Of a DNA stretch of 58,162 bases, positions 1 through 58,162 are shown in pieces. The notes beneath the pieces were generated by a model. That model worked only from the letters and a program-made list of their open reading frames with translations. It did not search any database and had not been told where the DNA came from. The position numbers and the translations under genes were made by a program. Origin of the DNA: Acidobacteriaceae bacterium (GTDB lineage: Bacteria > Acidobacteriota > Terriglobia > Terriglobales > Acidobacteriaceae). How positions within the stretch are numbered: position 1 is the first letter of the stretch; each line of letters starts with the position of its first letter. The DNA lies in contig PLHP01000200.1 of assembly GCA_003138955.1 (NCBI GenBank), positions 1 to 58,162 on the forward strand, written 5' to 3'.

Positions 1-164
1 CCGGCTAATTTGGACAGCAGTGCCGTGGACTAAAAATGGGGGGCAGGTCAGGCGGTGATTTCAGGGCCGTTAATTTGCATGGCCGGAGAAGCGGTGTATC
101 ATCTGGCAACGTTTTACCGGCGTCGTTCGAGGCAAACTTGCTGCGATAAAAAGGCGAACATTCG

Positions 165-1262
165 ATGAAACTTGAAAAACAATTATTGCAGAGTCTTCCC
201 AAAGTCCTTCTGCACGAGCATTTGGATGGTGTGCTGCGGCCACAAACCGTGATTGAGCTGGCAAAGGATGTGGGTTACGCCGGACTTCCGACATCCGATC
301 CCCGGGCATTGGCGGAATGGTTTCATCGAGGCGCGAACCAGGGAAGCCTCGCCAAATACCTGGAGGGCTTTACCCACACGATCGCGGTCATGCAGACCGA
401 GGAGGCTCTGGAGCGCGTCGCCTATGAACAGGCCGAGGATCTAAGCAAAGATGGGGTGGTTTACTTTGAAACCCGCTTCGCGCCAATCTTTCACAAGCAG
501 CAAGGACTGACCCACCAGCAGGTAGTGTCGGCTGTCTTGAAGGGACTGGAGCGAGGGCGCAAGAATTTTGGTATCGCGTCGGGATTGCTCATCTGCGCGA
601 TGCGCAATATGGACGTATCGCTCGAGATGGCGGAACTGGCCGTCGATTTTCGTGCACGTGGCGTCGTCGGCTTCGATCTTGCCGGAGAAGAAGGCGGTTA
701 CCCTCCTAAAAAACATATGGAAGCCTTTCATTACATTCAGCGGGAGAATTTCAACATTACGGTTCACGCCGGGGAAGGTTATGGAAAGGAATCGATTTGG
801 CAGGCGATTCAGTACTGCGGGGCCCACCGGATCGGGCATGGAACGCGCCTGATCGACGATATCGCGGTCAAGGATGGCAAGGCCGTAAAATTAGGGGATC
901 TTGCCCAGTACGTGCTCGATAAAAGGATCCCGCTGGAAATTTGCCTGATCAGCAACGTCCATACCGGCGCCGCTCCCAGCTTGGCCGAACACCCTTTCAA
1001 AATTCTTTACCAGGAGAAATTCCGCGTCACCCTCAACACCGATAACCGGCTGATGAGCAGCACCAGCATGACGCAAGAGTTTGAAGCAGCGGCAGATACC
1101 TTTGGTCTATCGTTGGATGATTTCGAGAAGATCACCATCAACGCGATGAAGAGCGCTTTCCTGCCTTATCAAGAGCGCTGTGATTTGATTTACTCGATCA
1201 TCAAGCCCGGTTATGCCAAGGTTTATAAGTCCGCGAATCCGGCGACTCATTCGCAGCGATAA
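165..1262 (+). CDS. add: Adenosine deaminase
   Basis: 365-aa ORF with LPKVLLHEHLDG near the N-terminus, an internal VHAGE motif and a TLNTDN motif. These are characteristic of the adenosine/AMP deaminase metallo-hydrolase family. Confidence 0.9.
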   Translation: MKLEKQLLQSLPKVLLHEHLDGVLRPQTVIELAKDVGYAGLPTSDPRALAEWFHRGANQGSLAKYLEGFTHTIAVMQTEEALERVAYEQAEDLSKDGVVYFETRFAPIFHKQQGLTHQQVVSAVLKGLERGRKNFGIASGLLICAMRNMDVSLEMAELAVDFRARGVVGFDLAGEEGGYPPKKHMEAFHYIQRENFNITVHAGEGYGKESIWQAIQYCGAHRIGHGTRLIDDIAVKDGKAVKLGDLAQYVLDKRIPLEICLISNVHTGAAPSLAEHPFKILYQEKFRVTLNTDNRLMSSTSMTQEFEAAADTFGLSLDDFEKITINAMKSAFLPYQERCDLIYSIIKPGYAKVYKSANPATHSQR

Positions 1263-1300
1263 TTATTACCGGGAAAGCGCCACCAGAGTTTCGGCAGGTA

Positions 1301-1326
1301 CCAGCATTTTCGCTGGCGATTTTTTT
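1301..1326 (+). terminator. Weak rho-independent terminator candidate between the convergent add and PilZ genes
   Basis: A ccagc-attttc-gctgg hairpin (1301-1316) is followed by cgattttttt, a 7-T run ending at about 1326. The stem is only 5 bp. Confidence 0.35.
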
Positions 1327-1403
1327 CAGCGGCGCATATTCGTCCGGGCGATGACGGTATCCGCGTTTGGCGCGCGCTCGGCCGACTGTCGAGTGGTTGC
1401 ACT

Positions 1404-2837
1404 CTAACTTTGGCCGGCGCCGGGTTCGAGTTCCTGACGAAGTTGCTGGCCCAGAACGTTCGCCACCGAATTCAAGTCCTTGGCGAGTGCGAGGCGCCAC
1501 TTTTCCGTGGACTGCTGTGCGAGTTCCTCGAATTGTTGCGCGGTTGACATCACAACGTCCTCGCCCCGGGCTGTCACCGAGGCAGAAAAGGAGACTTCAA
1601 TGCGGTTCTGGATGGTTCTCAGGTGGCCGCACATCTCGCTGAGCCTGGTTTCGATTTCATTCGAGCCGCGTGTTTGCAGGTTCTTGAGTGCCAGAGCCCC
1701 AGCGCTCTCGATTTGACCTTCTGCACCGGAGATGATTTCGGCGGCGATGCGCTCCAGGTGCGCATCGAGATTCGACTCAAGCCGGCGCACGGACTCGTTC
1801 AGCGCTGCCATCCTCCGGCCAAGGTCCGACACTTCCGACTGAAGTTGGAATGCTTTCGCGGCGGCATCGGCCTGGGCCTGCTCGATCTTACGGCGATGAA
1901 CCTCGTGTGATTCCGCAAGTTGCTCCTGCAAAGAACACAAGAGTTTTTCGCCTTGTGCGTCGAGATTTGCTCCCGTCTCCAAAGCCTGCCGCTGCAGTTT
2001 CTCGATTCCGGCGCGGACATGCTGTTGCGTCGTGGTGGTGAGTTCCTTTGACAATACCTGCGCCCGTTGTTCGACGGCGTGCAGTTCACCGGCAAGACGG
2101 TGCCGAAACTCGGTCAGGGCTGCACCGATCTTTTCCTCCATGGCCGTTTTCGCCGATCCCAGCATCTCGGCGGACTGTTGTCGCGTCTGCTCCAGGACGC
2201 GCGTCCCAAGCTCATGCCGCAGGCGCTCCCAGAGCTTCTCCTCCAACTCAGGCGGAATATACCCCAGGGACACCTCGAAGCGGTTGCGCTTGGCGTTCGC
2301 GGCCAGCTTCTCGCGGAGTTCGGTGACTTCCGATTGCAAGGGCTGAACGAATTTCGCAAGGATGCCTCGCAAGCGGTCCTCGGAGAGTTGCTCCTTGATG
2401 GTATCGAGAACGTCTCGCGAGGGGAAAGGGGTTTGCGGTTGGTGCAGAACAGCGGACTTGGCCGCCAGTTTCTTGGGACTTTGTTGAGCTGCGGACGCGG
2501 GCATTTCGAGTACTCTCCAATCATCGGGACAGGATTCCAATCCCCAAAAGTTTTCCGGCCGGTCGAGCTGTGCGCCCAGCCGGAAGCCTTGTCCGTCGGG
2601 CTGGCAGAAAACCACGTAGGCCGTGGCCTGCTGGCCTCCTTGGCCGTGCAGGCGCAGGGCGCTTCCAGTGTCCAATTTCAGGGGGAGGCGGAGCGCACAC
2701 CCATGGGCGCTGACCACCAGCGTTTCACAGATCTCGGAGAACTGGGTATTGGGCTCCATGCTGGTGACGAGAACGGGAACTTGGATGGGTACTCTTGAGC
2801 TACGACGTATTACGGTGTGACCGTTGGAAGCGGGCAT
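1404..2837 (-). CDS. PilZ-domain protein with a long C-terminal coiled coil
   Basis: The ATG at 2837 is preceded by GAGGAG. N-terminal RRSSR...SAHG fits the PilZ RxxxR / (D/N)xSxxG c-di-GMP-binding signature. The remaining ~350 aa are E/Q/L/A-rich and heptad-like. The longer ORF reaching 3059 lacks an RBS. Confidence 0.6.
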   Translation of the reverse strand: MPASNGHTVIRRSSRVPIQVPVLVTSMEPNTQFSEICETLVVSAHGCALRLPLKLDTGSALRLHGQGGQQATAYVVFCQPDGQGFRLGAQLDRPENFWGLESCPDDWRVLEMPASAAQQSPKKLAAKSAVLHQPQTPFPSRDVLDTIKEQLSEDRLRGILAKFVQPLQSEVTELREKLAANAKRNRFEVSLGYIPPELEEKLWERLRHELGTRVLEQTRQQSAEMLGSAKTAMEEKIGAALTEFRHRLAGELHAVEQRAQVLSKELTTTTQQHVRAGIEKLQRQALETGANLDAQGEKLLCSLQEQLAESHEVHRRKIEQAQADAAAKAFQLQSEVSDLGRRMAALNESVRRLESNLDAHLERIAAEIISGAEGQIESAGALALKNLQTRGSNEIETRLSEMCGHLRTIQNRIEVSFSASVTARGEDVVMSTAQQFEELAQQSTEKWRLALAKDLNSVANVLGQQLRQELEPGAGQS

Positions 2838-3116
2838 AGTGCTCCTCTGCTTAGCGGGGCTTGCGTGGCAGACAGCCTTTTGAGCCTCTTCATTAAAGTA
2901 CCGCGATGTGATGGCCGATGCCTCTCTCGGGAGTGTGCTTCCAAAATGTTCGAGCGTACACGCGCCAGACTGCCCATTTGCCAGAAACTGCAATGTACCT
3001 TGGACCGAAGCCCGCTGTACAACTGGTCCGCCGCAGTCATATTCGCGATAAGATGACATACGCTGGATTCAAAAGGGAAATGTGGGCCAAGGCTTCCAAT
3101 CAAAAGAGGTGCGCCT

Positions 3117-3572
3117 GTGATTGAACGACTTAAGGAAACTGGAGGAGCCGCGTTCGGTTTTAAGGTGGCAGGAACGCTGTCGGAGGAAGACTTCAAAGCA
3201 TTCGAGCCGCAACTTGAATTCTTCATCGCACAACATAAGAAGCACCCGATCGGCATCCTCGCGGACCTTGCAGAAATGCGCGGAGCCGAATGGAAGGCAC
3301 GCTGGGAGGACCTTCGGTTTCTCCAGAAGCACACGAACCAGATCGCCCGGATGGCGGTTGTCGGAGCACATCGTTGGGAGGAAGTGGTGGACATCCTCAC
3401 CGCGGGAGCGGCCATTCTGCAATCCGAGACGCGTTACTTCGAATCCTCCGAGATCCAGCACGCGTGGCAATGGGCGAGGACCGCGAAACACGCTGAAGAT
3501 GCTCCCGTCCGAATAATTTCGCCAGCAACCGGGATCTGGAAGGATTACCACCCGGAGTTTATGGGTTTGTAA
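3117..3572 (+). CDS. SpoIIAA-like STAS-fold protein (DUF3478-type)
   Basis: 151 aa. The pattern GFKVAGTLSEEDF...LADLAEMRGAEWKARWEDLRF..H...IARMAVVG..RW...YFESSE...AWQW matches the SpoIIAA-like family layout as I recall it. GTG start. Confidence 0.7.
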   Translation: MIERLKETGGAAFGFKVAGTLSEEDFKAFEPQLEFFIAQHKKHPIGILADLAEMRGAEWKARWEDLRFLQKHTNQIARMAVVGAHRWEEVVDILTAGAAILQSETRYFESSEIQHAWQWARTAKHAEDAPVRIISPATGIWKDYHPEFMGL

Positions 3573-3679
3573 TCGCAAAAGCGCAGGAAGAGAAGCCGGG
3601 CATGCTTGTCAGTCTTCAGTCGGTTTCAGACCCCAGTGTCGGAGATCACCTCCGGAGTTGACGGTGCGCCCCGAATATA

Positions 3680-4849
3680 ATGATGCTTATGGCACTCCCC
3701 GGCCGTCTTCCATCTGAAGTCGACGTGGTCGTCATCGGCGCCGGCTTCGCGGGCGCCTCAGTTGCCGCTGCGTTGACGCGGGCGGGGGTCACGCGGGGAG
3801 TGATTCTCGAACGGGAACTGCTGCCCGGAAGCCACGCCTCCGGACGCAACGCGGCGATCGCACGCCAAGTGGAGGCAGATCCTGTCCTTCGGAAGCTCTC
3901 CATTGAAGGCGTGCAGCGGCTCAGTGCCAAGACTATTGCCGGATCTCCGGTCCTCTGCCAGAGCGGAGGCCTGTACCTGACTCACGGAGAGCCACACCGA
4001 GCCGCCGAATGGTGTGCACAACTCCACGAACAATGCGTGCCTTCGGAACTGCTACCTGTTGCCAAAGCCCGGCAACGCTTTCCGTTTCTGAACAGGTTTG
4101 AGTTTGACTACGCGCTCTTCTGCCCCACCGACGGAATCGTTGATATCCATGCCCTGCTGAGTGATCTGCTGGCGGAGGCCAGGCAAGCTGGCTTTGAAAT
4201 CATCACCGACTGCGCCTGTGAATCCTTGATTCTCGAGGGATCGGTGGCGCGCGGATCGGTGGTGCGCGGTGTCCGAACAACACATGGCGAAGTCAGTGCT
4301 CGCATCGTCGTCGATGCCGCAGGCGCGTGGGCGGGGTGCGTTGGCCGCGAATCCGCTCCACTCCCGCTAAGGCGCCTTCGTCGACACCTGTTCGTCTCCG
4401 GCGACTCGGAACTCCTTCCCCATAATGCTCCGGTGGTATGGGATCTCGATGCCGGATACTACGTGAGGCCGGAAGGAGCAGGCCTCCTTCTTTGTCCCTG
4501 CGATGAGACCGAGCATCCGCCTGGCACCCCTGAGGTTAGCCCCGAGGCCGAGGATCTCCTTGTCGATAAGCTTTTGAAGCATGCTCCCGGACTTGCGGAC
4601 ATCAGCTTGCGCCGCAGCTGGGCGTGCCTTCGGACCTTCGCGCCTGACCGGCGACCCATCATCGGATGGGATCCGGACATCGACGGGTTGTTCCACGTTT
4701 CGGGCCTCGGTGGTTTTGGAATGACCGCGAGTCTGGCCGTCGGCGACATCGCATCTACACTGATCTGTGGTGGTGTGGTGGACTGGATCGATGCTGGTTC
4801 CTTCAGCGCCCGCCGAGATATCCTCAGGTCAATTCCGCAGTGCCATTGA
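3680..4849 (+). CDS. FAD-dependent oxidoreductase (DAO / glycine-D-amino-acid oxidase-like)
   Basis: 389 aa with an N-terminal Rossmann dinucleotide motif, DVVVIGAGFAGASVA. Length and C-terminal GLGGFG are typical of the DAO family. Confidence 0.75.
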   Translation: MMLMALPGRLPSEVDVVVIGAGFAGASVAAALTRAGVTRGVILERELLPGSHASGRNAAIARQVEADPVLRKLSIEGVQRLSAKTIAGSPVLCQSGGLYLTHGEPHRAAEWCAQLHEQCVPSELLPVAKARQRFPFLNRFEFDYALFCPTDGIVDIHALLSDLLAEARQAGFEIITDCACESLILEGSVARGSVVRGVRTTHGEVSARIVVDAAGAWAGCVGRESAPLPLRRLRRHLFVSGDSELLPHNAPVVWDLDAGYYVRPEGAGLLLCPCDETEHPPGTPEVSPEAEDLLVDKLLKHAPGLADISLRRSWACLRTFAPDRRPIIGWDPDIDGLFHVSGLGGFGMTASLAVGDIASTLICGGVVDWIDAGSFSARRDILRSIPQCH

Positions 4850-4973
4850 TCGGTGACTGCGATTGGTCAGTCCAAGAATTGTTGCACATTAACGCGAATA
4901 GGGATTGGGGTACAATAGCCGCCGTTCTTGGGTGAAAAAGGAAATTCCGGCTTACCGATAAAGGAGTCAGTCT

Positions 4974-6020
4974 ATGCATTCGAACCGCAGAAGCTTTTTG
5001 AAACGAGCAGGCGCGATCGGCGCCGTGGCCACACTGGGCGGGTTGAACACAGCAAGCGCGGAAACCAAGCCGGCCAAGCCGGCAGGCCAGGAGAAGAAAG
5101 GCCTGGCGCGCGGTCTGACCTTGCTGACCATGCGCCGCAACGGCGAATACCGCCTGGGAGCCAAGACCAGCAAGGGCATTCTCGACGTCAAGGAAGCAGC
5201 AGGCTTTCTCAAACTGTACTCTCCCGCCACACTGGACGACATGCTGCAGCGCGAGGAGGGCGCCAGCGTGCAGGCGGTGGTTGGAGCCGCCATGCAAGCG
5301 AACGCCGCGCAGAAGCTGTTCCTCAAGGAAGAGAACATCGAGTATGGGCCGCTGGTCATCCGCCCGGAGAAGATCGTGTGTGTGGGGTTGAACTATCGCA
5401 AGCACGCGCAGGAAATCAAGATGCCCATTCCCAAGCAACCGGTGCTCTTCAACAAGTACAACAACTCTTTGCTACAGCACGGCGGCACCCTCAAGTTGCC
5501 CTCGGCCGTGGCGACCAAGTTCGACTATGAGATCGAACTGGTCATCGTGATGGGCAAGGAGGCGCGCGACGTCAGCGAGAAGGACGCGCTTTCATGCGTC
5601 GCCGGATACGCGACCGGCAACGATTTCAGTGCGCGCGACCTTCAGTTCGAAACCGGCGGCCAGTGGATGCAGGGCAAGTCTTCGGACGGCTTTGCCCCCT
5701 TGGGCCCTTATTTCGTCACCGCCGAGCAGGTTGATCCCGACAATCTGAACCTGGAATGCCGGGTCAATGGCGAAACCCGCCAGTCGTCGAACACCAACGA
5801 CCTGATCTACAACTGCAGCCAGATCATCAGATATACCTCGGCCCGCATTTCCCTCCGGCCAGGAGACATCATCTTCACCGGCACGCCGGGAGGAGTGATC
5901 TTCGGCGGAGTTGTCGGTGGGTTGGCCGTTCCCAAGGAGAAGTACGTTTGGCTCAAAGCCGGCGACAAGATTGCCTGCAGCCTGGAAAAGCTAGGAGAAC
6001 TGAAGTTCGATCTGGCGTAA
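4974..6020 (+). CDS. Fumarylacetoacetate hydrolase (FAH) family protein with a twin-arginine signal peptide
   Basis: The N-terminus MHSNRRSFLKRAGAIGAVATLGGLNTASA fits the Tat consensus S/T-R-R-x-F-L-K plus an h-region and AxA site. The C-terminal ~220 aa carry FAH-fold motifs (KIVCVGLNY..H, FDYEIELV, GD.IFTGTP.G). Confidence 0.8.
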   Translation: MHSNRRSFLKRAGAIGAVATLGGLNTASAETKPAKPAGQEKKGLARGLTLLTMRRNGEYRLGAKTSKGILDVKEAAGFLKLYSPATLDDMLQREEGASVQAVVGAAMQANAAQKLFLKEENIEYGPLVIRPEKIVCVGLNYRKHAQEIKMPIPKQPVLFNKYNNSLLQHGGTLKLPSAVATKFDYEIELVIVMGKEARDVSEKDALSCVAGYATGNDFSARDLQFETGGQWMQGKSSDGFAPLGPYFVTAEQVDPDNLNLECRVNGETRQSSNTNDLIYNCSQIIRYTSARISLRPGDIIFTGTPGGVIFGGVVGGLAVPKEKYVWLKAGDKIACSLEKLGELKFDLA

Positions 6021-6043
6021 CGACGGGTGTGGGGGAACAGGAA

Positions 6044-6802
6044 CTATTTCGCTTCTTCATGCAGCGCTTGGCGTGTAGCCTCAAGAGTGTTAATCAGCGA
6101 CTCCCGAGGGAGCTTCTGGATGATCGGTTCGATGACCCATCCCAGCCCGAAGGGCACGTCTCGCGTTAGTGAAATGGCTCGACACTCAACGTACATACCA
6201 CCCTCCCGTTCCTGGAATCTCCAGTAGGAATACAGTCGCCAGAGGAAGCCGTAACCTGTATCGGGCGGCAGCACTGTCTCTTTCGGGCTTCCGGCATTCT
6301 CCACTTCAGCAATCCGCGTCGTGTACGAGTAACAAGTCCAGCGGGTTCGGTCCAGGGAACGATAATGGACGTCATGATCGGTATCGAGGACCACGGTCAT
6401 GATTTTCTTTTTGAGAAGTCGTAAGTAAATTTTGAAATCGTTGTTCTGATGGCTTATTAACCTTGAGGCAATCACGTCGGGCTTGTAGATATTCTTGTGG
6501 TTATCGTAGTCCTGGATCAGCGCCAAGGTCTTTTTGAGGTTCGTAGCAGGAATGAATACGGCGGCGATCCAGTCATGGATCAAACCATTGGGCACTTTGA
6601 CCGGCCCTTGACCGGCCCAGAATTGCGCCACAACTTGTCCTCCGCGGACCAGTTGGGCCCTCTCGGCGCTGACTTCAGACCAGAGGAATGGATTTTTGCC
6701 GTGCAGCGTCTGCTCCATCCCCGCTTCGGCCTCACGAATATATTCATCAAAAGCCGCCACGGTTTGAGGCTTCAACTGCACCGGTTTTGCAGTTTGCGCC
6801 AT
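6044..6802 (-). CDS. Hypothetical protein (conserved-looking, function unknown)
   Basis: Uninterrupted ORF with protein-like composition. ATG at 6802 is preferred over the TTG at 6850. I recognise no motif. A START/SRPBCC-like fold is only a guess. Confidence 0.5.
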   Translation of the reverse strand: MAQTAKPVQLKPQTVAAFDEYIREAEAGMEQTLHGKNPFLWSEVSAERAQLVRGGQVVAQFWAGQGPVKVPNGLIHDWIAAVFIPATNLKKTLALIQDYDNHKNIYKPDVIASRLISHQNNDFKIYLRLLKKKIMTVVLDTDHDVHYRSLDRTRWTCYSYTTRIAEVENAGSPKETVLPPDTGYGFLWRLYSYWRFQEREGGMYVECRAISLTRDVPFGLGWVIEPIIQKLPRESLINTLEATRQALHEEAK

Positions 6803-7074
6803 AGCACCCGATCGATTGCGAATCGTGATCCGCCCAGATTCAGTTGTCAACTCCGCCGCAGGCGACCGTCATGCGGGGCGGTTTAGGTGTGCCGAACGGT
6901 GAGGCCGATATCATGAGTTTCCCATTTTAGCAGTTTGCCTGCGGGTCTCGACGGCCTCACCTGGGGTTTACGCTTAGCAGGGCTCGATATGAAGCCTTGA
7001 ACAATTCTACTTTTCAGGCATAATGCGCAGTTATCAATTGCGTAAAATCCTGGCACCGGGTCGGTTGGGGTTTC

Positions 7075-8202
7075 ATGGGCGGAAAACAGTCTCCTATCCT
7101 GAACAGCAACAAGTTGAAATTGGGCTTCTTTTCTCCGAATTGCTCGGGTGGTATGGCGGTCACAAAAGTTCCCGAGCGCTGGGTCAATTCCTGGGACAAC
7201 AACATCCGACTGGCGCAGCTGGCCGACGAAGCCGGTATCGAATTCCTGCTGCCGATCGCGCGCTGGATCGGTTACGGCGGTGAAACCGACTTCCACGGCA
7301 GCGTGCTGGAGACGCTTACGTGGGCGACCGGGCTGCTGGCGAACACGAAACGGATCAATGTCTTCGCCACCGTCCACACCGCGTTCATTCATCCCGTGGT
7401 CGCCGCCAAGCAACTCGCGACCGCCGACCAACTCGGCCACGGGCGCCTCGGGCTGAACATCGTGGCCGGGTGGAACAAGCCCGAGTATGATGCCTTCGGC
7501 ATCGATTTGCCGGAGAAGCACAGCGACCGCTACGCCCTCGCGCAAGAGTGGTTCGACGTGGTCAAGGCCATCTGGAACCACAACGGTCCGTCCGATTGGA
7601 ACGGCAGGTTTTACCACCTGAAAGGGGTGTACGGATTCCCCCGTCCCTATGACGGGGTTCCGCCCATCATGAACGCGGCGGGATCGGGCGAGGGCCGCGA
7701 ATTTGCGGCGCGCAATGCCGACTTTCTGTTCGCCATCTCCGTCGATCTGGAGAAATCAAAAACCGAGGTTGATGCGATCAAAGAAAACTCTGCCAAGCTG
7801 GGGCGAAGTACCGGCGTCTTCACATTGTGTCACGCGGTTTGCCGCCCAACAAAGAAAGAGGCCGAGGACTACTACCGTTACTATGCCCATGACAACGCCG
7901 ACTGGGGAGCGGTCGACAACCTGATGCGGCTTCAAGGCATGCACGCGCAATCGTTCCCGGCGGAGGCGCTGCAAATGCTGCGCGATCGGTTCGCCGCCGG
8001 ACACGGCACCTATCCGCTGGTCGGCGACCCCGACACCATCGTGAAAGAAATGGAAAAGATTACCGCCTCCGGGTTTGCCGGTACCACCCTGAGTTTTGTC
8101 GACTACGTAAAAGAGTTTCCTTATTTTCGCGATGAGGTCATTCCACGTTTGGAACGAAAAGGTCTGCGCGAGAAATTCAAAGGTCAACCGGGTGCGGACT
8201 GA
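7075..8202 (+). CDS. LLM-class flavin-dependent monooxygenase (RutA/SfnG-like clade)
   Basis: 375 aa. KLGFFSPNCSGG, AAKQLATADQLGHGRLGLNIVAGWNKPEYDAFGI and FAARNADFLF align by eye with E. coli RutA and Pseudomonas SfnG as recalled. Confidence 0.8.
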   Translation: MGGKQSPILNSNKLKLGFFSPNCSGGMAVTKVPERWVNSWDNNIRLAQLADEAGIEFLLPIARWIGYGGETDFHGSVLETLTWATGLLANTKRINVFATVHTAFIHPVVAAKQLATADQLGHGRLGLNIVAGWNKPEYDAFGIDLPEKHSDRYALAQEWFDVVKAIWNHNGPSDWNGRFYHLKGVYGFPRPYDGVPPIMNAAGSGEGREFAARNADFLFAISVDLEKSKTEVDAIKENSAKLGRSTGVFTLCHAVCRPTKKEAEDYYRYYAHDNADWGAVDNLMRLQGMHAQSFPAEALQMLRDRFAAGHGTYPLVGDPDTIVKEMEKITASGFAGTTLSFVDYVKEFPYFRDEVIPRLERKGLREKFKGQPGAD

Positions 8203-8253
8203 AAGGGATCTGAACCCTTGGGGGGCAGAGAGACTGAGGTTGGAAATAAAAAC

Positions 8254-8940
8254 ATGACGCACGCATCCGGCGCCAGCCCCGAGAAGACACTCTCCCAGGC
8301 CATCAAGGAGCGCAGAGCCACGCCTAGTTTCTTGCCCGATGCAGTGCCGGAGAATGACCTCAAGAAAATTCTTGAGGCGGGACTCTCCGCTCCCAGTGCC
8401 TACAATCTCCAGCCCTGGCGATTCTTGGTGGTGCGCAACGCTGAACAGCGCGCGCGCTTGCGGCAGGCGGCCATGAAGCAGCCCAAGGTGGAAGAGGCTC
8501 CAGTGGTGGTCGTGGCCTGCGCCGATCTGGAAGGGTGGCGCAACGGGGATCTCGACGAGATCATCCGTCTTGCCCAGCAACACGGCTACGGCGATGAGGC
8601 TCGCTACGCCAGCATGCGCAAGAACATTGCCGGTTTCTTCGGTTCCACTCCGGGCACCGCCGCCGGATTAGCGCCCGATTTCGCGGTGTGGGCCAACCGG
8701 CAGACCATGATCGCCTTCACAACCATGATGTGGATGGCCGAAGTGCTCGGCTACGACACCGCGCCCATGGAAGGATTTTACGAAGACCAGATCAAAGCGA
8801 CGCTGGGCATTCCATCCCAGGTTCGGGTTGTGGCACTCCTGGCCATCGGCCATCGCAAAGGAGAAGACAAGCGCTTTGCCGGACGCTTCGCTATGCAGCA
8901 CACCGTATTTGCCGAGAACTGGGGGACCCGATTCCTTTAG
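8254..8940 (+). CDS. Nitroreductase-family flavoprotein (possible flavin reductase partner)
   Basis: IKERRATPSF, NLQPWRF.VV and the C-terminal GYD..PM.GF are typical nitroreductase-fold motifs. The ATG at 8254 is chosen; a TTG at 8218 is also possible. Confidence 0.8.
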   Translation: MTHASGASPEKTLSQAIKERRATPSFLPDAVPENDLKKILEAGLSAPSAYNLQPWRFLVVRNAEQRARLRQAAMKQPKVEEAPVVVVACADLEGWRNGDLDEIIRLAQQHGYGDEARYASMRKNIAGFFGSTPGTAAGLAPDFAVWANRQTMIAFTTMMWMAEVLGYDTAPMEGFYEDQIKATLGIPSQVRVVALLAIGHRKGEDKRFAGRFAMQHTVFAENWGTRFL

Positions 8941-10118
8941 AACGCGTCAATTCCGGTCACGCTGGCCCCAATAATCAGCGCGTGGATATCATGCGTGCCC
9001 TCGTAGGTTTTTACGCTTTCGAGGTTCATCAGGTGGCGCATGATGGGATAATCGTCGGCCACGCCGTTTGCCCCGAGGATATCTCGCGATAGCCGGGCGC
9101 ACTCGAGCGCCATCCAGACGTTGTTTCTCTTCGCCATCGAGATGTGCTGGTGCTGCACTTTTCCGGCGTCTTTCAACCGGCCGACTTGCAGCACGAGTAA
9201 CTGCGCCTTCGTGATCTCACTGATCATCCAGGCAAGTTTCTCCTGCACCAGTTGATGCGACGCGATGGGCTGATCACGGAATTGTTTTCGCAACAACGAA
9301 TACTGCAGCGCGCAGTCGTAGCACGCCATCGCCGCCCCGACCGCGCCCCAGGCGATTCCATAGCGCGCCTGGTTCAAGCACATTAGCGGAGATTTCAATC
9401 CGCCCGATCCCGGCAACAGGTTCGACTCCGGGATGCGCACATCCTGCAGCGACAAGCCTGAAGTCACCGAAGCGCGCAGCGACCACTTGCCGTGAATGTC
9501 GTCGGCCTTGAACCCAGGGCGGTCGGTCTCGACCAGAAATCCGCGCACCTTGTCGCCCTCATCTTCGACCTTGGCCCAGATCACCGCGACGTCGGCGATA
9601 CTGCCCGAGGTGATCCACATCTTTTCGCCGTTCAACACATACTCTTTGCCAACTTTTTTCGCGCGCGTTCTCATGCCGCCCGGATTCGATCCGAAGTCGG
9701 GCTCGGTCAATCCGAAGCAGCCGAGCTTTTCGCCTTTCTGCATCGCGGGCAACCAGGTATTTTTCTGCTCGTCGCTGCCGAAGGTGTAAATCGGATACAT
9801 CACCAGCGCCGACTGCACGCTGACGAACGAGCGCACGCCGGAATCGCCGCGTTCCAGTTCCTGCGTGACCAGTCCGTATTCGACGTTCGACATGCCGGCG
9901 CAGCCGTAGCCGTTGAGCGAGGCGCCGAAGAATCCGAGATCGGCCATCGGCTTTACCAGTTCGCGCGGGAAGCGGCCGGCTCGATTGCATTCCTCAATGA
10001 TCGGCACGAGATTGTCTTCGATAAACTTGCGCGCCGTGTCGCGCACCAGGCGCTCGTCGTCATCCAGCAACGTGTCGAAGTCGATGAAGTCCACACCACG
10101 AAATTTGATGGCCGGCAT
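8937..10118 (-). CDS. gcdH: Glutaryl-CoA dehydrogenase
   Basis: 393 aa, alignable nearly end to end with human and bacterial GCDH as recalled (GYGCAG.S.V.YGL...ELERVDSG.RS, LGCFGLTEP..GS.P, NTYEGTHDIHALI.G...TGI.AF). Confidence 0.9.
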   Translation of the reverse strand: MPAIKFRGVDFIDFDTLLDDDERLVRDTARKFIEDNLVPIIEECNRAGRFPRELVKPMADLGFFGASLNGYGCAGMSNVEYGLVTQELERGDSGVRSFVSVQSALVMYPIYTFGSDEQKNTWLPAMQKGEKLGCFGLTEPDFGSNPGGMRTRAKKVGKEYVLNGEKMWITSGSIADVAVIWAKVEDEGDKVRGFLVETDRPGFKADDIHGKWSLRASVTSGLSLQDVRIPESNLLPGSGGLKSPLMCLNQARYGIAWGAVGAAMACYDCALQYSLLRKQFRDQPIASHQLVQEKLAWMISEITKAQLLVLQVGRLKDAGKVQHQHISMAKRNNVWMALECARLSRDILGANGVADDYPIMRHLMNLESVKTYEGTHDIHALIIGASVTGIDAF

Positions 10119-10310
10119 TACGTCTCACCCCACAAAGTCAGCAGGTAAAAGAACTGGAAGACAGGTTTCTGGCGCTCTATTCCTCCGCAGCCCTGTTGTG
10201 TAACGTTTCCCGCGCAAGGTCACTTCTGCGACCGACGAGCAACGGGTTACAAGCCGGCGCTTGTGCCCTGAGAGGCTCAGCGCCGGATCCACAGATGCTC
10301 AGCAGGCCGC

Positions 10311-10760
10311 CTACTTCGCTTGCAGCGATTCGATGTATTTGGTGAGGTTTACCACGCGTTGCTGCACCTCAGTCTCGTGCCCACCACTCACGCTCCAAAA
10401 CAACGCTCCCCACACCGGCATCTCCCTGGATCCGTGCGCGGGAACCGCGGATTCGTTGCGGATGGAGGAAGAGACTTTCATCGAGGGAAATTTCCCTCCG
10501 TTGTTCTTGCTCAGCAGGGTCAGGTCGGTGGGAGGAATCTTCAGCGCACTGGTCGCAGGACCTCCGCCTTTGCCGTCCGTTCCATGGCAAGCGGCACAGT
10601 ATGCCGTGTACATCTCTTTGCCGGATACAGGCGACGTGGACTGGATAGGGACATGCTTTATGGTTTTCTCTGTTTGGCCCTGTGTTTGGTCCTGCGCAGC
10701 GACAGTGCAGGTGAATACGAACAGAGCAGTAAACATCAAAATTAGTTGCTTAATGGACAT
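10311..10760 (-). CDS. Class I c-type cytochrome, secreted
   Basis: 149 aa with an N-terminal signal peptide (MSIKQLILMFTALFVFTCTVAAQ) and a single CAACHG heme-binding motif. Confidence 0.85.
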   Translation of the reverse strand: MSIKQLILMFTALFVFTCTVAAQDQTQGQTEKTIKHVPIQSTSPVSGKEMYTAYCAACHGTDGKGGGPATSALKIPPTDLTLLSKNNGGKFPSMKVSSSIRNESAVPAHGSREMPVWGALFWSVSGGHETEVQQRVVNLTKYIESLQAK

Positions 10761-11013
10761 CGCATTTTCTCCTTAATAATGAGCTGGAATTTCTTTCTTA
10801 GTCTCGAAAATGGCACCATACTACACCCGTCCGGCTTGTTCGCGGCACTGTGAAACGATTTTCACCAGGAGCACTCCCGACGGTCTGCTATTGACACAGC
10901 ACAGCCCAAAATTATCCCATTTGTGGTCTACCTTTGTGACACCCATCCTTACACCAACCCGCTGCTGACTCTACCAGCGTCACTGTCCCATTTTCGCTGA
11001 CGCGGAACGCACA

Positions 11014-11739
11014 CTACCGCGTAACCAGCCCGGTTTTGTACGCGCCGTCGGGCAGCCCAGTGATCCGTATTCCGCCGTGCCCCTTGTGCCGGATGTTGAG
11101 CCCGATCAGCAGCGCGGTGATTTGCTCGACAATGCGCGCGTTCTCAAGCTTCCCGCCATCAATCGCTCGCACGCGCGCGATCTTCGCCGCGAGTTCCATA
11201 GCAACCTGCGTGGCATTGGGATCATCGCTGCATACGACGACGTCGCAATCCACGTCATCGTCTGTGTTGAGCACGTCCGCCGAAACGTTCTGGAATGCCG
11301 CCGCGACGGAAACGCCCTTAGGAACAAGTTCCGCCGTCTGTTGCGCCGCCGAACCTTGCCACACGCCGATGGTGCGGCTGGCGCGTCCGCCCACGCTCGC
11401 AGCCAGCGGAACGGTGGCATCAATCAGAATGCTGCCCGGACGAATCGCAGGCTTCAGTTGCTTCAGCAGCGCCGCCTGCCCTTCGAAGGGAACGGTGAGC
11501 ACCAGCAGATCGCTGGCGACGCAGGCGGCCGAATTTTCCAGCCCGGAAACCTGACTGTTTGCGCCCGCCCGCTTACGGATTGCTTCTGCCGTCTGCTGTG
11601 CCCGCGCGGCATCACGCGAGCCGATGATGACGGTCTCTCCCGCGCGCGCCCAACGCAGCGCGAGGCCCGTACCAGCCGGGCCGGTACCGCCGATGACGGC
11701 GATGGCCCGGCTCAGGCGGGAGTTCATGTGATCTTTCAT
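11014..11739 (-). CDS. fno: NADPH-dependent F420 reductase (Fno/NpdG family)
   Basis: IAVIGGTGPAGTGLALRWARAGETVIIGSRD matches the NpdG/Fno Rossmann signature. The start codon overlaps the cofH stop (ATGA). Confidence 0.75.
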   Translation of the reverse strand: MKDHMNSRLSRAIAVIGGTGPAGTGLALRWARAGETVIIGSRDAARAQQTAEAIRKRAGANSQVSGLENSAACVASDLLVLTVPFEGQAALLKQLKPAIRPGSILIDATVPLAASVGGRASRTIGVWQGSAAQQTAELVPKGVSVAAAFQNVSADVLNTDDDVDCDVVVCSDDPNATQVAMELAAKIARVRAIDGGKLENARIVEQITALLIGLNIRHKGHGGIRITGLPDGAYKTGLVTR

Positions 11740-12989
11740 GCGAACTCCGCAACCAGCGCGGGCTCGAAGGAGGCCTCCGAAGAAAGCGCCTCGACGGGCA
11801 GCTTGATTTTCATGCGCGAATATTTTGTGTTGCGCTCCGCCGGAATGCGCCCGATCCCGAGAATCAACGCCTGAAAATCTTCCGGACTGGTGTACTGGCC
11901 CGCGGTTGCTCCGGCCTCACGCGAGATGTTTTCTTCCATCAGCGTTCCACCGTAGTCGTTGGCGCCGGCGTGCAGGCAAAGCTGCGAAAGTTTACGGTTC
12001 AGCTTCACCCACGAGACCTGGATGTTATGAATCGAGCCGGCGAGCAGTATTCTGGCGAGCGCGTGAATTTTGAGATGTTCGGCGAGCGTTGGCCCAGTGC
12101 GCGCCAGTCCCTGCTGGAACAAAAGCGTGTTCTGGTGCACAAAGCCAAGCGGCACGAACTCGGTGAAGCCGCCGGTTTCAGCCTGAATCTGCCGGAACAA
12201 GGACAATTGCCTTACCCAGTGACCGGGTGTTTCCCTGTGCCCGTACATCAGCGTCGAAGTGCTCGGGATGCCACAAGCGTGCGCGGTGCGGATCACCTCT
12301 TGCCATTGCGCCGACGAAAGTTTGTTGCGCGACAGTACATTACGCACTTCGTCATCCAGAATCTCGGCCGCCGTGCCCGGCAGCGTGTCCAATCCGTTAT
12401 CGCGCAGCATCATGAGATAGTCGCGCAGGGTCATGCCGGTCAGTTCCACGCCGTACACAATCTCCATCGGAGAAAAGGCGTGGATGTGCATGCCCGGCAC
12501 GGCATTCTTCACGGCGCGCAGAATGTCGCGATAATAAAACGGCGGCAGATCGCGCGGCAGGCCGCCCTGAATGCAGACTTCGGTAGCGCCCAGTTCCCAC
12601 GCTTCTTTACTTTTGCGCCCCATTTCTTCGAGCGAATGAAAGTAGGAGTCGGCTTCTCGCGGCCCGCGGCTGAACGCGCAAAACTTGCAACCCACGAAAC
12701 AGATGTTCGTGAAATTGATATTGCGGTTGACCACGTAGCTGACGATGTTGCCAACCAGTTCGCGCCGAAGGATATCCGCGGCGACCAGAAGTGCGAGCAA
12801 ATCCGCACCATTACAGTTTGCCCCATCGCAGTTCGCCAGGACGTAGCGCTCCTCGTCCCTCAGGCATGCTCCGTCTTGTGTTTCCAGCACACGCTCCAAG
12901 GCGGCGCGAATCGGCGGGGAAGCTTGTGGTGCGATCTCGTCCCAGGTCAGTGCGGGGAATTGCTCGAGTTCTGAAGCCTGCCAAGCCAT
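11736..12989 (-). CDS. cofH: FO synthase subunit CofH-like radical SAM enzyme
   Basis: SYVVNRNINFTNICFVGCKFCAF contains the CxxxCxxC cluster motif, and the C-terminal ANDYGGTLMEENISREAG is also present. ATG at 12989 has a GGAG RBS. The 571-aa ORF extension would overlap cofE and is rejected. MqnC/MqnE are related, so the CofH call relies on the cofC/cofE/fno context. Confidence 0.7.
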   Translation of the reverse strand: MAWQASELEQFPALTWDEIAPQASPPIRAALERVLETQDGACLRDEERYVLANCDGANCNGADLLALLVAADILRRELVGNIVSYVVNRNINFTNICFVGCKFCAFSRGPREADSYFHSLEEMGRKSKEAWELGATEVCIQGGLPRDLPPFYYRDILRAVKNAVPGMHIHAFSPMEIVYGVELTGMTLRDYLMMLRDNGLDTLPGTAAEILDDEVRNVLSRNKLSSAQWQEVIRTAHACGIPSTSTLMYGHRETPGHWVRQLSLFRQIQAETGGFTEFVPLGFVHQNTLLFQQGLARTGPTLAEHLKIHALARILLAGSIHNIQVSWVKLNRKLSQLCLHAGANDYGGTLMEENISREAGATAGQYTSPEDFQALILGIGRIPAERNTKYSRMKIKLPVEALSSEASFEPALVAEFA

Positions 12990-13012
12990 AACATTCTCCA
13001 ATCGAAAAGCTC

Positions 13013-13831
13013 CTAGCGAAAAAGATCGTTCCGTGCGGGCCGGATCAATTCCCGCGCCCCACCGCTTCCAATGCGAGTTTCGCGGTAGTAAGAGTAGCCG
13101 CGAATGATGCACGCGGGCGTGCCCGCCAGCTTGCCGCAGACCAACCCTGCCGCGCAAGCCAGTTCGTCGGCCACCGCGTCCACCGTCGCATGCAGCGAGT
13201 ATCCGTGCGGATCGCGGCGTCCGCGGTAGTCGAGCAGAGGCCGCATCCCGGCGACGCCAATCGCCACTTCCGTCAAGCCTTCCCGCCATGGACGCCCGAA
13301 ACTGTCGCTGACGATAACCGCGATCTCGATCCCAAGCTGCTTCTTCAACTCCCGCCGCAACTTCGACGCGGAACGATCCGGATTCACCGGCAGCAACGCC
13401 GCGTGCCGCCCACCATCCACGTTCGAAACATCCACGCCGCTGTTCGCGCAAACGAAGCCATGCTTCGTCTCGGTGATCAGCACACCGCGCTTTCGCCGCA
13501 CGATTCGACGACTCTCACGCAGCGCCAATTCACAGACGCGCGCATCGAGCCCGTAGCGCCGAGCCCAAGCCCGCGAAGCCGCCGAGGGCCGGATCTCATC
13601 GAGCGCGACCAGCGCGCCTTCCGCCTTCGACACAACTTTATGCTTCACCACCAGGATGTCGCCATCCCGAAAGCGCAGCCCCAGGCTGCGCGCCGCCGCC
13701 AACAACCGTGCGCACAGCGATTCTCCGGCGCGGATTTCTCCACTGACGGCGACCGGAAGAATGCGAATTTCCCCAGCCGCACGCTTACCCGCGTGCCTAG
13801 CGACCCCGGACCCCATGCTAGATCCGGCCAT
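13013..13831 (-). CDS. cofE: Coenzyme F420-0:L-glutamate ligase (CofE, short form without an FbiB nitroreductase domain)
   Basis: DGDILVV.HKVVSKAEG, ITETKHGFVCANSGVD.SN and SDSFGRPWREG match CofE motifs. The ATG at 13831 lies 1 nt after the cofC stop. The upstream 94 codons of the listed ORF overlap cofC and are rejected. Confidence 0.85.
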   Translation of the reverse strand: MAGSSMGSGVARHAGKRAAGEIRILPVAVSGEIRAGESLCARLLAAARSLGLRFRDGDILVVKHKVVSKAEGALVALDEIRPSAASRAWARRYGLDARVCELALRESRRIVRRKRGVLITETKHGFVCANSGVDVSNVDGGRHAALLPVNPDRSASKLRRELKKQLGIEIAVIVSDSFGRPWREGLTEVAIGVAGMRPLLDYRGRRDPHGYSLHATVDAVADELACAAGLVCGKLAGTPACIIRGYSYYRETRIGSGGARELIRPARNDLFR

Positions 13832-13832
13832 G

Positions 13833-14474
13833 TCAGGCCTGAATCCGCCCGCCGAGGTTCCAGCTCCGCACCAGCTTCTGCGATCGCCGCTCTCCGCTGG
13901 CAGCCGCCAGTTCGCGGAGATCTTCGGGACGATCGACATCCCGCGCGATGCCCGGCAGTTCGAGTACAACACAAGGCAGGCCCGTTGCCTTCGCCGCGGC
14001 CAGGTGCGGCAGGAAGCTATCGTTGCCGAAGCGAAGCGGAAACAAATCACCCGGAGCTCGCCAGGCTGCATTCGTGCCGCGCCCCGCCGCGTCCGGCACC
14101 AGCACCGCGCCACCGGAAGGTGCGCTGTCCACGATCTTCTGCAGTTCCGACTTGTCGATCAAAGGAATATCTGCCGGAACCACCAGGGTGCTGTCTGCTC
14201 CACGCTTTCTGCACACCGCCGTGGCCATCTCGATGGCGCTGGTCTCTCCGGAGTTGTCGTCCGCAACGACCTCAAAATTGAAACGCGCCGCCAAGTCGCG
14301 CGCAAACGAATCATTGGTGACCACCGCAACAGCGGGCCGGCTTTGCCAGTGCGCCAGCGCTTGCAGCACGTCCTCGCACATCGCTTGCGCCAGCGCAAAA
14401 CGTTGTTGCGGACTCAGAATAGGAGAGAGCCGCTGCTTGGCGTCGACGAGGTTTTTTACGGGAACCAGAATCAT
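13833..14474 (-). CDS. cofC: 2-phospho-L-lactate / phosphoenolpyruvate guanylyltransferase (CofC/FbiD)
   Basis: 213 aa. MILVPVK.L..AK.RL, ..DLP and the GTN....P..F...FG..SF..H layout are typical of CofC. Confidence 0.8.
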   Translation of the reverse strand: MILVPVKNLVDAKQRLSPILSPQQRFALAQAMCEDVLQALAHWQSRPAVAVVTNDSFARDLAARFNFEVVADDNSGETSAIEMATAVCRKRGADSTLVVPADIPLIDKSELQKIVDSAPSGGAVLVPDAAGRGTNAAWRAPGDLFPLRFGNDSFLPHLAAAKATGLPCVVLELPGIARDVDRPEDLRELAAASGERRSQKLVRSWNLGGRIQA

Positions 14475-14653
14475 GGCCCCTCCACCGCAGCCTGAGCCGG
14501 CGGAGTTTGCATCGCCGCCTGCAGGACGCTCTTTGCCAAGGCGATTCTATCTTCATTACTATTCTTGCGCATATGGTCGGAGTGCAATGCACGCCGCGCC
14601 CAAGAAACAGACCGTACGGTCCACTTCCGATCCTGCAACATACCTCAAAGTGG

Positions 14654-14696
14654 TGAACATTTCAACAAAACATTTCAACACTTGACAACGTGAACA
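14654..14696. promoter_or_regulatory. Repeat-rich divergent promoter/operator region between cofC and gntR
   Basis: The 11-nt direct repeat acatttcaaca occurs at 14657-14667 and 14670-14680. The heptamer gtgaaca occurs at 14654-14660 and 14690-14696. A TTGACA -35-like hexamer sits at 14682-14687, with gagaat 17 nt downstream. Confidence 0.4.
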
Positions 14697-14742
14697 ATTA
14701 GGAGGAGAATTCCGCCCGTCAGCCGGACGACAATTTCTCCGC

Positions 14743-15426
14743 ATGGATAGGACTCAGATCAACCGTGAAAGTGTAGCGGATCAGGTGGCCACCCTTCTCC
14801 GCCAGCGCATTCTCGAGGGCGAGTTCCGGCCCGGCACCCAGCTTCAAGAATTGCCCTTGGCTTCGTCCCTGGGCGTTTCCCGCAACACCATGCGGGAGGC
14901 GATCCGGATCTTGTCACTCGAAGGTCTGTTGCGACGCAGCCTACATCGGGGCGCTGCGGTCTCGCAACTCTCATTGCGCGATGTGCAGGAGATCTACCAG
15001 TTGCGCCGGATGCTGGAGTTGCCCGCGGTGCTCGCGGCACGCCGTCCAGACCCAGGTTTGTTGCAGGAAATTTGCAGCGCGGTAGAAGAATACGAACTAG
15101 CCGCGCACGACCGGAACTGGTCCCGCGCTGTCAGCCACGACCTTCATTTTCACAGCCTGCTGATCCGCTTCCACGGCAACAAGCGGCTGGATTCGTTTTA
15201 CAAGAACATGCTTGGCGAACTGCGTGTCGGCATGGTGTTGGTGGACCGGAGCCATGACAATCCCGGCGTACTGATTCCTGTCCACCTGGAGATGTGTCAA
15301 TTGCTCACTAGGGGAAAGCTTAAGCAGTGTGCCGCTGTACTGGAGCAGCATCTCGAGGACTCCGAATCGAGGCTGACTCAGATCCTGCTCGCGCATGCGG
15401 CACGAGGGGTGGGGACGGCTCAGTAG
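14743..15426 (+). CDS. GntR-family transcriptional regulator (FadR/FCD-type C-terminal domain)
   Basis: An N-terminal winged-HTH (LRQRILEGEFRPGTQL.E..LA..LGVSR.T.REA...L..EGLL) is followed by a helical FCD-like domain. Confidence 0.85.
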   Translation: MDRTQINRESVADQVATLLRQRILEGEFRPGTQLQELPLASSLGVSRNTMREAIRILSLEGLLRRSLHRGAAVSQLSLRDVQEIYQLRRMLELPAVLAARRPDPGLLQEICSAVEEYELAAHDRNWSRAVSHDLHFHSLLIRFHGNKRLDSFYKNMLGELRVGMVLVDRSHDNPGVLIPVHLEMCQLLTRGKLKQCAAVLEQHLEDSESRLTQILLAHAARGVGTAQ

Positions 15427-15467
15427 CTGCCTGAGAAATAACAACAAATTTGCGAGGGGGGAATTCG

Positions 15468-18400
15468 ATGGTCGTTCAATACGTTGTGGAATCCGATGCC
15501 GGAACGCCCGGCTCCGTTCAGTCCTCGTTGTTCCATCGCCGTCGCTTGGGAGCGGTCATCAGCCTTCTGCTGTTTTTGACCGTGTCGAGTTGGCTGGGAG
15601 GCCAAGCCATTAACAGCACGCTCCAGGGACGGGTCGCCGACACCACCGGCGCGGTGATTCCAGAAGCGACGGTTACCGTGCTGAATGCGGCCACCGGTTT
15701 GAAGCGCTCGGTCACGGCCAATGCGGTGGGCGAGTATCAGATCGGCGGGCTTCCGGCTGGCGATTACACCGTCGATGTCGAAAAACAGGGTTTCCAAAAA
15801 TCCGCCAAGAAGATTCACCTGGATCTGGGCGCGTCAGGCACCGTGGATTTCGCGCTGGCTCCGGGCCAGGTGCAAACCCAGGTCGAGGTGCAGGACGTTG
15901 GCGAAGTTGCTGAGCCCACTCGAAGCATGGTGAGCGAGGTCATTAATCAGCGACAAATCGAGGACCTTCCGGTTAACGGAAGGGAGTTCATTGATTTCGC
16001 GTTGCTCGCGCCCGGCGTCACCATCGGAAACACCACCTCCGGCAGCACCGACGTCATCGTGGAACCGGTCACCAAGCTCTCCTTCGCCGGCCAGAATATT
16101 CACTACAATTTCATCGCCGTCGACGGCGCCGATGACATCTCGACCGCCTCGGGCATTCAGCGTGGCACGCCGCCACAAGAGTCGGTGCAGGAGTTTCGCG
16201 TCATCAACACCGACTACACCACGGAATTTGGACGAGCCACCGCCGGCATCGTAAACATCATCACCAAGAGCGGCACCAATGACATGCACGGTTCGGCTTA
16301 TGACTATCTGCAGAATAACGCAATGGACGCCACCAGCATTCTCGCGGCGCCCCACTTCAATGTGCTGCGGCAAAATCAGTTTGGCGGCGCCATCGGCGGA
16401 CCTGTCAAAAAAGACAAGACATTCATTTTTGCCAATTACGAAGGGCAGAGACGCACCGAATCGCCCACCTACAATTCGGTGGTGCTGAACAACCTTTCGG
16501 CGATTAACAACGTCAAGACGACGGTATTCGGCCTGGCGCCCGAAAACCTGTTTGTACTGCGCAACGGAAACACGGACAACGGTCTGGTTAGGCTGGATCA
16601 GAATTTCGGCCGCAGTAACCTTTTTGTCCGTTATTTCATCAATGACGACCGCTTGAGCAACCAGTCGCCTCTGAACAATGGCTTCGACCTGCCGTCGGCA
16701 TTCAAGAACAACTACATCACGGACCAGTCGCTCGCCGGCGGTTTGACGACGGTGTTTTCCTCATCGTGGGTGAACGACCTGCGTATGCAGTATGCGCACC
16801 GCACCTTCGACTTCCCGGTTGTTTCCACCCAGCCGCACCTGGAAGTCGCCAATACGTTTGCCGTCGGTGTCAACCGGGGCAACCCGGATATTTACCGCGA
16901 GTCGCGCTTCGAGTTGGTCGACAACATGACGCATAACCTGTCGAACCACACCATCGGCTTCGGCGGCAACTTTGATCGCGTCGGCACTTACGAATCCTTC
17001 CCGCTGTTTTATCCGTTCGAGGCAGACTTTTCGAACCTCCCCGCTTTTCTCGGCACGGATGGCGCAGCAGGATGCACGGCAGGAGTTTCATGCCCCGATC
17101 CGTTCGTGATCTTCTTCCAACGTTTCAGCACTACTACGACCCCGCTCTTCGACGAGACATCTCTGGCGGGAGGAACGGCGGTGTATCACGGAGGTGCGAT
17201 TTCCCAAGCTATCCGTGACCAATCCTCGGACACGCTCGACCACACCTACAGCGGCTTTTACATTCAGGATAAGTGGCGCGCCTCTGCGAACTTGACATTA
17301 AATGGCGGAGTGAGGTGGGAATTTGAGAGGTGGCCTTCCGGAGTTCTCAATACGCAGTGGAAGAACATTGACCCGCGCGTTGGCCTAGCCTACGGACTAG
17401 GAACGTCACGCGACGTCATGTTCCGTGCCGGTTTCGGGCTGTTCCACGGGATCATTCCATCACCCCTGCTCATGTGCCAGGCGCCTTCCTGCGGAGGACA
17501 ATCCGCCTACCCGGGGCGTCCATTTGAAAATGGTCTGAATGCGAACACTGGCCTTTTTAGTTTTGCCAGCTCCCCATTCATTATGAATTACGGCCTCAAC
17601 GCCTTGCTCACGCAAGCCACTTACCCGAACGGAACGCCTTTTGACTGCCCATCCGGTGGCCCTTTGGCCCCCGCAGGCACGCTGGCGGGCTGCGGATTCC
17701 TGCAAGACGCGACCATCGTACGGTTCGATCAAAACAGCCAGAACCCGTATGGCATTCAGACCAGCGCCTCGCTCGAGTTCCAGCCTTTCAAGGACTCGGT
17801 GTTGAGCGTCACCGGAGTTTATCTGCGAGGAGTACACCTCGGCAGCTTTTACAACGTGAATCAGCCTGACCCCAGCGGCACGGTAAAGGTCTATGACTCC
17901 AAGGGGCAGGCGAACTGCAAGAACGTCTATTTCGACTTCGGTGAGTCCGGGGTTGCACCGACCGACTGTACGCCGTACCCTTCGCAATTCGTCATTCCGA
18001 ACGTGCCCCACATCAACGCAATTCCGGGTTTCCGCGATCCGCAATACAGCGTCTTCTTTGAAGCCAAGTCGGGGTGGGATTCCGTTTACACCGGTCTGCT
18101 CATCAACATGAGCAAGCGGATGACACACAATGTTTCGTTTAACATCAGCTACGCCTGGTCGCATTCCATCGATGACGGTCCGAACCCCAGCTTCGTCCTG
18201 ATTCCGCAGGACAGTAACAATGGTAGCTTCGCCGCGGAGCGTGCCAATTCCGCGGACGATGTGCGGAACCGCTTCGTCGGCAATGCCATCTTCTCCAGCC
18301 CCAAGACCTGGAATGCGTACTTGCGCGACTTCAGTTTCAGCACGATCGTGACCCTGCAGTCGCCGCAGTACTTCACCAAATATGCCGGTTTTGACGCCAA

Positions 18401-18749
18401 TGGCGACGTCTTCGGAAATAATGACCGGGTCGGCAGCGACCCGCGCAACACCTTCAAGGGGGATTCACTGCAGACCGTCGACGTTCGCCTGGAGCGCACC
18501 TTCCCACTTTATGAGAGGATGCATCTCCAATTCATGGCGGAAGCCTTCAACTTGCTGAACACGGTTAACGTTCGCTACTTCAACACAAGTTATGGAGCGG
18601 CGGACTTCTGCGGGCCGGATCCGGGTGCACCAGGTTGTGCCGGAGCGCCAGCGTTCTATCGTGAGGGTTCGCCCAATCCAACCTACGGAGCGCCGAGCGC
18701 AGTATTCAACCCGCGCCAGATTCAGCTTGCACTGCGGGTAACGTGGTAG
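15468..18749 (+). CDS. TonB-dependent receptor with an N-terminal carboxypeptidase-regulatory-like domain
   Basis: The ATG at 15468 follows a GAGGGGGG RBS. The protein has a signal peptide, a CarboxypepD_reg-like segment (LQGRVADTTGAVIPEATVTVLN..TG......TNAVGEYQIGGLPAGDYTV) and a plug region (DLPVNGREF). A ~900-aa barrel ends in an aromatic residue (RVTW). Confidence 0.85.
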   Translation: MVVQYVVESDAGTPGSVQSSLFHRRRLGAVISLLLFLTVSSWLGGQAINSTLQGRVADTTGAVIPEATVTVLNAATGLKRSVTANAVGEYQIGGLPAGDYTVDVEKQGFQKSAKKIHLDLGASGTVDFALAPGQVQTQVEVQDVGEVAEPTRSMVSEVINQRQIEDLPVNGREFIDFALLAPGVTIGNTTSGSTDVIVEPVTKLSFAGQNIHYNFIAVDGADDISTASGIQRGTPPQESVQEFRVINTDYTTEFGRATAGIVNIITKSGTNDMHGSAYDYLQNNAMDATSILAAPHFNVLRQNQFGGAIGGPVKKDKTFIFANYEGQRRTESPTYNSVVLNNLSAINNVKTTVFGLAPENLFVLRNGNTDNGLVRLDQNFGRSNLFVRYFINDDRLSNQSPLNNGFDLPSAFKNNYITDQSLAGGLTTVFSSSWVNDLRMQYAHRTFDFPVVSTQPHLEVANTFAVGVNRGNPDIYRESRFELVDNMTHNLSNHTIGFGGNFDRVGTYESFPLFYPFEADFSNLPAFLGTDGAAGCTAGVSCPDPFVIFFQRFSTTTTPLFDETSLAGGTAVYHGGAISQAIRDQSSDTLDHTYSGFYIQDKWRASANLTLNGGVRWEFERWPSGVLNTQWKNIDPRVGLAYGLGTSRDVMFRAGFGLFHGIIPSPLLMCQAPSCGGQSAYPGRPFENGLNANTGLFSFASSPFIMNYGLNALLTQATYPNGTPFDCPSGGPLAPAGTLAGCGFLQDATIVRFDQNSQNPYGIQTSASLEFQPFKDSVLSVTGVYLRGVHLGSFYNVNQPDPSGTVKVYDSKGQANCKNVYFDFGESGVAPTDCTPYPSQFVIPNVPHINAIPGFRDPQYSVFFEAKSGWDSVYTGLLINMSKRMTHNVSFNISYAWSHSIDDGPNPSFVLIPQDSNNGSFAAERANSADDVRNRFVGNAIFSSPKTWNAYLRDFSFSTIVTLQSPQYFTKYAGFDANGDVFGNNDRVGSDPRNTFKGDSLQTVDVRLERTFPLYERMHLQFMAEAFNLLNTVNVRYFNTSYGAADFCGPDPGAPGCAGAPAFYREGSPNPTYGAPSAVFNPRQIQLALRVTW

Positions 18750-18854
18750 CGGGCCATTTTGCCGGACGGGCTGCCTTGGTGGTTCGTCCGGTTCGGGATG
18801 GGAGCCGCCGTATTTCCGCAGCCAGTACCGCAAGATAGAACGAATGAGAGACTA

Positions 18855-20003
18855 ATGCCAGCGATTCCCAGACCCTTCCCGGACAGTGCGAGTTTGGCAC
18901 CCACCTTGGCGGCTGGTTTTGCGCCACTGAGCGCACGCCGGCTCTACATTTTCGGTGGTATCGCTCTAATTGCCGGCGGACTTCTGTTTGGCGACATCTT
19001 TGCCGTTTTCATCCTCCACCAGAACGCCGCCCGGCAAGGCGAAGCGCTCAGCGCAGCCTCTCGCGCCATCGCTGCCGGAAATGCCGCGGCGGTGAATGAA
19101 TGGTTCGGTCATCTGGGGAACGTGCTGGAGGATCGTGGCACCAAGGTGGACGCCCACGTTCACATAATTGGTGCGGGCTACCTGGCGCTGCTATTGGCGC
19201 TGGTGCAGCCGTACATCGCGCTCTCCCGGCAAACGAAAAAATCCCTGGCGGCTCTCTTCATCGCGGGCGGAGTGCTTTTGCCGGTTGGGATTTTTCTGAT
19301 TCACTACATCGGGCTCAGCGGCAGCCCGTTTTCAACAATTGGCTGGGCAAGCGTGCTAGCTGATTCTGCCGGAGCCTTGCTGACCCTTGTTCTCATCCTG
19401 CAAGCGTGGGGTTTCTGGAAGTATGTACGCAGCCGCCAACTGAGCGAGCCCGAACTTGGCGACGAAGACAGCATGTCGCGGCGCGCGCTCCTGACCGGCG
19501 GGACGATTCTGGTCTTGCTCGGCCTGCTGCATGGCGCGTATTACTCTGGCGCTCTGCTGTACGAGCACGAGCGGATGGAGACCGCGATCCTGCAACGTTT
19601 GATCAGCGCTGCCACCGTGGGAAACCTTGACGCCGCCACAGCGGAGATCAATAATTTCGGCAATCTTGCCGGCGCACGAGCCGTGAACATCGCTGCGCAC
19701 TCGCACATTATCGAATTTGGTTTGCTGGCGATGCTGCTTTCGTTCGTCCAGCCCTTGGTGTTCCTCTCAGAAAAATGGAAACGGCGGTGGGTGAAGTTGC
19801 TGCTGGGGGGCTCGGTGATTCTACCCGTGTTCGTGCTCCTGGAGTTGAAACTCGGAATGCTTGCCGGAGGTATCGCCGACATCGGCGGCCTGATGGTCAT
19901 GGTTAGCCTGGTTGGAATGCTGGTCGGCATCTTGCGTTATTCCGGCGGCCTTGATGTGGCAGAGACCGATGTTGCAGAGGCCGATGCCGCGGAGGGTGCA
20001 TGA
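18855..20003 (+). CDS. Integral membrane protein made of two tandem 4-TM His-motif modules (unknown family)
   Basis: Eight predicted TM helices. Two internally homologous halves each carry H after TM1 and (D/A)AHxH before TM2. The start is uncertain (ATG 18855; the ORF is open from 18759). The stop overlaps the next start (ATGA at 20000). Confidence 0.65.
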   Translation: MPAIPRPFPDSASLAPTLAAGFAPLSARRLYIFGGIALIAGGLLFGDIFAVFILHQNAARQGEALSAASRAIAAGNAAAVNEWFGHLGNVLEDRGTKVDAHVHIIGAGYLALLLALVQPYIALSRQTKKSLAALFIAGGVLLPVGIFLIHYIGLSGSPFSTIGWASVLADSAGALLTLVLILQAWGFWKYVRSRQLSEPELGDEDSMSRRALLTGGTILVLLGLLHGAYYSGALLYEHERMETAILQRLISAATVGNLDAATAEINNFGNLAGARAVNIAAHSHIIEFGLLAMLLSFVQPLVFLSEKWKRRWVKLLLGGSVILPVFVLLELKLGMLAGGIADIGGLMVMVSLVGMLVGILRYSGGLDVAETDVAEADAAEGA

Positions 20004-20497
20004 TGACGGGATCGCGCAAACTTCTGATTCTCGGGGGGATGGCTTTCGCCGCCTTGGGCATGCTCTACGGGCTGCAATATGCGCTTCTGGTGGAGCACCA
20101 GACGCTCGACCACATGGGAGGGTCACTCTCACAGTCTTTTGCCGCAGCGGCCAGCCGTAATGCTGGGGAGTCCCAGGCGGCGCTCGAACAGTATGGCGAA
20201 ACCAAGTACGATTATGTTCGCCAGGTGGATGCTCACTCCCACTGGATTGGACTCGCCACGCTCATGATCGTGCTGGGCGTAATTTTTGAACGGGTGAACT
20301 TCAGCGAAGGAATTCGGCAACTGGTTGCATTTTCTCTGTTGGCGGGCAGCGCGCTATTCCCGCTGGCGATCATTCTTCAGACGTATCATCATGGAGCATT
20401 AGTCTGGAAGGCTCTGGCTGTGGTCGGCTCCGGGTTGATCATCGCCGCGTTGGCGGCGACGGCTTGGGGATTTGCCCGGCCGGGTACAACGGGTTAA
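20000..20497 (+). CDS. Integral membrane protein, a single 4-TM His-motif module (paralogue of the two halves of the preceding gene)
   Basis: 165 aa with four hydrophobic helices. It has VEHQ after TM1 and DAHSHWIG before TM2, and aligns by eye with both halves of the upstream protein. Confidence 0.65.
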   Translation: MMTGSRKLLILGGMAFAALGMLYGLQYALLVEHQTLDHMGGSLSQSFAAAASRNAGESQAALEQYGETKYDYVRQVDAHSHWIGLATLMIVLGVIFERVNFSEGIRQLVAFSLLAGSALFPLAIILQTYHHGALVWKALAVVGSGLIIAALAATAWGFARPGTTG

Positions 20498-20514
20498 CAG
20501 TTCGAGGTGCAAGT

Positions 20515-20584
20515 TAGATTCGTATCGGGGCATCGCTTTAGCGACGCCGTAAGTTCTGGAAATAAGACGCCCCTAGGGGCTGGG
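20515..20584 (+). repeat. Intergenic repeat element, copy A
   Basis: Its 30-nt core ttcgtatcggggcatcgctttagcgacgcc (20519-20548) is identical to 28505-28534. A second conserved block, agacgcccctaggggctggg, contains the palindrome gcccctaggggc. Confidence 0.8.
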
Positions 20585-20620
20585 TAGACATACTCGTTCA
20601 AACAGGAAAGACGAATCACA

Positions 20621-21514
20621 ATGTATCCGCGATCATTTCACTATCACCGGGCGGGATCGCTGAAAGAAGCGGTCACCATGCTCGGCCAGCTCGGCAAGAA
20701 CGCAAAGTTTCTTGCCGGTGGACAGAGTCTGATTCCGTTGCTCAAGTTCCGCTTCGCCAACCCCGAGCACCTGGTGGACTTGAGCTTCATCCCGGGCACC
20801 TCCTTTATTAAAGAAGACTCGGGAGCGATGCATTTCGGATTGATGACCCGTCACTCCGAGATCGAGCACTCCGCGCTGGCGAGAAGGATTCCGGTGCTGC
20901 ACGACTGCGCCGCCGGGATTGCCGACGTGCAAGTGCGAAACCAGGGCACCATCGGCGGATCGCTGGCGGAAGCCGATCCGAGCGGCGATTGGGCCAATGC
21001 CTTGATCACGCTGGACACCACCGTTCACTGCCTCGGTGCAAACGGCACGCGTACCATCGCTCTGAGCGACTTCGTCACAGACGCCTACACCACCGCGCTC
21101 GCTCACGAAGAACTTGTAACCGAAGTTGTAGTGAAGATTCCGCCTAAGGGCAGCGGCGGAGCCTATCTTGCCTTTAAGCGGGCCGCTCCTGTGTATCCGA
21201 GCGCCAGTGTGGCTGTGCAACTCAAGTTGGCGGGGGACGTTTGTGAGGATGTAGCGATTGCTCTCGGCTGCGTCGGTCTGACCGCCATCCGCGCCACCGA
21301 GGCCGAGACGGCGCTTCGCGGACAGATCCTGAACGACAAAACAGTGGCCACTGCCGCCGAAGCCGCGCGTGCTGCCGCCGATCCCCAGTCTGACATGCGA
21401 GGATCGGCGGAATACAAGCGCCAACTCATCGTAGCTCTGGCAAAGCGAGCCATTCAGATTGCCGCACGCCGCGCTCGAGGAGAAAAAGTGGAAGGGGCCC
21501 ATCTCTATGCCTGA
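20621..21514 (+). CDS. Molybdenum hydroxylase FAD-binding medium subunit (CoxM/XdhB-like)
   Basis: 297 aa. F.YHRA.SL.EA, FLAGGQSLIPLLK.R and the C-terminal RGSAEYKR are typical of CO dehydrogenase flavoprotein-domain subunits. Confidence 0.85.
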   Translation: MYPRSFHYHRAGSLKEAVTMLGQLGKNAKFLAGGQSLIPLLKFRFANPEHLVDLSFIPGTSFIKEDSGAMHFGLMTRHSEIEHSALARRIPVLHDCAAGIADVQVRNQGTIGGSLAEADPSGDWANALITLDTTVHCLGANGTRTIALSDFVTDAYTTALAHEELVTEVVVKIPPKGSGGAYLAFKRAAPVYPSASVAVQLKLAGDVCEDVAIALGCVGLTAIRATEAETALRGQILNDKTVATAAEAARAAADPQSDMRGSAEYKRQLIVALAKRAIQIAARRARGEKVEGAHLYA

Positions 21515-22001
21515 AACAGAGATCGTGGAAAAAGTCGCCATCAATATCAAGGTGAACGGCAAGGCCTACCCGCGTCAGGTCGAGCCGCGCTTGTTGCTGG
21601 TCGAGTTTTTGCGGGAGACGTGCGACCTCACCGGCACGCACGTCGGTTGCGACACGACGTACTGCGGCGCTTGCACCGTGCTGATGAACGGACTGGCGAT
21701 AAAGTCCTGCACGGTGTTTGCGGTGCAAGCTGACGGGTCGGAGATCACGACCGTTGAGGGCCTGGAAAAAGATGGCAAGCTTGATCCGATTCAAAGAGCT
21801 TTCGGCGATTCGTACGGCCTGCAGTGTGGCTACTGCACGCCCGGTTTGTTGCTCTCCACCCATCAGTTGCTCGCGCACAACCCCGAGCCGAGCGAAAAGG
21901 AAATCCGCAAAGCGATCGGCGGCAACACCTGCCGCTGCACCGGGTACATGAACGTTTTCAAGGCCATTCGGCAAGCGGGCCTTAACATGAAGGGAGTTTG
22001 A
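21507..22001 (+). CDS. Molybdenum hydroxylase [2Fe-2S] small subunit (CoxS-like)
   Basis: It carries [12 protein letters not shown] and CGYCTPG...CRCTGY cysteine motifs. The ATG at 21507 overlaps the medium-subunit stop by 8 nt. Confidence 0.9.
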
Positions 22002-22002
22002 G

Positions 22003-22515
22003 ATGGCGATTAAGTTCTCCGGTGAGTTCGAGGTCAAGAAGAGACCTGAGGAGGTTTATGAGTTCCTGACGGATCCGAACCGGTTTGCGCCGCTGCTGCC
22101 GGATTTTCAGGGAGTCTCGGTGGAAGATGCAACGCACTTTACGGTGAAGGTGAAGGTGGGCATTTCCTATATTAAAGGCACTGCGCACGTGAAGTTGGAA
22201 CTGTCCGAGAGCGATCATCCTCGGCGCGCGCAATATAAAGGACAGGGATCCGTCGCCGGTGGAAACGTCACCATGGTCGCCGGTTTTGACCTGTCTCCGA
22301 TCGCGGGCGGAAGCGCAGAAGGAGCCGCGGCAGGACCCGCAGAAGGAGCCACGGACGGAACCGCGCTCGTAACCGTACTCGGCACCAAGGTGAACTGGCA
22401 GGGCGAAGCCCAGCTTTTCGGCCGGCTGACTTCGGTGGCCGGCGGGCTGATCGAGCCGCTGGGTAAGAAGTCGATTCAAAAATTAATCGATGGATTGCAG
22501 GCGGCTTTGGCGTAG
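22003..22515 (+). CDS. CoxG-like SRPBCC protein
   Basis: 170 aa. The N-terminus (F.V...PEEVYEFLTDP.....LLP) and C-terminus (G.L.E...K....K.ID.L) resemble carbon monoxide dehydrogenase subunit G. It contains an Ala/Gly/Glu-rich low-complexity insertion (GGSAEGAAAGPAEGATDG). Confidence 0.7.
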   Translation: MAIKFSGEFEVKKRPEEVYEFLTDPNRFAPLLPDFQGVSVEDATHFTVKVKVGISYIKGTAHVKLELSESDHPRRAQYKGQGSVAGGNVTMVAGFDLSPIAGGSAEGAAAGPAEGATDGTALVTVLGTKVNWQGEAQLFGRLTSVAGGLIEPLGKKSIQKLIDGLQAALA

Positions 22516-22563
22516 ATGTGTGGGGCAGGCATTTCTGCCGTCGAAGATGGAGGTACTAATAGC

Positions 22564-25026
22564 GTGACTGAAGCGATTAAGAACGGACCGACCTGGGTAG
22601 GTACTTCGCTGCCTCGGAAAGAGGAAGACCGGCTGCTGCGCGGCCGGGGCAAGTTTGTGGACGATATCAAGTTGCGGGAAATGACGTATCTCCGCTTCGT
22701 GCGCTCCCCGTATGCGCATGCCCGGGTCCTCAGCGTGGATACCTCGGCTGCGGAAGCATTGCCTGGTGTCGTGTGCACGATCACCGGCAAGGAAGTGGCC
22801 GCCCAGACGCAGCCTTTCATCGAGATGGCGCCGGGCCAAGGGCAGAAGATTCGCGACTTCCCCTTGGCTGTCGAAAAGGTCCGCTACCAGGGGGAACCAG
22901 TAGCCGCGGTAATTGCCGAGTCTGCGAGCCTCGCCGATGATGCCGCCGAGCTGGTGCAGGTCGAGTACGAACCGCTCGAGCCCGTGGTCGACTCGGAGGA
23001 GGCGCTGTTAAATAAAAGCATTCTTCACGAAGAAGCGGGAACAAACCAGGTCTGGACTGGCATCTGGGAGTTCGGCGAGGTGGAGAAAGCGTTTCAGGAG
23101 GCGGCCTATGTGGTGAAGATCGACCGCATGCACTTCCATCGTTTCTCTTCGACCCCTCTCGAGACCAACGTCGTGATCGGCCAGTGGGAGCCGAAAGAAG
23201 ATCGCATTCAATACTGGTGTAATAATTCGTTTCCCTCGTTTGCCATTCAATTTATTGCTGCCCACCTCATGGTCCATATCGATCGCATCCGGGCGCAGAC
23301 CTCTGATATCGGGGGGAGCTTCGGCATCAAGATCACCAGCTATCCGCAGATGGCGGTGTGCGCGCTGGCTTCAAAGAAAGCCGGCGGACGTCCGGTGAAG
23401 TGGGTGGAAACGCGCTCCGAGCACATGACTGCAAGCGCGCACGGAAACGAGCGCACCTTCCGCGACACGCGGGTCGCGCTCGACAAGAACGGAGAGATCA
23501 CCGCGATCGCTTCACGGCATATTGACGATTGCGGAGCTTATCCTCGCTACGAACCCCTGGGATGTGTGATTTACTCCCAGGTGTTCTGCGGCACGTACCG
23601 CTTCAAGAACGCTCGTATCGAGTTCACACAGACCGTCAGCAACAAGTGCCCAGTCGGCCCCAATCGCGGCTACTCGCGCATGCAGCACCTGTGGTTCCTG
23701 GAGCGCATCGTGGACATATGCGCTCACGAAATCGGTATCGCGCCTGACGAAATGCGCCTGCGCAACTACATTCGCCCGGAAGAGTTCCCTTACACCACGC
23801 CCAACGGGTGCGTGTACGACTCCGGCAACTATCCGAAGATGCTCGAAGTTGCAAAAGACCTGATTGGTTGGGACGCCTGGCAGAAGAAGCGGGCCGAGGC
23901 GCGGCGAGAAGGCCGCATGTTCGGGATTGGCATCGGCACCACGCTCGATTCCGGAACGAACAATTTCGGACAGTCACAGATCGTCGACCCCAACGCGCCC
24001 TTTTCCGGCAACTCGCAGGGTGCGAACTGCAAACTGGATATTTATGGCGAAGTCGTGGTTGCCGTGGGCTCCTGCCCGCAGGGTCAGGGACATGAGACGG
24101 TGGCGGCGCAAGTCGTCGCCGATGTGCTCAACATCTCCCCGGACATGATCACCGTCCGCACCGGCTTCGATACCGAGCGCAACGTGCATACCGGCATGTC
24201 CGGAACCTACGCGAGTCAGTTTGTGGTTTCAGGACTGTCGGCGGTTCACGGCGCCGCCCAGAAGCTTAAGGCCGAGATGAAGCGCCTGGCCGCGTTTGTG
24301 CTCAAAACCAGTGAAGACGATCTGGAATTCGGAACCGGTGGGATGGGGCCGGAAGTCAAGGCCAAGAGCACCGGCAAGTCGATCAACTACTGGGGTCTGG
24401 CGAACATTGTTAACGTGAATAGCGCCGTGCTCTCTCCGGAACTGCAAGACGTCACGCTCAACTGCCGCTACATCTGGCGCGCCAATTTCAAGGTGCCAGA
24501 CAAAGAAAAGAAGTATGGCAACCTCACCCTAACCTATTCCTCACAATTGCACATCGCAGTGATCGAGGTGGATCGCGATACCTTCGTGCCCAAGATTCTC
24601 GACTACGTTGCGGTGGAAGATTGCGGGGTTGCCATCAATCCGCGGATCGTGGAAGGGCAGGTCTATGGCGCGACGGCTCATGCCATTGGCGCCGCGCTGA
24701 TGGAGAACTGCGTCTACGATGCGGTCGGCAACATGCTGACCAGTACGTTCAGCGACTACACGCCGATAACATCCATGAATATTCCCAACATTAAATATGG
24801 ACACATTTCGACACCTTCGCCCTTCACCTACAGTGGCGCAAAGGGCATGGGGGAGGGCGGCGCAGGTCCGATCCACACGATTTCAGCGACATTGCAGGAC
24901 GCGTTGTTTGGGCAAGGTATCTTTATCAACGAATCCTTTAACAACGCCAACAGCATTTTCCGTTCGCTCAAGTATCGGGAAGGCGGACAGCTCGCTCAGT
25001 CAGTGACGTTGGAGAAGCGGGTTTAG
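22564..25026 (+). CDS. Molybdopterin-binding large subunit of a xanthine-dehydrogenase/CoxL-family hydroxylase (substrate unknown)
   Basis: VG.SLPRKEDRLLRG.GKFVDDI, DIGGSFGIK and the C-terminal GAKGMGEGG are family hallmarks. The GTG at 22564 has a GGAGG RBS and is preferred; ATG at 22516 is also possible. Confidence 0.85.
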   Translation: MTEAIKNGPTWVGTSLPRKEEDRLLRGRGKFVDDIKLREMTYLRFVRSPYAHARVLSVDTSAAEALPGVVCTITGKEVAAQTQPFIEMAPGQGQKIRDFPLAVEKVRYQGEPVAAVIAESASLADDAAELVQVEYEPLEPVVDSEEALLNKSILHEEAGTNQVWTGIWEFGEVEKAFQEAAYVVKIDRMHFHRFSSTPLETNVVIGQWEPKEDRIQYWCNNSFPSFAIQFIAAHLMVHIDRIRAQTSDIGGSFGIKITSYPQMAVCALASKKAGGRPVKWVETRSEHMTASAHGNERTFRDTRVALDKNGEITAIASRHIDDCGAYPRYEPLGCVIYSQVFCGTYRFKNARIEFTQTVSNKCPVGPNRGYSRMQHLWFLERIVDICAHEIGIAPDEMRLRNYIRPEEFPYTTPNGCVYDSGNYPKMLEVAKDLIGWDAWQKKRAEARREGRMFGIGIGTTLDSGTNNFGQSQIVDPNAPFSGNSQGANCKLDIYGEVVVAVGSCPQGQGHETVAAQVVADVLNISPDMITVRTGFDTERNVHTGMSGTYASQFVVSGLSAVHGAAQKLKAEMKRLAAFVLKTSEDDLEFGTGGMGPEVKAKSTGKSINYWGLANIVNVNSAVLSPELQDVTLNCRYIWRANFKVPDKEKKYGNLTLTYSSQLHIAVIEVDRDTFVPKILDYVAVEDCGVAINPRIVEGQVYGATAHAIGAALMENCVYDAVGNMLTSTFSDYTPITSMNIPNIKYGHISTPSPFTYSGAKGMGEGGAGPIHTISATLQDALFGQGIFINESFNNANSIFRSLKYREGGQLAQSVTLEKRV

Positions 25027-25033
25027 GGACGGG

Positions 25034-25984
25034 ATGAAGAAAGTTTGCATCATCGGTTGCGGTGCGATCGGCAGCCTCTACGCCGCGCACCTGGCGCGCG
25101 TCGCCGAAGTGTGGGCCTTGGTTCGCCGCGAAGATCACGCTGCCGAGCTCAACCGCAGCGGTCTCCGCGTTACCGGAACCCACAACTTCGTCGTTCCGTT
25201 AAGAGCCACCACCAACCCAGGAGACTTGCCGGACTGCGATCTGGGCATCGTCGCCACGAAAGCCACTCAGGTCCAAGAATCGTTTCGCCCGGTGGGCCAC
25301 CGCTTTGATCGAGGAGCCGTTCTCTCCGCCCAGAACGGAGTCGGCAGCGAAGAAATCATTGCTGCCTTCACGCGCGGTTACGTCCTCCGCGCCACCACCT
25401 TCATGAGCGGCACGCGCCACAGCGACACGCACGTGCAGTATGAACTCGACACTCCAACCTGGATGGGACCCTTTGAGCCAACCGGCACGCCATTCTCCGT
25501 AGTCAAAGAAGCTGCGGATCTCATCGTCGCCGGCGGCCTCAAAGCCGAGGCGCTCGAAGACGCCCGTCCCGCGCAGTGGTCCAAGCTGATTTTTAATTCC
25601 TCGGTGAATAGTGTGTCCGCTCTGACCGGCCTGCCGCACTCGCCACACTTTTCCGACGAAGCGAAATTCTCCGACCTCGGCCATCTGCTCCACGCGTTAA
25701 TCGATGAGGGCAAGAGAGTGGCCGAGGCCGCGGGCGTTCGCCTGCACGAAGATCCCTGGGGAATGAACCGGATCGGCGCCATGACCAACCACCCGCCCTC
25801 CATGCTTCACGATGTCCGCCATAGGTTGACCACCGAAATCGATTTTCTCTCCGGCGCCATTGCTCGCGAAGCCGAGCGCGCCGGTGTACCGGCGCCGCTG
25901 CATAGCGCGGTCTACCGGCTCATCAAAGGCAAAGAAGCAGCTTGGGATTTTCAGGACGAAAATAAACCCGTAACCGTGGAATGA
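25034..25984 (+). CDS. Ketopantoate reductase (PanE/ApbA) family oxidoreductase, copy 1
   Basis: The N-terminal IIGCGAIGSLYAAHL Rossmann motif, QNGVG.EE and W.KL..N motifs match the family. The length is typical for it. Confidence 0.75.
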   Translation: MKKVCIIGCGAIGSLYAAHLARVAEVWALVRREDHAAELNRSGLRVTGTHNFVVPLRATTNPGDLPDCDLGIVATKATQVQESFRPVGHRFDRGAVLSAQNGVGSEEIIAAFTRGYVLRATTFMSGTRHSDTHVQYELDTPTWMGPFEPTGTPFSVVKEAADLIVAGGLKAEALEDARPAQWSKLIFNSSVNSVSALTGLPHSPHFSDEAKFSDLGHLLHALIDEGKRVAEAAGVRLHEDPWGMNRIGAMTNHPPSMLHDVRHRLTTEIDFLSGAIAREAERAGVPAPLHSAVYRLIKGKEAAWDFQDENKPVTVE

Positions 25985-27192
25985 GATTGCGTTGTGAGAC
26001 TGATATGGCCTGGCCCGTAGACAAAACAAAACTCGATCGCGTCCGCGCCCTGATGAAAGATCAGGATCTCTCCGCCCTGGTCTGCCGTGCGCCTGACAAT
26101 GTTCTCTACCTCACCAACTACTGGTGCATGAAGGGCTATGACGCCGTCATCTTTCCGCGCGATGGCGAGCCCACATTGATTGCCCTCGCGCCGCAGCAGG
26201 CCGACGCCGAGCGTAACTCGTGGACAAGAGAAATTCTCTACTTCAAAGGCTACGACGAGTGCGATCCGCGCCCACCGCAGTTCCGCGCCTGGGACCGCGC
26301 CTACGAGGTCCTGAAGCAGCGCGGCCTGACCGACAAAGTTGCCGTCGAACTCAACATGGGCACGCAGTCCGCCGACCGTATGGTGGGCGAACCGACCACC
26401 TTCATGATGTCCTATTTTGAATCGTTCAAGAAGTTTTGCGGCGAGGTCGTGGACGCGACGCCGCTCCTCAACGAGGCCCGCTCGATCAAGACCGGTCAGG
26501 AAGTCGAGCGCATGCGTTTAGCCAACGAACTCGCGGCCCTGGCGATGGATTACACCCGCGAGCACATGCGCCCGGGCATGAAAGAAAGCGAAGTCGGCGC
26601 CATGTATGAAGGCTTCGTGCACGGAACGGGCGTGGGCTACCAAGGCAAAGTCGAGATGGCCCGCGCCTTCACGCTGGTGTGGTCGGGCAAGGGAATTGCC
26701 ACGTTCACCGCAACCGGCGACCGCCCGATTCAGAAAGACGAGCCAACGCTCTTCGAAATCTGGGTCTGTGCGGACGGCTATTGGACCGATCTCACCAAGA
26801 ATGCCTGTCCCGGTGAATTGAAGCCTGAGTATCACAAGCTGCTCGACCTTCTGCTTAAGGTTTTCAACGACGGCGTTGCCTTCGCGCGCCACGGTGCCAG
26901 CTTCCCTGAACTCGACAAACTCATTCGCGCGCGCATCGCCGAAGGCGGATACGCTGGACAGCCCTCCCACCCCATCTGCCACGGCGTCGGCGCCCGCGCC
27001 CACGAATGGCCTTATGCGCACCAGGCCGGCACCGGCACAATAAAAAAGGGAATGGTGCTGGCGATCGAGCCCGGCATTTACTGGCCGGGCGGCGGAGGTC
27101 TGCGTTTGGAAGACAATTTTCTGATCACCGAAAACGGCAACGAAAAACTATGCACCGACCCGGACGATTTCCGTCTGGCAAAACATCACTGA
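25981..27192 (+). CDS. M24-family metallopeptidase / creatinase-prolidase-fold hydrolase, copy a
   Basis: It has a creatinase-like N-domain followed by a pita-bread domain. Ligand-position residues look largely canonical (..GYWTD.T, HGVG, LAIEPG, LRLED). The ATG at 25981 overlaps the PanE stop (ATGA); an alternative ATG lies at 26005. Confidence 0.75.
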   Translation: MRLRCETDMAWPVDKTKLDRVRALMKDQDLSALVCRAPDNVLYLTNYWCMKGYDAVIFPRDGEPTLIALAPQQADAERNSWTREILYFKGYDECDPRPPQFRAWDRAYEVLKQRGLTDKVAVELNMGTQSADRMVGEPTTFMMSYFESFKKFCGEVVDATPLLNEARSIKTGQEVERMRLANELAALAMDYTREHMRPGMKESEVGAMYEGFVHGTGVGYQGKVEMARAFTLVWSGKGIATFTATGDRPIQKDEPTLFEIWVCADGYWTDLTKNACPGELKPEYHKLLDLLLKVFNDGVAFARHGASFPELDKLIRARIAEGGYAGQPSHPICHGVGARAHEWPYAHQAGTGTIKKGMVLAIEPGIYWPGGGGLRLEDNFLITENGNEKLCTDPDDFRLAKHH

Positions 27193-27217
27193 GAGCTGAG
27201 AACCGGGAACTGAGAAC

Positions 27218-28498
27218 TTGAAAGTGTCCAGCGCAACCACCAACTCGAAGCACGCCCTCGACCCCAAACTCATCGAGCGCATCCTGGCGGAAGTTCGCGA
27301 AGACGAAATCGTCTCCATGTCCAGCGACGTGATCAACATCCCCAGCCCGACCGGCGAAGAACTGCAGATGGCGCAATACATGCAATCGGCGCTGCAGAAG
27401 CTGGGTCTCGACATCACCTGGCAGGAAGTTGAAGAAGCGCGCGCCAACGTGGTCGGCCGTTGGAAAGGATCGGGCGGCGGCAAGAACCTGATGTTCAACG
27501 GCCACATGGACACCTCCAACACTGGCCAAGAAGAATTTCTCACCGGTCTCGGTTATAAACCGCACGCCGTAGTCAAAGACGGCTTCATCTACGGCCTCGG
27601 CATCTACAACATGAAAGGCGCGCTCGTCTGTTACACCAACGCCGTGAAAGCGCTCCAGCGTGCGGGCGTGCGCCTGAAAGGGGACGTCATCATTGCCGCC
27701 GTCGCCGGTGAAATTGAAAAAACGCAGTGGGGTGAATTCAAGGGCAAGCAGTACCGCGGCTACGGATACGGCACGCACTACCTCGTAAACCATGGAGTGC
27801 TGCCCGACATGTGCATTCTCGGTGAGCCCACCGACATGCATGTGGTTCTCGAGCACTTCGGCTCCATGTGGGTGCGCATCTCATGCACGGGAATTTATGT
27901 GCACACCGCCTTCTGCGAGGGCCGTGAAGAAATGAATTCCATCCGCCGCATGGTTGAACTCATGCCGCCCCTCCTGAAGTGGATTGAAGGATGGGAGAAG
28001 AAGGCAAGCTACGGCGGCAGGAAGGCCATAGTGAATCTCGGCGGTATCCGCGGCGGACACGCTTGGCGCGCCAGCCGCACTCCAGAAAAAACGGACTTGT
28101 TCCTCGACGTGCGCGTCCCGCCCACGATCCCCATGGCCGAAGCGCGTCGCGACGTGCAGGGCCTCTTCTTCGAACTTGAGAAAGCGCACGCGGACTGGGG
28201 TTTGGAATTCGAAACCTACGTCTCGGTCCCGGGCGCGCGCATCAGCGAAGAACACGAGATGATCCGCGCTATTGACCGCAATCACAAACGCATCACCGGA
28301 AAAACGCCGGAGAGGGAAGTGGTCACCTGGTGCTCCGATGCCAGCGTGCTCAGCCGGTTCGGAGTCGAGACCGTGAACTACGGCCCCTCCAGTGGCCCGC
28401 GAGACAAAGAGGGAGAAAAAGTTCGCATTCAAACATTGGTGGACATCACAAGAATTTATGCGCTCACCGCCGCCGAATTGTGCGGCGTGAGCGGGTAG
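27218..28498 (+). CDS. M20-family peptidase / amidohydrolase (ArgE/DapE-like)
   Basis: IPSPTGEE...A.Y....L..LG, NGHMDT and the dimerisation-domain layout match the family. TTG start; no in-frame ATG is compatible with the conserved N-terminus. Confidence 0.75.
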   Translation: MKVSSATTNSKHALDPKLIERILAEVREDEIVSMSSDVINIPSPTGEELQMAQYMQSALQKLGLDITWQEVEEARANVVGRWKGSGGGKNLMFNGHMDTSNTGQEEFLTGLGYKPHAVVKDGFIYGLGIYNMKGALVCYTNAVKALQRAGVRLKGDVIIAAVAGEIEKTQWGEFKGKQYRGYGYGTHYLVNHGVLPDMCILGEPTDMHVVLEHFGSMWVRISCTGIYVHTAFCEGREEMNSIRRMVELMPPLLKWIEGWEKKASYGGRKAIVNLGGIRGGHAWRASRTPEKTDLFLDVRVPPTIPMAEARRDVQGLFFELEKAHADWGLEFETYVSVPGARISEEHEMIRAIDRNHKRITGKTPEREVVTWCSDASVLSRFGVETVNYGPSSGPRDKEGEKVRIQTLVDITRIYALTAAELCGVSG

Positions 28499-28573
28499 AT
28501 GCGGTTCGTATCGGGGCATCGCTTTAGCGACGCCAAGAGTGCTTTGAAATCAGACGCCCCTTTAGGGGTTGGG
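28496..28573 (+). repeat. Intergenic repeat element, copy B
   Basis: It has the same 30-nt core (28505-28534) and the second block agacgcccctttaggggttggg. Relative to copy A it has a 5-nt insertion (gcggt). It begins at the TAG stop of the M20 gene. Confidence 0.8.
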
Positions 28574-28587
28574 CATCAGAGGTCCTT

Positions 28588-29733
28588 TTGCCAAGTCCGA
28601 AAGAAATCGATCGCCGTTACAAGAACATCCGCTCCCGCATGCAAGCCGCCGGACTGGACGCTCTGATCGTCTGCGGCAATCAATACGCTGGATTCGAAGG
28701 CGCGGTCTTCTACACGTCCGGATTCGAGATTGTCCATCGTTACGTTTACGTCGTCATCCCGCTCGAAGGCGAACCCACGCTCGTCTTTCCGCGCGAAGCT
28801 CGCTGGATTGGCGACAAAAACAAGCCCTGGGTGAAAGACCAGGTCTGGCCCGACGTTCCCGGCCAATGGCTGCGCGACCGCGCTATCGAGCGCAAATGGA
28901 AGCGCATCGGCACGTTTGGGATGAACTTCGTCATGGCCGTTCGCGACTACCGCGAACTGGCGCAAGGTTCGTTCGAACTCGTGCCCTTTGACCAGGAATT
29001 CGACATGGCACGCGCCGTGAAGAGTGCAGAAGAACTCGTTGAAGTTCGCGACGCCATGGACATCGTCGTCGATGGCTTCTGGGCGCTGGTCGCGGGCTAC
29101 AAGCCGGGCAAGACCGAAGCTGAAATCATGGCGCCCGCGGTGGAGCGCTTCTTCGCTCGCGGCGCCGGCCCGCGCATGATGAACATTCTTCTCTCGGGTG
29201 AACACGGGGAGGCGAACGCGTACTTCAAAGTTCCCGGTCATCGCAAAGTTTCGGGCGACGATCTTCTTCTTTATTCGCTCGAAGTTACCGGAGCGGGCGG
29301 TTATTGGGTGGAATTTTCGCGTGCGCTGATCCAGGGAAAGCCGAGCGCCACCACGCAGAAGATGGCCGACGTTTATCCGCACGCGATGGAATCAGCTCGC
29401 AGATTGATGCGTCACGGCGAACTCGCTTCCACGGTGCATCGCACGGTTGCCGACATATTTGACAAGCACGGTTTCACACTCGGACATCTTTCCGGCCATA
29501 GCATCGGGATGACGATGCTTGAGTATCCCGCCATTGGTGCGAAAAGCGAGGTTCGACTGGAAGAGAACATGATCTTCTCCCTGCATCCGCAGGTCGTGGA
29601 TCAGAACGGAAGGGTTTGCCTCTACACGCAGGACACGTACCGCATCGGCAAGACCGAAGGCGAGTGTTTGGCCAACGTGCCGTGGAAGTTCTTCACGGGT
29701 GAGGAGACGCGGGGAAGCGCGGTGGGAGGTTAG
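28588..29733 (+). CDS. M24/creatinase-fold protein, copy b, with substituted metal-ligand positions
   Basis: The pita-bread fold is recognisable (GYWVEFSR, GHSIG). The positions of the two canonical Glu ligands read SLHPQ and YTQD. TTG start with an AGAGG RBS. Confidence 0.65.
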   Translation: MPSPKEIDRRYKNIRSRMQAAGLDALIVCGNQYAGFEGAVFYTSGFEIVHRYVYVVIPLEGEPTLVFPREARWIGDKNKPWVKDQVWPDVPGQWLRDRAIERKWKRIGTFGMNFVMAVRDYRELAQGSFELVPFDQEFDMARAVKSAEELVEVRDAMDIVVDGFWALVAGYKPGKTEAEIMAPAVERFFARGAGPRMMNILLSGEHGEANAYFKVPGHRKVSGDDLLLYSLEVTGAGGYWVEFSRALIQGKPSATTQKMADVYPHAMESARRLMRHGELASTVHRTVADIFDKHGFTLGHLSGHSIGMTMLEYPAIGAKSEVRLEENMIFSLHPQVVDQNGRVCLYTQDTYRIGKTEGECLANVPWKFFTGEETRGSAVGG

Positions 29734-29736
29734 AGA

Positions 29737-29779
29737 TCAGATTGCAGACGTAAACGGGCCTGTAGAATCTGCAATCTGA
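29737..29779 (+). promoter_or_regulatory. Perfect 12-bp inverted repeat (intercistronic stem-loop or binding site)
   Basis: tcagattgcaga (29737-29748) pairs with tctgcaatctga (29768-29779) across a 19-nt spacer. There is no downstream T-tract. Confidence 0.4.
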
Positions 29780-29810
29780 CCTGTGACCTTCTGATATTAG
29801 GAGCGAAGTC

Positions 29811-30737
29811 TTGCTAAAGATCTGCATCGTCGGCTGTGGTGCGGTGGGCAGCTTGTTTGCTGCGCATCTGGCTAAGAAAGGCGAGGCCGAAATCTGGGCC
29901 TACGACGTCTGGAAAGACCACGTCGAAGCCATCCGCAATAACGGTCTGCGTATTTCCGGAGCCGCCGATTTCACTGCGAAGCTGAATGCCACCAGCGATG
30001 CCAAGGAACTTCCGCGCTGTGACTATGGCATCGTCGCCACCAAAGCCATCCACACCCGTGGCGCGATCGCGCAGGTTGCCCGCGCCTTCGACGAAAACAG
30101 CGCTGTCTGCTCCGTTCAAAACGGCGTCGGCAACGAAGAGATCATCGCGGAACACGTGAAGTACGTCATTCGTGGCACGACGTTCCCCGCCGGACATCCC
30201 ATCGCTCCCGGCCACATCGGCTTCGACATCAAGGGCGACACCTGGATTGGTCCCTTCGAACCGACGAACACTCCGATGTCAAAGGTTGAAGAACTGGCCG
30301 GGCTGGTTACGCGCTCAGGCATGAACGTGATCGCGCTCAAAGATGCGCGCGGCGCGCAGTGGACGAAGCTGATCTTCAATGCGTCCACTAATCCGGTGGG
30401 GGGGCTGACCCTGCTGCATCACGGCGCCGCCACCCGATTTCCGGCGACGGCACAGTTATTCAATGACTTGATCGCGGAGGGTGAGGCGGTAGCGAAGGCG
30501 CTGGGCATCGAACTGCACGGGGATCCGCGAGCGCTGGTGCAAAAGGGTGCGAGCGCTCCCGGAAAACACCGGGCGTCGATGCTGCAGGACGTACTCGCCA
30601 AACGCCAGACCGAAGTCGACTTCATGAACGGCGCAATCGCGAAATGGGGCGAGAAGACCGGCGTTACGACGCCCCTAAATAAAGCCGTATGGGAGCTGAT
30701 CAAGGGCCTGGAGCACGCCTGGAGCGACCCAGATTAG
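29811..30737 (+). CDS. Ketopantoate reductase (PanE/ApbA) family oxidoreductase, copy 2
   Basis: A clear paralogue of 25034-25984, sharing CGA.GSL.AAHLA, QNGVG.EEIIA, W.GPFEPT.TP and AQW.KLIFN. TTG start after an AGGAG RBS. Confidence 0.75.
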   Translation: MLKICIVGCGAVGSLFAAHLAKKGEAEIWAYDVWKDHVEAIRNNGLRISGAADFTAKLNATSDAKELPRCDYGIVATKAIHTRGAIAQVARAFDENSAVCSVQNGVGNEEIIAEHVKYVIRGTTFPAGHPIAPGHIGFDIKGDTWIGPFEPTNTPMSKVEELAGLVTRSGMNVIALKDARGAQWTKLIFNASTNPVGGLTLLHHGAATRFPATAQLFNDLIAEGEAVAKALGIELHGDPRALVQKGASAPGKHRASMLQDVLAKRQTEVDFMNGAIAKWGEKTGVTTPLNKAVWELIKGLEHAWSDPD

Positions 30738-30793
30738 AGATTTCATTTCGCAGCATTAACCAGGAACGAGAAAGAGGAAACAGAGAAACGATT

Positions 30794-31861
30794 ATGCCCG
30801 TCTCATTCAACATCGGAGTCCTGCAACTCAGTATGGAGCCCGTCCAAGAAACCGTGGCCATGGCCAAGGCGTGCGAGGATGCGGGCTTCGACACCTTCTG
30901 GATCGCGGAAGCCTATCCCTGGTGGCGGAAACATTCATTCGAAGCCCGCTCCTCGACCGCCATCTTGGCTGTCATCGCCAGCCAGACCAAGCGCATTCAG
31001 CTCGGTTGGGGAATTATTTCTCCCTACACACGCCATCCTGTCGAGATCGCGATGGAAGCACGGGTTATGCAGGATCTGGCCGGCGACCGCTTCCTCATGG
31101 GCCTGGGCGCGTCGAAGATCTTCATGAAAGAAATCGGCGAGGGGGAAGGCGAGAAGGTCGGTCCCGCGACCGTGATGCGGGAAAGCATCGAGATCATCCG
31201 CGGCATACTCAAGGGCGACAAATTCGAATATCAGGGCAAAGTGTTTGCGGCCAGCGTTCCCCCGGTGAAGAGCGACGCGCACGCCTCGCGCAAAATCCCG
31301 CCGTTCTATGTCGCCGGCACCGGCCCGGTGATGCAGAAGCTCGGCGGATCGCTGGGCGACGGGCTGCTCACCGCCTCGATTACCACGCCCGCGTTCGCAC
31401 GTTATTCGAAAAGGAACATGGAAGAAGGCGCAGCGAAAGCGGGCAAGGATGCTTCCAAACTGGTTCTCGGCTGCGTGATCGTCGGCAGCATCGGGCGCGA
31501 TTCGAAAAAAGGAAAAGAAGGCGCGCGCGAGCAGGCCGCCATGTATCTTGCCAATAAAGTGCAGAACATCAAAGGTTCAGCCGATGTGTTGCTCGAATCC
31601 GCCGGCATCACTTTCGAAGAGCTGCAACCGGTCGCGGACGCGATGGAAAAAGGGGGACGCAAAGCCGCGGCGCAGGCCGTCAGCGATGAACTTCTGCGCA
31701 AAGTCTGTCCCATCGCGGGGACGCCCGACGAGTGCATTCAGAAGATCGAAGAATACCGCGCCGCTGGCTGTACCCACATCATGCTCGAAATCTGGGGCGA
31801 CGACCGCACGGGGCAAGCGAAATTGTTTGGCGACGCGGTATTGCCGCATTTGAGAAAGTAA
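30794..31861 (+). CDS. LLM-class oxidoreductase, Mer-like (probably F420-dependent)
   Basis: The ATG at 30794 is chosen because the listed ORF extension overlaps the PanE2 3' end. It aligns by eye with methylene-H4MPT reductase (Mer): I.LG.G...PY.R.P...A.....L...R...G.G, P.Y.A..GP.M.K..G...DG.L.. and GTPDE.I.KIE. Confidence 0.6.
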   Translation: MPVSFNIGVLQLSMEPVQETVAMAKACEDAGFDTFWIAEAYPWWRKHSFEARSSTAILAVIASQTKRIQLGWGIISPYTRHPVEIAMEARVMQDLAGDRFLMGLGASKIFMKEIGEGEGEKVGPATVMRESIEIIRGILKGDKFEYQGKVFAASVPPVKSDAHASRKIPPFYVAGTGPVMQKLGGSLGDGLLTASITTPAFARYSKRNMEEGAAKAGKDASKLVLGCVIVGSIGRDSKKGKEGAREQAAMYLANKVQNIKGSADVLLESAGITFEELQPVADAMEKGGRKAAAQAVSDELLRKVCPIAGTPDECIQKIEEYRAAGCTHIMLEIWGDDRTGQAKLFGDAVLPHLRK

Positions 31862-31953
31862 GGAACCTGGGTTGCGGGCGTTGTCTGCGTAAGGGACAAC
31901 GTCTGTTTCCCTCAATAAAATCTGAGGCTGCTTTAGCCTACGGGCAAACGTCG

Positions 31954-33009
31954 ATGAAACTTGTGACCTTTGAGAACGCTGCGCGCCAATCCCGCATTGG
32001 CGCGCTAGTGGGAGACCATCCTACTGCTGATCGGCAGGATGCCGATCTGCACATTGTTGACCTGCACACGGCTTGCGCGCTTTACCTGCGCGATGTCGAG
32101 AGCGAAGCCATTTTCTACCGCATGGCCGATGCCTTGGTGCCGCCTGACATGCGAGCCTTGTTCCGTGGCGGAGACACGAGCCTGGAAGCCGCGCGCAAAG
32201 CTCTCGACTATGTCGTCCACCTCGCGGCCGGCGTCACCGGCATCGTCGGTCCGCGCGGCGAGAGCGTGCTCTACTCGCTCCGCGACATACAGCTCAAGGC
32301 GCCCATCATCCCGAAGAAGTTTTTTCACACGGCGGGCAACTTTCGGGAGCACCACGAAGAAGCGACCAAAGCCGGTTTTTCGCATCCGGTCATGCCGTGG
32401 ATCGTTTTTTTTCAGAACACGGACGCGATCATCGGACACGAAGAGCCGGTGATCTACCCCGAGCACCTTACGCAGGAACTGGATTACGAACTGGAACTGG
32501 CGGTCGTTCTAAAGAAAGCTGGCAAGCACTTTACGCCGGAAGAGGCGTCCAGCTACATCGGCGGCTATGTAATCTTCAACGACATTACGGCGCGCGACAT
32601 TCAGCGCCGGGAAATGAAATCGGGCGTCTTCAGCTTCTGCAAGGGAATCGACACCTTCTGCCCGCTGGGGCCGTGGATCGTGACCGCCGACGAGATTCCC
32701 GACGCGCATAACCTGGCCATGGAGCTGCGTGTGAATGGCGAGTCGCGGCAGCGCTCGCACTCGAGCAAAATGTCGGTCAAGATTCCGGAGATCCTCTCGC
32801 ACTACTCGCCGATGGGATACAGCGCGGGCGATGTGGTCTCGACCGGAACGGTCTCGGGCGTGGCGGCGTTTTCAGGAGATCCGAAGACGTGGTACCTGAA
32901 GCCGGGCGATGTGATGGAATGCGAAATCGAAAAGATCGGCGTGTTGCGGAATCCGGTGATCTCGTGGGAAACGGCCTATGGCAAGAAACCGGCAGCGCTC
33001 GCGACGTAG
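31954..33009 (+). CDS. Fumarylacetoacetate hydrolase family protein (cytoplasmic)
   Basis: The ATG at 31954 (MKLVTFE...) is chosen. FAH-domain motifs present are K.F....NF..H, LDYELELAVV, ND.TARD.Q and GDV..TGT..G. Confidence 0.8.
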   Translation: MKLVTFENAARQSRIGALVGDHPTADRQDADLHIVDLHTACALYLRDVESEAIFYRMADALVPPDMRALFRGGDTSLEAARKALDYVVHLAAGVTGIVGPRGESVLYSLRDIQLKAPIIPKKFFHTAGNFREHHEEATKAGFSHPVMPWIVFFQNTDAIIGHEEPVIYPEHLTQELDYELELAVVLKKAGKHFTPEEASSYIGGYVIFNDITARDIQRREMKSGVFSFCKGIDTFCPLGPWIVTADEIPDAHNLAMELRVNGESRQRSHSSKMSVKIPEILSHYSPMGYSAGDVVSTGTVSGVAAFSGDPKTWYLKPGDVMECEIEKIGVLRNPVISWETAYGKKPAALAT

Positions 33010-33042
33010 GAAACGGTGAAGTAGGCGTGTGTCGAGGAGGAT

Positions 33043-34249
33043 CATGACTGCAAATTCTAAGATCTGGGTGAGCGAACTCAACGCTCGGCCGGAGGTTCGG
33101 GCCTCGTTTTCGGAAACGCCCATCCGGTTTTACGATACGACGCTGCGCGATGGTGAGCAGACGGTTGGGGTCGTGCTCTCGCCGCAGCAGAAGCTGGAAA
33201 TCGCGTACAAGCTGGATGAGCTCGGAGTGAGCCGCATTGAAGCCGGATTTCCGCGGGTCTCGGTGGAAGACGCGGAAGCCATTCAGCTCATGCAGAAGGC
33301 CGGCATCAAGGCGGAGCTCTGGGGATTTTCGCGCGCCGTCAAAGCCGACGTCGCAGAGTTGGTGCGGCTGAACCTTCGCTATACCGTGATTGAAGCGCCC
33401 GTCAGCGAGATCAAGCTGAAAGCGTATGGCCTTTCGCGGGAAGAAGTGCTGCGCCGAATCCGCGATGCTGTCTCGGCGGCGCGAGAGGCCGGTATTACGG
33501 TAGCATTCTTCGCTGTCGATGGAACGCGCACCGAGCTGGAATTTCTGAAAACCGTTTACCTGTCGGCGCTCGATGCTGGAGCGAAGGAACTGGTCGTCGT
33601 CGACACGATCGGCGCTTGCGGGCCAGAGGCGGCGGAATATCTGACACGACAAGTTTGCGAGTGGGCGGGCAAAGATGTGCCCGTGCATTTCCACGGGCAC
33701 AACGATTTCGGCATGGCGACGGCCTGCGCGGTGGCGGCCGTCCGCGGCGGAGCGACCTGGATCCAAGGCACGATCAACGGCATGGGAGAGCGCGCGGGCA
33801 ATGCCGATATCGCCGAGATTGCGCTCGCGCTGCGCTGCCTCTATGACGTACCGGTAGTACTGAATCTCGAAAAGGTGCGCGAGGTTTCCGAGGTGGTGCA
33901 GCGGGCTGCGGGGTACACGCTTGAGGCGTGGAAGCCGCTGGTCGGCCAAAACTTGTTCATGCGCGAAAGCGGCGCGGTAGCCAGCCAGTTTCATCTCCCG
34001 GAGGCAATCGAGCCCTACTCGGCGGAAATTGTGCAGGCGGAGCGCCGGATCGTTCTCGGCAAAAAAAGCGGGCTCGACAGCATCGACCTGAAATGCAAGG
34101 AGCTCGGCATTACGGTCGCGGCCGAGCAGCGGGGTCCGGTGCTGGCAGCGGTGAAGCTGGCCGCGGTCAATCAGGCTGCGGCCGGCAAATGCGGGTTGGT
34201 AAGCAATGACCAGTTTCGGCAGATTCTGGCGGCCATGCACATTGGCTGA
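33043..34249 (+). CDS. DRE-TIM metallolyase / 2-isopropylmalate-homocitrate-citramalate synthase family protein (short form, no LeuA regulatory domain)
   Basis: FYDTTLRDGEQ, HFHGHNDFG and NGMGERAGNA are motifs of the pyruvate-carboxyltransferase (HMGL-like) domain. The ATG at 33043 follows GAGGAGGA. Confidence 0.8.
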
Positions 34250-34370
34250 AATCGGGGTCTGAGATCTGGCTGAATGAGGCCGCTCGGGCGCAAATCACAA
34301 GGATGTGTGATCAATATCACTGCACCGAGTGAGCGTCTGGGCGACCTTAGGATCTTGCGTGGAGGTCCAC

Positions 34371-36881
34371 ATGGGAGTGGCACAATCGGTCCCGGTCGAA
34401 TCCAACTGGATACCAAGCACCTGCGGCATGTGTCTGCATGGCTGCGGAATCCTGGTACAGGTTCGTGATGGAGTCGCGCTCAAGATCGAAGGCGATCCGT
34501 CTAACCCCGACAATCTAGGCAAGCTGTGTCCCAAGGGCAATGCCGGGCTGTCGCGCTTGTACGATCCCACGCGTGTGCTCAAGCCCATGAAGCGGACGAA
34601 TCCGCAAAAAGGACCCGGCATCGATCCGAAATGGGTGGAGATCTCGTGGGACGAAGCCTACGGCATCGTCGCCCAGGAACTGGGCAAGGTGCGGGCCGAT
34701 GATCCACGCAAGCTGCTCTGCGCTATCGGCGACTTCCAGAGGATTCTTCTGTGGGGCTGGCCGGCAGCGTTCGGTTCGCCGAACTTCTTTACCTCGCTGG
34801 GGAATTACTGTGGTGGTTCTTACCATCCGGTGAATGGCAGCGTCGATGGCTCGTTCGCCGCTATCAACGACTATGACCTGTGCAACTACTGGATCCAGAT
34901 TGGCTCCGGCGACGGATTTTCCTCGCACCTGCACCTTGCAGGCAGTGCCAAGCGGATGGCCGACGCGCGCATGCGCGGCATGAGGGTCGTGAGTCTCGAC
35001 CCGCGCTGCTCAATCGCGTCGGCGAAGGCCGATGAGTGGATTCCCGCCCTGCCGGGCACGGATCGGGCTTTTGTGCTGGGCATGGCCCACGTGCTGATCC
35101 ACGAACTAAAACGTTACGACCGGGAATTTCTGCGCGATCGGACGAACGCTCCGTATCTGGTAAAGAATGACGGCCACCATCTGCGCTCTGCGGACGGTAA
35201 GGCGATGGCATGGGACCTGAAGCTGGGGGCCGCACGCCCGTGGGATGAAGTCGCGGCGGGAAACATGGCGCTGGAGGGAACATTCACTGTGGACAACGCC
35301 AGCGTCCGCACTGGCTTCCAGGTGTGGACGGATCTTTTGGCAGATCACACGCCGGAGCGGATGTCCCAAGTGAGCACGGTTCCGGCCGGCACGATCCGCC
35401 GTATCGCGAAGGAATTCGTGGATGCGGCACAGATCGGCGCCACCATCGAAATCCAGGGAAAGACTTATCCGTTCCGCCCCGCCGCCCTGAATTACTACCG
35501 CGGCTCGCAGTCGCATTCCAACGGCTTGTTCGACAACCTGACGTTCAAGATGATCAATATGCTGGTGGGCAACATCGACGTGCCCGGCGGCCATCTCGGC
35601 GTGCCGCTGGATCATCGCGGCTTCTTCGTGCATCCCGGCGAGGATGGCATGTTGAAGCCGGAGCCGCACCAGTTGCACCCAGCTCCGCCGTTCAAATATC
35701 CGCCCGACTCGACCCACCTGATGGAGTGGTTTCCCATAGGGTTCGACGCCGGGCAGCTCAACACCGAGACCCTCCTCGACCCGAAGAAGTTCGGCCTGAA
35801 TTACGAGCCCGAAGCCGTACTGCTCTACCACTCGAATCCATTGTGGAACCTGCCGGAAACCGACAAGGTCGAAAAGATCATGGCGAAAATGAAGTTTGTC
35901 GTCGCCATTGACATTCAGCACACGGAGTCGACGCAGTGGGCGGACGTATTCCTGCCGGCCCACACCTTCCTCGAGTCTTACTTGCTCAATTGCCTCGAGC
36001 CCCCCGCGGTCACCGGCCACTCGCTGCGGCAGCCGGTCGTCGAACCTGTGGGAGATACGCGCGACGCCTACGATATCCTCACCGAACTGGCGGAGCGGAT
36101 GGGCTTCCGGGATGACTGGAATGACGTCCTGAACATGGTCTGCGGTTATACCGCACAGCCGAAGTATCTCCTCGATTCGGAAAAGCGTTACAGCGTCGAG
36201 GAGTTTTGGGACCAGTACGCGCGCAGCGTCTACGGCGATGAAAAAGGACTGGACTGGTTCAAGGAGCACGGGCACGCGGTGCGCTACCGCACTCCGGAAG
36301 AAACCTACATGCCCTATGGCGACCTGCGCATCCCGTTTTATTTTGAGTTCATCCTGCGAACGGGAGAGGACATGCGGCGCAACTTTACCGAGGTGGGATT
36401 GAAAGACTGGCCGCTCGATAACTACCAGCCCTTGCCGTTCTGGAAAAACTCGCAGGTGATCGAGGACGAGAAGGCGGGCTACGAATACTTCGCGATTACC
36501 TTCAAGGAGGGCCTGCACACTTTCGCCGACACGATGGTGATGCCCTGGCTCTCCGAGGTGAGCGAGAAAGACTCCGTCCATGGCGGCGTTTTGATCAACT
36601 CCCTGACCGCGAGAAAGCTGGGATTGAAGACCGGAGACCGCATTCGCCTGACTTCGCCGGCCGGAAGCATCGAGGGGTTTGCGCAGGTGATCGAAGGCAT
36701 TCATCCGCAGGTGTTCGGAGTCAGCAACACCCTGACGCGGTACGTCGTAACCAACGACCGGGCGAAGGAACGCGGTACGCACTTCAACCGGCTGCTGACG
36801 GGATCGATGCGCTATACCGACAGCGCCACGGGTGGGCTGGAATCGACGGCGCGGGTCCGAGTGGAATGGGTTCGAGCCTAG
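34371..36881 (+). CDS. Molybdopterin (bis-MGD) oxidoreductase catalytic subunit, DMSO-reductase family, no Tat signal
   Basis: The ATG at 34371 follows GGAGG. The N-terminal C-x2-C-x3-C-x27-C [4Fe-4S] motif reads CGMCLHGCG...LCPKG. At 836 aa, its length and composition are typical of Psr/Phs/Soe-type A subunits. No RR motif exists in the only 14 possible upstream codons. Confidence 0.85.
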   Translation: MGVAQSVPVESNWIPSTCGMCLHGCGILVQVRDGVALKIEGDPSNPDNLGKLCPKGNAGLSRLYDPTRVLKPMKRTNPQKGPGIDPKWVEISWDEAYGIVAQELGKVRADDPRKLLCAIGDFQRILLWGWPAAFGSPNFFTSLGNYCGGSYHPVNGSVDGSFAAINDYDLCNYWIQIGSGDGFSSHLHLAGSAKRMADARMRGMRVVSLDPRCSIASAKADEWIPALPGTDRAFVLGMAHVLIHELKRYDREFLRDRTNAPYLVKNDGHHLRSADGKAMAWDLKLGAARPWDEVAAGNMALEGTFTVDNASVRTGFQVWTDLLADHTPERMSQVSTVPAGTIRRIAKEFVDAAQIGATIEIQGKTYPFRPAALNYYRGSQSHSNGLFDNLTFKMINMLVGNIDVPGGHLGVPLDHRGFFVHPGEDGMLKPEPHQLHPAPPFKYPPDSTHLMEWFPIGFDAGQLNTETLLDPKKFGLNYEPEAVLLYHSNPLWNLPETDKVEKIMAKMKFVVAIDIQHTESTQWADVFLPAHTFLESYLLNCLEPPAVTGHSLRQPVVEPVGDTRDAYDILTELAERMGFRDDWNDVLNMVCGYTAQPKYLLDSEKRYSVEEFWDQYARSVYGDEKGLDWFKEHGHAVRYRTPEETYMPYGDLRIPFYFEFILRTGEDMRRNFTEVGLKDWPLDNYQPLPFWKNSQVIEDEKAGYEYFAITFKEGLHTFADTMVMPWLSEVSEKDSVHGGVLINSLTARKLGLKTGDRIRLTSPAGSIEGFAQVIEGIHPQVFGVSNTLTRYVVTNDRAKERGTHFNRLLTGSMRYTDSATGGLESTARVRVEWVRA

Positions 36882-36889
36882 GGGGAAGC

Positions 36890-37183
36890 ATGACGAGCGC
36901 AAAGATTGCGGCACTGGGGACGACGCGCAAGATGCTGGGATTCAGCCGGCGGACGGTGGAGGTCGAGTTTGACAATGCCACGGTCGCCGATGTCCTGCGC
37001 CAGTTGCCGACCCTGGACGGGCGCACCCTCTATGACAACCTGGTTTGCGACGGACGGTTACGCGGCGATTTCGCGGTGGTGGTAGATGGTCTGAGTTTGA
37101 AAGCGGATCAGTTGAACAGGCGCCTGCAGGGAGGCGAGGAGGTCGTCACCATGGCGATCTTGCGCCACCTGCACGGCGGCTGA
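36890..37183 (+). CDS. MoaD/ThiS-like beta-grasp protein with a C-terminal Gly-Gly
   Basis: 97 aa, with the ATG following GGGGGA. The layout matches MoaD: ...TVEVEFDNATVADVLRQL......L.......L...FAVVVDG.......L..GEEVV........GG*. It ends LHGG immediately before the stop. Confidence 0.6.
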   Translation: MTSAKIAALGTTRKMLGFSRRTVEVEFDNATVADVLRQLPTLDGRTLYDNLVCDGRLRGDFAVVVDGLSLKADQLNRRLQGGEEVVTMAILRHLHGG

Positions 37184-37193
37184 CGGAGCGCCC

Positions 37194-37805
37194 ATGGCTA
37201 GATACGGAATGGTGATCGACCTGAAGCGGTGCATCGGCTGCAATTCGTGCACCCTCGCCTGCAAGCAGGAAAACGGTACACCCGAGGGCGTGCACTTTGC
37301 CCGGGTAGTGACGCGCGAAGTGGGGACCTACCCCGCAACCAAGCGAACCTTCCTGCCCGTGCTTTGCAATCACTGCTCGGACGCGCCTTGTGCGGAAGCC
37401 TGTCCCACCGGTGCCACCTACATCCGTGCGGATGGAATTGTGATGGTGGATAAGGGAAAGTGCATCGGCTGCCGCGCCTGCAACGTGGCTTGTCCATACA
37501 TGAACCGTCACTTTGTCGCGAAAGGCCTGCTCACGGGCTACGGCACGGACGGCCTAACGCCGTATGAAGCGATCAAGTTCCTGGACTTTGAAGAAGGCAC
37601 CAATATCAAGTGCACGCTGTGCGCGCCTCGCGTGGACCAGGGTCTGGAACCAGCGTGCGTCATAACTTGCCCAACGGATGCTCGCGTCTTTGGCGATGTG
37701 GAGGATCCAAACGGCAAGCTGCAGCGCCTAGTCAAAGATCGGAAGGGCTGGACCTTGTCGCCCGAGTACAACACAAAGCCCAACGTGTGGTACCTGGACG
37801 AATAG
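37194..37805 (+). CDS. Four-cluster [4Fe-4S] ferredoxin-type electron-transfer subunit (PsrB/DmsB/SoeB-like)
   Basis: Four Cys groups are present: CIGCNSCTLAC, CNHCSDAPCAEACP, CIGCRACNVACP and CTLC...ACVITCP. Confidence 0.9.
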   Translation: MARYGMVIDLKRCIGCNSCTLACKQENGTPEGVHFARVVTREVGTYPATKRTFLPVLCNHCSDAPCAEACPTGATYIRADGIVMVDKGKCIGCRACNVACPYMNRHFVAKGLLTGYGTDGLTPYEAIKFLDFEEGTNIKCTLCAPRVDQGLEPACVITCPTDARVFGDVEDPNGKLQRLVKDRKGWTLSPEYNTKPNVWYLDE

Positions 37806-37836
37806 TGAGATCCGGCGCAGGAAGCAGGGAGAGACA

Positions 37837-38742
37837 GTGACCACACAAAGTGTTGGAATTGCGAACCACCGTTTCGCGTTCGGGTACTACCGCCAAACGT
37901 TCTGGAACTGGCTGATCGGCACCGCTTTCTTCCTCGGCGGTCTGGGCGCGGGATTGTTTGTCCTGGCGTTGCTCACCGATCACACGGCCGGGATGCTGGT
38001 CGGGTACCTGATCGTAGTCGTCGGCAAAAACACCGCGCACTTGCTTTTTCTCGGCCGGCCGGAGCGTTTCTGGCGGGCGGCGATGCGTCCCGACCGCTCA
38101 TGGATCGCGCGTGGCATCTGGGCCATGGGATTGTTTGCGGTGAGTGGCCTGATTCTGCTCTTACCTCGCGTGCTGGGGCCCGCATGGCAACTCTCCGGCT
38201 GGCTGAACGGCGCGGCCACGGCGGTTGCGGTTCTGTCGGCGGTCGTCATCATGTTCTACGATGGGTTCGTCATGAACTCTTCCCCGGGAGTTGCTTTCTG
38301 GCGGACGCGCCTGCTCCCGCTCCTGCTCCTGATGTATGCAACTTTGGGTGGCGCCACGTTGTCGCTGACGATTCGCGAACTCCGGGGAGAGGCAATTCCA
38401 GGCTTTCTTCCCACGCTCGAACACGGATTGCTGGTGGTGAATTTTGTCCTGCTCGCAGTCTACCTGGCGCGCATGAACCGCTCGTTACCCGCCGCGCGCG
38501 AGACTCTGCGCCAGTGGTTGAGCGGGCCATATGCACGCGTGTTCTTTGGACTGGTTCTGCTGGTCGGACTATTGGCTACTCTGCTGCTCTCGGTGGTTCA
38601 GAGTCACGTGCAGGCGACCGGGCTCGTTTTACTCATTGCCGCCTGTGAACTAACCGGCGATTTCACTTTGGTGATGGTCTTGCTGAAGTCCGGTTTGTTT
38701 CCGCGGCAGACTGCGCTCGCGTACAGCGCCCGCGGCATCTGA
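37837..38742 (+). CDS. NrfD/PsrC-type polytopic membrane anchor subunit
   Basis: 301 aa with about 8 TM helices. W.WLIGTAFFLGGLGAG and LGRPERFWRA..RP.RSWIARG are NrfD/DmsC-family hallmarks. GTG start after GGGAGAG. Confidence 0.8.
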   Translation: MTTQSVGIANHRFAFGYYRQTFWNWLIGTAFFLGGLGAGLFVLALLTDHTAGMLVGYLIVVVGKNTAHLLFLGRPERFWRAAMRPDRSWIARGIWAMGLFAVSGLILLLPRVLGPAWQLSGWLNGAATAVAVLSAVVIMFYDGFVMNSSPGVAFWRTRLLPLLLLMYATLGGATLSLTIRELRGEAIPGFLPTLEHGLLVVNFVLLAVYLARMNRSLPAARETLRQWLSGPYARVFFGLVLLVGLLATLLLSVVQSHVQATGLVLLIAACELTGDFTLVMVLLKSGLFPRQTALAYSARGI

Positions 38743-38787
38743 CGCCCCCTATTCGAGTTCGGGAATGACGCGCAATACCTTCGGGAC

Positions 38788-39996
38788 ATGAGCAAACATG
38801 CTCGCCTGTGCTATTTCGATCACGCCTCCTTAGGACGGCCTGGCCGCAAGACCATCGAGCGGGTATGGAAGGAAGTCGCCCGCGCAAGCCAATTCGCCAC
38901 CAGCGGGACGCTTGAGACGCTTCGGCAGTTCAAGGCTGTTGACGATGCCCGGCGCCGGATCGCGCGTTTCGTTCACGCCGATCTGGAAAGTGTTCTGCTG
39001 GTCGGGAACACAACGCAGGCGCTGGGCATGATTGCAACTGCACTGCCCCTGCATCGAGATGACAACGTCCTGATTGCGGACGTCGAATTCATGGGAGTAA
39101 CGGTAGTGTGGCGGAACATCTGCCGCCGCCTTGGCGTTGAGTTGGTGCCGGTCCCCAGCACGGGAGGGCAGCTTGCCGCCGAACATTTTTCGCGGTTCGC
39201 CAATTCCCGGACCAGGGCCATCGTCATCAGTACCGTGCAGGAAGTGAGCGGGTGCCGGGCCGATGTCGAGACGATTCGCGAAGTGGCGTCAAGAAGCGGC
39301 GCCTTTCTGATCGTCGATGGCATTCAGGAAGTGGGTGCGGTCCCGGTTTTCTTCAAAGAACTCGGTGTAGATGCCTACTGCGCGGGCGGGCACAAGTGGA
39401 TGCGGAGCCCGTTTGGAACGGGATTTGCCTGTCTGAGCCAGCGGCTGCTTGAGGTGCTCGACCCCAGCTACCATGGATATCTGGCGCTGGCCGAACCGGA
39501 GATGGGTTGGGATCGCTACATGGGACTAACGTCACGTTCACCGTTTGACCTGTTACCGCTACGGCAGGATGCTGTTCGCCTGGAAACCGGAGGGTTCCCG
39601 AACTGGCTCGGAGCCGCTGCTCTAGATACAGCGGCGAGTGAACTCGAATCCAAAGGACAGACACGCGTGTGGGCCCGAATCCGGCGCTTAAGGAAACGCC
39701 TGGTTGCGGGACTTAGCGAAATGGGAGTTGAGATACTTGGCGGGGTCGACGTTCCCGAGAGGACACAGTCGGGAATTGTTACGTTTCATCTGTTAGGTGG
39801 TGCGGGACAAGAAAGACTGCTTGGCCGGCGCCTGAGTGAGGAACATATCCAAGTTTCGTTGCGATATGTTTCAGGAATAGGAGGGGTCCGTGTGGCGGTT
39901 CACGAGAGTAACAACGCGGACGAAGTAGATTACCTTCTCGATGTTGTGCGCTCCTTCTTGCGCGGTGCAGCATACAAGATAGGCTCGCACGCTTAA
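38788..39996 (+). CDS. Class-V aminotransferase-fold PLP enzyme (paralogue 1)
   Basis: 402 aa. GGHKWMRSPFGTGF supplies the PLP-lysine motif, and the C-terminal VRVAVH..N is class-V like. Confidence 0.8.
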   Translation: MSKHARLCYFDHASLGRPGRKTIERVWKEVARASQFATSGTLETLRQFKAVDDARRRIARFVHADLESVLLVGNTTQALGMIATALPLHRDDNVLIADVEFMGVTVVWRNICRRLGVELVPVPSTGGQLAAEHFSRFANSRTRAIVISTVQEVSGCRADVETIREVASRSGAFLIVDGIQEVGAVPVFFKELGVDAYCAGGHKWMRSPFGTGFACLSQRLLEVLDPSYHGYLALAEPEMGWDRYMGLTSRSPFDLLPLRQDAVRLETGGFPNWLGAAALDTAASELESKGQTRVWARIRRLRKRLVAGLSEMGVEILGGVDVPERTQSGIVTFHLLGGAGQERLLGRRLSEEHIQVSLRYVSGIGGVRVAVHESNNADEVDYLLDVVRSFLRGAAYKIGSHA

Positions 39997-40063
39997 GTAG
40001 CGATAAGAGACCATTCAATCGACATTTTCTTTTTTACTCCAAAACAGAAGCTTCGGAGCCGCT

Positions 40064-41500
40064 CTAGTTGCGCTGAACCTTCCAATACACAAGACTGATT
40101 CCGGCCAGCAAAGCCGCAAAGATCGGAACTGAATAGCGCAGGCCCTCCACATAAAAAGTGCTGCACCCGATGGCAACGAGAAATAAGATGCCCATGATGC
40201 TGGAGACCGGAAACAGCCGGAGCCGTAACGGCAAATCGTTTACCTTGGCACCGATGGAGCGGCGAAACCGCAGGTGAGCCAGGAGGATAACGATCCACAC
40301 AAAGTACATTCCCGCGACTGCGGAACCGTACATGAGGAGAAATGCGCCTTTGGGAACGTAAATGGCCAGTAAAATCGCAAGTACCATTCCTAAACTTGAA
40401 ACAGCTAGCGCCCGATGCGGCACCCCGTTCCGGCCCAAACGCCCCAAGGGCTCAGGCGCATAGTGTCCTCGCGCCAGAGAGAAGAGCATCCTGGTGGTAA
40501 GGTAGAGGTCGGTGTTCGCGCTGGAAAGTGCCGCCGTGATCACAACCAGATTCATGATCGCGGCCGCGTAAGGAATGCCAATTGCTGCGAAGACGCGTAC
40601 GAATGGACTGCCGCTGATGGTCCCGTCACCGATCTGGTTCCAGGGAGACACGGTGACCATCACGGTCATCGCCAGAACATAGAACAGGATCAGACGGAAA
40701 ACCATCGTGCGCATGGCGCGCGGGATCGCTTTTTCCGGCCGCTCTGCCTCTCCCGCCGTGACTGCAATCACCTCGACCCCCATGTAACTCGAAATGGTGA
40801 GAGTAAAGGCCAGCCACACGCCAAGATACCCATGAGGCAGGAAGCCGCCATAGGCGACGAGATTTCGAAATCCCACCGCCGGACGGGGGGACAAGCCGGT
40901 GATCAGCGCGATCCCAATCAATATGAAAACGATGATCGCGACCACCTTCACAAAGGCGAACCAATACTCGAATTCTCCAAAATTGCCAACCTGCGCGGCA
41001 TTGATGGCTACAAGTCCAACGGAAACCAGGGCGACCCAAAGCCACTGCGGCGTTCCCGGAAACCAATACCGAAAATAAATGGCCACTGCTGTAACCTCGG
41101 CGCCAATGGCCACCATCTGGACCAGTCCGTAAGTCGCACGCACGGTGAAGCCGAACCACGGACTCAGGTAGCGCTCGGCATAGATACCAAACGCGCCGGC
41201 TACCGGATGGACCACCGCCATCTCAGCCACTGCGTAAGCTACGATCAGGGCCAGAATCGCCCCAAGAAGATAATTAAGAATGACCGCCGGCCCGGCAAGG
41301 TCAATGGTTACGCTACTGCCCAGGAAAAGACCGACTCCAATGGCGCCGCCAATGGCGATCATGGAGATCTGGCGCTCGGTCAATCTCCGCTGCAAATTCT
41401 GCGCCGAGGGCGTCGAGTCGAGGGCTTGCTCGCCTGCAGGGTCCGCGATTGTCACCGTGACCTTCCGCCTTCTTGCTTCGTCGCCGGACGCAGCAGACAT
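40064..41500 (-). CDS. APC-superfamily amino acid permease
   Basis: 478 aa with about 12 TM helices. The N-terminal L.RRLTERQISMIAIGGAIGVGLFLGSS signature matches amino-acid permeases of the AroP/GabP/LysP type. Confidence 0.85.
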   Translation of the reverse strand: MSAASGDEARRRKVTVTIADPAGEQALDSTPSAQNLQRRLTERQISMIAIGGAIGVGLFLGSSVTIDLAGPAVILNYLLGAILALIVAYAVAEMAVVHPVAGAFGIYAERYLSPWFGFTVRATYGLVQMVAIGAEVTAVAIYFRYWFPGTPQWLWVALVSVGLVAINAAQVGNFGEFEYWFAFVKVVAIIVFILIGIALITGLSPRPAVGFRNLVAYGGFLPHGYLGVWLAFTLTISSYMGVEVIAVTAGEAERPEKAIPRAMRTMVFRLILFYVLAMTVMVTVSPWNQIGDGTISGSPFVRVFAAIGIPYAAAIMNLVVITAALSSANTDLYLTTRMLFSLARGHYAPEPLGRLGRNGVPHRALAVSSLGMVLAILLAIYVPKGAFLLMYGSAVAGMYFVWIVILLAHLRFRRSIGAKVNDLPLRLRLFPVSSIMGILFLVAIGCSTFYVEGLRYSVPIFAALLAGISLVYWKVQRN

Positions 41501-41515
41501 GACATGTTGTGCAAA

Positions 41516-42784
41516 CTAATTGCCAGCGATCTCCTCCAATGCGTTGACGAACCTGCGGATCTCATCCTGCGTGTTGTAGTGCACCAGCGAGGCTCGCACC
41601 GCGCCGCCCTCGCTCAATACTAGCCGTTTCATCAGCCTCGGCGAATACATATTGCCATCCCGCACTGCGATCCCCTTGGCGGCCAGCCTGGCTGCTACCG
41701 TAGCGGGTGGAACGCCCGCAAGATTGAACAAGAACGTCGGCAGCCGTTGCGCAATAGCCTTCGGGTCTTGTATGCCGTACACTGTTGCTCCCTTGATTGC
41801 GCCGATACCCGCCAGTAGCGCGCCGGACAGGCAACGTTCATACTGGCATATTGCCTCCATCGCCCTCACCAGGCGTTGACGATGCGAACTCGAGCCATCT
41901 TTTCTGTCTCCGTCACACAGATCTCCGAGTTCCGCCAAGTATTCAATCGCCGCATTCATACCCACAACATTCTCGTAAACGAACGTTCCCACCTCAATTT
42001 TTGAGGGCGGAGTATTCGGAATGAAGTCTTCGCGGAAGGTTGGCAGAGCCTCGAGGGCCGCGCGGCGGCCCCACAAGAAGCCCATGTGTGGAGCGAAGAT
42101 CTTGTAGCCGGAGCAGACCAGATAATCGCATCCCCAGGCCCTGACGTCGATGGGGCCGTGGGGCGCGTATTGCACGGCATCGAGGAAAACCTCGGCGCCC
42201 GCGGCATGGGCTCTCCTCGCCACCTCGGCCACATCTATGATCGTTCCTAAAGCATTCGACGCTACCGTACAGGCTACCAGCCGCGTCCGGGAAGAGAGCA
42301 GCGGCTCCAGGTCGGCCACACGCAGAGTGCCGTCGTCAGCTACGTTCCACCACCGGATGACCGCGCCTTCACGCTCCAGGGCCAGCCAGGTTGCGACGTT
42401 GGCCTCATGATCGAGATCGGTCACGATGATTTCGCGCCGCTCTGCCAGAGTCTGCCCAATGGCGAGGCTTACCAAGCGCATGAAGGACGTGGCATTCATA
42501 CCGAATGCAATCTCATCGGGATCGGCCGCGTTCAGAAAAACTGCCACTGATTTCCGGGCTTGGGCGATCGCGGCATCCACTTCCTGGCTTTCCCGGTAGC
42601 AACCGCCTCGCTGCACGCTTCGCGTGAGCAGGTGGTCGGCAACCGCGTCCAGGGCTTTCTGGGGGATTTGGGCTCCCGCGGCATTATCGAAGAACATGGA
42701 GCTCCCTGGCCGATTCAACGCAGGAAACATCTGCCGCACGCGATCTACGGGGAATTCCGCCAGGTTGGCCGCTCTTTCACGCAT
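41516..42784 (-). CDS. Cysteine-desulfurase-like class-V PLP enzyme (paralogue 2, no catalytic Cys at the SufS position)
   Basis: FDNAAGAQ.P, DHEANV and SGYKIFAPH.GFLWG (PLP Lys) are present. The segment aligned with SufS GIAVRTGHHCAMPL reads GIAVRDGNMYSPRL. Confidence 0.75.
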   Translation of the reverse strand: MRERAANLAEFPVDRVRQMFPALNRPGSSMFFDNAAGAQIPQKALDAVADHLLTRSVQRGGCYRESQEVDAAIAQARKSVAVFLNAADPDEIAFGMNATSFMRLVSLAIGQTLAERREIIVTDLDHEANVATWLALEREGAVIRWWNVADDGTLRVADLEPLLSSRTRLVACTVASNALGTIIDVAEVARRAHAAGAEVFLDAVQYAPHGPIDVRAWGCDYLVCSGYKIFAPHMGFLWGRRAALEALPTFREDFIPNTPPSKIEVGTFVYENVVGMNAAIEYLAELGDLCDGDRKDGSSSHRQRLVRAMEAICQYERCLSGALLAGIGAIKGATVYGIQDPKAIAQRLPTFLFNLAGVPPATVAARLAAKGIAVRDGNMYSPRLMKRLVLSEGGAVRASLVHYNTQDEIRRFVNALEEIAGN

Positions 42785-42816
42785 AGATCACCTCAACAAA
42801 GAATTCCGCGCGCATT

Positions 42817-44058
42817 CTAATTCTGCCTGGTGGCTTTCGCGGCAACCCGTCCGTTGCTCTTGCGCGGTACAGCCGACTCGATGGCTTCGAGCAGCCGGTC
42901 GATGTCGGCGGTATTGTTGAAAAAATGACAGGAGACTCGCACCCCGCCTACATTCGATGTATAGCGCACCGAAACTAAAATCTTCAGCTCGAGGAGCTTC
43001 TCCATCAGTCGGATGTTTTCTGCCGCAGAGCCAACGCTGAAGGTCACGATCCCGGAACGATGCTTGCGCGCGACCGGCGTCACGATCTCAATGCCGAGAG
43101 CTTGTAGTCCTTCGATGAGGTGATCGGTCAAGGCGTAGGTGTGCTCGGCGATGCGGTCCTGGCCGAGAGACTGAATCATTTTCAGCGCAGCCGCTAATCC
43201 GATGCCTCCGGCGTAATTTGCCGTCCCGCCGATCTCGTAAACCCGCGCGCCTTTCGTGAATTCATAATCCATGACCGGCCGAATCGATGGTGTCTGGAAA
43301 TGGGCTCCCCATCCACCTTGCGGCGGCTCCACGTTCATGTAACCAGTAAGAGGCGGCAGCAACTTTCGCAACGCCTCCCGCCGGATGTACAAAAAGCCCA
43401 TGCCAAACGGAGAAGTGAGCCACTTATGTCCGCCGCAGGCAAGAAAGTCCACCGGCGTCTTTTGCACATCGAGGGGAATTGCGCCGAGCTGCTGGATCGC
43501 ATCCACGACAAGCCAAACTTCCTTTTCAGCGCAAAGAGAACTGAGTTTCTCGAGATCGCATCGGAAGCCATTACTCCACTGCACCGTACTAATGCAGACG
43601 ACTCTTGTCTTCGATGTCAAGCGCTCTGCAATGTTCTGTACTCTCACTTCCCCGTTCTGGTTGGGGACAACATCGATGCTAATGCCCCGTGCCGCCAGTT
43701 GGATCCAAGGTACGGCTACTTCCAGAAACTCCAAATCGGATATAAGGACGCGGTCGCCAGGCGAAAGAGGAATCGATTGGGCGGCGATGCTGAGCCCGTG
43801 ACTGGTGCTTTCCACCAAGGCGATCTCATCTTCGTCCGCATTGATCAGGCGCGCGGCTTCCGGCCGGGCGAGAGCGCGCATTTCATCCATCGAGATGTGA
43901 TGCAGAGTGGACGATCGCGCCGGGCAAAGCAGCGTCATGTCGAGAAAATTTCGGATCGCTTCGGTGGCCACACGAGGGGCAAGGCTTACGCACGCGGCAT
44001 CCAGGAACGTCTTGTGTAGAAGCGCGGGAAATTGTTCGCGAGCGTCCTCAAAATCCAT
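42817..44058 (-). CDS. Class-V aminotransferase-fold PLP enzyme (paralogue 3)
   Basis: It carries the GGHKWLTSPFGMGFLYIRR PLP-lysine motif. The start lies 1 nt after the stop of paralogue 4. Confidence 0.8.
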   Translation of the reverse strand: MDFEDAREQFPALLHKTFLDAACVSLAPRVATEAIRNFLDMTLLCPARSSTLHHISMDEMRALARPEAARLINADEDEIALVESTSHGLSIAAQSIPLSPGDRVLISDLEFLEVAVPWIQLAARGISIDVVPNQNGEVRVQNIAERLTSKTRVVCISTVQWSNGFRCDLEKLSSLCAEKEVWLVVDAIQQLGAIPLDVQKTPVDFLACGGHKWLTSPFGMGFLYIRREALRKLLPPLTGYMNVEPPQGGWGAHFQTPSIRPVMDYEFTKGARVYEIGGTANYAGGIGLAAALKMIQSLGQDRIAEHTYALTDHLIEGLQALGIEIVTPVARKHRSGIVTFSVGSAAENIRLMEKLLELKILVSVRYTSNVGGVRVSCHFFNNTADIDRLLEAIESAVPRKSNGRVAAKATRQN

Positions 44059-44059
44059 T

Positions 44060-45226
44060 TCAGTCGCCGCTCACAGCGGCCGTGCCGGTGACCAGCAGGT
44101 CGAGATTCTGTTCTAACACCTGGAGGACTGCCCGTACATCCTCGAGAGTATTGTAGACATGGAAAGAAAGGCGCAGCCCATCGTGGCGGCTGGAACACAC
44201 GATCCCGTTGGCCGCCAGTTTTTCGACCAATCGGGCGGCGTCCTTGCATTGGAAAACGACGAGCGGTCCCACGCTTGTGGTTGGTGTTTTGGCAATCAGG
44301 CCCAGTTTCTGCGCCCCCTTTAAAAGTGCGCTTGTCAGTTCGTGGATCTGCCAGGATACGTTGTCTAGTCCGATCTCCTGCAATAACTCAATGCCCCGCA
44401 TGGCTGCATAGATATTGGGCACGGCAGGAGATCCTTCTTCAAACCTGCGCGCCGAAGGAGCGGGATCGAAACATTTCACGTCGAAGGCGAAAGGATTGCG
44501 TTGCGCAAACCAGCCTGTAATCGTGGGCTGGAGAGATGCGATCAGCTCCTTGCGGACATACAAAAATGCCAAGCCGGGTGGTCCCAACAGGTACTTCAGC
44601 GTTCCCGTTACATAGAAGTCGACGTCCGCAGTTCGAACGTTCACCGGCCGAGTGCCACAGTCCTGGTAATCATCCAGCATAACCAGCGCGCCATTGGCGT
44701 GCGCAAGCGGAACGACTTCGCGGACTGCCGAGCGGAAGCCATTCATGAAGCAAACTCCGGTCAGGGGAACGATGAGAGTTTGGCGGTCGATCGCGCGCTC
44801 GTAATTTTCCGTCGGAATCGAATTGCCCACCGCGCTGACAAACTCGACTTGAGCTCCGCGCTTCTGCTGGGCCAGCCAAACATGGCCCATGGTCGGAAAC
44901 TCGAATTCGCCCATTACCACTTTCCTCCGGCGATCAAACGTCAAAGCGCTGGCAATCGAGTTCATGCCAGCCGATGCACAGGGGACGATGGCAACTTCAT
45001 CGGCGGTGGCGCCGATAAAACCGGCGAACTGCGACCGTGCTGCCTCATATCTCTCCACCCAAATATCCCACGGTGAACCATGCTCATGCCAGCTCGCCAC
45101 GTACTCACGAAGACCGTTCTCCACGGCGTCCGATAGCGCTCCTTGCGAGCAACTGTTCAGATAGATCTTGTTCCGGAGGAGGGGGAATCGCGATCGAATC
45201 GCTTGTAACTCGGGGCTGCTTAGCAT
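44060..45226 (-). CDS. Class-V aminotransferase-fold PLP enzyme (paralogue 4)
   Basis: N-terminal FPLL.NKIYLNSCSQGALS, TGTLKYLLGPPGLAFLYVRK (PLP Lys) and C-terminal LRLSFHVYNT.EDV are present. Confidence 0.8.
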   Translation of the reverse strand: MLSSPELQAIRSRFPLLRNKIYLNSCSQGALSDAVENGLREYVASWHEHGSPWDIWVERYEAARSQFAGFIGATADEVAIVPCASAGMNSIASALTFDRRRKVVMGEFEFPTMGHVWLAQQKRGAQVEFVSAVGNSIPTENYERAIDRQTLIVPLTGVCFMNGFRSAVREVVPLAHANGALVMLDDYQDCGTRPVNVRTADVDFYVTGTLKYLLGPPGLAFLYVRKELIASLQPTITGWFAQRNPFAFDVKCFDPAPSARRFEEGSPAVPNIYAAMRGIELLQEIGLDNVSWQIHELTSALLKGAQKLGLIAKTPTTSVGPLVVFQCKDAARLVEKLAANGIVCSSRHDGLRLSFHVYNTLEDVRAVLQVLEQNLDLLVTGTAAVSGD

Positions 45227-45259
45227 CGCGTGCTTCCTATCAGTCGGAATGTTCCGACG

Positions 45260-45299
45260 GCAGGAGCAGCGCCGTCACGGAAGGCTGCGCTACTCCTGC
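45260..45299 (-). promoter_or_regulatory. Intercistronic stem-loop between the receptor gene and the PLP-enzyme genes
   Basis: gcaggagcagcg (45260-45271) pairs with cgctactcctgc (45288-45299), giving 11 of 12 complementary bases around a 16-nt loop. No U-tract follows on the minus strand. Confidence 0.35.
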
Positions 45300-45321
45300 T
45301 CCGGGGGAATTGTGTAGTGCT

Positions 45322-48300
45322 TCAAAAAACCAATTTCATATTGAGCTGAAACTGGCGCTGGGCGCCCTCCCCGAAGTGCGAGTCGTTGTTCACAACGTCG
45401 GCTGTTCCCGAAACGTACTCCGCTCCTAAACTCGACGCAGGATTGCCAAAATTGGTGTGATTGAGGAAGTTGAAGCCGTCGGCCCGGAATTGCAGCTTCA
45501 CCCGCTCGCTGATCGGAAACCACTTTGCGACCGAGAAATCCCACTGAGTAAGCCACGGTGCCGGAAGACTGTTGCGCGCGCAATTCCCGAAAGTTCCAGG
45601 ATTTGGTTCGGCATAGCCGCTCACGACGTAAGGTATTTTGAAGTTCTTGAGCTGCGTCACCAAAGGACCCACGCAATTCGGCACGTCGTGCAGTTCGCCC
45701 GTACCGCTGATATCGTCATACGTCAGAACCGGAAGGTACATGGAATCGTGCCAACTGACAACGCCTGACAACTGCCACTGATTCACGAGGTACCCCATCC
45801 CTTTGCTGTGCGTGAACGACGGGAATTGGTAAACGTAAGAGGCAGAGATAGCTTGCGGCACGTCAAATTCGGAGTTGGCTCGATTGAGCCCTGGATTCAG
45901 GGAATCTTTCGGCACAAATCCACTGGTGCCGAAGAAGTCCATGGTTTCGGACGCGTCGTCGATCGCGTGCGCCCAAGTGTAAGCGAACTCGGTCGTCAGG
46001 CCGTGATAATTTTTGGTCTTCAGCTGAACTTGCAGCGAGTTGTAACTCGAGTTGTTGGTCGAGTTGATGGTGTTGATCTGTCCGAACTGCGGGTATTGGC
46101 TGTAGTAGGGACGGTTCACTTGTTCGTTCGCGAAGCTGCCAGGGGGAGGCATGTTCACGTCCGGCAAACTGTAGATGTGCGTGCCTTTGGAACCGACATA
46201 GCCGATCTGCAAAACCATGGCCGCCATCAGCTCTTGCTCCACGTTCAGGTTCCAGCTCTGTACGTACGGAGACTTGAGGTTTGGATTTACCGCGATCAGG
46301 TTGAGAATCGACCCTGGTACCACGCTCGTGCTCGTCCCGAAGATCGGAACATTGGGCTGGATCGCAGCTGTGGGGTCCAGAAGCGAGTTTGAATAACTGC
46401 CCAGGCCGTTGATCGGATTCGTGGCGAGACCCGGATTGCTGTTGGTGAGGTTATACGACTGGCCGACCAGCACGTCCAGCGGGCTATCCACATAGTACAT
46501 GCCGTAGCCGGCTCGGACCACGGTGTGGAGGCCGTGGTAGGTAAAAGGTGAATACGCAAACGCAACCCGCGGAGAGAAATTCTTATACACGGTATGGTAG
46601 ATATCGCCGTGTACTGGAACAAGTCCCTGGCTCGGGAAGAAATTCGAGAAGCGCCCGCGGTCTTCCTGCGGAACCCCGAAGAAATCCCAGCGCAGGCCCG
46701 CAATGAGTGTGAGTTTGGGTGTCAACTGGTAGGTATCGTTGGCATACAGGCCGACGACATTCTGATGGATGTCGAAACGCGTGCTGCCGCGCGATATGTT
46801 TGTCGAATTCGGGTCAGGAAGCCCAGCCAGCAGATCGGCAAGGGCCTCAAGCCTGGATATGGCGGGAGATGAGGGGGTTGTGTTAGGGAAAAGAGTGTTC
46901 CCGACCTGACTTCCATCAAACGTGAGCAATCCACGAAAGTTGTCGTCGTTGAAGCCAAACACTTTGTTCAGTTCCCAATTCGCACCGAACTGAAGGCTAT
47001 GCTTCCCACGGTTGATCGCCGCGTCGTCGTTCCACTGGAACGTCTCGCTGGTCCGCGCTCTTGGCCAACTCGGGTTGATGCCTAGATTCTCGAAAACACT
47101 GGAGCCTAGATCGATTTCGGGCAGGCCGTAGTTTTCAGGACTTGTGCCGGTATCCAGCCCGATGGAAGCCGGATTAAATGTGCTGTCCGCCCCGAGGAAC
47201 CCGAGATGAACGTGGTTGTAAGAGAGGCGGAAGACGTTGATCAGACTGGGCGAGAAAGTATGCGATTCGCTGATGGCCAGGTTCTGCGGCCGGATAGGCG
47301 TGACTCCGTAGTATTGCGGCAGTTGCGAGCCTCCGCCAGGTGAATCGGAGCCCTGCGGAAAGTTGTCTTTTCCGTTGCCAAACAGATAGCGGGCTGCCAA
47401 CTGATCGCTATTCCCCAAACGTTGATCGATCTTGACGGAAAAGTTGTCTGGTGTCTGGCTGCCTACGCCGCTGATGGCGAACTGGCCGGAATAGGGTTGA
47501 TACAGTTTCAGAATCGCCAAGCCGAGGGCGTTCGGTGCCTGCGGGGCCAAAGCGGCCTCCACCTGCTGGATCTCTGCCGTGCTGGGCGCGAAAGCAATAC
47601 CCGAACTCCCCAAACGGCTGCGGCTGCCATCGTAGGCAACAAAGAAGAACGTCTTGTTCTTAACGATCGGGCCTCCCAAGCTGCCGCCATATTCATTCCA
47701 AATGAAATGCGCCTTCGGAGCCCCGAGGAGATTCTCGAAATAGTTGTGCGCGGTAAGCGAAGCATCGCGATGGTATTCATAAAGCGAACCGTGAAACGCG
47801 TTGGTTCCACTTTTGAGGACGATGTTGATCGCCCCCGCGCCCGCTTCCGCATCCGCGGCACCCTCGGTGACGACGCTCATTTCCTGAATCCCGTCGGGTG
47901 GCACCCGCGTGGCCGCGGTGTAGGAATTTCCGCCCTGGTTCATGGCAGGCAATTGCCGGTAGGCATCCATGTTTTGCGAGCCGTCAATATTGAAGCTCAC
48001 GGAGCGGCTGGGCGCACCATTGATCGCGATCTGGGTAAAGGTGTAGCCCGTGGCCGTCGAGGTGCCCGGCAAGAGAAACGCGAAGCGAGTGTAGTCGTTG
48101 TTGCCCATGGGCAATTCGGTTACCTCCTGCTCCGTGATGTTGCCGCCGACGGTATCGGTCTGAGTCTCGAGGATCGGCGCTGCGGCACTGACCTCAACCC
48201 GCACCTCGACCCTTCCGGGTACGAGCGTCACGGGGATTTCGTTCACCTGGTTCAAATTCGTGATGATGTTGGTCTGTCTGTAGGACTTGAAACCGTCTTT

Positions 48301-48570
48301 CGTGACGGTCAGTTGGAAGGTTGCCAGCGGCAACTCCTGGAAGCGAAACACGCCGTTGCTGTCGGTTTTCACGGCACGTTCCAGGCCGATGTCGGTCGCG
48401 GAAAGCACTACCTGAGCACCCTCGACGGCTCCGCCCGAACTGTCGAGCACGGTGCCGGTGATGCGGCCGGGAAATATCTGGGCGTGCGAACTTCCCTCAA
48501 AAACAAGGACCAAACAAAGAGCAAGCGACATGAAGAGGATTAAGCGCACACGAAACATAAACGCCCCCAT
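45322..48570 (-). CDS. TonB-dependent receptor with a carboxypeptidase-regulatory-like domain (second copy)
   Basis: It has a signal peptide (MFRVRLILFMSLALCLVLVFEGSSHAQ), a CarboxypepD_reg-like segment (GRITGTVLDSSGGAVEGAQVVLSATDIGL.R...TDSNGVFRFQELPLATFQLTV) and a large barrel ending NMKLVF. The start is ambiguous (48558, 48570 or 48603). Confidence 0.85.
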   Translation of the reverse strand: MGAFMFRVRLILFMSLALCLVLVFEGSSHAQIFPGRITGTVLDSSGGAVEGAQVVLSATDIGLERAVKTDSNGVFRFQELPLATFQLTVTKDGFKSYRQTNIITNLNQVNEIPVTLVPGRVEVRVEVSAAAPILETQTDTVGGNITEQEVTELPMGNNDYTRFAFLLPGTSTATGYTFTQIAINGAPSRSVSFNIDGSQNMDAYRQLPAMNQGGNSYTAATRVPPDGIQEMSVVTEGAADAEAGAGAINIVLKSGTNAFHGSLYEYHRDASLTAHNYFENLLGAPKAHFIWNEYGGSLGGPIVKNKTFFFVAYDGSRSRLGSSGIAFAPSTAEIQQVEAALAPQAPNALGLAILKLYQPYSGQFAISGVGSQTPDNFSVKIDQRLGNSDQLAARYLFGNGKDNFPQGSDSPGGGSQLPQYYGVTPIRPQNLAISESHTFSPSLINVFRLSYNHVHLGFLGADSTFNPASIGLDTGTSPENYGLPEIDLGSSVFENLGINPSWPRARTSETFQWNDDAAINRGKHSLQFGANWELNKVFGFNDDNFRGLLTFDGSQVGNTLFPNTTPSSPAISRLEALADLLAGLPDPNSTNISRGSTRFDIHQNVVGLYANDTYQLTPKLTLIAGLRWDFFGVPQEDRGRFSNFFPSQGLVPVHGDIYHTVYKNFSPRVAFAYSPFTYHGLHTVVRAGYGMYYVDSPLDVLVGQSYNLTNSNPGLATNPINGLGSYSNSLLDPTAAIQPNVPIFGTSTSVVPGSILNLIAVNPNLKSPYVQSWNLNVEQELMAAMVLQIGYVGSKGTHIYSLPDVNMPPPGSFANEQVNRPYYSQYPQFGQINTINSTNNSSYNSLQVQLKTKNYHGLTTEFAYTWAHAIDDASETMDFFGTSGFVPKDSLNPGLNRANSEFDVPQAISASYVYQFPSFTHSKGMGYLVNQWQLSGVVSWHDSMYLPVLTYDDISGTGELHDVPNCVGPLVTQLKNFKIPYVVSGYAEPNPGTFGNCARNSLPAPWLTQWDFSVAKWFPISERVKLQFRADGFNFLNHTNFGNPASSLGAEYVSGTADVVNNDSHFGEGAQRQFQLNMKLVF

Positions 48571-48690
48571 AGAGACGATGATTAGATTGGCTCTGCCCGG
48601 CATAGCTCTCCTCCGAACTCCGCTGTGAGTTCGCGACTGGAGTCACCCTGCCAAGCATCCGCTGGCTTCGCAGTTTCACACAGGGAATGG

Positions 48691-48723
48691 TGACATGTCA
48701 AGGAAAATCTTGTGGTATACAAG
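48691..48723. promoter_or_regulatory. Two palindromes in the divergent receptor/gntR promoter (candidate GntR operator)
   Basis: A perfect 10-bp palindrome, tgacatgtca, lies at 48691-48700. cttgt-ggtat-acaag (5-bp arms, 5-bp spacer) lies at 48709-48723 and fits the GntR-family GT-N(x)-AC operator logic. Confidence 0.5.
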
Positions 48724-48833
48724 TGATATGCAATACAGGAAGCTCGCAAATTCTGCGATATGCTGCTACCCTCCGTCGCCCCCATAATGAAGTGAGAAAG
48801 AAAGAATGAAAGAATGAAGAGAGGGGAGGATGG

Positions 48834-49589
48834 ATGACCAAGCTCAGGGAAGTAAGGCGCGTGCGAACCTCGCGGCAGCAGCCTGTCAGCGCACCTCGGG
48901 CCGGCACACCGCGGCACGCAACGGCAAAGCCTCCCGAGGACTCACTAAGTGAGCAAGTTTATCAGTCGTTAAAGCGGGACATCGTCACTGGGATACACCC
49001 GCCGGGCGAAGCACTGAGTGAGAAGGATCTCGCCCGGAGATACAACAGCAGCCGCACGCCGGTGCGCGAGGCCGCCGTCCGGCTGCAACAGGACAACTTG
49101 CTGCGTGTGGTCCCCAATCGGGGGTACTTCGTCACCAAGATATCGGTACAGGATTTGACTCAGTTGTACGAGTACCGCACGGCGGTGGAGTGTGCTTGCG
49201 CGGAGCTGGCTGCGGCGAAGGGTATGAATCCCGAACTGATGGAAAGCCTGGAGAGATTGGCCCAAACGGAATACAAGATCGACGACCGGAAAAGCTACAT
49301 TCATTTCATTACGGCAGACACGGCCTTTCACATCGGCATCGCACAATTGGCGCGAAACCAGCTCCTGCTGCGGGCGGTCGAAACGGTCCGCTGCCAAATG
49401 GAGCGGATCATGTATGCCGCAATTGACATCGGGTACTACGGAGAGCTGCCGGTTCGCGAGCACTGCGAAATCCTGGACGCAATCAACAACCGCGATCCAC
49501 AGCGAGCACGCCAGTTGATGTATGGCCACATCTTTGGCTCAAGGGACAAGGTTCTTCGGATCGCCGGCGGCGCCCCCGGGCAGTTTTGA
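48834..49589 (+). CDS. GntR-family transcriptional regulator (FCD-type), second copy
   Basis: A winged-HTH (VYQSLKRDIVTGIHPPGEALSEKDLARRYNSSRTPVREAAVRLQQDNLL) is followed by an FCD-like helical domain. Confidence 0.85.
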   Translation: MTKLREVRRVRTSRQQPVSAPRAGTPRHATAKPPEDSLSEQVYQSLKRDIVTGIHPPGEALSEKDLARRYNSSRTPVREAAVRLQQDNLLRVVPNRGYFVTKISVQDLTQLYEYRTAVECACAELAAAKGMNPELMESLERLAQTEYKIDDRKSYIHFITADTAFHIGIAQLARNQLLLRAVETVRCQMERIMYAAIDIGYYGELPVREHCEILDAINNRDPQRARQLMYGHIFGSRDKVLRIAGGAPGQF

Positions 49590-49694
49590 CGCGCTGCGCG
49601 CTCTGATCGTTTTCGTGAATTTCCGGAGTCTGGACGCCGGACAGAAACATGTGGTCGCCAGGGAAGTCTTCAGTCTTTTCTGATAGGTTGTGCG

Positions 49695-49903
49695 ATGCGA
49701 CCATCGGAAATAGGATTAGTGGTGACTACCTCCACCCAAGACCGCTCGCCAATCGACGAATTCCTACCGAATCACGATTTCAGTCCAGATATGAAATCCG
49801 CATCAACGCGCCAGCTTCGGTGGTGTATCAGCGTCTTCTGCGCTCGGACTTCAGCGAACTGTGGCTGGTGCGCGTCATGTTTAAGTGGATGGTATACGTT
49901 TGA
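49695..49903 (+). pseudogene. Frameshifted, truncated gene remnant (N-terminus of a small SRPBCC/DUF-type protein)
   Basis: One frame reads ...DRSPIDEFLPNHDFS and the -1 frame continues ...RYEIRINAPASVVYQRLLRSDFSELWLVRVMFK, then stops at 49903. Together they resemble the N-terminus of a ~150-aa family as I recall it. No intact ORF exists. Confidence 0.35.
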
Positions 49904-49951
49904 CACGACCCGCAAAATTGTGAAGAATGCCTTTTTCTCGGGAGGAGTTCC

Positions 49952-50761
49952 ATGCGTTCTGCAACGTTGGTGTTAGTGGCTGCGTTTGCGACGGTGGCGC
50001 CAGTGGTGGCGCAAGCACAGACTATGGCGGCGCCGGGGGATTGGCTTCATGGAATCGCGACCGGGAAAAATGCGGTGGTCGACATGACGTACCCGGTGAA
50101 CGAGAAATTTCCGGCATGGCCGGGGGATGACCACGTGTTCGAGGCGAAAGTGAGTGCGACGGTGGAGAAGGACGGATACTTCATGCGTAGTTTCTGGATG
50201 CTAGAGCACTATGGAACGCACATGGACGCGCCGGCACATTTTCCGCCGGGGAAGATTACGCTCGATGAAATTCCAGACACGCATTTTTTCGGGCCGGCGG
50301 TTGTGATCGACGTTCGCGAAGAGGCGGCCAGGGATGCGGATTACCGGCTGACGGTTGTGCGGGTTAAAAAGTGGGAAGCGGAGCACGGGCAGATTCCGAA
50401 GGGCGCGATCGCGGTGTTGCGAACGGGATGGGGTTCGCGTGTTCCCGATGTGGCGCGCTACCGGAATATGGACGCGAACCAGGTGATGCACTTTCCGGGG
50501 TATTCGGTGGACTCTGCGAAGCTGCTGATCGAGCGCGGCGTGGTGGGGCTGGGGATCGATACGCTGAGCATCGACTACGGCGCGTCGAAAGACTTCGAAG
50601 TGCATCGTGTGGAGCTGCCCGCAGGACTCTACAACCTTGAAAACCTGGCGAACACAGAGTCACTGCCAGAATGGGGCGCGTATTTGATCGCGGCTCCGAT
50701 CAAGCTCGCAGGCGGGTCGGGCGGCCCGGTCCGTGTGTTCGCGGTGCTGCCTCCGAAGTGA
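49952..50761 (+). CDS. Secreted cyclase-family protein (kynurenine/aryl formamidase-like)
   Basis: It has a Sec-type signal peptide (MRSATLVLVAAFATVAPVVAQAQ) and the HYGTHMDAPAHF motif (HxGTHxDxPxH) of the putative-cyclase/KynB family. Confidence 0.8.
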   Translation: MRSATLVLVAAFATVAPVVAQAQTMAAPGDWLHGIATGKNAVVDMTYPVNEKFPAWPGDDHVFEAKVSATVEKDGYFMRSFWMLEHYGTHMDAPAHFPPGKITLDEIPDTHFFGPAVVIDVREEAARDADYRLTVVRVKKWEAEHGQIPKGAIAVLRTGWGSRVPDVARYRNMDANQVMHFPGYSVDSAKLLIERGVVGLGIDTLSIDYGASKDFEVHRVELPAGLYNLENLANTESLPEWGAYLIAAPIKLAGGSGGPVRVFAVLPPK

Positions 50762-51047
50762 ACACTGAGTAAAGAGCTCGAACACCCTGCGGACACTCCT
50801 GCCTTAGACATGTTTTTCGATGCAGGAGGTCCAAGCGTTAGCCCAGCTTTTAATTTTATCGATCGTGGAACAACCTGTATCTATGGGTTAAGACGCTCGT
50901 CCCGCTGCCATAATTTCTCAATATGCGGGCGCTACCGGCTGTGCTTCCTCTGCCCAAACCCCAATCTAGCCTGTAGGCCGCCATCGTGTCAAAATTTTCG
51001 TAAAAAAGGCGTAAGGATAGCCTGCAAGTCCAGATTCATCGTAAGTC

Positions 51048-51845
51048 TCAGCGTAGCTTATAAGGACGGCCGCGGTACATCCCCATGCGTTCGACGCTGC
51101 GGACACGAATGAGCTGCAAACTGACGTTATCGCTGCCGTCCTGTTCGTTGGCGCGGTCGACGAGTTCGCGGGCGACGACCGCGAGATCGCGGTGGCGCGT
51201 GGCCTCGGCGATCTCGGCAGACTTGACCGCGTTGTGCAATCCGTCGGAGCAAAGCAGCAGTACATCGCCAGGCAAAAGTTGGATCTCGTCGACATCGATG
51301 TTTACGAAAAGATTCATCCCGAGCGAGCGGCTAAGAACGTGGCGCTGGGAGGACTCAGCGGCCTCTTCAGCGGAAACCAAGCCGAGGCGCACCTGATCGG
51401 CGACGACGGTATGATCGCGGGTGATGGGCTTGGCATCGCCGTCCCGGATCAGATAGCAACGAGAATCGCCGACGTGGGCCACCGTGGCGCGGTCGAATCG
51501 TAACGCTACGACGACGATGGTGGAAGCCATACCGAGGCCTAAGCGGCCGGAGAGGGCTTCGGATTCGCAAACGCGCGCGTTGGCCGCTTGCACGAGCTGA
51601 GTGACCACATCCTTATGCAAGGCTCCGTCCTTCGCGCGACGGAATCCGGCGAGCGCTTCCTGGACGGCTGCGCGCGAAGCCACTTCTCCCTGGCGTTGTC
51701 CGCCGACGCCGTCGGCCAAAGCGAAGAGCCATCCGTGCGAGCGCGCGTGCGAGGGGGAGCTGGGAACCACGTGGCCAAGATAGTCCTCATTGCGCGTGCG
51801 CACGCGGCCGGTATCGGAGAGTTCCGCGAATTCGAGATCCAACAT
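51048..51845 (-). CDS. PP2C-family Ser/Thr protein phosphatase
   Basis: LSDTGRVRTRNEDY, FALADGVGG, LLLCSDGL and DN.S motifs are present. Confidence 0.85.
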   Translation of the reverse strand: MLDLEFAELSDTGRVRTRNEDYLGHVVPSSPSHARSHGWLFALADGVGGQRQGEVASRAAVQEALAGFRRAKDGALHKDVVTQLVQAANARVCESEALSGRLGLGMASTIVVVALRFDRATVAHVGDSRCYLIRDGDAKPITRDHTVVADQVRLGLVSAEEAAESSQRHVLSRSLGMNLFVNIDVDEIQLLPGDVLLLCSDGLHNAVKSAEIAEATRHRDLAVVARELVDRANEQDGSDNVSLQLIRVRSVERMGMYRGRPYKLR

Positions 51846-51987
51846 AGAAGAGCGAATTGTATGGAGAAAGACCTACGCGGTCCTATCGCCGGCGATGGCC
51901 AGTTCCCAATATCTAATTCTTACCGACAGACGGAAGACTGGCAACCCTGCTGCTGCCACACTCCGCCGTCCCCGGCTGTTCGTGGGG

Positions 51988-53796
51988 TCATGCGATCATC
52001 GTCGTCGTCACACGGTTCTTAATCAGGGTTGTGCGGCCGGAGGTCTTACTGATGCGGAAGAAGTAAATTCCGCCGTAGATGCCCCAGACGAGCGCGATCC
52101 CCAGCGCCAGGAGCGGCTCCATCTTGGTGCCATAACCCATGAAGGGGCCAATCACATAGAACGCCATGCAGGCCAGGTTGGCGAGCAATCCGAAGACCGG
52201 GATCAGCAGATGGCGAACCAGCTTGAACTGCGGGTGCTTGTGATAGCAGACCATGCAAGTTAGGCAACTCAGCATGTAGAGCAAGAACGTGCCAAAGTTC
52301 GAAGCCAGCGTCGTAACCAGGAAGGTATTCGGCAACGCCGCCATCTTGTCATGCGTGGTGTACCCGAAACTGGACCAGAAGCCGTGCGGCAATGCCTGAA
52401 TGGCCGAGTCTGGGGGAGCGGCGCCGTCGCCAAAAAACACCACGACCGTGATGCACCCGACCACGGCTGAAATGATCGCCAGTGTCCAAATGGCCCGGTG
52501 CGGTGTCAGGTTCTTGGAATGCAGCAGGCCAAAGTGTTCCGGCACCTCCTGATCTTTACCCATAGCGTAGGTCACCCGCGCCCCGGTGTTGATACAAGAG
52601 AGCGTGGTGCCGATCAGCGCCAGAAATACCGTGGCCGCCTCGACCAGCATGAAGGTTCGTCCGTTCCCTGCGCCGAATAGCGCATCGCCGACCATGGTCA
52701 TCATGTCCCCGATGGGCGCCGCCGAAGCTCCGGCAAAGCTCATTGGATAGCCGCTATTGAGAAAGTAATTGGCGGCAAAATATTCGAACAGATAACAGAA
52801 ACACCCTTGGACCAGCAGCGAGACGATGACCGCGATCGGGATATCGCGTTTGGCGTTCTTGGCCTCGCCTCCCATCGAGGTAACCGATTCAAATCCGACG
52901 AGAATGAGGATGGCAATGGTAGCCTGCACGAACATCCAGCCGAAATTGTGCATACTGACGACCGAGCGTGCCGTGGGATGAGAGACAAAAGCGCCGCTCG
53001 CATCCTTCTCCGGATAACTGATGTGATAGGGCACCGGTTTCCCGGCCGCATCCAATCTAGGCTGCGGCACACCGTTCGCGTTACGTGTGATGACATCAGT
53101 AGCCGTTCCATTCACCGTCTGGGAGGTGGTCGCGAACTCGTACTTGTACGCGGCGCTGGTTTGCGCGTCGAACTGGAAGGCCACGCTGCCCGGGGGGTGA
53201 TTCACCCGGTAGCCGAGCGCGATAACCGCGAACACAACCAAAGCGCTGATCTGGATGATGTTGATGGCGATGTTCACGGCAGTCGAACCGGTGATGCCGC
53301 GGTGGGCGATATAGGACACGGCAAACGAGAACACGATTGCAACCGCCATCATGAACATGGGGCCGGGATTGGAGGCGCTCATGAAACTTGGCCAAAGCGT
53401 CCCTACCAAGTAGCCGGAGATGACTCCGATGACGCCCACCATCACGCCGGGGTAGATCCAGTAGTAGAGATGCGAGCCCCAGCCGACGACAAATTTGGCC
53501 ACACGAGCATATGGCCAAGCCTTATCGTGGTTGAGGAACGATTGCTCGGCAAAGTAATACGAACTGCCGGTTCCGGGATACAGCTTCGCCATTTCCGCGT
53601 AAGAGATGGCGGTGGCAAGGCACAACAAGGTGGCAAACAGGATGCTAATCCACATTGACGGTGCGGTCGCGCCCGCAGCTGCCTGCCCGGCAAAGGTGAG
53701 CCACAGGAACGCTCCTGGTGCAATCAGCGCCATCGCGTTCATCGTGAGACCGGTCAAACCTACAGTCGATTTCATTTCTACAGAGTTTTCTACCAT
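51988..53796 (-). CDS. APC-superfamily transporter (large, with an extracytoplasmic insertion)
   Basis: About 602 aa with many TM helices. The ATG at 53796 follows GGAG at suitable spacing. The N-terminal L..NAMALIAPGAF.W is typical of APC permeases. Confidence 0.75.
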   Translation of the reverse strand: MVENSVEMKSTVGLTGLTMNAMALIAPGAFLWLTFAGQAAAGATAPSMWISILFATLLCLATAISYAEMAKLYPGTGSSYYFAEQSFLNHDKAWPYARVAKFVVGWGSHLYYWIYPGVMVGVIGVISGYLVGTLWPSFMSASNPGPMFMMAVAIVFSFAVSYIAHRGITGSTAVNIAINIIQISALVVFAVIALGYRVNHPPGSVAFQFDAQTSAAYKYEFATTSQTVNGTATDVITRNANGVPQPRLDAAGKPVPYHISYPEKDASGAFVSHPTARSVVSMHNFGWMFVQATIAILILVGFESVTSMGGEAKNAKRDIPIAVIVSLLVQGCFCYLFEYFAANYFLNSGYPMSFAGASAAPIGDMMTMVGDALFGAGNGRTFMLVEAATVFLALIGTTLSCINTGARVTYAMGKDQEVPEHFGLLHSKNLTPHRAIWTLAIISAVVGCITVVVFFGDGAAPPDSAIQALPHGFWSSFGYTTHDKMAALPNTFLVTTLASNFGTFLLYMLSCLTCMVCYHKHPQFKLVRHLLIPVFGLLANLACMAFYVIGPFMGYGTKMEPLLALGIALVWGIYGGIYFFRISKTSGRTTLIKNRVTTTMIA

Positions 53797-53889
53797 AAGT
53801 GTTCTCCTATAAGTTTTTGTCATCTTCCACAATCGCTCCGAGCGTCTTCGCTCAAAGTCCGGGCACAACCTGGACCGCACGCCCGGGTA

Positions 53890-54132
53890 CTACTTATCGG
53901 AACTTCCTGCGCGGCTGCGAGAAGAACGCTCGCGGTCCGCGTCGGATTCGTGCCGTTCGTCCTGCGCCGCGCAGAGCTTCGCCACCGAACTCGCCAGCAT
54001 GGCCATGCTGGCAAGCATTACCATCACGCCGGGCAACGGACTGGTTGCCAATAAGTACATGCCTGTAACCAACCCAGCAAGTCCGCCAAACACAACCGCT
54101 GCATCGAGGACACCGAGCAAGTTCTTCAGCAT
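53890..54132 (-). CDS. Small two-TM membrane protein
   Basis: 80 aa with two hydrophobic helices and a charged C-terminal tail. Its ATG is embedded in the stop region of the upstream small ORF (gcATGcTGA). Confidence 0.5.
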   Translation of the reverse strand: MLKNLLGVLDAAVVFGGLAGLVTGMYLLATSPLPGVMVMLASMAMLASSVAKLCAAQDERHESDADRERSSRSRAGSSDK

Positions 54133-54365
54133 GCGGGTTCGCCGTGGACGAACTCACAGAATTGCTGGTGGGGGGCGGTCAGAGCGCTGGCACCAGGGGA
54201 TATCTGGGATTTTGCCCCGGCCGCTGGTCCCCACATCGCGGGCAGCACAACTTGCTGCTGCCCGATACCATCGTATGTCTGCGTGTTGTGCGCGAGTCTC
54301 ATTGTTACCTGGCATCGGCGCTGGTGAAGGCATAGACCAAGCCGAGCGTGACGGTTCTTGGCCAT
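54126..54365 (-). CDS. Possible small ORF (79 aa, 4 Cys) translationally coupled to the small membrane protein
   Basis: The ATG at 54365 is preceded by AAGGAGAAGGAGG, and the stop overlaps the next ATG. The composition is not strongly protein-like and I recognise no motif. Confidence 0.3.
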   Translation of the reverse strand: MAKNRHARLGLCLHQRRCQVTMRLAHNTQTYDGIGQQQVVLPAMWGPAAGAKSQISPGASALTAPHQQFCEFVHGEPAC

Positions 54366-54469
54366 CGCCTCCTTCTCCTTCGGGCCCGCGCAGGAACGTC
54401 CGCGCGCCCGTCGTGTCCCGGTGATCGTGCCCGGCAAGGCTGCGCTCGTGCAGTAGTGGAGGTCGTCAG

Positions 54470-55906
54470 CTACCAGGCGCCCTCCATGCGGCCAAACCAC
54501 CAGATCAATCCGACCGTGGCCGTGCTTTGTTGATGGCTAAGTACACCTTGCGTAGAGGTTAGGAACGACCCTTGGTTGGAAAAATCGCGTCGCCACTCGT
54601 AGCGCACCAGAAAGTTGTCCGCAAGGTTGTAGTCATAGGTAACGGTAGCTTCCTTCAGCGCCTGGGTGAGACCGCTGAACAGTCCACCGCGGTCGGAGAA
54701 ATATTCGGCGCGAGCAGCGAACACCATTTTCTTCGTCAATCGATACTGGGCGTAACCCGCGCCGCCGATTGCATGAGATGGCGCCGACGATTGGCCGAGC
54801 GCGAGGTTTGTATTTCTCCACAGCCGTTCGATCTCGTAGTCGCCTTCCAAAGCCAGCGTCAGCTTTGGCGTAGTTTGCCAGCTCACGTACGTGTCAAAAA
54901 TGTTCGTACGACCGTTAGGAGCTGGCTGGATTGCCGTGAATGTCAGGCCCGGCTGGACTGGCATCGGGATGGTGCCGCTCACGGTCGGTGGCGTACCTGG
55001 TGGCAGCGTCACCACGGCCCGGTCAGGATGCTCCTGCCCGTAATAATAGTTCACAGTCCAGGAAATCGTTTTACGGGGCGTAACAACAAATCCGAATAAC
55101 TCGTCTTTGAAACCGTTGGTAGCTTCGGCCTGGTTCGTGCCGTTAACGACCCAGTAGTTGACCGCAAGCTTGTCGTTCACCTTGTAGTTGGCTCGCAGGC
55201 CCATATGATAGAAGGGGAGAAAGTTGAACCAGTACGAACGGGAATAGTTCATCTGGTCTTTGGTGTAGTTGCCTTCAATCCCAAGGGAGCTCGCCCACTT
55301 GCCGAAATCCACGGTGAGACCCGTACCCAGCGGGATGACGTACGTTCCGTACGCCTGGAAGACGTTGCGGTAGATATCAGGCCGAGGTTCGTTGTCCGGG
55401 TTCCCCTGCGTGCTGGCTGTCGCCTGACCGAATTGCAAGTCAAGACGCGCGCCATAGCGCCGGCCAGCCTCCAGGTCGGGTGGACGATTAAAGATCACAC
55501 TGGCCTGATTCAAGCTGAAGTTATTACTGAGAACGTCGTAGGCACGCAAAAGATTGACGCGCCCGACCGGAGCATTGAAGTTATATTCGTAGTATCCATC
55601 GATACTTACGTTGATGGTGGTGCCTTTCAGGTAGTCGAGGATCTTGCGATCGTCGCTTGTGAATTGCGCTTGTGGGGCCGGCTGGTTCTGTTCCTCGATG
55701 GCCGCTTGGGTGGGAAGACTCTTCATTGCGGCGACCTCCGCACGAAGATCCTTCACCTCTTGTTCCAGCCGTTCCATGTGTTGGAGGATCGCCTCATTCG
55801 ACGCCGGAGCGGTCCCCGCTTGGTCCTGAGCTTTGGCGGAAGATACGAGCATTAGACATGTAAGAAAAAACACGAATCCCTTATGGAAAACAATCCATCG
55901 TTTCAT
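54470..55906 (-). CDS. Outer-membrane beta-barrel porin with an N-terminal coiled-coil segment
   Basis: A signal peptide (…LMLVSSAKAQ) is followed by a heptad segment (LQHMERLEQEVKDLRAEVAAMK). Alternating amphipathic strands rich in Y/G/N then run to a terminal aromatic residue (…MEGAW). Confidence 0.7.
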   Translation of the reverse strand: MKRWIVFHKGFVFFLTCLMLVSSAKAQDQAGTAPASNEAILQHMERLEQEVKDLRAEVAAMKSLPTQAAIEEQNQPAPQAQFTSDDRKILDYLKGTTINVSIDGYYEYNFNAPVGRVNLLRAYDVLSNNFSLNQASVIFNRPPDLEAGRRYGARLDLQFGQATASTQGNPDNEPRPDIYRNVFQAYGTYVIPLGTGLTVDFGKWASSLGIEGNYTKDQMNYSRSYWFNFLPFYHMGLRANYKVNDKLAVNYWVVNGTNQAEATNGFKDELFGFVVTPRKTISWTVNYYYGQEHPDRAVVTLPPGTPPTVSGTIPMPVQPGLTFTAIQPAPNGRTNIFDTYVSWQTTPKLTLALEGDYEIERLWRNTNLALGQSSAPSHAIGGAGYAQYRLTKKMVFAARAEYFSDRGGLFSGLTQALKEATVTYDYNLADNFLVRYEWRRDFSNQGSFLTSTQGVLSHQQSTATVGLIWWFGRMEGAW

Positions 55907-56170
55907 TTCTCCAATTCTCCCCTGGTGCGTGCAACGGATGGCCGTGCGCCTCCGATGCCAGCAAGTTGACCTTAGGAGTCCAACCAGTGCGGGTCCAACG
56001 CATATTTTCCATGCTCTGCATCGGAGTTTCTTGTTGAGAAATAATACTTATGAGGGCGATAAACGTAGATTTATGTCTGGAGGCGCCGACAAACGGCCGA
56101 GAAGAGGCTTGGGGAACGCGTTCGAGACGGCGCGGGGCACGATTCGGAATAGACAGATTCATATTTTTAG

Positions 56171-56186
56171 TGGCTGCCTATTGGCT
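56171..56186 (+). promoter_or_regulatory. Candidate sigma-54 (-24/-12) promoter upstream of the glutamine synthetase gene
   Basis: TGGCtg-cctat-tGGCt compares with the consensus TGGCAC-N5-TTGCW, and GG/GC spacing is preserved. It lies ~100 nt upstream of the ancestral ATG at 56283. Confidence 0.3.
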
Positions 56187-56431
56187 CGGCTGCTCCCCGC
56201 GCGGTACCCTGTTGCCCGGCGGTTCAAACGAATAATGCATACGGGCTTGGCCCGGCCAACCAGGAGATGCATGTACACAGAACTGAGAAATTTTCTTGCG
56301 ATCCCATACGACGAACTCGAACAGATAAATCTGAAAGCTAAAGAACAGCGGAAGAATCGTGTTGCCCTCCACAAGATTAGGAAGAACGTCTGAAATATCT
56401 GACCGATGCGAAGTAAATCAAGGCCCTGACG

Positions 56432-57700
56432 GTGCTGTTCAGCGATTTGGAAGGGCGTCTGCACATGCTGGACTACGACAAGAAGTTCCTGCTGAAGAGT
56501 TGGGACAACCTGACATTTGATGGATCGTCGATTCGCGGCTTTACGGCGCAACGCGAGAGCGATTTGCGTCTTGCTATCGACTGGAGCGCGTTCTATTGGG
56601 CGCCGGCGGACATATCCGGTCCGGGTAAAGTGCTGGTGTTCGGCGACGTCATTGACAAGGGCGGGGAGCCATACGCGGCAGACATTCGCGGCGTCTTGAA
56701 GACTTTTGCCGGTGAATTGAATGAAAAGAAGGGCTACACGCTCAACGCCGCCAACGAGATCGAAGGCTTCATCTTCCAGGGAAAAGACGCCGAGCGGAAT
56801 TATTACCAGACAGGTAAGTTCGAATACGTGAACACCGGCGGATACTACCACTCATTGCCCGGCGATCCGCTGCGCACGTTCATTGATACCGCCGCCGAAG
56901 TGCAGCGTGCGATGGGCTTCGAGAACGAGAAGGATCACCCCGAGGTTGCGCCCTCGCAGTTTGAAATCAACTACAGCTATGGCGAAGTGGTGGCCGCCGC
57001 CGATCAAATCCAACTGTACAAGCTGATTTGCCGTCAGGTGGCGACACATATGGGGCTGACCGCTTCGTTTCTACCCAAGCCGGTCGCGGGCGTGAACCGC
57101 AGCGGTATGCACACGAATGTTTCGATCAGCACGAATGGAAAGAATCTGTTCTGGGATCCCAAAGGCGAAGAGAAGCTGAGCAAGTTCGGGTATGAATTCC
57201 TGGACCGCATCCTGACGCACGGGAATGATATCTGCCTGATGATGAATGCCAGCGTGAACGCCTTCCGGCGCCTGGATCCGCACTTTGAGGCGCCGAACCA
57301 ACTTAAAGCGTCGCCAGTCGATCGTGGTGCGATGATTCGCATCCCGATCGGCAACGAGAAGAGCATGCGGGTGGAGGTGCGTGCGGTCAGTCCCGACGCC
57401 AATCCCTATATGGTGATGTATTCGATCTTCAAGACAGGGTTGGATGGAGAAATATCGAAGATCAAGAACCTGCGCCAGGCGGAACGCTATCTGCCGGACA
57501 ACATTTATGACGCGATCGACGGTTTCCGCAAGGCCAAGTGGACGTCGGAGATTCTCGGTGAAGACGTCAAGGGCCGGTATGCCGATCTGAAGCAAGCGTC
57601 TGCCGACCGCTGTCCGCGTCTGCCGGGCTCGTTCGTCAAGACGCAGGAAGTCCAGTACCACCACGACGTGTACAACCAGTTCTTGTGGAATCTGTTTTAG
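56432..57700 (+). CDS. glnA: Glutamine synthetase (type I-like); 5' end apparently disrupted
   Basis: FDGSSIRGF, NEIEGFIF, the HPEVAPSQFEIN motif, NRSGMHTN and NAFRRL match glutamine synthetase. The longest intact ORF starts at a GTG inside the first conserved beta-strand. See the finding on 56283-56434. Confidence 0.8.
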   Translation: MLFSDLEGRLHMLDYDKKFLLKSWDNLTFDGSSIRGFTAQRESDLRLAIDWSAFYWAPADISGPGKVLVFGDVIDKGGEPYAADIRGVLKTFAGELNEKKGYTLNAANEIEGFIFQGKDAERNYYQTGKFEYVNTGGYYHSLPGDPLRTFIDTAAEVQRAMGFENEKDHPEVAPSQFEINYSYGEVVAAADQIQLYKLICRQVATHMGLTASFLPKPVAGVNRSGMHTNVSISTNGKNLFWDPKGEEKLSKFGYEFLDRILTHGNDICLMMNASVNAFRRLDPHFEAPNQLKASPVDRGAMIRIPIGNEKSMRVEVRAVSPDANPYMVMYSIFKTGLDGEISKIKNLRQAERYLPDNIYDAIDGFRKAKWTSEILGEDVKGRYADLKQASADRCPRLPGSFVKTQEVQYHHDVYNQFLWNLF

Positions 57701-57759
57701 GATGCGTTTTGGTTGATTTAATCTATAGGAAAAACAAAAATCGATTTAAGAAACAAAAT

Positions 57760-58162
57760 CCATGGACGGCAACCTTGTGCTCAGGAAGGGTGGCCTGGCT
57801 AAGAGGGCCATTGAAATGAGGTTGTTGCGACTCCAAGGTAACGAATCGCTTGGGCGTGGATGATTCGGTGATCCAGCACCCTCTGCGCCACAGCACAGTA
57901 GCAACCACGCAGAACCATTACATCAAGACCGCATCGCAAGATGCCAATCGCGCAGGCAGTTCTCAGAGGCCTTATTGTGCTCCAGATGGCGGAGTCAAGT
58001 CCAAAGGCTCCGTGCGGTAGGAGTGGCTAAGTGTCTACCTATGAGTGCATGGCGGAGAGGGAGGAGTTCTCTATCGACCCTTTCCTGCAAGTCATGGTGA
58101 TTCCTACTGTTAGCGATTCTAACCTGTGTTTATGCTGGTGTCGAGCACATTCGTAACTTAGG
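57760..58162. other. Non-coding, lower-GC tail with hairpins (unassigned; possible structured RNA or element boundary)
   Basis: No credible ORF is present. There is a GNRA-capped hairpin, gcatc-gcaa-gatgc, at 57931-57944 and several other short stem-loops. An AT-rich stretch at 57700-57760 separates it from glnA. Confidence 0.25.

Follow-up and report, generated by a model that had tools for sequence, protein, structure and literature searches.

A three-module membrane protein family of soil Acidobacteria related to styrene oxide isomerase and its possible role as a haem complex

Introduction

Styrene oxide isomerase (SOI, StyC) is a haem-b homotrimer with a haem at each subunit interface and H58 as the haem ligand, and its residues N64, D95, N99, and Y103 are involved in catalysis or substrate positioning (PMC11374702). 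The same authors found no structural relatives of SOI and likened the trimer to a channel open to the periplasm (PMC11374702). In the styrene operon the genes follow the order StyA, (OmpW), StyB, StyC, and StyD.

Two other groups of membrane proteins are relevant for comparison. MAPEG enzymes are homotrimers of 4-TM subunits with the cofactor at the subunit interfaces. In haem-copper oxidases, helices II, VI, and X bear the metal-ligand His; in helix X, these form an HxH motif that ligates two haems through H419 and H421.

Here, we analyzed a window of 58,162 nucleotides from an Acidobacteriaceae bacterium (contig PLHP01000200.1), in which two overlapping genes, A and B, lie between a receptor gene and the genes of a Mo hydroxylase.

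Gene Organization and Module Structure

The features of the locus are as follows.

14743..15426, plus strand: GntR/FCD-family regulator, which opens the conserved arrangement (Pfam, synteny)
15450..18749, plus strand: TonB-type outer-membrane receptor with CarboxypepD_reg and OMP_b-brl_4 domains (Pfam)
18855..20003, plus strand: gene A, 382 aa, two fused 4-TM SOI-like modules (open reading frame and translation)
18933..19472, plus strand: module 1 (type M1); ILH55Q ends TM1 and is followed by a periplasmic helical hairpin, DAH101VH103 starts TM2, LIH150Y151 ends TM3
19155..19163, plus strand: codons of H101-V-H103, the HxH of module 1, read from the sequence; invariant in alignment A3, with H101 aligned to SOI H58
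19473..20000, plus strand: module 2 (type M2); AAH282SH284 starts TM2, SEKWKRRW lies in the cytoplasmic loop, the invariant E330 ends TM3
19698..19706, plus strand: codons of H282-S-H284, the HxH of module 2
20000..20497, plus strand: gene B, 165 aa, one module (type M3); VEH33Q ends TM1, DAH79SH81 starts TM2
20234..20242, plus strand: codons of H79-S-H81, the HxH of module 3
20621..25026, plus strand: CoxM-, CoxS-, CoxG-, and CoxL-like Mo hydroxylase genes (Pfam, NCBIfam)

Genes A and B overlap at an ATGA sequence, in which the start codon of B (20000-20002) overlaps the stop codon TGA of A (20001-20003), and the MPAIP start of gene A is common to more than 2700 homologues. The A-B pair encodes three paralogous modules of about 165-180 aa; those of gene A span approximately aa 27-206 (M1) and aa 207-382 (M2), and two HMM domains were also seen in its relatives. 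Pairwise BLASTP gave E values of 6e-20 for M1/M2, 1e-16 for M1/M3, and 7e-12 for M2/M3 at about 30% identity. The open reading frames and BLASTP both agree with the initial annotation of this DNA, which had read the pair as three copies of one module, two fused and one free.

Four hydrophobic helices per module were recognized in the hydropathy profiles, and Lys and Arg cluster in three places: the N-terminus, the TM2-TM3 loop, and the linker between modules. This charge distribution places the conserved His on the periplasmic side, in agreement with the topology assigned to SOI by its authors (PMC11374702), and the 4-TM layout with periplasm-facing His proposed earlier was thus supported. Pfam and NCBIfam scans of A and B returned nothing usable, only chance matches such as DUF4184 and T2SS_HK. 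The families that the initial annotation had set aside by motif (PepSY_TM/FoxB, NarI/FdnI, HupE, and DoxX) likewise had no Pfam match. The same was true of the di-haem cytochromes b as a group (NarI/FdnI, cytochrome b561), which, like FoxB/PepSY_TM, are recognized by His pairs on both sides of the membrane; the conserved His of A and B are on the periplasmic side only. A promoter and terminator scan revealed nothing that separates A-B from the neighbouring genes.

Relationship to Styrene Oxide Isomerase

The modules were compared with the SOI structures and models PDB 8PNU, 8PNV, and 30tw, Pfam PF26512, and NCBIfam NF045734, and the SOI sequence was verified against PDB 8PNU. In hhalign, a profile of 80 modules matched a 5-sequence SOI profile with a probability of 88.8% (P 2.5e-6, 149 columns), and M1 and M2 taken independently reached 74.8% and 86.2%. 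The reversed profile gave 0.5%; 24 column shuffles scored at most 6 and 25 local shuffles at most 22, against a real score of 40.7. The first His of the HxH fell on SOI H58 in every hhalign and HMMER alignment, and further landmarks of SOI and module 1 stood in one register (G13/G35, G24/G46, H58/H101, G65/G108, and P76/P119). The cytoplasmic loop of module 2 also resembled that of SOI (SEKWKRRW and SQKWGQIW). HMMER searches of the module profiles against PDB sequences found no significant match, with SOI 30tw_A at E = 2; for module 2 this chain ranked second among PDB chains, in the same register as hhalign and at a non-significant E value.

The initial annotation had recommended Foldseek searches with AlphaFold models. 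With the single module (gene B model), SOI 8pnu_A had the best TM-score among the top-ranked matches (0.57/0.61, probability 0.99) at a non-significant E value of 0.42. The outcome was mixed, as the same module superposed about as well on the MAPEG protein mPGES-1 (PDB 4BPM, 4AL0, and 4AL1; TM 0.55-0.64, E 0.47 or worse). MAPEG gave no sequence signal and no Pfam match with A or B, and MAPEG enzymes use glutathione, not haem.

The curated StyC/SOI models did not match A and B of the window at E values up to 1, and matched 4 of 72 relatives with a best E value of 0.0089, below the threshold. In M1, the SOI residues N64, D95, N99, and Y103 correspond to A107, G138, L142, and I146, and their counterparts in M2 are non-polar or Pro, according to an hhalign alignment that is of low confidence in TM3. 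Because these catalytic residues are not kept, A/B is not a StyC. Judged by profile comparison, the A/B module is a remote member of the SOI superfamily and not a StyC orthologue. The earlier statement that the module could not be assigned to any family is therefore replaced by this hhalign placement (86-89%, controls at most 0.5%).

A/B and SOI share four TM helices, a similar size (169 aa in SOI, about 165-170 aa per module), cytoplasmic termini, the TM1 glycines, and the TM2 proline. Both work in threes, SOI as a homotrimer and A/B as three modules in two chains or one, and the operons of both also encode a protein of the outer membrane, a flavin reductase, a monooxygenase, and an oxidoreductase of the aldehyde type. 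However, the A/B copies are non-identical and partly fused, carry an HxH where SOI has a single His, and contain a helical hairpin of about 45 aa instead of the 20-aa periplasmic loop 1 of SOI. The partner monooxygenase is luciferase-like rather than StyA, and a Mo hydroxylase is encoded downstream, where SOI operons have an NAD aldehyde dehydrogenase.

The family comprises 388 clusters among 1.84 billion representatives and occurs in 289 GTDB species, nearly all of them Terriglobia; it is uncharacterised and almost confined to soil Acidobacteria. Three module copies are always encoded, either as a 2+1 gene pair or as a single 12-TM fusion, which fits an SOI-type trimer with one haem b per interface. 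Gene B directly follows gene A in 79 of 80 genomes, natural three-module fusions were found in several clades (P0153, P0241, P0244, P0398, and P0402-P0414), and very distant clades (L094, L096) again show the 2+1 layout. Precomputed Pfam tags, flagged as weak or faint, name DUF8059 (PF26248) on B homologues and Aq_1264_TM (PF27139) on A homologues, and the SOI tags on homologues are faint only. Judging from these tags, the A/B family seems to have been catalogued already, as domains of unknown function. A search of the accessible literature for DUF8059, PF26248, PF27139, Aq_1264, and PF26512 found no paper.

Histidine Conservation and Predicted Structure

The HxH at the periplasmic start of TM2 was invariant in all three module types of the window's clade (alignment A4); it was near-invariant family-wide, with HSR and HSE as the two exceptions among 80 modules. 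The His at the end of TM1 was kept in type 1 (LHQ/LHP/SHV) and type 3 (EHQ) and was not conserved in type 2, in which the His of the window's YEHE occupies a variable position; the TM3-end His varied across the family. Thus, of the His triad described in the initial annotation, the HxH was conserved in all types, but the TM1-end His only in modules 1 and 3. In the window, H55, H101, H103, and H150 of module 1 and H33, H79, H81, and H130/H131 of module 3 are near the periplasmic face. Each module type also has its own conserved polar residue (IHY, ELK, and LQT), located within about 4 positions of the SOI TM3 residues in the hhalign register.

The AF2 models showed four long helices per module, with a pLDDT of 95.1 for gene B and, for the fusion P0153, a pLDDT of 90.8, a pTM of 0.90, and 12 long helices. 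The Ala-rich segment of about 50 aa, noted earlier as an amphipathic loop, is present, but it was predicted with high confidence (pLDDT 91-95) to form a helical hairpin that prolongs both TM1 and TM2 on the periplasmic side.

With the whole 12-TM model, the top 31 Foldseek matches were all subunit I of haem-copper oxidases or NO reductases (E down to 7e-4, TM about 0.2, rmsd 22 Å), and SOI was not among the top 50. Like these oxidases, the fused A/B form has 12 TM helices, with its HxH motifs on TM2, TM6, and TM10. The hhalign comparison of module 1 with the oxidase profile gave 42% (P 2.6e-4), well above 205 decoys, and that of the whole fusion gave 4-7%; modules 2 and 3 and SOI itself showed no significant signal against this profile. 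However, the six-His pattern and the His pair at the end of TM7 are absent from A/B, and a single module does not match oxidases. We rejected membership in subunit I of the haem-copper oxidases, as the TM-score is about 0.2 and the six canonical His ligands are missing, and we treat the similarity as a lead, not as a classification. One speculative reading, which we regard as highly unlikely, is that the 12-helix core shared by haem-copper oxidases and NO reductases arose by triplication of a unit of which the four-helix SOI/DUF8059 haem module is a surviving relative, and that the Acidobacterial proteins are a living intermediate, their three repeats still recognisable and their HxH motifs on TM2, TM6, and TM10 where the oxidases have metal ligands on helices II, VI, and X. 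If that were true, the redox chemistry of A/B could differ from that of SOI, with a haem or a haem plus a metal centre as cofactor.

Operon Context

The usual gene order is GntR, TonB-type receptor, (flavin reductase, luciferase-like (LLM) monooxygenase), A, B, and the CoxMSGL-like Mo enzyme. The gap from the receptor stop to gene A is 105 bases, and that from the end of gene B to the CoxM-like gene is 123 bases. Among the 72 loci with enough flanking sequence, a receptor gene was found upstream of A in 67, making it the most constant neighbour, and CoxMS downstream of B in 56. This co-occurrence, a check suggested in the initial annotation, supports the functional link to both neighbours that had been read from the position of A-B.

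The closest NCBIfam models of the Mo enzyme are the alpha, beta, and gamma subunits of glyceraldehyde dehydrogenase, all below their cut-offs, and neither the CoxS-like nor the CoxL-like protein has a Tat or Sec signal. The flavin reductase in the operons of relatives has StyB as its best NCBIfam match (141 bits). The window lacks the flavin reductase and LLM pair beside A, as do 18 of 66 Cox-bearing loci, and about 16 of 66 loci have A-B but no Cox. The minimal cassette consists of receptor, LLM, A, and B; in 13 loci with these four genes, neither Cox nor an aldehyde dehydrogenase is nearby. An aldehyde dehydrogenase was searched for as a Cox substitute in the Cox-less loci, and none was found. 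In the very distant clade L096/L097, the link with CoxG and CoxMSL recurs, and A'-B' has a di-haem cytochrome c and a secreted Kelch protein as its neighbours. The second receptor operon of the window (45322-48603, minus strand) carries an AA_permease, and an MFS gene is also present in some A-B loci (L003, L034).

Proposed Role and Alternative Explanations

The best explanation of these data as a whole, which we put forward tentatively and at somewhat less than an even chance, is that A-B is an SOI-like haem complex acting as a membrane enzyme between the monooxygenase and the Mo enzyme. The modules share the fold of SOI, which works as a trimer, and thus A and B together probably form a built-in "trimer" holding haem close to the outer surface of the inner membrane. 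The two proteins would combine in a 1:1 ratio, and their 12 helices would imitate the SOI homotrimer with pseudo-threefold symmetry and with up to three haem b at the putative module interfaces near the periplasmic face. Since the module is placed in the SOI superfamily and the first His of the HxH is the counterpart of H58, the likely ligand is haem b bound to that His, not a bare metal bound to a His triad. The earlier proposal of a membrane-embedded metal or ligand site therefore holds as a plausible cofactor site, although haem b is the likelier occupant. The second His is two residues further along TM2 and so faces a different side of the helix; by register, it may face the distal side of the haem of the neighbouring module, where it would be either a sixth ligand or a residue active in catalysis.

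Our best guess for the role of A-B is an enzymatic step in the membrane that depends on haem, by analogy to the styrene operon logic of outer-membrane channel, StyB, StyA, StyC, and StyD. The TonB-type receptor next to A-B might import a compound, which the luciferase-like monooxygenase encoded ahead of A-B in most genomes might oxygenate before A-B acts on it, and a carbonyl product might then pass from A-B to the downstream aldehyde-oxidoreductase-like Mo enzyme. This role is the weakest step of the proposal. In addition, the second His possibly makes the haems six-coordinate, which would suit electron transfer and not Lewis-acid catalysis, and this counts against the enzyme. Further points against it are the loss of the SOI catalytic residues, the subthreshold StyC model scores, the non-significant Foldseek E values, the loci (that of the window included) without the flavin reductase and LLM pair beside A, and the 13 loci with neither Cox nor an aldehyde dehydrogenase. 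The two roles put forward in the initial annotation, an uptake or reductase partner of the receptor and an electron acceptor for the Cox-like enzyme, live on among the rival readings that follow.

Such coordination is central to the first alternative, a P-side cytochrome b whose HxH pairs would hold three bis-His low-spin haems ringed near the periplasmic face. This redox module could oxidise quinol, relay electrons on the periplasmic side for the CoxMSGL-like enzyme, or serve as the reductase partner of the receptor. Both His of the HxH are near-invariant in all three modules where SOI needs one, and the motif aligns onto the IAHFH of the haem-copper oxidases. CoxMS follows A-B in most loci, the Mo enzyme has no other electron acceptor encoded in its operon, and in the very distant clade the Cox link is accompanied by the di-haem cytochrome c and the Kelch protein. 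However, no His is conserved on the cytoplasmic side, which leaves electrons from a cytoplasmic flavoprotein without an evident route to haems on the P side; the Mo enzyme proteins lack export signals, the Cox-less loci retain A-B, and no similarity to known cytochrome b families was detectable in Pfam or Foldseek. We therefore consider a cytochrome b rather unlikely.

The constancy of the receptor gene and the minimal cassette would also suit an inner-membrane channel or transporter that carries the receptor-delivered substrate over the cytoplasmic membrane. No inner-membrane transporter is recognisable in the A-B operon, whereas the second receptor operon of the window has its permease, and the trimer of SOI resembles a periplasm-open channel in its authors' own view (PMC11374702). 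This role is improbable, since A/B resembles no transporter family in Pfam, NCBIfam, or Foldseek, an enzyme is its sole characterised relative, the residue that is strictly conserved corresponds to a haem ligand, and some loci have an MFS gene as well. Finally, the three or four His near the periplasmic face in module 1, and their equivalents in module 3, might bind Cu, Fe, Zn, or Ni directly through the TM1 end, the HxH, and the TM3 end, but there is very little likelihood of such a non-haem site given that the TM1-end His is absent from module 2 family-wide, the TM3-end His is variable, and the one residue common with the characterised relative is a haem ligand.

Significance

SOI has so far been one of a kind, a haem protein of the membrane in which Fe(III) serves as a Lewis acid, and the A/B family would add a second branch, strongly diverged, to its fold. 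Its three non-identical, partly fused subunits with an added invariant His would show how a symmetric haem trimer can become asymmetric, and biocatalysis might draw new membrane haem catalysts from the family. In uncultured soil Terriglobia (289 species genomes), the A/B operon ranks among the better conserved catabolic operons. If A-B is a haem protein, and not a transporter or a metal site, this would change the reading of the receptor, monooxygenase, and Mo enzyme operon in these bacteria.

Architecture and topology of A and B

The two overlapping genes A and B code for three copies of one membrane module. M1 and M2 are fused in A, and M3 is B itself:

18855-20003, plus strand: gene A, 382 aa (open reading frame and translation)
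20000-20497, plus strand: gene B, 165 aa (open reading frame and translation)

The TGA of A (20001-20003) overlaps the ATG of B (20000-20002), confirming the ATGA junction at 20000 reported in the initial annotation. The halves of A are paralogous to one another and to B (BLASTP, ~30% identity; E values of 6e-20 for M1/M2, 1e-16 for M1/M3, and 7e-12 for M2/M3), and every module contains four hydrophobic helices, in agreement with the earlier description of three paralogous 4-TM modules, two fused and one free. The short loop joining TM2 to TM3 (RQTKK, EKWKRRWVK), the linker, and the N-terminus (RR, SRR, SRK) are rich in Lys and Arg, which places the N-terminus of each module inside and the ends of TM1 and TM3, together with the start of TM2, on the periplasmic side. 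These clusters agree with the periplasm-facing His residues previously deduced from the positive-inside distribution.

The earlier module description was accurate apart from two exceptions concerning the His residues. The HxH motif (His-x-His) at the start of TM2 was kept in all but 2 of 80 modules from the whole family (hmmalign); the exceptions, HSR and HSE, each occur in a first module. When all three module types from the window's clade were aligned (A4), the HxH, two TM1 glycines, and one TM3 proline were invariant. Types 1 (LHQ, LHP, SHV) and 3 (EHQ), but not type 2, keep a His where TM1 ends, and each type closes TM3 with a motif of its own (M1, IHY; M2, E(L/F)K; M3, LQT). Thus, the HxH part of the proposed H...HxH triad was upheld, and the triad as a whole is not a uniform three-His site.

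B alone was modelled by AF2 with a pLDDT of 95.1. P0153, a natural three-module fusion that shares about 80% identity with A and 85-90% with B, gave a model with twelve long helices (pLDDT 90.8, pTM 0.90). TM1 and TM2 are ~45 residues each in these models, so the Ala-rich segment, correctly noticed and taken for a loop, is predicted to be a helical hairpin protruding into the periplasm.

Family size and three-copy layout

At 90% clustering, B has >1400 relatives and A >2700, nearly all of them unnamed and from metagenomes of Terriglobales or Acidobacteriota. The family is small: the search with an HMM of the three modules, as suggested in the initial annotation, covered 1.84 billion representatives exhaustively and matched 388 clusters at 50% identity, 210 of them at E <=1e-10. 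Its members have one (~165 aa), two (340-390 aa), or three modules (512-561 aa). When each GTDB species was represented by a single genome, 289 genomes contained relatives, and the best 80 of these are nearly all Terriglobia MAGs. B immediately follows A in 79 of 80 species-level genomes, and the 2+1 layout is kept in two very distant clades (354+167 aa at locus L094 and 350+170 aa at L096). Three copies per unit are thus the constant trait of the family. The operons of two loci from bins labelled Clostridia and Bradyrhizobium (L034, L038) are of the typical Acidobacterial kind (51-75% identity), and the labels probably reflect binning contamination rather than transfer.

Relation to styrene oxide isomerase

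A and B had no usable match in local Pfam and NCBIfam scans. Precomputed tags on homologues were the recent Pfam entries DUF8059 (PF26248), Aq_1264_TM (PF27139), and, faintly, styrene oxide isomerase (SOI, StyC; PF26512); no paper in the literature library searched mentions these entries. SOI is a 169-aa 4-TM homotrimer whose every subunit interface carries a ferric haem b; the haem is ligated by H58, where TM2 begins on the periplasmic side, the iron serves as a Lewis acid, and N64, D95, N99, and Y103 position the substrate (PMC11374702).

The SOI profile comprised a sequence checked against PDB 8PNU and four further plasmid StyC sequences. A pooled profile of 80 modules matched it over 149 columns (hhalign probability 88.8%, P 2.5e-6), and the reversed SOI profile gave a probability of 0.5%. 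The real profile scored 40.7, against a maximum of 22.2 for 25 local shuffles that keep the hydrophobic segments and scores <=6 for 24 full column shuffles. Matched separately, types 1 and 2 reached 74.8% and 86.2%, and type 3 matched weakly in the same register. In every alignment H58 coincides with the first His of HxH, so that the haem ligand of SOI has a counterpart in each module. The same register pairs G13/G35, G24/G46, G65/G108, and P76/P119, and aligns the SEKWKRRW loop with SQKWGQIW of marine StyCs. With HMMER, the SOI chain 30tw_A was the second-best PDB chain for the module profile A3, at a non-significant E of 2, in three collinear pieces in the hhalign register.

In single-module Foldseek searches, which gave no significant E-value, the best TM-scores among the top-ranked matches belonged to SOI 8pnu_A (0.57/0.61, probability 0.99) and mPGES-1, on which the module at 20000-20497 (model me2e7fe329d99) superposed about equally well (0.55-0.64). 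MAPEG enzymes such as mPGES-1 are also 4-TM homotrimers with a cofactor at subunit interfaces.

Identity with StyC proper was rejected, because proteins of the family do not reach the curated StyC model and the modules do not keep the four catalytic residues of SOI. A-B is therefore classed as a new and remote branch within the SOI superfamily; the initial annotation could fit the module to no family. SOI is a homotrimer, whereas A-B has three non-identical modules; with its partial fusion and its HxH motifs, A-B represents a heterotrimer-like version of the SOI fold, in a family that is itself uncharacterised.

A side lead points from the fused form to haem-copper oxidases, whose metal ligands lie on helices II, VI, and X with an HxH on helix X; its own HxH motifs lie on TM2, TM6, and TM10. 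All top 31 Foldseek matches of the P0153 model were haem-copper oxidase or NO-reductase subunit I (E 7e-4 to 8e-2, probability 0.84-1.0), with TM-scores of only ~0.2. Against a seven-sequence oxidase profile, type 1 (18933-19472) matched helices XI-XII (hhalign probability 42%, P 2.6e-4, score 37.8, compared with a maximum of 27.6 for 205 local-shuffle decoys and <=17 for reversed controls), and extending this alignment places HxH on IAH419FH421 of helix X. Types 2 and 3 and SOI gave nothing significant against this profile, and no oxidase was matched by single-module Foldseek. A true evolutionary link to the oxidases is very unlikely.

Genomic context of A-B

Marker proteins were mapped onto A-B loci, 72 of which had enough flank for counting. 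The standard order is GntR, TonB-type receptor, (flavin reductase, luciferase-like monooxygenase), A, B, CoxM, CoxS, CoxG, CoxL, ApbA-like reductase, M24 hydrolase, M20 deacylase, (M24), and ApbA. The association with the outer-membrane receptor is fixed (upstream of A in 67 of 72 loci) and that with the monooxygenase and Mo enzyme frequent: a monooxygenase or flavin reductase lies upstream in 56/72 loci and CoxM and CoxS downstream in 56/72. In the window, as in a subset of loci, the reductase and monooxygenase pair is missing beside A. Thirteen loci contain only receptor, luciferase-like monooxygenase, A, and B; none has an aldehyde dehydrogenase near A-B, and the neighbours of the one inspected in detail (L048) are unrelated. 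Three-module fusions instead adjoin genes for a cyclase, an FAD-hydroxylase, and an old yellow enzyme.

The Mo enzyme (20621-25026) best matched three archaeal-type glyceraldehyde dehydrogenase subunits in NCBIfam, with scores under the curated cut-offs (485 vs 790, 278 vs 350, and 244 vs 290 bits); by model score it is not a CO dehydrogenase. Glyceraldehyde dehydrogenase belongs to the xanthine oxidase family and oxidises aldehydes. The closest NCBIfam match of the operon's flavin reductase is StyB, and the adjacent monooxygenase appears to be of the FMN type. Genuine sty operons read StyA, (OmpW), StyB, StyC, StyD, and each part has a counterpart in the usual Acidobacterial A-B operon.

Gene order was also read at two distant-clade 2+1 loci:

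L096, 870-8883: distant-clade 2+1 locus
L097, 2352-8552: distant-clade 2+1 locus

The order is secreted Kelch protein, A', B', di-haem cytochrome c, two small membrane proteins (DUF6644), and CoxG/M/S/L, with the 2+1 pair translationally coupled to the Kelch beta-propeller gene.

Other gene sets were observed in the window. Immediately upstream of the GntR-receptor-A-B operon is an F420 biosynthesis set (11014-14474, minus strand), made up of a CofC-like gene, an F420 ligase, a radical SAM gene of the CofG/H-like kind, and an F420-dependent NADP oxidoreductase; at L005 (11443-16940) this set comes after A-B, and several luciferase-like genes of the window look F420-dependent. An operon at 40064-48603 (minus strand) begins with a second TonB-type receptor (CarboxypepD_reg, Plug, OMP_b-brl_4) and also contains three class-V aminotransferases and an AA_permease; a canonical inner-membrane transporter is present in this operon and absent from the A-B operon. 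A PsrABC-like set at 34329-38742 comprises a 4Fe-4S-domain molybdopterin oxidoreductase, a 4Fe-4S dicluster protein, and an NrfD-type membrane subunit.

Possible function of A-B

Each A-B unit has three SOI-like modules, each with a conserved counterpart of the haem ligand on the periplasmic side. A and B would form a pseudo-threefold complex with putative haem b at three non-equivalent interfaces. The second His of HxH is two residues past the first and so would point to another side of TM2; it is in register with SOI G60, which sits one turn above N64 on the helix face that lines the neighbour's distal haem pocket. Because this register brings it near the distal pocket, it may serve as a sixth ligand or as a catalytic residue on the distal side.

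A P-side cytochrome b, with bis-His haems arranged in a ring, is the main rival to an enzyme and agrees with the invariance of both HxH His residues and the recurring Cox and cytochrome c neighbours; however, a direct wire is opposed by the lack of a cytoplasm-side His and of export signals in the Mo enzyme, and we regard this role as unlikely. A transporter would suit the logic of an operon that has no other inner-membrane carrier where the other receptor operon has its permease, but the protein itself gives no support, making this role distinctly improbable. A bare-metal His site, weakened by the His missing in module 2, is the least probable of all. We tentatively prefer the enzymatic reading, in which A-B may be a haem-dependent membrane enzyme that would carry out a step between oxygenation and Mo-dependent oxidation.

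Follow-up and report, generated by a model that had tools for sequence, protein, structure and literature searches.

Which reaction is catalyzed by a molybdoenzyme operon whose catalytic and ferredoxin genes are separated by a gene for a ubiquitin-like protein, and what does the small protein do there? The question is raised by an acidobacterial locus, analyzed here within a stretch of 58,162 nucleotides (the window). Its four genes are called A (catalytic subunit), S (small protein), B (ferredoxin), and C (membrane anchor).

Organization of the operon

The four-gene operon is real. Plus-strand ORFs in the order A-S-B-C were found where an earlier note on this DNA had placed them, and Pfam domains bore out the anatomy it had described (Table 1). 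The gaps between the genes are 8, 10, and 31 nt. GGAGG at 34361-34365 precedes the ATG of A, GGGGGAAG precedes that of S, and S ends in LHGG before its stop codon. A CRP/FNR-type palindrome, TGTGATCAATATCACT, lies 65 nt upstream of the A start codon. The pattern TGTGA-N6-TCAC[A/T/C] was found 59-77 nt upstream of A in the window and in 16 acidobacterial loci, where it is kept despite diverged flanking intergenic sequence; looser variants occur at -124 to -143 in three further loci. We infer that the palindrome is the putative operator of the operon's own promoter.

Table 1. Operon features in the window, with predicted functions
Feature	Coordinates	Strand	Evidence
CRP/FNR-type palindrome TGTGATCAATATCACT, putative operator of the operon's own promoter	34306..34321	+	Sequence reading
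A, predicted Tat-less, Cys-ligated Mo/W bis-pyranopterin catalytic subunit with FS0 [4Fe-4S] site, 836 aa	34371..36881	+	Pfam Molybdop_Fe4S4 (PF04879), Molybdopterin (PF00384), Molydop_binding (PF01568)
S, MoaD/ThiS/SAMP1-like beta-grasp protein, C-terminal Gly-Gly, 97 aa	36890..37183	+	Family profile, AF2 model, Foldseek
B, four-cluster ferredoxin electron-transfer subunit without signal peptide, 203 aa	37194..37805	+	Pfam Fer4_11 and related domains
C, NrfD-type eight-helix quinone-interacting anchor, predicted N-in/C-in (inverted), 301 aa	37837..38742	+	Pfam NrfD, K/R counts

Catalytic and electron-transfer subunits

Judged by its sequence, A is a DMSO-reductase-family protein of an uncharacterized complex iron-sulfur molybdoenzyme family. 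The FS0 cysteines, C18, C21, C25, and C53 (C-x2-C-x3-C-x27-C), are invariant in 13 diverse orthologs, and C147 aligned with the molybdenum ligand Cys173 of PsrA and with a cysteine of ArrA. Psr/Phs-type features present are the FS0 motif, the Cys molybdenum ligand, a four-cluster B, and an NrfD-type anchor. Every NCBIfam equivalog cut-off was far above the score of A, which was 276.6 bits for PhsA (cut-off 694), 175.5 bits for ArrA (1600), and 78.9 bits for TtrA (1750). The best matches in a PDB sequence search were ArrA (2.3e-48) and PsrA (4.4e-40). Because these closest characterized homologs are about 25-30% identical to A, the substrate and the direction of the reaction are read from context only. 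The best NCBIfam matches of B, which is 51-97% identical across the family, were ArrB, DsrO, and TtrB, all below cut-off, and C matched Pfam NrfD at E = 1.2e-12.

Predicted membrane topology

The operon had been described as Tat-less and its iron-sulfur module as facing the cytoplasm. The first claim held, and the second is backed by prediction. The in-frame extension upstream of A stops after 14 codons and contains no RR motif or hydrophobic stretch, leaving no room for a missed start with an RR leader, and no Tat leader was found on A in the window or in 77 orthologs. The first Cys motif of B begins at residue 13; B therefore has no signal peptide. In C, the N-terminus, L2-3, L4-5, L6-7, and the C-terminus together hold 18 K/R residues versus 2 in the other loops, as compared with 5 versus 10 in the homologous loops of E. 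coli NrfD. This inverted bias relative to E. coli NrfD was seen in 12 family members. Based on the inverted bias, an independent line of prediction from the positive-inside rule, and on the missing leader, A and B should lie on the cytoplasmic face, with C inverted relative to the anchors of Psr/Nrf-type complexes.

SoeC is the only NrfD-like subunit named as inverted in the literature (PMC8076601). A Tat-less A, a Cys ligand, and an NrfD-type anchor of predicted inverted topology would indeed suit an ortholog of the SoeABC-type sulfite:quinone oxidoreductase. We consider such orthology very unlikely, as no locus examined has a sulfur-oxidation context, the best-scoring named relatives (PhsA, ArrA, and PsrA) all have low identity, and the nearest database relatives are unnamed. 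Moreover, the published distribution of SoeC (Proteobacteria, a few Clostridia, and Aquificae; PMC8076601) shares Alphaproteobacteria and Clostridia with the window family but omits Acidobacteria, Actinomycetes, Chloroflexota, and Archaeoglobi, which are dominant here.

Identity of the small protein

The Pfam ThiS model (PF02597) scored S of the window at 14 bits (cut-off 22.5) and matched all 13 S family members at E <= 1, the best at 1.5e-8. A profile of the S family matched Ta0895, CysO, MoaD, and SAMP1 in the PDB, with E-values down to 2.8e-7. The C-terminal GG, located on a predicted flexible tail, was invariant in 13 sequences from five phyla, Acidobacteria to Archaeoglobi, two of them with short post-GG extensions; the remainder of S diverges to 25-40% identity. 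The AF2 model of S had a pLDDT of 87.9. Its top Foldseek matches were HVO_2177, SAMP1, Urm1, and MoaD (probability 1.0), and SAMP1, Urm1, MoaD, and CysO were matched at TM 0.55-0.69 (probability 1.0). By profile and predicted fold, S is a genuine MoaD/ThiS-family beta-grasp protein of the sulfur-carrier type. The MoaD/ThiS-like assignment made earlier from the sequence, and the beta-grasp fold that it implied, thus stand.

Neither ThiF/MoeB, MoaE, nor any other Moco gene was found near S in the 58-kb window or in 23 acidobacterial loci, for which about 4.5 kb around the operon was covered. The sulfur-relay partners of S are therefore assumed. With SAMP1, HVO_2177, and Urm1 among the best structural matches, and with a weak NCBIfam match to SAMP1 (E = 8.6e-4), S might instead be a modifier of the SAMP/Urm1 type that regulates A or other proteins by conjugation to them. 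However, SAMP1 doubles as a MoaD, and structural similarity therefore cannot tell a modifier from a carrier; in addition, the neighborhood has neither an E1 gene nor a JAB or other deconjugating gene. We regard conjugation as highly improbable.

Distribution of S and its link to A

Homologs of S fell into 283-295 database clusters at 90% identity. Among 91 loci compared (L001-L091), the family was present in 86; outside this count are L005, which holds only a 29% relative, the E. coli nrf control (L086), and L036, L037, and L046, which have no plus-strand match to A. In 45 of the 91 loci, S sits where it does in the window, and in every S-containing locus, including those with the gene order B-C-A-S (L072 and L087), it lies directly 3' of A. 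One Chloroflexi MAG carries two A-S-B-C operons, whose A paralogs are 57% identical and whose S paralogs are 39% identical. Thus, S is tied specifically to A, being kept beside it in the B-C-A-S order and duplicated with it.

Acidobacteria and the deep single branches of the tree carry S; the derived Alpha/Delta, Actinomycetes, and Bacillota+Geobacter clades and two acidobacterial loci lack it. S is dispensable and looks ancestral, with losses in several derived clades. Conservation of the small ORF among relatives, on which the earlier note had made its reading depend, was partial: the ORF is retained in the loci counted above and is missing from many orthologous operons.

The constant place beside A, the joint duplication, and the lack of an E1-like or MoaE gene nearby are also what might be expected of a non-catalytic structural or regulatory subunit docked on A without sulfur chemistry, like the ubiquitin-like TmoB in toluene monooxygenase. 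We judge this unlikely. The GG is the same in bacteria and archaea, in a protein that otherwise diverges, a pattern typical of C-terminally activated carriers, and S-less orthologs have an A of the same length with no compensating domain.

A gene for the sulfurtransferase FdhD (NCBIfam, 261 bits) adjoins the operon in eight S-less loci from three lineages and in no S-containing locus. In L088, the order is A-B-C-FdhD, followed by a MobA-like gene. Independent lineages that show this complementarity of S and FdhD number only three or four, and in many S-less loci FdhD is likewise missing within 7-9 kb.

Gene neighborhood

Four class-V PLP genes lie 3' of the window operon, with cysteine-desulfurase-like genes directly next to it and one gene passing the TIGR01976 cysteine desulfurase-like cut-off. 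Partly from these enzymes, the earlier note had suggested a cytoplasmic sulfur or selenium redox system. On such a reading, an S-thiocarboxylate or S-selenocarboxylate would serve the molybdoenzyme as substrate, product, or acceptor, with the PLP neighbors feeding it. The GG of sulfur carriers, a cytoplasmic topology common to SoeABC, and the S, Se, or As species handled by PhsA, PsrA, and ArrA, the closest characterized relatives of A, are consistent with this proposal. The PLP argument did not extend beyond near-identical relatives: class-V PLP genes adjoin the operon only where A is 94-98% identical (L006, L009, and L066) and are missing beside it in other relatives at about 95% (L007, L008, and L010). 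Sulfur-oxidation genes were absent from the window, and neither they nor sulfur-reduction genes recurred in the family neighborhoods, nor did dsr, sox, apr, rhodanese, or E1-like genes. Many orthologous operons lack S, a loss not expected of an obligatory substrate carrier. The recurrent neighbors are, moreover, enzymes of organic catabolism, and we assign the sulfur or selenium system a low probability.

Across phyla, these neighbors are xanthine-dehydrogenase-family enzymes (trios), cyclic (ring-opening) amidohydrolases, 2-oxoacid:ferredoxin oxidoreductases, TPP decarboxylases, ApbA-type reductases, and nucleobase permeases. Specific cases include a hydantoinase/dihydropyrimidinase-like amidohydrolase, hydantoinase A/B, a four-subunit 2-oxoacid:ferredoxin oxidoreductase, an IOR-like enzyme, a split TPP decarboxylase, and an NCS1 permease. 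PadE/G/I-like oxidoreductase genes were found beside relatives of the window operon, and the M24 and ApbA pairing seen at 25034-30737 of the window turns up again next to L090, an S-less relative at 55%. Context varies among the acidobacterial loci, with Rrf2 or CRP-type regulation, TonB receptors, and some xanthine-dehydrogenase-type genes.

Proposed function

We favor, at about even chances, a cytoplasmic dehydrogenase that acts on an organic substrate and is linked to quinone, S being a sulfur carrier dedicated to cofactor maturation; both the substrate and the role of S are what we infer. In this scheme, A would be a dehydrogenase or hydroxylase oxidizing a cytoplasmic organic substrate, and the electrons would run through the four clusters of B to C, where quinone would be reduced. 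By current understanding, SoeABC and PadBCD work by the same route, from catalytic subunit through ferredoxin and anchor to quinone. The cross-phylum context suggests that the substrate step may belong to the catabolism of an N-heterocycle, a cyclic amide, or an arylacetyl-type compound and may yield or handle a 2-oxo acid. Oxidation at an activated methylene group, similar to that by PadBCD, is one candidate reaction.

For S, cofactor maturation is the most likely role, more so than a sulfur or selenium pathway of a new type. S would serve A alone, helping to mature its pterin cofactor. A housekeeping E1-like enzyme, with its gene at another locus, would adenylate and thiocarboxylate the C-terminal glycine of S, which would then pass the sulfur on to either the pterin dithiolene or a terminal Mo=S ligand. 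In S-less relatives, this role may be covered by housekeeping genes or by the operon-linked FdhD.

A bolder version of the proposal is doubtful, and we put it forward tentatively. Here the S-thiocarboxylate would be an enzyme-specific sulfur donor to the Mo/W bis-pterin cofactor of an unrecognized, widespread, cytoplasm-facing, quinone-reducing family with an inverted NrfD anchor, and that family would hydroxylate activated methylene groups in a PadBCD-like manner during the catabolism of N-heterocycles or arylacetyl compounds. If so, a ubiquitin-like carrier would fill the role of the FdhD of S-less sister clades, which in one locus is followed by the MobA-like gene. A literature search found no published DMSO-reductase-family A-B-C operon with a MoaD/ThiS-type gene, in agreement with the earlier note, which knew of none with such an insert; the nearest precedent is an AOR-linked MoaD (PMC1779556).

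Comparison with known systems

PsrABC, PhsABC, and ArrAB(C) are the closest characterized sequences and structures, sharing with the window operon the FS0 motif, the position of the Cys molybdenum ligand, and the types of B and C. Unlike them, Tat-exported and periplasm-facing as they are, the window enzyme has a Tat-less A far below their equivalog cut-offs and an anchor with inverted charge bias. The likeness to SoeABC of Allochromatium vinosum and Aquifex aeolicus is architectural and, on our side, predicted: three subunits of the Mo-bisPGD, four-cluster ferredoxin, and NrfD types, no Tat leader, peripheral subunits on the cytoplasmic (N) side, an inverted anchor, and expected reduction of quinone. 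The window family differs in having no sulfur-oxidation gene context, and soe operons have no described MoaD-like gene.

PadBCD, the phenylacetyl-CoA:acceptor oxidoreductase of Thauera and Aromatoleum, is by description a similar membrane-bound Mo-FeS enzyme with a cytoplasmic organic substrate. Rhee and Fuchs reportedly found in 1999 subunits of about 93, 27, and 26 kDa, sizes like those of the window family. NCBIfam, which has models for PadE, PadG, and PadI, returned no match to a PadB model. The EbN1 gene identifiers run without a break from padB to padJ, implying that padB and padC have no annotated gene between them. PadBCD makes a 2-oxo acid that is consumed by a neighboring multi-subunit 2-oxoacid oxidoreductase (PMC5109826). 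In the family studied here, POR-like genes with a GltD-like subunit stand beside many relatives and an AMP-binding ligase in L003; the window operon differs from the pad system in having neither a CoA ligase nor a POR gene beside it.

With respect to S, FdhD of formate dehydrogenases is comparable as an operon-linked maturation factor that gives sulfur to bis-MGD and adjoins S-less family members; it differs in its unrelated fold and persulfide chemistry, and the window has no gene for it. MoaD genes lying directly beside those for tungsten aldehyde:ferredoxin oxidoreductase (AOR) have been proposed to supply pterin for AOR (Iyer, Burroughs & Aravind 2006, PMC1779556). The window enzyme belongs to the DMSO-reductase family rather than to AOR, and S has neither MoeB nor MoaE with it, but the arrangement is alike: a MoaD/ThiS-family paralog strictly adjacent to the catalytic gene of a pterin enzyme, away from the general Moco operon.

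Operon organization and putative operator

The four + strand ORFs that an earlier note had claimed, encoding the catalytic subunit A, the small protein S, the ferredoxin B and the membrane anchor C, were all present where it had placed them. The ATG of A is preceded by GGAGG five bases upstream, as read from the window sequence, and S starts 8 nt past the stop codon of A, preceded by GGGGGAAG.

Features of the operon and its surroundings in the window
Feature	Coordinates	Strand	Description
CRP-type palindrome	34306-34321		TGTGA-N6-TCAC[A/T/C]; putative operator upstream of A
A	34371-36881	+	836 aa; Molybdop_Fe4S4, Molybdopterin and Molydop_binding domains (Pfam)
S	36890-37183	+	97 aa; C-terminal LHGG*
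B	37194-37805	+	203 aa; four-cluster ferredoxin, first Cys motif from residue 13
C	37837-38742	+	301 aa; NrfD match (Pfam)
PLP genes	38788-45226		four paralogous class-V cysteine-desulfurase-like genes around an amino-acid permease gene
Xanthine-dehydrogenase/CO-dehydrogenase-family cluster	20621-25026		FAD subunit, probable 2Fe-2S subunit, CoxG-like, 836-aa molybdenum subunit
ApbA and M24 genes	25034-30737		duplicated ApbA (ketopantoate-reductase-like) and M24 (creatinase/ectoine-hydrolase-like) genes, M20 deacylase in between

The CRP-type palindrome was kept 59-77 nt 5' of the A start codon in the window and at 16 acidobacterial comparison loci, including L006, L007, L010-L013, L015-L018, L021, L029, L036, L038 and L066, and the intergenic sequence around it had diverged. 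Looser variants occurred at -124 to -143 in L028, L035 and L037. In another acidobacterial subclade, a gene for an Rrf2-family regulator lies directly 5' of A in place of the palindrome. Scanning the window against Rfam gave zero matches to a Moco riboswitch or other RNA. In a promoter and terminator scan of the window, every terminator-like match was weak and lay inside a gene.

Family of the catalytic subunit

The FS0 cysteines of A (C18, C21, C25 and C53) were invariant in the alignment of orthologues, and C147 aligned with Cys173, the molybdenum ligand in Thermus PsrA, as well as with an ArrA cysteine. Scores were far below the cut-off for every curated equivalog: 276.6 against 694 for the NCBIfam PhsA model, 175.5 against 1600 for ArrA and 78.9 against 1750 for TtrA. 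The closest solved structures were ArrA and PsrA, with matches mostly within the N-terminal third. In an exhaustive search, 804 cluster representatives had E <= 1e-30, and the relatives that came next, at 36-48% identity, were all unnamed metagenomic proteins. On the question of PadB orthology, tblastn against plasmids gave no match above 32.7% identity, a Sporomusa C-B-A-TorD operon, at 29%, being the top full-length match.

A genome scan located the family at 45-98% identity in Acidobacteria, Chloroflexota, Gaiellales and other Actinomycetes, Archaeoglobi, Bacillota (Desulfosporosinus, Peptococcaceae), Geobacterales and other Deltaproteobacteria, and Alphaproteobacteria (Emcibacter). Judged from its sequence, A represents an uncharacterised yet widespread family within the Cys-ligated, NrfD-anchored branch.

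Predicted orientation of the complex

Extension of A in frame ran 14 codons upstream to a stop and contained neither an RR motif nor a hydrophobic stretch. When A was likewise extended in 77 orthologues, a Tat-like leader was absent from all of them, and the first FS0 cysteine lay 15-30 residues from the likely start throughout. A leader missed through a frameshift was considered and rejected: the remaining upstream frames held no RR or hydrophobic segment, and the family-wide absence of leaders also speaks against it.

A PDB sequence search with C did not match PsrC, after which E. coli NrfD, which works with a periplasmic FeS partner, was taken as the topology control. C-subunit sequences were aligned to it, and Lys and Arg residues were counted per homologous loop. 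The family's C subunits carried 10-21 such residues in the N-terminus, loops 2-3, 4-5 and 6-7, and the C-terminus, and 0-4 in the other loops, whereas the homologous loops of E. coli NrfD had 5 versus 10. By the positive-inside rule, this distribution predicts an inverted anchor, N-in/C-in. Based on the missing leaders in 77 orthologues and a charge bias opposite to that of NrfD, the cytoplasmic location of A and B is a well-supported prediction, and the Tat-less, cytoplasm-facing topology proposed earlier was upheld. SoeC, of the sulfite:quinone oxidoreductase SoeABC, is the sole NrfD-type anchor for which the literature expects an inverted topology; a review of NrfD proteins names SoeABC as the only NrfD-anchored complex with peripheral subunits thought to face the cytoplasm (PMC8076601).

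Many database relatives of A at 33-38% identity have N-terminal extensions of ~40 residues with respect to the query (e.g., P0287, P0291, P0296 and P0304); others, such as P0275-P0286, have none. The extensions are possibly Tat leaders. Since only some relatives carry these possible leaders, orientation may have switched inside the wider superfamily.

Identity of S

Homologues of S formed 283-295 clusters in the protein database. A profile search seeded with diverse S sequences yielded 295 clusters, mostly acidobacterial, and reached nothing beyond the S family. We aligned 13 copies from five phyla, 25-79% identical to S of the window. The C-terminal GG was invariant (13/13), within a motif typical of MoaD/ThiS, NG...L..G[DE]..V..M....GG. 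All 13 copies matched Pfam ThiS, the best with E = 1.5e-8; the window's own S reached a sub-threshold 14 bits. In the PDB, the family profile matched Ta0895, a CysO-type carrier, MoaD and SAMP1. AF2 modelling gave a pLDDT of 68 from the single sequence and 87.9 with a 44-sequence alignment, the GG tail being disordered; the top structural matches of the model were HVO_2177, SAMP1, Urm1, MoaD and CysO, with a probability of 1.0. The invariant GG, the profile matches and the modelled fold confirm S as a MoaD/ThiS-like beta-grasp protein. A [2Fe-2S] ferredoxin-type beta-grasp was rejected because the aligned copies lack a conserved cysteine motif.

Two Chloroflexota S proteins run past the conserved GG, by 8 residues in L002 (10632-10952; GGSSWFVGAW) and by 4 in L065 (9481-9774; GGQAVS). 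Unless they are artefacts of sequencing or gene calling, these would require C-terminal processing like that of ubiquitin-like precursors.

Distribution and proposed role of S

S lies between A and B at nearly all acidobacterial loci, two (L022 and L035) lacking it, and at single deep-branching loci from Chloroflexota, Gaiellales, Clostridia and one unassigned lineage. Archaeoglobi-type loci are arranged B-C-A-S, which leaves S adjoining A. The Chloroflexi MAG GCA_016210495.1 carries two paralogous A-S-B-C operons (L002, 8001-12457, and L089, 681-5195), whose A proteins are 57% and S proteins 39% identical. In most relatives at 45-56% identity, B directly follows A with anything from a 4-nt overlap to a 19-nt gap. 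In a neighbour-joining tree of A, S-containing loci comprised Acidobacteria and basal branches, and S-less loci formed derived clades; this placement fits an S gene that was ancestral and lost several times.

A gene for the sulfurtransferase FdhD (261 bits) adjoins the operon at eight S-less loci from three lineages (L050, L055, L056, L062-L064, L074 and L075) and at none of the S-containing loci. At a further S-less locus, L088 (13090-14426), A-B-C-FdhD is followed by a MobA-like NTP_transf_3 gene. Neither the window nor the surroundings of 23 acidobacterial operons contained a ThiF/MoeB or MoaE gene.

We favour a role for S as an enzyme-specific sulfur carrier that matures the cofactor of A. 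This reading draws on an invariant GG borne by a flexible tail, the strict linkage to A and duplication alongside it, the dispensability of S in many lineages, and the FdhD gene, once followed by a MobA-like gene, that adjoins some S-less operons. Published precedent exists as well: MoaD genes linked to those of tungsten aldehyde oxidoreductases (PMC1779556). It is less likely that S acts in catalysis or carries the substrate; it may also be purely structural. As a carrier, S would deliver sulfur destined either for the pterin dithiolene or for a terminal sulfido ligand.

Genomic context and proposed function

Of the four PLP genes, only that at 41516-42784 scored above a curated cut-off (TIGR01976). 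Their adjacency to the operon is limited to L006, L009 and L066 (A 94-98% identical), and they are missing at L007, L008 and L010 (A ~95% identical). Based on this confined adjacency, the PLP genes are no conserved part of the system.

Several neighbours of the operon recurred across phyla. They include trios of xanthine-dehydrogenase-family genes, a cyclic amidohydrolase resembling hydantoinase, dihydropyrimidinase or allantoinase, and a four-subunit 2-oxoacid:ferredoxin oxidoreductase with a GltD-like NAD(P) subunit, whose matches to PadE, PadG and PadI were all sub-threshold. Split TPP decarboxylases, an IOR-like enzyme, ATC-hydrolase-like proteins, sigma-54/PAS activators, NCS1 nucleobase permeases and hydantoinase A/B also recurred. 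Xanthine-dehydrogenase/CO-dehydrogenase-family genes stand beside A-(S)-B-C in Alphaproteobacteria, Actinomycetes, Bacillota and other Acidobacteria, and at L090 (7049-9078) the M24 and ApbA pairing seen in the window, together with a branched-chain-type ABC transporter, flanks an S-less operon (A 55% identical). The common theme of the neighbours is ring-opening hydrolases and 2-oxoacid enzymes.

Downstream of each of the duplicated operons L002 and L089 lies a split TPP-dependent decarboxylase (TPP_enzyme_N and TPP_enzyme_C). The window also encodes two luciferase-like oxidoreductases (7075-8202 and 30794-31861), the second with best NCBIfam matches to F420-dependent LLM families, and a 571-aa radical-SAM protein with a CofH/MqnC C-terminal region (11736-13451). 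Jointly, the three genes hint that this acidobacterial catabolic island includes F420-linked chemistry.

SoeABC and PadBCD (phenylacetyl-CoA:acceptor oxidoreductase), the studied cytoplasm-facing enzymes of such architecture, donate electrons to quinone. From this precedent and the hydrolase and 2-oxoacid neighbours, we infer that A-B-C would be a quinone-reducing dehydrogenase or hydroxylase with an organic substrate, for which PadBCD-like methylene oxidation would be the closest mechanistic analogue. An indole to oxindole to isatin route was considered for the cluster of xanthine-dehydrogenase, ABC, amidohydrolase and POR genes; literature support was not found, and the route is kept solely as one possible example for that cluster. 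The architecture, topology and identity of S in the earlier interpretation stood. Its sulfur- or selenium-handling system was unsupported, given the neighbours that recur across phyla, and the flanking PLP enzymes enlisted for it adjoin the operon only in close relatives.

Comparison with known systems

The neighbours conserved around the operon suggest an as yet undescribed catabolic route that may run anaerobically or microaerobically and would unite two distinct molybdenum hydroxylases with ring-opening amidohydrolases and a 2-oxoacid oxidoreductase. The pattern of S versus FdhD, once with a MobA-like gene, offers a natural experiment in cofactor maturation and allows a direct test of whether single enzymes have ubiquitin-like sulfur carriers of their own. 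Inverted complexes of this family would also bear on how such enzymes are coupled with the quinone pool and with the proton gradient.

A literature search returned no published account of the A-S-B-C arrangement. The family would be the second NrfD-anchored, cytoplasm-facing example after SoeABC, in bacteria and archaea. The arrangement combines known kinds: the architecture of complex iron-sulfur molybdoenzymes, an enzyme-linked MoaD and a topology like that of SoeABC.

Follow-up and report, generated by a model that had tools for sequence, protein, structure and literature searches.

A MoaD-like Gly-Gly protein nested in molybdenum-enzyme operons is a candidate enzyme-dedicated sulfur carrier

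Results

A small gene lies between two subunit genes of a molybdenum enzyme

The window analysed here, a 58,162-nucleotide contig of an Acidobacteriaceae bacterium, carries an operon for a three-subunit Mo-bisPGD enzyme in which a small open reading frame separates the first two structural genes (Table 1). We refer to the small gene and its protein as S and to the enzyme subunits as A, B and C; L-numbers denote loci and P-numbers denote matches from a search of cluster representatives. A sequence-only reading of the window had already described S as embedded in a molybdenum-enzyme operon, and this is borne out: S sits between A and B, with C next.

Table 1 Features of the S gene and its host operon in the window
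Feature	Position	Strand	Basis
A, Mo-bisPGD (DMSO-reductase-family) catalytic subunit, 836 aa	34371..36881	+	Pfam Molybdop_Fe4S4, Molybdopterin, Molydop_binding
Shine-Dalgarno-like GGGGGAAG of S	36881..36888	+	1-9 nt 5' of ATG; sequence inspection
S, 97-aa MoaD/SAMP1-like beta-grasp protein ending ...AILRHLHGG	36890..37183	+	Translation, homologues, AF2, Foldseek, dN/dS, family profile
C-terminal Gly-Gly codons of S (GGC GGC), presumed adenylation/thiocarboxylation site	37175..37180	+	GG kept in homologues
B, four-cluster 4Fe-4S ferredoxin, 203 aa, 16 Cys	37194..37805	+	Pfam Fer4_11 and related; NCBIfam ArrB/DsrO/TtrB-like below cutoffs
C, NrfD/PsrC-like membrane anchor, 301 aa	37837..38742	+	Pfam NrfD, E 1e-12

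The S frame runs from the ATG at 36890 to a TGA stop (37181-37183). A 105-aa version beginning at ATG 36866 is unsupported, as homologues are 95-97 aa long and begin M(T/A/P)(S/T/I)A. The Shine-Dalgarno-like GGGGGAAG starts on the final base of the A stop codon (TAG, 36879-36881), an overlap that suggests translational coupling; at another locus (L098) the last 4 nt of A are also the start of S. On the other side, B begins 10 nt past the S stop.

The window is G+C-rich and holds many long spurious open reading frames, so the coding status of S had to be checked. Searching 5.8 billion proteins by word index returned 283 homologues, of which the 120 listed are 72-99% identical to S and come mostly from Terriglobales/Acidobacteriota MAGs. 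Over the last 70 codons of 16 Terriglobia orthologues, dN/dS was 0.06-0.20, with one value of 0.40, at synonymous sites (dS) close to saturation. S is a real, conserved gene under strong purifying selection, and the 97-aa reading frame picked out from the letters alone is confirmed at its coordinates.

The start of A was set at ATG 34371 because homologues are 834-836 aa long. The protein carries a 4Fe-4S motif (C-x2-C-x3-C...C) at its N-terminus. As it lacks a twin-arginine signal, A and B are predicted to face the cytoplasm. Among solved structures, ArrA (6cz7, E 3e-48) and PsrA/thiosulfate reductase (2vpw, E 5e-40) are its closest relatives. No NCBIfam equivalog was matched above its cutoff, the top match, PhsA, falling far under it (277 vs 694 bits), and JGI annotation of the enzyme says only 'anaerobic selenocysteine-containing dehydrogenase'. 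In having three subunits, A (Mo-bisPGD), B (4x[4Fe-4S]) and C (NrfD-like), the host resembles SoeABC/PsrABC-type enzymes; SoeABC, too, has an A subunit without a Tat signal (PMC8076601), so that A and B are expected on the cytoplasmic side in both cases. Sulfur oxidisers, Thiodiazotropha and Sulfuritalea among them, carry relatives of A. We considered whether the host is SoeABC itself and did not find this supported: none of the relatives is named SoeA, and the proteobacterial clade has XDH, luciferase-like, FAH and M20 neighbours like those in the window. Judged by naming and neighbours, the host sits in a conserved organic-catabolism cluster rather than one for sulfur oxidation.

S has a beta-grasp fold and belongs to an archaeal-type MoaD branch with a longer tail

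An AF2 model of S, built with 23 homologues (pLDDT 82, pTM 0.73), has a beta-grasp fold in which strand 2-8, helix 11-16, strand 20-25, helix 32-37 (VADVLRQ) and helix 47-51 are followed by strand 61-65 (AVVVD), strand 85-92 (VVTMAILR) and the tail HLHGG. This strand-helix order matches the MoaD/ThiS pattern described in the sequence-only reading. Searching the PDB with Foldseek gave SAMP1 (3po0, E 9e-5) as the best match, with Pyrococcus MoaD (1vjk), mycobacterial MoaD (6jbz), HVO_2177 (2m19), Urm1 and CysO as further top matches; SAMP1, MoaD, Urm1 and CysO were matched with probability 1.00 and TM 0.6-0.75. E. coli MoaD (1fm0) also appeared, at E 2e-3 only. The predicted fold and its best matches therefore agree with the proposed class, as does the terminal GG, present in 119 of the 120 listed close homologues.

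Taken alone, the S of the window scores below curated cutoffs: 14 bits for ThiS (Pfam PF02597; cutoff 22.5), 14.8 for moaD_arch (cutoff 49.5) and 20 for SAMP1 (cutoff 60), with no match to the canonical MoaD equivalog TIGR01682. Distant relatives were sought exhaustively by HMM among 1.84 billion cluster representatives, which gave 46 matches; P0122 (2135 aa) and P0152 (455 aa), both repetitive surface proteins, were discarded as false positives. A diverse alignment, A2, was made from 32 full-length relatives that are 25-46% identical to the S of the window; it omits four full-length relatives without GG and several fragments. TIGR01687 (moaD_arch) is matched by 28 of its 32 members, SAMP1 by 26, Pfam ThiS by 24 (E<=0.01, best 2.7e-16) and the NCBIfam Urm1_like model by 12, and TIGR01682, the bacterial MoaD equivalog, by only two (E<=0.01). 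Searched against the PDB, the A2 profile matched solved MoaD-type proteins at about 2e-9 to 7e-6 (HVO_2177, 1.9e-9; Ta0895, 2e-9; Pyrococcus MoaD 1vjk, 4e-8; CysO-like 4n6e_B, 7e-6). These were reached only by the diverse profile; that of the close homologues, A1, gave no matches in the PDB.

The sole invariant columns in A2, in which all 32 sequences bear GG and the four full-length GG-less relatives are excluded, are the terminal glycines themselves, and this points to C-terminal chemistry rather than a mere binding surface. Among the 46 distant matches, 24 end exactly in GG, eight carry a further 1-13 residues and four are full-length without GG; the eight extended representatives would need processing, yet no protease gene lies nearby. 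The tail itself is longer than usual. S-family members have 12 residues from the G(D/E) motif to GG, as against 9 in solved MoaD, SAMP and CysO, and every alignment of the family to a solved protein has a 3-residue gap right before the tail. The two most canonical-looking matches, P0162 and P0164, are without the extra residues. By these sequence comparisons, the S family is a distinct branch of archaeal-type MoaD with three extra residues before the Gly-Gly tail.

S could in principle be a SAMP/Urm1-like modifier that is attached by its Gly-Gly end to lysine residues, either in the Mo enzyme or in proteins of Moco synthesis, and so regulates these proteins; Haloferax SAMP1 is described as acting as MoaD and also modifying MoaE (PMC4443979). 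No E1 or JAMM/MPN gene lies near S at any examined locus, however, and the association of S is specific to Mo enzymes. In favour of this reading, the top structural match is SAMP1, the top profile match is HVO_2177, which we take to be SAMP3, over a third of A2 matches the Urm1 model, and S ends in HGG, which the Urm1 terminus resembles. Against it also stands the host range: nearly all S hosts are bacteria, in which we know of no established SAMP-type conjugation. We regard conjugation as very improbable.

S is patchily distributed over two kinds of molybdenum-enzyme operon

Loci were collected by a genome scan with the A subunit, which gave 80, and S was then sought with a small-protein HMM. 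S immediately follows A in 43 sources (the window, L001-L005 and 37 of the 80 scanned loci). The hosts take in most of the Terriglobia, with a Blastocatellia, a Bacillota (L038), a Chloroflexota (L056), a Gaiellales (L058) and an Archaeoglobi MAG (L061) besides, and additional metagenome loci have the order A-S-B(-C) or A-B-S. Where contexts are readable, 11 of the 50%-identity clusters of S adjoin Mo-bisPGD genes, as A-S-B(-C) in ten and A-B-S in one. Three such clusters lie inside XDH/CoxLMS-type operons instead, ordered FAD-Fer2-S-MoCoBD in L086 and L097 and FAD-Fer2-MoCoBD-S in L092, and these members also have the longer tail. The molybdenum cofactor is the only element that both types of host operon have in common.

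Operons without S, in which B directly follows A, are found in Actinomycetes, Desulfosporosinus/Peptococcaceae, all Proteobacteria and two Terriglobia (L022 and L035). Identity of A in these orthologous A-B-C operons is 44-56%, and 77-81% in the two Terriglobia. B and C are of similar length in operons with and without S, and we found no A-subunit indel that tracks its presence; thus, no fusion compensates for a missing S. In L022, where A, B and C are intact, the A-B spacer retains the final 11 codons of S without their stop codon, a remnant of secondary deletion. The patchy presence of S, including this deletion, shows that the enzyme does not strictly need it in cis.

This pattern has to be set against the possibility that S serves as an additional, fourth subunit without catalytic role, or as a chaperone dedicated to assembly, binding A or the XDH large subunit while the cofactor is inserted or afterwards, without C-terminal sulfur chemistry. 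S is always nested in structural genes, which it overlaps or from which very short spacers part it, in the position that narJ holds within narGHJI; one MAG has two paralogous operons (L030 and L062), each with its own S; and some members carry residues past GG. Five columns of A (E466, T467, D585, G650 and K733) separate S-bearing from S-lacking lineages, but the substitutions are so few and so confounded with phylogeny that they make no case for an S binding interface. Many orthologous operons, on the other hand, do without S and show neither a compensating fusion nor an A indel, and the one invariant of the family is the terminal GG, which speaks for C-terminal chemistry. Moreover, the products of aorD and aorE, related MoaD-like genes in the AOR operon of Aromatoleum aromaticum, are absent from the purified enzyme (PMC6365974). 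We consider a subunit or chaperone unlikely, and the purely structural role offered in the sequence-only reading is disfavoured by the same patchiness and the same invariant.

The loci also speak to whether S is simply an ordinary housekeeping MoaD that is in this operon by chance. Its sequence and fold are of MoaD type. Even so, it departs from the canonical MoaD models and has the longer tail, it is missing from L035 and deleted from L022 with A, B and C intact in both, it is present twice in one MAG, once per paralogous operon, and it is never beside moaE, moaA or moaC at the loci examined. We give this explanation very little credence.

Neighbouring genes define a catabolic module without sulfur-carrier partners

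Upstream of A, the window holds HMGL-like, FAH-family, luciferase-like, ApbA-like, M24, M20 and again M24 genes and a CoxLMS/XDH-type enzyme with CoxG. C is followed by a class-V aminotransferase gene, an amino-acid permease gene and three more class-V genes. A, B and C recur across phyla beside XDH-type trios and luciferase-like, FAH, M20 and HMGL genes; judged by gene content, this set is a conserved catabolic module.

When the sizeable and gap open reading frames of the 58-kb window were scanned with Pfam, no MoaE, ThiF/MoeB, ThiG, JAMM, rhodanese, XdhC or NarJ-type gene was detected, in line with the earlier report that MoaE, MoeB/ThiF, ThiG/ThiF and JAMM genes are missing from it. Among 128 otherwise unassigned neighbours at 22 diverse S loci, there was no family of at least three members for ThiF, MoaE, JAB, rhodanese or XdhC; an association with moaE, moaA or moaC was likewise seen neither in the window nor, as a family of at least three members, among these neighbours. 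NarJ/DmsD-type and XdhC-type chaperone genes were not seen in the S-bearing operons examined, nor were E1-rhodanese, JAMM peptidase or CysM-type acceptor genes in the window or the related loci examined. From the lack of an adjacent E1 the sequence-only reading had argued that the context is not one of canonical Moco synthesis. That step is not supported, because MoaD genes are rarely beside MoeB, which makes a missing adjacent E1 normal for MoaD, and a MoaD class beside tungsten enzymes is known (PMC1779556).

The four class-V aminotransferase/SufS-like genes downstream of the operon had suggested another role, in which the Mo enzyme would use or produce the S thiocarboxylate, or the thiocarboxylate would donate sulfur to a metabolite, fed by cysteine-desulfurase-like enzymes. 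These genes and the amino-acid permease gene do follow the operon in the window. Metabolite sulfur donors of the same fold are known in CysO, QbsE and PdtH (PMC1779556), a CysO-like structure (4n6e_B) is among the matches of the family profile, and in L003 an AMP-dependent ligase gene precedes A. The link to cysteine-desulfurase-like genes does not extend beyond the closest relatives, however: a class-V gene directly follows C only in the window and L006 and lies further downstream in L010 and L057, and in L001/L009 (88% identity) a nitroreductase gene follows C in its place. The idea that the thiocarboxylate is turned over by the enzyme fares no better, as S-less A-B-C orthologues share the conserved XDH, luciferase-like, FAH and M20 neighbourhood, and S is also found in XDH-family operons without A-B-C. 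Nor is there an adjacent E1-rhodanese, JAMM or CysM-like partner, in contrast to the characterised metabolite-sulfur systems. We judge a role as substrate or metabolite donor to be quite improbable.

Discussion

The reading that we tentatively favour, at slightly less than even confidence, is that S is a MoaD-type sulfur carrier dedicated to cofactor maturation of the molybdenum enzyme with which it is encoded; it is probably neither a substrate nor an obligatory subunit of that enzyme. This draws on the sequence comparisons, the predicted structure and analogy with known systems. S would be co-transcribed, and probably co-translated, with A, B and C. Its C-terminal glycine would be adenylated by a housekeeping MoeB/MoeZ-type E1 encoded elsewhere, and the adenylate converted to a thiocarboxylate through a cysteine desulfurase or rhodanese relay. 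The sulfur would then pass to the molybdenum cofactor destined for the co-encoded enzyme, most plausibly as the dithiolene sulfurs of molybdopterin, in which case MoaE would take part, and less likely as a terminal Mo=S ligand. S would in this way take the slot for a private maturation factor that narJ, xdhC or fdhD holds in other molybdoenzyme operons. Four points lead to this reading: the invariant GG, the molybdenum cofactor as the element shared by both host types, the patchy distribution, and the fact that an absent E1 is normal for MoaD.

Several findings count against a carrier of this type. The S of the window lies under every curated cutoff (ThiS, moaD_arch and SAMP1), only two of the 32 diverse members match TIGR01682, the tail is three residues longer, and eight representatives have residues after GG. 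MoaE and E1 genes are lacking nearby, both in the window and at the 22 loci, while MoaD clusters linked to AOR often have MoeB. The tight coupling to A and B, and the separate copies of S in L030 and L062, would suit a stoichiometric partner as well. From the sequence, the lengthened beta5/tail region may misfit a standard MoaE pocket. Because S diverges from canonical MoaD, has a longer tail and lacks MoaE nearby, there is room for direct action on the enzyme: the S family would then be an undescribed class of elongated-tail Gly-Gly carriers that act on the apo- or holo-enzyme in two unrelated families, Mo-bisPGD and XDH/CoxLMS, not through MoaE. Such a carrier might supply the terminal sulfido ligand, or put its thiocarboxylate tail into the active-site funnel. 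We see this version as distinctly unlikely.

The closest precedent for an enzyme-dedicated carrier is the MoaD genes that are strictly adjacent to AOR genes, which have been proposed to make molybdopterin for AOR (Iyer et al. 2006, class 3, 'tungsten cofactor biosynthesis', PMC1779556). Like S, they are Gly-Gly beta-grasp genes located directly beside genes for a pterin-cofactor enzyme and apart from the main moa operon, and they are sporadically distributed. S differs in its hosts, which are Mo-bisPGD A-B-C and XDH/CoxLMS-type operons rather than AOR, in having no MoeB, MoaE or MoaA nearby, and in its tail; PMC1779556 makes no mention of these contexts, and neither 'molybdopterin oxidoreductase' nor 'xanthine dehydrogenase' appears in it. 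In sequence and structure the best matches are archaeal MoaD, SAMP1 and HVO_2177 (TIGR01687; 3po0, 1vjk, 2m19, 2g1e), with the same strand-helix order, GD motif and GG end. S nonetheless remains under their curated cutoffs, has 12 rather than 9 residues between G(D/E) and GG, is hosted by bacteria (Terriglobia) and is nested in enzyme operons. Canonical MoaD, as in E. coli MoaD-MoaE (1fm0), shares the fold, the GG thiocarboxylate site (presumed in S) and the link to Mo enzymes; S, by contrast, is outside any moaABCDE context, is without the FPPV(T/S)GG tail and is rarely recognised, through its relatives, by TIGR01682. From CysO, QbsE and PdtH it is set apart by the missing operon with an E1-rhodanese, JAMM peptidase or CysM-type acceptor.

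In role, though not in fold, S may be likened to NarJ/DmsD/TorD, XdhC and FdhD, which are also encoded by small non-subunit genes among structural genes and which some lineages can do without. Sulfur delivery to Mo is the task of XdhC and FdhD. The folds of all these factors are unrelated to that of S and none has a Gly-Gly terminus, so the likeness is one of role only.

Of what had been read from the letters alone, the MoaD/ThiS-type classification stands, whereas the functional inferences drawn from the neighbourhood mostly do not. Operon-embedded, enzyme-linked MoaD is itself known; for the host operons of S and its lengthened tail we found no prior description in the literature searched, which yielded nothing specific on MoaD-like genes in DMSO-reductase or XDH operons.

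Outside the NarJ/TorD, XdhC and FdhD systems, little is understood of how the molybdenum cofactor is routed to individual enzymes. S offers a case in which a MoaD-type carrier with a distinctive tail, and with no private E1 or MoaE, is built into the operons of two Mo-enzyme families. It could serve as a tractable handle on how sulfur and pterin are channelled to one particular enzyme, on whether ubiquitin-fold carriers act directly on apo-enzymes, and on how such helper genes are gained and lost. The work also draws attention to a Mo-bisPGD complex that is predicted to face the cytoplasm and, as part of a catabolic module, has been conserved in lineages ranging from Terriglobia to Proteobacteria and Archaeoglobi.

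Gene neighbourhood of the operon

The operon encoding the Tat-less Mo-bisPGD catalytic subunit (A), the 4Fe-4S ferredoxin (B) and the NrfD-like anchor (C) adjoins a XDH/CoxLMS-type trio in the window, together with luciferase-like, FAH-family, M20, M24, ApbA and HMGL-like genes. The same gene company surrounds A-B-C in related loci including L042, L051, L074 and L079-L083, and the hosts span Terriglobia, Actinomycetes, Bacillota and Beta-/Gammaproteobacteria. This looks like a conserved catabolic module with two different molybdoenzymes. The XDH-type operon is separated from a TonB-dependent receptor-like gene by two successive ORFs of 414 and 165 aa, neither with a Pfam match.

Hydantoinase/oxoprolinase A and B genes adjoin XDH-type and A-B-C operons bearing the small beta-grasp gene (S) on two unrelated metagenome contigs, L086 and L094, accompanied in L094 by an acetone-carboxylase gamma-like gene. 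The window also carries an amino-acid permease gene flanked by four paralogous class-V aminotransferase/SufS-like genes, an array kept in the closest relatives only (L006, L057 and, in part, L010).

Coordinates of features in the window and related loci
Feature	Sequence	Position	Strand
Two successive ORFs	Window	18759-20497	
Apparent catabolic module, with XDH/CoxLMS-type trio and A-B-C	Window	20621-38742	
Class-V aminotransferase/SufS-like genes (with permease)	Window	38788-45226	one +, three -
Probable F420, luciferase-like and nitroreductase-family genes	Window	11014-14113	-
	Window	7075-8940, 30794-31861	
A-B spacer with S remnant	L022	12480-12545	
S with extended tail	L056	12481-12774	
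Hydantoinase/oxoprolinase A and B	L086	12887-16297	
Hydantoinase/oxoprolinase A and B	L094	6315-10637	

Variation in S

In L022 (Terriglobia), the A-B spacer holds just the last 11 codons of S (..MPIFLHLAGG) with a mutated stop codon, while A, B and C are intact, reflecting either a recent deletion of S or an assembly artefact. Two paralogous A-S-B-C operons, L030 and L062, occur in a single MAG (JBHHYX01, Maj_2_bin.26), each retaining its own S copy.

Some S-family members (L056 and cluster representatives P0125, P0129, P0133, P0138, P0142 and P0155) have 1-13 residues beyond Gly-Gly, as in ...VAGGQAVS from a Chloroflexota A-S-B-C operon. These proteins would need proteolytic unmasking; no JAMM-type protease gene was found near them.

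Probable coenzyme F420 genes

Probable coenzyme F420 genes in the window encode a CofH/MqnC-like radical SAM protein, the gamma-glutamyl ligase CofE and a protein resembling F420-dependent NADP oxidoreductase. Their presence, with that of two luciferase-like oxidoreductases and one nitroreductase-family gene, suggests that F420-dependent steps occur in this acidobacterial catabolic island.

Follow-up and report, generated by a model that had tools for sequence, protein, structure and literature searches.

Four class-V PLP enzymes encoded beside an amino-acid permease in a peat Acidobacteriaceae bacterium probably serve the regulated uptake and catabolism of one or more substituted, non-standard amino acids, and not the mobilisation of sulfur for Fe-S clusters; we put the probability of this reading at roughly 55%. 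The window, that is, the whole stretch of DNA analysed, is 58,162 nucleotides long, and a 6.4 kb span of it holds four intact Aminotran_5 genes, here called A to D (Pfam E-values of 9e-39, 1e-70, 3e-52 and 6e-41, respectively). All four ORFs that an earlier, sequence-only reading had assigned to class V exist where it placed them and on the same strands (Table 1). The minus-strand genes are closely packed, with gaps of 95 nt between the TonB-dependent receptor (TBDR) and D, 1 nt between D and C, 32 nt between C and B, and 15 nt between B and the permease. They form a tight operon, with the TBDR as its first gene and the permease as its last; the GntR/FCD regulator is divergent from the operon, and A is convergent with the permease gene. 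The identities of these neighbours were as previously read: the permease matched PF00324 (E = 2e-98; its best NCBIfam matches were all under cut-off), and the TBDR matched OMP_b-brl_4 (E = 1e-180).

Table 1. Features of the class-V PLP enzyme locus, in positions of the window
Feature	Position	Strand	Basis
A: class-V PLP enzyme, 402 aa, C-DES-like	38788..39996	+	Pfam Aminotran_5
Permease: APC family, AAT type (ThrP/GabP/ProY/AroP-like), 478 aa	40064..41500	-	PF00324
B: TIGR01976 (VC1184) class-V PLP enzyme, 422 aa, Fgm3/UstD-like	41516..42784	-	
C: C-DES-like class-V PLP enzyme, 413 aa, short C-terminal loop	42817..44058	-	
D: kynureninase-like class-V PLP enzyme, 388 aa	44060..45226	-	
TonB-dependent outer-membrane receptor (TBDR)	45322..48603	-	Pfam CarboxypepD_reg + OMP_b-brl_4, acidobacterial type
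Putative GntR-family operator block, intergenic	48690..48730	.	Seven-locus alignment
GntR/FCD-family transcriptional regulator	48834..49589	+	PF00392, PF07729
Cyclase-family metal hydrolase, module membership uncertain	49952..50761	+	PF04199, E = 8e-42

The sequence-only reading had described PLP-lysine motifs and no persulfide-forming cysteine in the four proteins, and both points held when A-D were aligned with E. coli SufS, CsdA and IscS using MAFFT. The motifs (GGHKW in A and C, SGYK in B, TGTLKY in D) aligned with SufS K226. The PLP lysine, the aspartate to the pyridine nitrogen and the C-terminal arginine that binds the α-carboxylate were retained in all four, as in SufS and CsdA (type II) and IscS (type I), with which the window enzymes have the class-V fold in common (TM ~0.8). 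SufS C364, CsdA C358 and IscS C328 shared a single alignment column. B carries Tyr380 in this column (GIAVRDGNMYSPRL against GIAVRTGHHCAMPL in SufS, exactly as read by eye before) and retains the full-length loop together with SufS Arg359, whereas A, C and D have lost the entire loop, with a gap of 11-15 residues, or at least 17 columns once IscS is in the alignment. The PLP-stacking His of the desulfurases is replaced by Phe in A, C and D. Among 70 sequences of the B family, 69 orthologues plus that of the window, Tyr380 and Tyr227 were each conserved in at least 97%. Cysteines are conserved elsewhere in B (C172, C219, C224), C (C23, C45, C176, C208, C377) and D (C26, C159, C190, C344), none of them on a SufS- or IscS-type mobile loop. 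Since the catalytic cysteine is absent, none of A-D reached a desulfurase equivalog cut-off, and no acceptor family (SufE, SufU, CsdE, IscU) was found among the window ORFs scanned, the view proposed earlier, that SufS-, CsdA- and IscS-type desulfurases for Fe-S clusters are not among the four, is supported. The four had also been treated as one set. All are indeed Aminotran_5 members, but they represent four distinct subfamilies and not one equivalent set, with B and D as the core, A as an accessory and C mostly alone.

A neighbourhood analysis across relatives, suggested earlier, was carried out on 80 species-level Acidobacteriota loci anchored on D, with partners counted within 10 kb, and synteny was found to be conserved. 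The permease was present in 76/80 loci and B in 69/80, and at least 69 of the 80 species-level genomes, with two gene orders between them, retain the B-D-permease combination. B and D are a conserved core whose association with the permease exceeds chance, which backs the earlier suggestion of an imported amino-acid-like substrate. A BBE-type FAD oxidase lay near D in 60/80 loci, in most genomes after the permease, and a cyclase-family hydrolase, divergent from B-D, in 48/80. A TPP enzyme resembling sulfopyruvate or phosphonopyruvate decarboxylase was found in 47/80 loci and was missing from 33/80; it is split, closest to sulfopyruvate decarboxylase α and β, divergent from B-D, and under the cut-offs for both decarboxylases. 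Two loci (L024, L029) carry an indolepyruvate-oxidoreductase-like TPP enzyme in its place. Unsupervised clustering of all ORFs in the 80 loci gave no further family in more than eight loci except GntR (13). The TBDR accompanied D in 10/80 loci, solely in the type-1 arrangement, and GntR in 13/80; these low counts, and the absence of the BBE oxidase and the TPP enzyme from this window, were counted against the catabolic reading.

B passed the TIGR01976 cut-off (505 bits against 352). Its best PDB match was FGM3 (9x4u, 5.7e-57), and UstD (7mkv) was matched at 2e-46. Fgm3 and UstD are fungal enzymes, and UstD uses L-Asp; we know of no bacterial member of the TIGR01976/VC1184 family with a known activity. 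Fgm3 has been described as a retro-aldolase acting on γ-hydroxy-arginine (PMC10055224), and UstD as a decarboxylative aldolase (PMC11976203). The alignment with B is full-length, the Tyr-Lys dyad (Tyr227-Lys228 in B) is common to all three, and each has an aromatic residue where the Cys stood, which in B is Tyr380 on its full-length loop. However, many positions of B were unmatched in the alignment with Fgm3, and B lies in an uptake operon, whereas its fungal relatives lie in a peptide biosynthetic cluster. The M. tuberculosis family member Rv3778c is regarded as non-catalytic because the PLP lysine is missing (PMC12910592), while B retains it. By these comparisons, B is closest to Fgm3 and UstD, enzymes that break or form Cβ-Cγ bonds.

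Residues 6-377 of D aligned with the kynureninase of P. fluorescens (KynU, 1qz9; 1.4e-21). D shares with this enzyme the FPT that holds the PLP-stacking Phe, the KYLxGxPG flanking the lysine (KYLLGPPG in D), GWF, and a short loop ahead of the carboxylate-binding arginine (Arg352), and by these motifs is kynureninase-like. It differs in having Leu where kynureninase has Tyr preceding the lysine, in being ~30 residues shorter, and in its surroundings, as no tryptophan/kynurenine pathway gene was among the conserved families in the 80 D loci. Scores were under cut-off for TIGR01814 (75 bits against 246) and sub-threshold for KYNU_C (24.8 bits against 27). More than 100 homologues of D were found at 74% identity or above. 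The SufS subfamily model gave D a higher score (122 bits) than the kynureninase model, and its predicted structure was moderate (pLDDT 76), the fold search not separating the subfamilies; score, Leu substitution, pLDDT and fold search were all counted against the catabolic reading.

A and C are 35% identical to each other. C aligned end to end with C-DES (1elq, 3.6e-29), which was also the best match to its AF2 model (pLDDT 93.5) by both TM (0.84-0.90) and rmsd (2.4-2.5 Å). Like C-DES, a cystine C-S lyase of Synechocystis (1elq, 1n2t), A and C have the HKW motif at the PLP lysine, a short C-terminal loop that carries no catalytic Cys, and even a Cys beside the Arg-x-x motif. In contrast, identity is ~25%, A and C have Phe in place of the PLP-stacking His found in C-DES, and family C has five cysteines of its own that are nearly invariant. 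A and C are both classed as C-DES-like. Homologues of A (59-63% identity) adjoin B-like, permease, TBDR, GntR, D-like and BBE genes, the TBDR adjoining A-like, B-like and permease genes in L109 and L110; A is an accessory member whose association with these partners extends to distant genomes. Homologues of C (64-72% identity) have six contexts elsewhere, three of which place the gene immediately behind mnmG, and C is near D in only 4/80 loci. The clustering, earlier called unusual, is conserved for B, D and the permease but not for C. Family C is very highly conserved in Acidobacteriota, its gene usually standing alone, and it joins the operon only among the closest relatives. This mostly unlinked position was likewise counted against the catabolic reading.

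For uptake and catabolism, the reading that we prefer, we infer the catabolic direction, the reaction types and the following order of steps. The TBDR would carry the compound, or a conjugate of it, over the outer membrane, and the APC permease would import the free amino acid to the cytoplasm, where the class-V PLP enzymes would split the side chain with no persulfide formed on a SufS- or IscS-type loop. B and D may act as the conserved catalytic pair, in roles suggested by those of their relatives. The characterised relatives of B and D all follow a ketimine/enamine route, in which the Cβ-substituent bond is broken or made and L-alanine is left; the route covers, for instance, retro-aldol cleavage, β-decarboxylation or desulfination, and the hydrolytic cleavage of a γ-oxo group. 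The BBE-type FAD oxidase of most genomes could convert a γ-hydroxy group to the γ-oxo group needed by a kynureninase-type enzyme, and in this lineage A and C would add extra side activities of the β-lyase type. The GntR/FCD regulator would control the operon via a conserved T(T/G)GTATAC(C/A)A site. The nearest characterised relatives are all lyases (B, Fgm3/UstD; D, kynureninase; A and C, C-DES), in keeping with the lyases among the enzyme types that had been suggested.

An organosulfur or organoselenium route, the idea of the sequence-only reading, in which C-S lyases or desulfinases act on cystine, cysteine sulfinate, cysteate or similar and the released sulfite or persulfide is oxidised or reduced by other enzymes, seems unlikely. 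The resemblance of A and C to C-DES would fit it, as would one C homologue that has a sulfite-oxidase-type Mo enzyme and a redoxin 3 kb away. Many D carriers are Ca. Sulfotelmatobacter MAGs, and peat Acidobacteria of this group have been proposed to draw sulfite from organosulfonates (PMC6018796). However, the nearest relatives of B and D perform carbon-carbon, not carbon-sulfur, chemistry, and the conserved families of the 80 loci include no sulfite-handling or sulfoacetaldehyde-cleaving gene, because no other family is conserved there. A link to sulfite oxidation through the Mo operon upstream of A, raised previously, was not supported either. The products of this operon are a Mo subunit of the Psr/Phs type that lacks a twin-arginine motif, a 4Fe-4S subunit and a membrane subunit of the NrfD type, a layout that we take to be that of SoeABC, but the best NCBIfam match was PhsA, far under cut-off. 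A was found after NrfD only in contigs with an A identity of 94% or more, and L097-L099 (A 94%) and L109-L111 (A 59-63%) have no Mo enzyme close by; the linkage is confined to near-identical relatives. Sulfur chemistry may still take place, given the sulfopyruvate-decarboxylase-like enzyme that accompanies the module in 47/80 loci, though under both decarboxylase cut-offs.

We think it improbable that the locus is a divergent kynurenine-type branch, in which a cyclase-type formamidase and D would turn an N-acylated aryl γ-oxo amino acid into an aromatic acid and alanine. The kynureninase motifs of D point in this direction, as do the HxGTHxDxPxH cyclase found with D in 48/80 loci and also beside the window regulator, and the indolepyruvate-oxidoreductase-like enzyme of L024 and L029. 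Nevertheless, the arylformamidase cut-off (75 bits for the window cyclase against 223) and that for kynureninase were missed by a wide margin, and the families conserved in the 80 loci include no ring-opening dioxygenase, as no other family is conserved there. The window cyclase is just 41% identical to the common paralogue and has an N-terminal signal-peptide-like sequence, whereas the common one is cytoplasmic, and B is left unexplained.

One or more of the enzymes might instead be aminotransferases, with the 2-oxo acid then decarboxylated by the TPP enzyme and no lyase chemistry involved. True aminotransferases occur in class V, weak matches to PhnW/AepZ and other class-V aminotransferase models were obtained, and a TPP 2-oxo-acid decarboxylase is present in 47/80 loci. 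These models scored far under the desulfurase-like ones, however (for example, 61 against 156 bits for C), the TPP enzyme is absent from the window and 33/80 loci, and B, C and D have lyases as their closest characterised relatives, which makes this reading quite doubtful. The split TPP enzyme suits transamination no less than it suits lyase chemistry, and this was counted against the preferred reading. A chance neighbourhood, or a biosynthetic cluster exporting a γ-substituted amino acid made by UstD-type C-C bond formation, would suit the usually unlinked C, the shifting contexts of A and the biosynthetic fungal relatives of B, but is very improbable in view of the two gene orders that retain B, D and the permease, the lack of conserved NRPS, PKS or tailoring genes (no family beyond seven occurs in more than 8/80 loci), the AAT importer type of the permease, and the pairing of TBDR and GntR/FCD regulator in the window-type arrangement.

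Peat metatranscriptome contigs cover all genes of the locus, and one bridges the B/permease junction; these are unstranded assembled contigs of low depth that may include DNA, a point also counted against the catabolic reading. In L012, L014-L017 and L019-L021, a GntR orthologue is placed divergently in the same way. The intergenic block contains an imperfect palindrome, T(T/G)GTATAC(C/A)A, with TTGACA ~10 nt further in the operon direction, and the columns TGTATAC, AAGATT and TTGACAT were invariant in the seven-locus alignment. The palindrome is likely a GntR-family operator, and other loci with GntR have the motif again, both next to that gene and upstream of B or D.

Analysis of the stretch showed that genes D, C and B, which encode class-V PLP (Aminotran_5) enzymes, lie between a TonB-dependent receptor (TBDR) and an APC permease, with gaps of only 95, 1, 32 and 15 nt (TBDR-D, D-C, C-B and B-permease, respectively), and therefore form a tight operon with them. 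The fourth such gene, A, faces the permease convergently and starts 45 nt past the NrfD gene of a molybdenum (Mo) oxidoreductase operon. The permease scored as an AAT-type symporter, with 349 bits to ThrP; an acid-resistance decarboxylase/antiporter pair was rejected, as scores to GadC and AdiC were only 33-38 bits. Exact-match look-ups located the window sequence on peat and wood-associated metagenome contigs, and about 20 peat metagenome runs contain it. The closest genome, an uncultured Acidobacteriaceae MAG (L015), carries a D that is 95% identical and has the same gene order as the window.

Positions of the features discussed, in the window and in loci of relatives (L-numbers)
Feature	Locus	Positions	Strand	Remarks
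A	window	38788-39996	+	402 aa, full-length ORF, Pfam Aminotran_5
B	window	41516-42784	-	422 aa, full-length ORF, Pfam Aminotran_5
C	window	42817-44058	-	413 aa, full-length ORF, Pfam Aminotran_5
D	window	44060-45226	-	388 aa, full-length ORF, Pfam Aminotran_5
TonB-dependent receptor	window	45322-48603	-	heads the order TBDR, D, C, B, permease
APC permease	window	40064-41500	-	last in the minus-strand gene order
GntR/FCD regulator	window	48834-49589	+	divergent from the operon
Cyclase-family hydrolase	window	49952-50761	+	comes after the GntR/FCD regulator
Mo operon	window	34329-38742	+	upstream of A; Psr/Phs-type molybdopterin oxidoreductase, then Fer4_11 (4Fe-4S), NrfD
Small ORF	window	36866-37183	+	97-105 aa, between Mo subunit and 4Fe-4S gene
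Likely GntR operator	window	about 48690-48730		invariant block
Catabolic gene run	window	22516-34249	+	long same-strand run
Second TonB-dependent receptor	window	15450-18749		same acidobacterial type
Second APC permease	window	51988-53880		630 aa
BBP2 porin	window	54470-55906
C-family homologue	L008	6463-7734		after mnmG/gidA, 64-72% identical to C
C-family homologue	L112	7001-8191		after mnmG/gidA, 64-72% identical to C
C-family homologue	L113	7001-8188		after mnmG/gidA, 64-72% identical to C
C homologue and permease	L006	5767-9877		Terriglobia MAG
A-type gene and Amidohydro_2 gene	L097	9282-10652		Amidohydro_2 gene downstream
A-type gene and Amidohydro_2 gene	L110	9210-10586		Amidohydro_2 gene downstream
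Cyclase of the common arrangement	L059	6634-7410
Third module arrangement	L024, L029	about 1400-16600

The sequence-only reading held that all four proteins lack the cysteine loop of the SufS type. Alignment with E. coli SufS, CsdA and IscS (proteins fetched from NC_000913.3) using MAFFT confirmed this, as well as the motifs quoted. SufS C364, CsdA C358 and IscS C328 share one column, in which B carries Tyr380 (B GIAVRDGNMYSPRL, SufS GIAVRTGHHCAMPL), and the whole loop is deleted in A, C and D. Alignments of each family (93-121 sequences for A, C and D, and 70 for B) revealed no conserved cysteine in the loop region of any family, and Tyr380 and Tyr227 were conserved in at least 97% of the 70 B-family sequences. 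Conserved cysteines do occur outside the loop region, at positions that differ between families; a metal or Fe-S site common to them was discarded, as C and D share no cysteine positions. The Schiff-base lysine (aligned with SufS K226), the pyridine-nitrogen aspartate, Gln203 and the α-carboxylate arginine (SufS R379) are present in all four proteins. With these residues kept, A-D look, from their sequences, like active enzymes acting on α-amino acids, and the retention of Lys, Asp and Arg dismisses the possibility of pseudo-enzymes. B retains the PLP-stacking histidine (DHEAN), in place of which A, C and D have Phe.

The proteins resemble SufS, CsdA and IscS in their Aminotran_5 domain and Schiff-base lysine, but differ in the absence of the persulfide-forming cysteine. 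Foldseek searches with AF2 models (C, pLDDT 93.5; D, pLDDT 76) found SufS (for both C and D), CsdA and the cystine C-S lyase C-DES all at TM values of about 0.8. The fold is thereby confirmed, but values this similar do not separate the subfamilies. In NCBIfam, the best SufS subfamily scores of A-D were 114-246 bits against a cut-off of 475, and scores with the desulfurase equivalog models were far lower than with the SufS subfamily model. None of SufE, SufU, CsdE or IscU was found among the scanned window ORFs or the called neighbouring genes in the source contig. The missing cysteine, the missed cut-offs and the lack of a sulfur acceptor in the ORFs scanned thus uphold the earlier view that these enzymes are not desulfurases. 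Source annotations describe A-D as 'cysteine desulfurase/selenocysteine lyase' or as generic class-V enzymes. The former name is incorrect where the catalytic cysteine is absent, and its use makes the capacity of peat Acidobacteria to mobilise sulfur look larger than it is.

The four had also been taken as equivalent paralogues. They are instead members of four subfamilies, with pairwise identities of 35% (A-C), 27% (C-D), 26% (A-D) and 21-25% (B with the others), and the contexts of A and C differ from those of B and D. B passed the TIGR01976 (VC1184) model with 505 bits against a cut-off of 352 (residues 11-416 on model positions 1-401), and its orthologue in L059 scored 522 bits. The closest solved structure to B was fungal Fgm3 (PDB 9x4u, E = 5.7e-57), with UstD at E = 2e-46. 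B and Fgm3 have in common a Tyr-Lys dyad (SGYK and SWYK, respectively) and the lack of a catalytic cysteine; the former cysteine position is Phe in Fgm3 and Tyr in B. Fgm3 has been described as a retro-aldolase on γ-hydroxy-arginine, with the tyrosine preceding the lysine as the proposed base (PMC10055224), and UstD is a decarboxylative aldolase (PMC11976203).

Alignment of D to Pseudomonas fluorescens kynureninase covered residues 6-377, and D matches the signature of this enzyme in part: it has FPT at the stacking Phe, GWF, a short loop preceding the arginine, and KYLLGPPG where kynureninase reads YKYLNGGPG, but the tyrosine preceding the lysine is replaced by Leu210. D missed the cut-offs of both kynureninase TIGR01814 (75 bits against 246) and KYNU_C (24.8 against 27). 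A and C aligned end to end with C-DES (PDB 1elq), including its short Cys-less C-terminal loop (C, E = 3.6e-29, residues 8-393; A, E = 6.7e-18), and the C model fitted C-DES best (TMq 0.84-0.85, TMt 0.90, rmsd 2.4-2.5 Å). The PLP-stacking histidine of C-DES (DCEHPG) is, however, replaced by Phe in A (EFMG) and C (EFLE).

To survey gene contexts, one genome per species was scanned with D, which gave 194 relatives; the best 80 loci, nearly all from Acidobacteriota (Terriglobia) MAGs, were analysed. Window and accessory proteins were searched against these 80 loci by tblastn and counted within ±10 kb of D, the counts being lower bounds, as several contigs were short. The permease was found at 76 of the 80 loci and B at 69, followed by a FAD_binding_4/BBE oxidase (60), the cyclase-family hydrolase (48), a split TPP decarboxylase (47), GntR (13), TBDR (10), C (4), A (2) and the Mo subunit (1). 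Unsupervised clustering of all ORFs in these 80 loci brought up the same seven families, with GntR next, and no further family in more than 8 loci. In the common gene order, B, D, permease and BBE follow one another, divergent from TPPα, TPPβ and cyclase; in the window-type order, TBDR, D, (C), B and permease are divergent from GntR. B, D and permease stay together in both orders, which speaks for their being a functional unit, and their conserved synteny supports the earlier proposal of an imported amino-acid-like substrate. In a third arrangement (L024 and L029), the split decarboxylase gives way to a TPP enzyme of 720 aa that resembles indolepyruvate oxidoreductase α, GntR separates D from B-permease, and TBDR and an M61 peptidase come after D.

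A pathway context for D of tryptophan 2,3-dioxygenase and kynurenine formamidase was not seen: no other gene family was conserved in these 80 of the 194 loci, hence no dioxygenase, and the cyclase-family hydrolase fell under the arylformamidase cut-off. The cyclase of the common arrangement (e.g. in L059) is cytoplasmic, without a signal peptide, and 41% identical to that of the window, which has a signal-peptide-like N-terminus (MRSATLVLVAAFATVAPVVAQAQT) and a metal-binding HxGTHxDxPxH motif. In the periplasm, the window cyclase could split a conjugate and so free the amino acid.

Homologues of A with 59-63% identity (L109-L111) adjoin B-like, permease, TBDR, GntR, D-like and BBE genes, indicating that A is a mobile accessory of the B/D/permease neighbourhood. 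The homologue search and contig look-ups were more informative here than a metagenome scan with A, which returned 14 loci, mostly 88-96% identical, and told little about deep synteny. Two A-type genes (L097 and L110) have an Amidohydro_2 gene (~456 aa) convergent downstream, in otherwise different contexts, and the A-type and Amidohydro_2 genes are possibly a functional pair. Homologues of C with 64-72% identity were lone genes, directly after mnmG in three contigs and in other contexts in three. The three independent copies next to mnmG suggest that the C family has a stable, possibly housekeeping, position outside the operon. Only the closest relatives (L015-L017, L095, L100 and L105) have C inside the operon; in L014 and L020 it lies a few kb downstream. 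A Terriglobia MAG (L006 and L007) carries a C homologue that is divergent from an APC permease (50% identity to the window permease) and lies 3 kb from a sulfite-oxidase-type enzyme (Oxidored_molyb and Mo-co_dimer) and a redoxin.

Release of sulfite to a SoeABC-like complex had been put forward as a hypothesis. The Mo/4Fe-4S/NrfD gene layout is presumably compatible with SoeABC. The catalytic Psr/Phs-type Mo subunit has no twin-arginine motif and would face the cytoplasm; its best NCBIfam match was PhsA, at 277 bits and far under the cut-off. A follows NrfD only in contigs in which A is at least 94% identical, and the linkage is absent in L097-L099 (94%), where a phosphoesterase and an Amidohydro_2 gene take the place of the Mo operon, in L100 (89%) and in L109-L111 (59-63%). 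The coupling of A to sulfite oxidation was therefore not borne out. The split TPP enzyme was closest to sulfopyruvate decarboxylase α and β, under cut-off, with phosphonopyruvate decarboxylase about as close. Given this and the sulfite-oxidase-type enzyme near one C homologue, the module enzymes may still, though less probably, carry out sulfur chemistry. The small ORF within the Mo operon had no Pfam match, but the source contigs retain it as a gene call of 97 aa; its C-terminus (...HLHGG) is reminiscent of the Gly-Gly end of ThiS/MoaD-type sulfur carriers.

In the mechanism we propose, the substrate would be taken up through the outer membrane via TBDR in the window's lineage and would enter the cytoplasm via the AAT-type permease, where the class-V PLP enzymes would cleave its side chain without an enzyme persulfide. 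Desulfurases, cysteine sulfinate desulfinase, kynureninase and UstD/Fgm3 follow one common route, in which a ketimine/enamine intermediate serves to break or form the bond that joins Cβ to its substituent, with alanine as the product they have in common. A BBE oxidase beside kynureninase-like and retro-aldolase-like enzymes points to γ-hydroxy and γ-oxo amino acids as the substrates, whereas the TPP enzyme points to β-anionic three-carbon skeletons. B-D-permease(-BBE) may represent an undescribed Terriglobia-wide catabolic pathway, a reading to which we assign a probability of roughly 0.3, in which an Fgm3/UstD-type and a kynureninase-type enzyme would work as a pair on amino acids that are γ-oxygenated or β-anionic, releasing alanine and an aldehyde, acid or oxyanion. 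If so, it would be a new route by which organic nitrogen, and perhaps sulfur or phosphorus, is mineralised in acidic peat, and a natural bacterial source of biocatalysts that cleave or form Cβ-Cγ bonds.

No published description of the B-D-permease(-BBE, -TPP, -cyclase) module was found in the literature on the VC1184 family, cysteine-less desulfurase-like enzymes and kynureninase-like hydrolases, and its conservation in Terriglobia is a new result. Most sampled Terriglobia species genomes contain B-D-permease, and peat metatranscriptome assemblies include its sequence as well; the module is therefore probably the mark of a real nutrient niche, so far uncharacterised, in a soil phylum that is abundant. 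Fungal relatives of B such as UstD are in use as biocatalysts for C-C bond formation, and the large bacterial B clade, with Tyr at the former cysteine position, and its kynureninase-like partner are defined candidates for enzyme discovery. The module is a familiar type of system in an uncharacterised form, and its value lies mainly in such discovery and in the correction of annotations.

The window genes fit a regulated uptake and catabolism module. Alignment of GntR-TBDR spacers from seven loci, with D identity down to 79%, identified an invariant block in which the sequence T(T/G)GTATAC(C/A)A, an imperfect palindrome, has the general form of GntR operators, with TTGACA about 10 nt further on. 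In other loci that carry GntR, the motif is again found beside this gene and ahead of B or D, and the block is likely, as judged from this conservation, to be a GntR operator. It was seen only by multi-locus alignment: a repeat finder detected no inverted repeats in the spacer, and a first strict regular expression gave no match. The promoter and terminator scan was at or near background. Peat metatranscriptome contigs, from unstranded, low-depth assemblies that may contain DNA, span the whole 37.8-50.8 kb stretch, with one contig bridging the B/permease junction and one NrfD and A.

The window region is rich in uptake systems, with a second TonB-dependent receptor, a second APC permease and a BBP2 porin. 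Upstream of the Mo operon, the long catabolic gene run includes a xanthine-dehydrogenase-family Mo enzyme, two ApbA/PanE reductases, two M24 creatinase/prolidase-like hydrolases, an M20 deacylase, an F420-type luciferase-like oxidoreductase, an FAA hydrolase and an HMGL-like synthase or aldolase, and reads as an unassigned degradation island.
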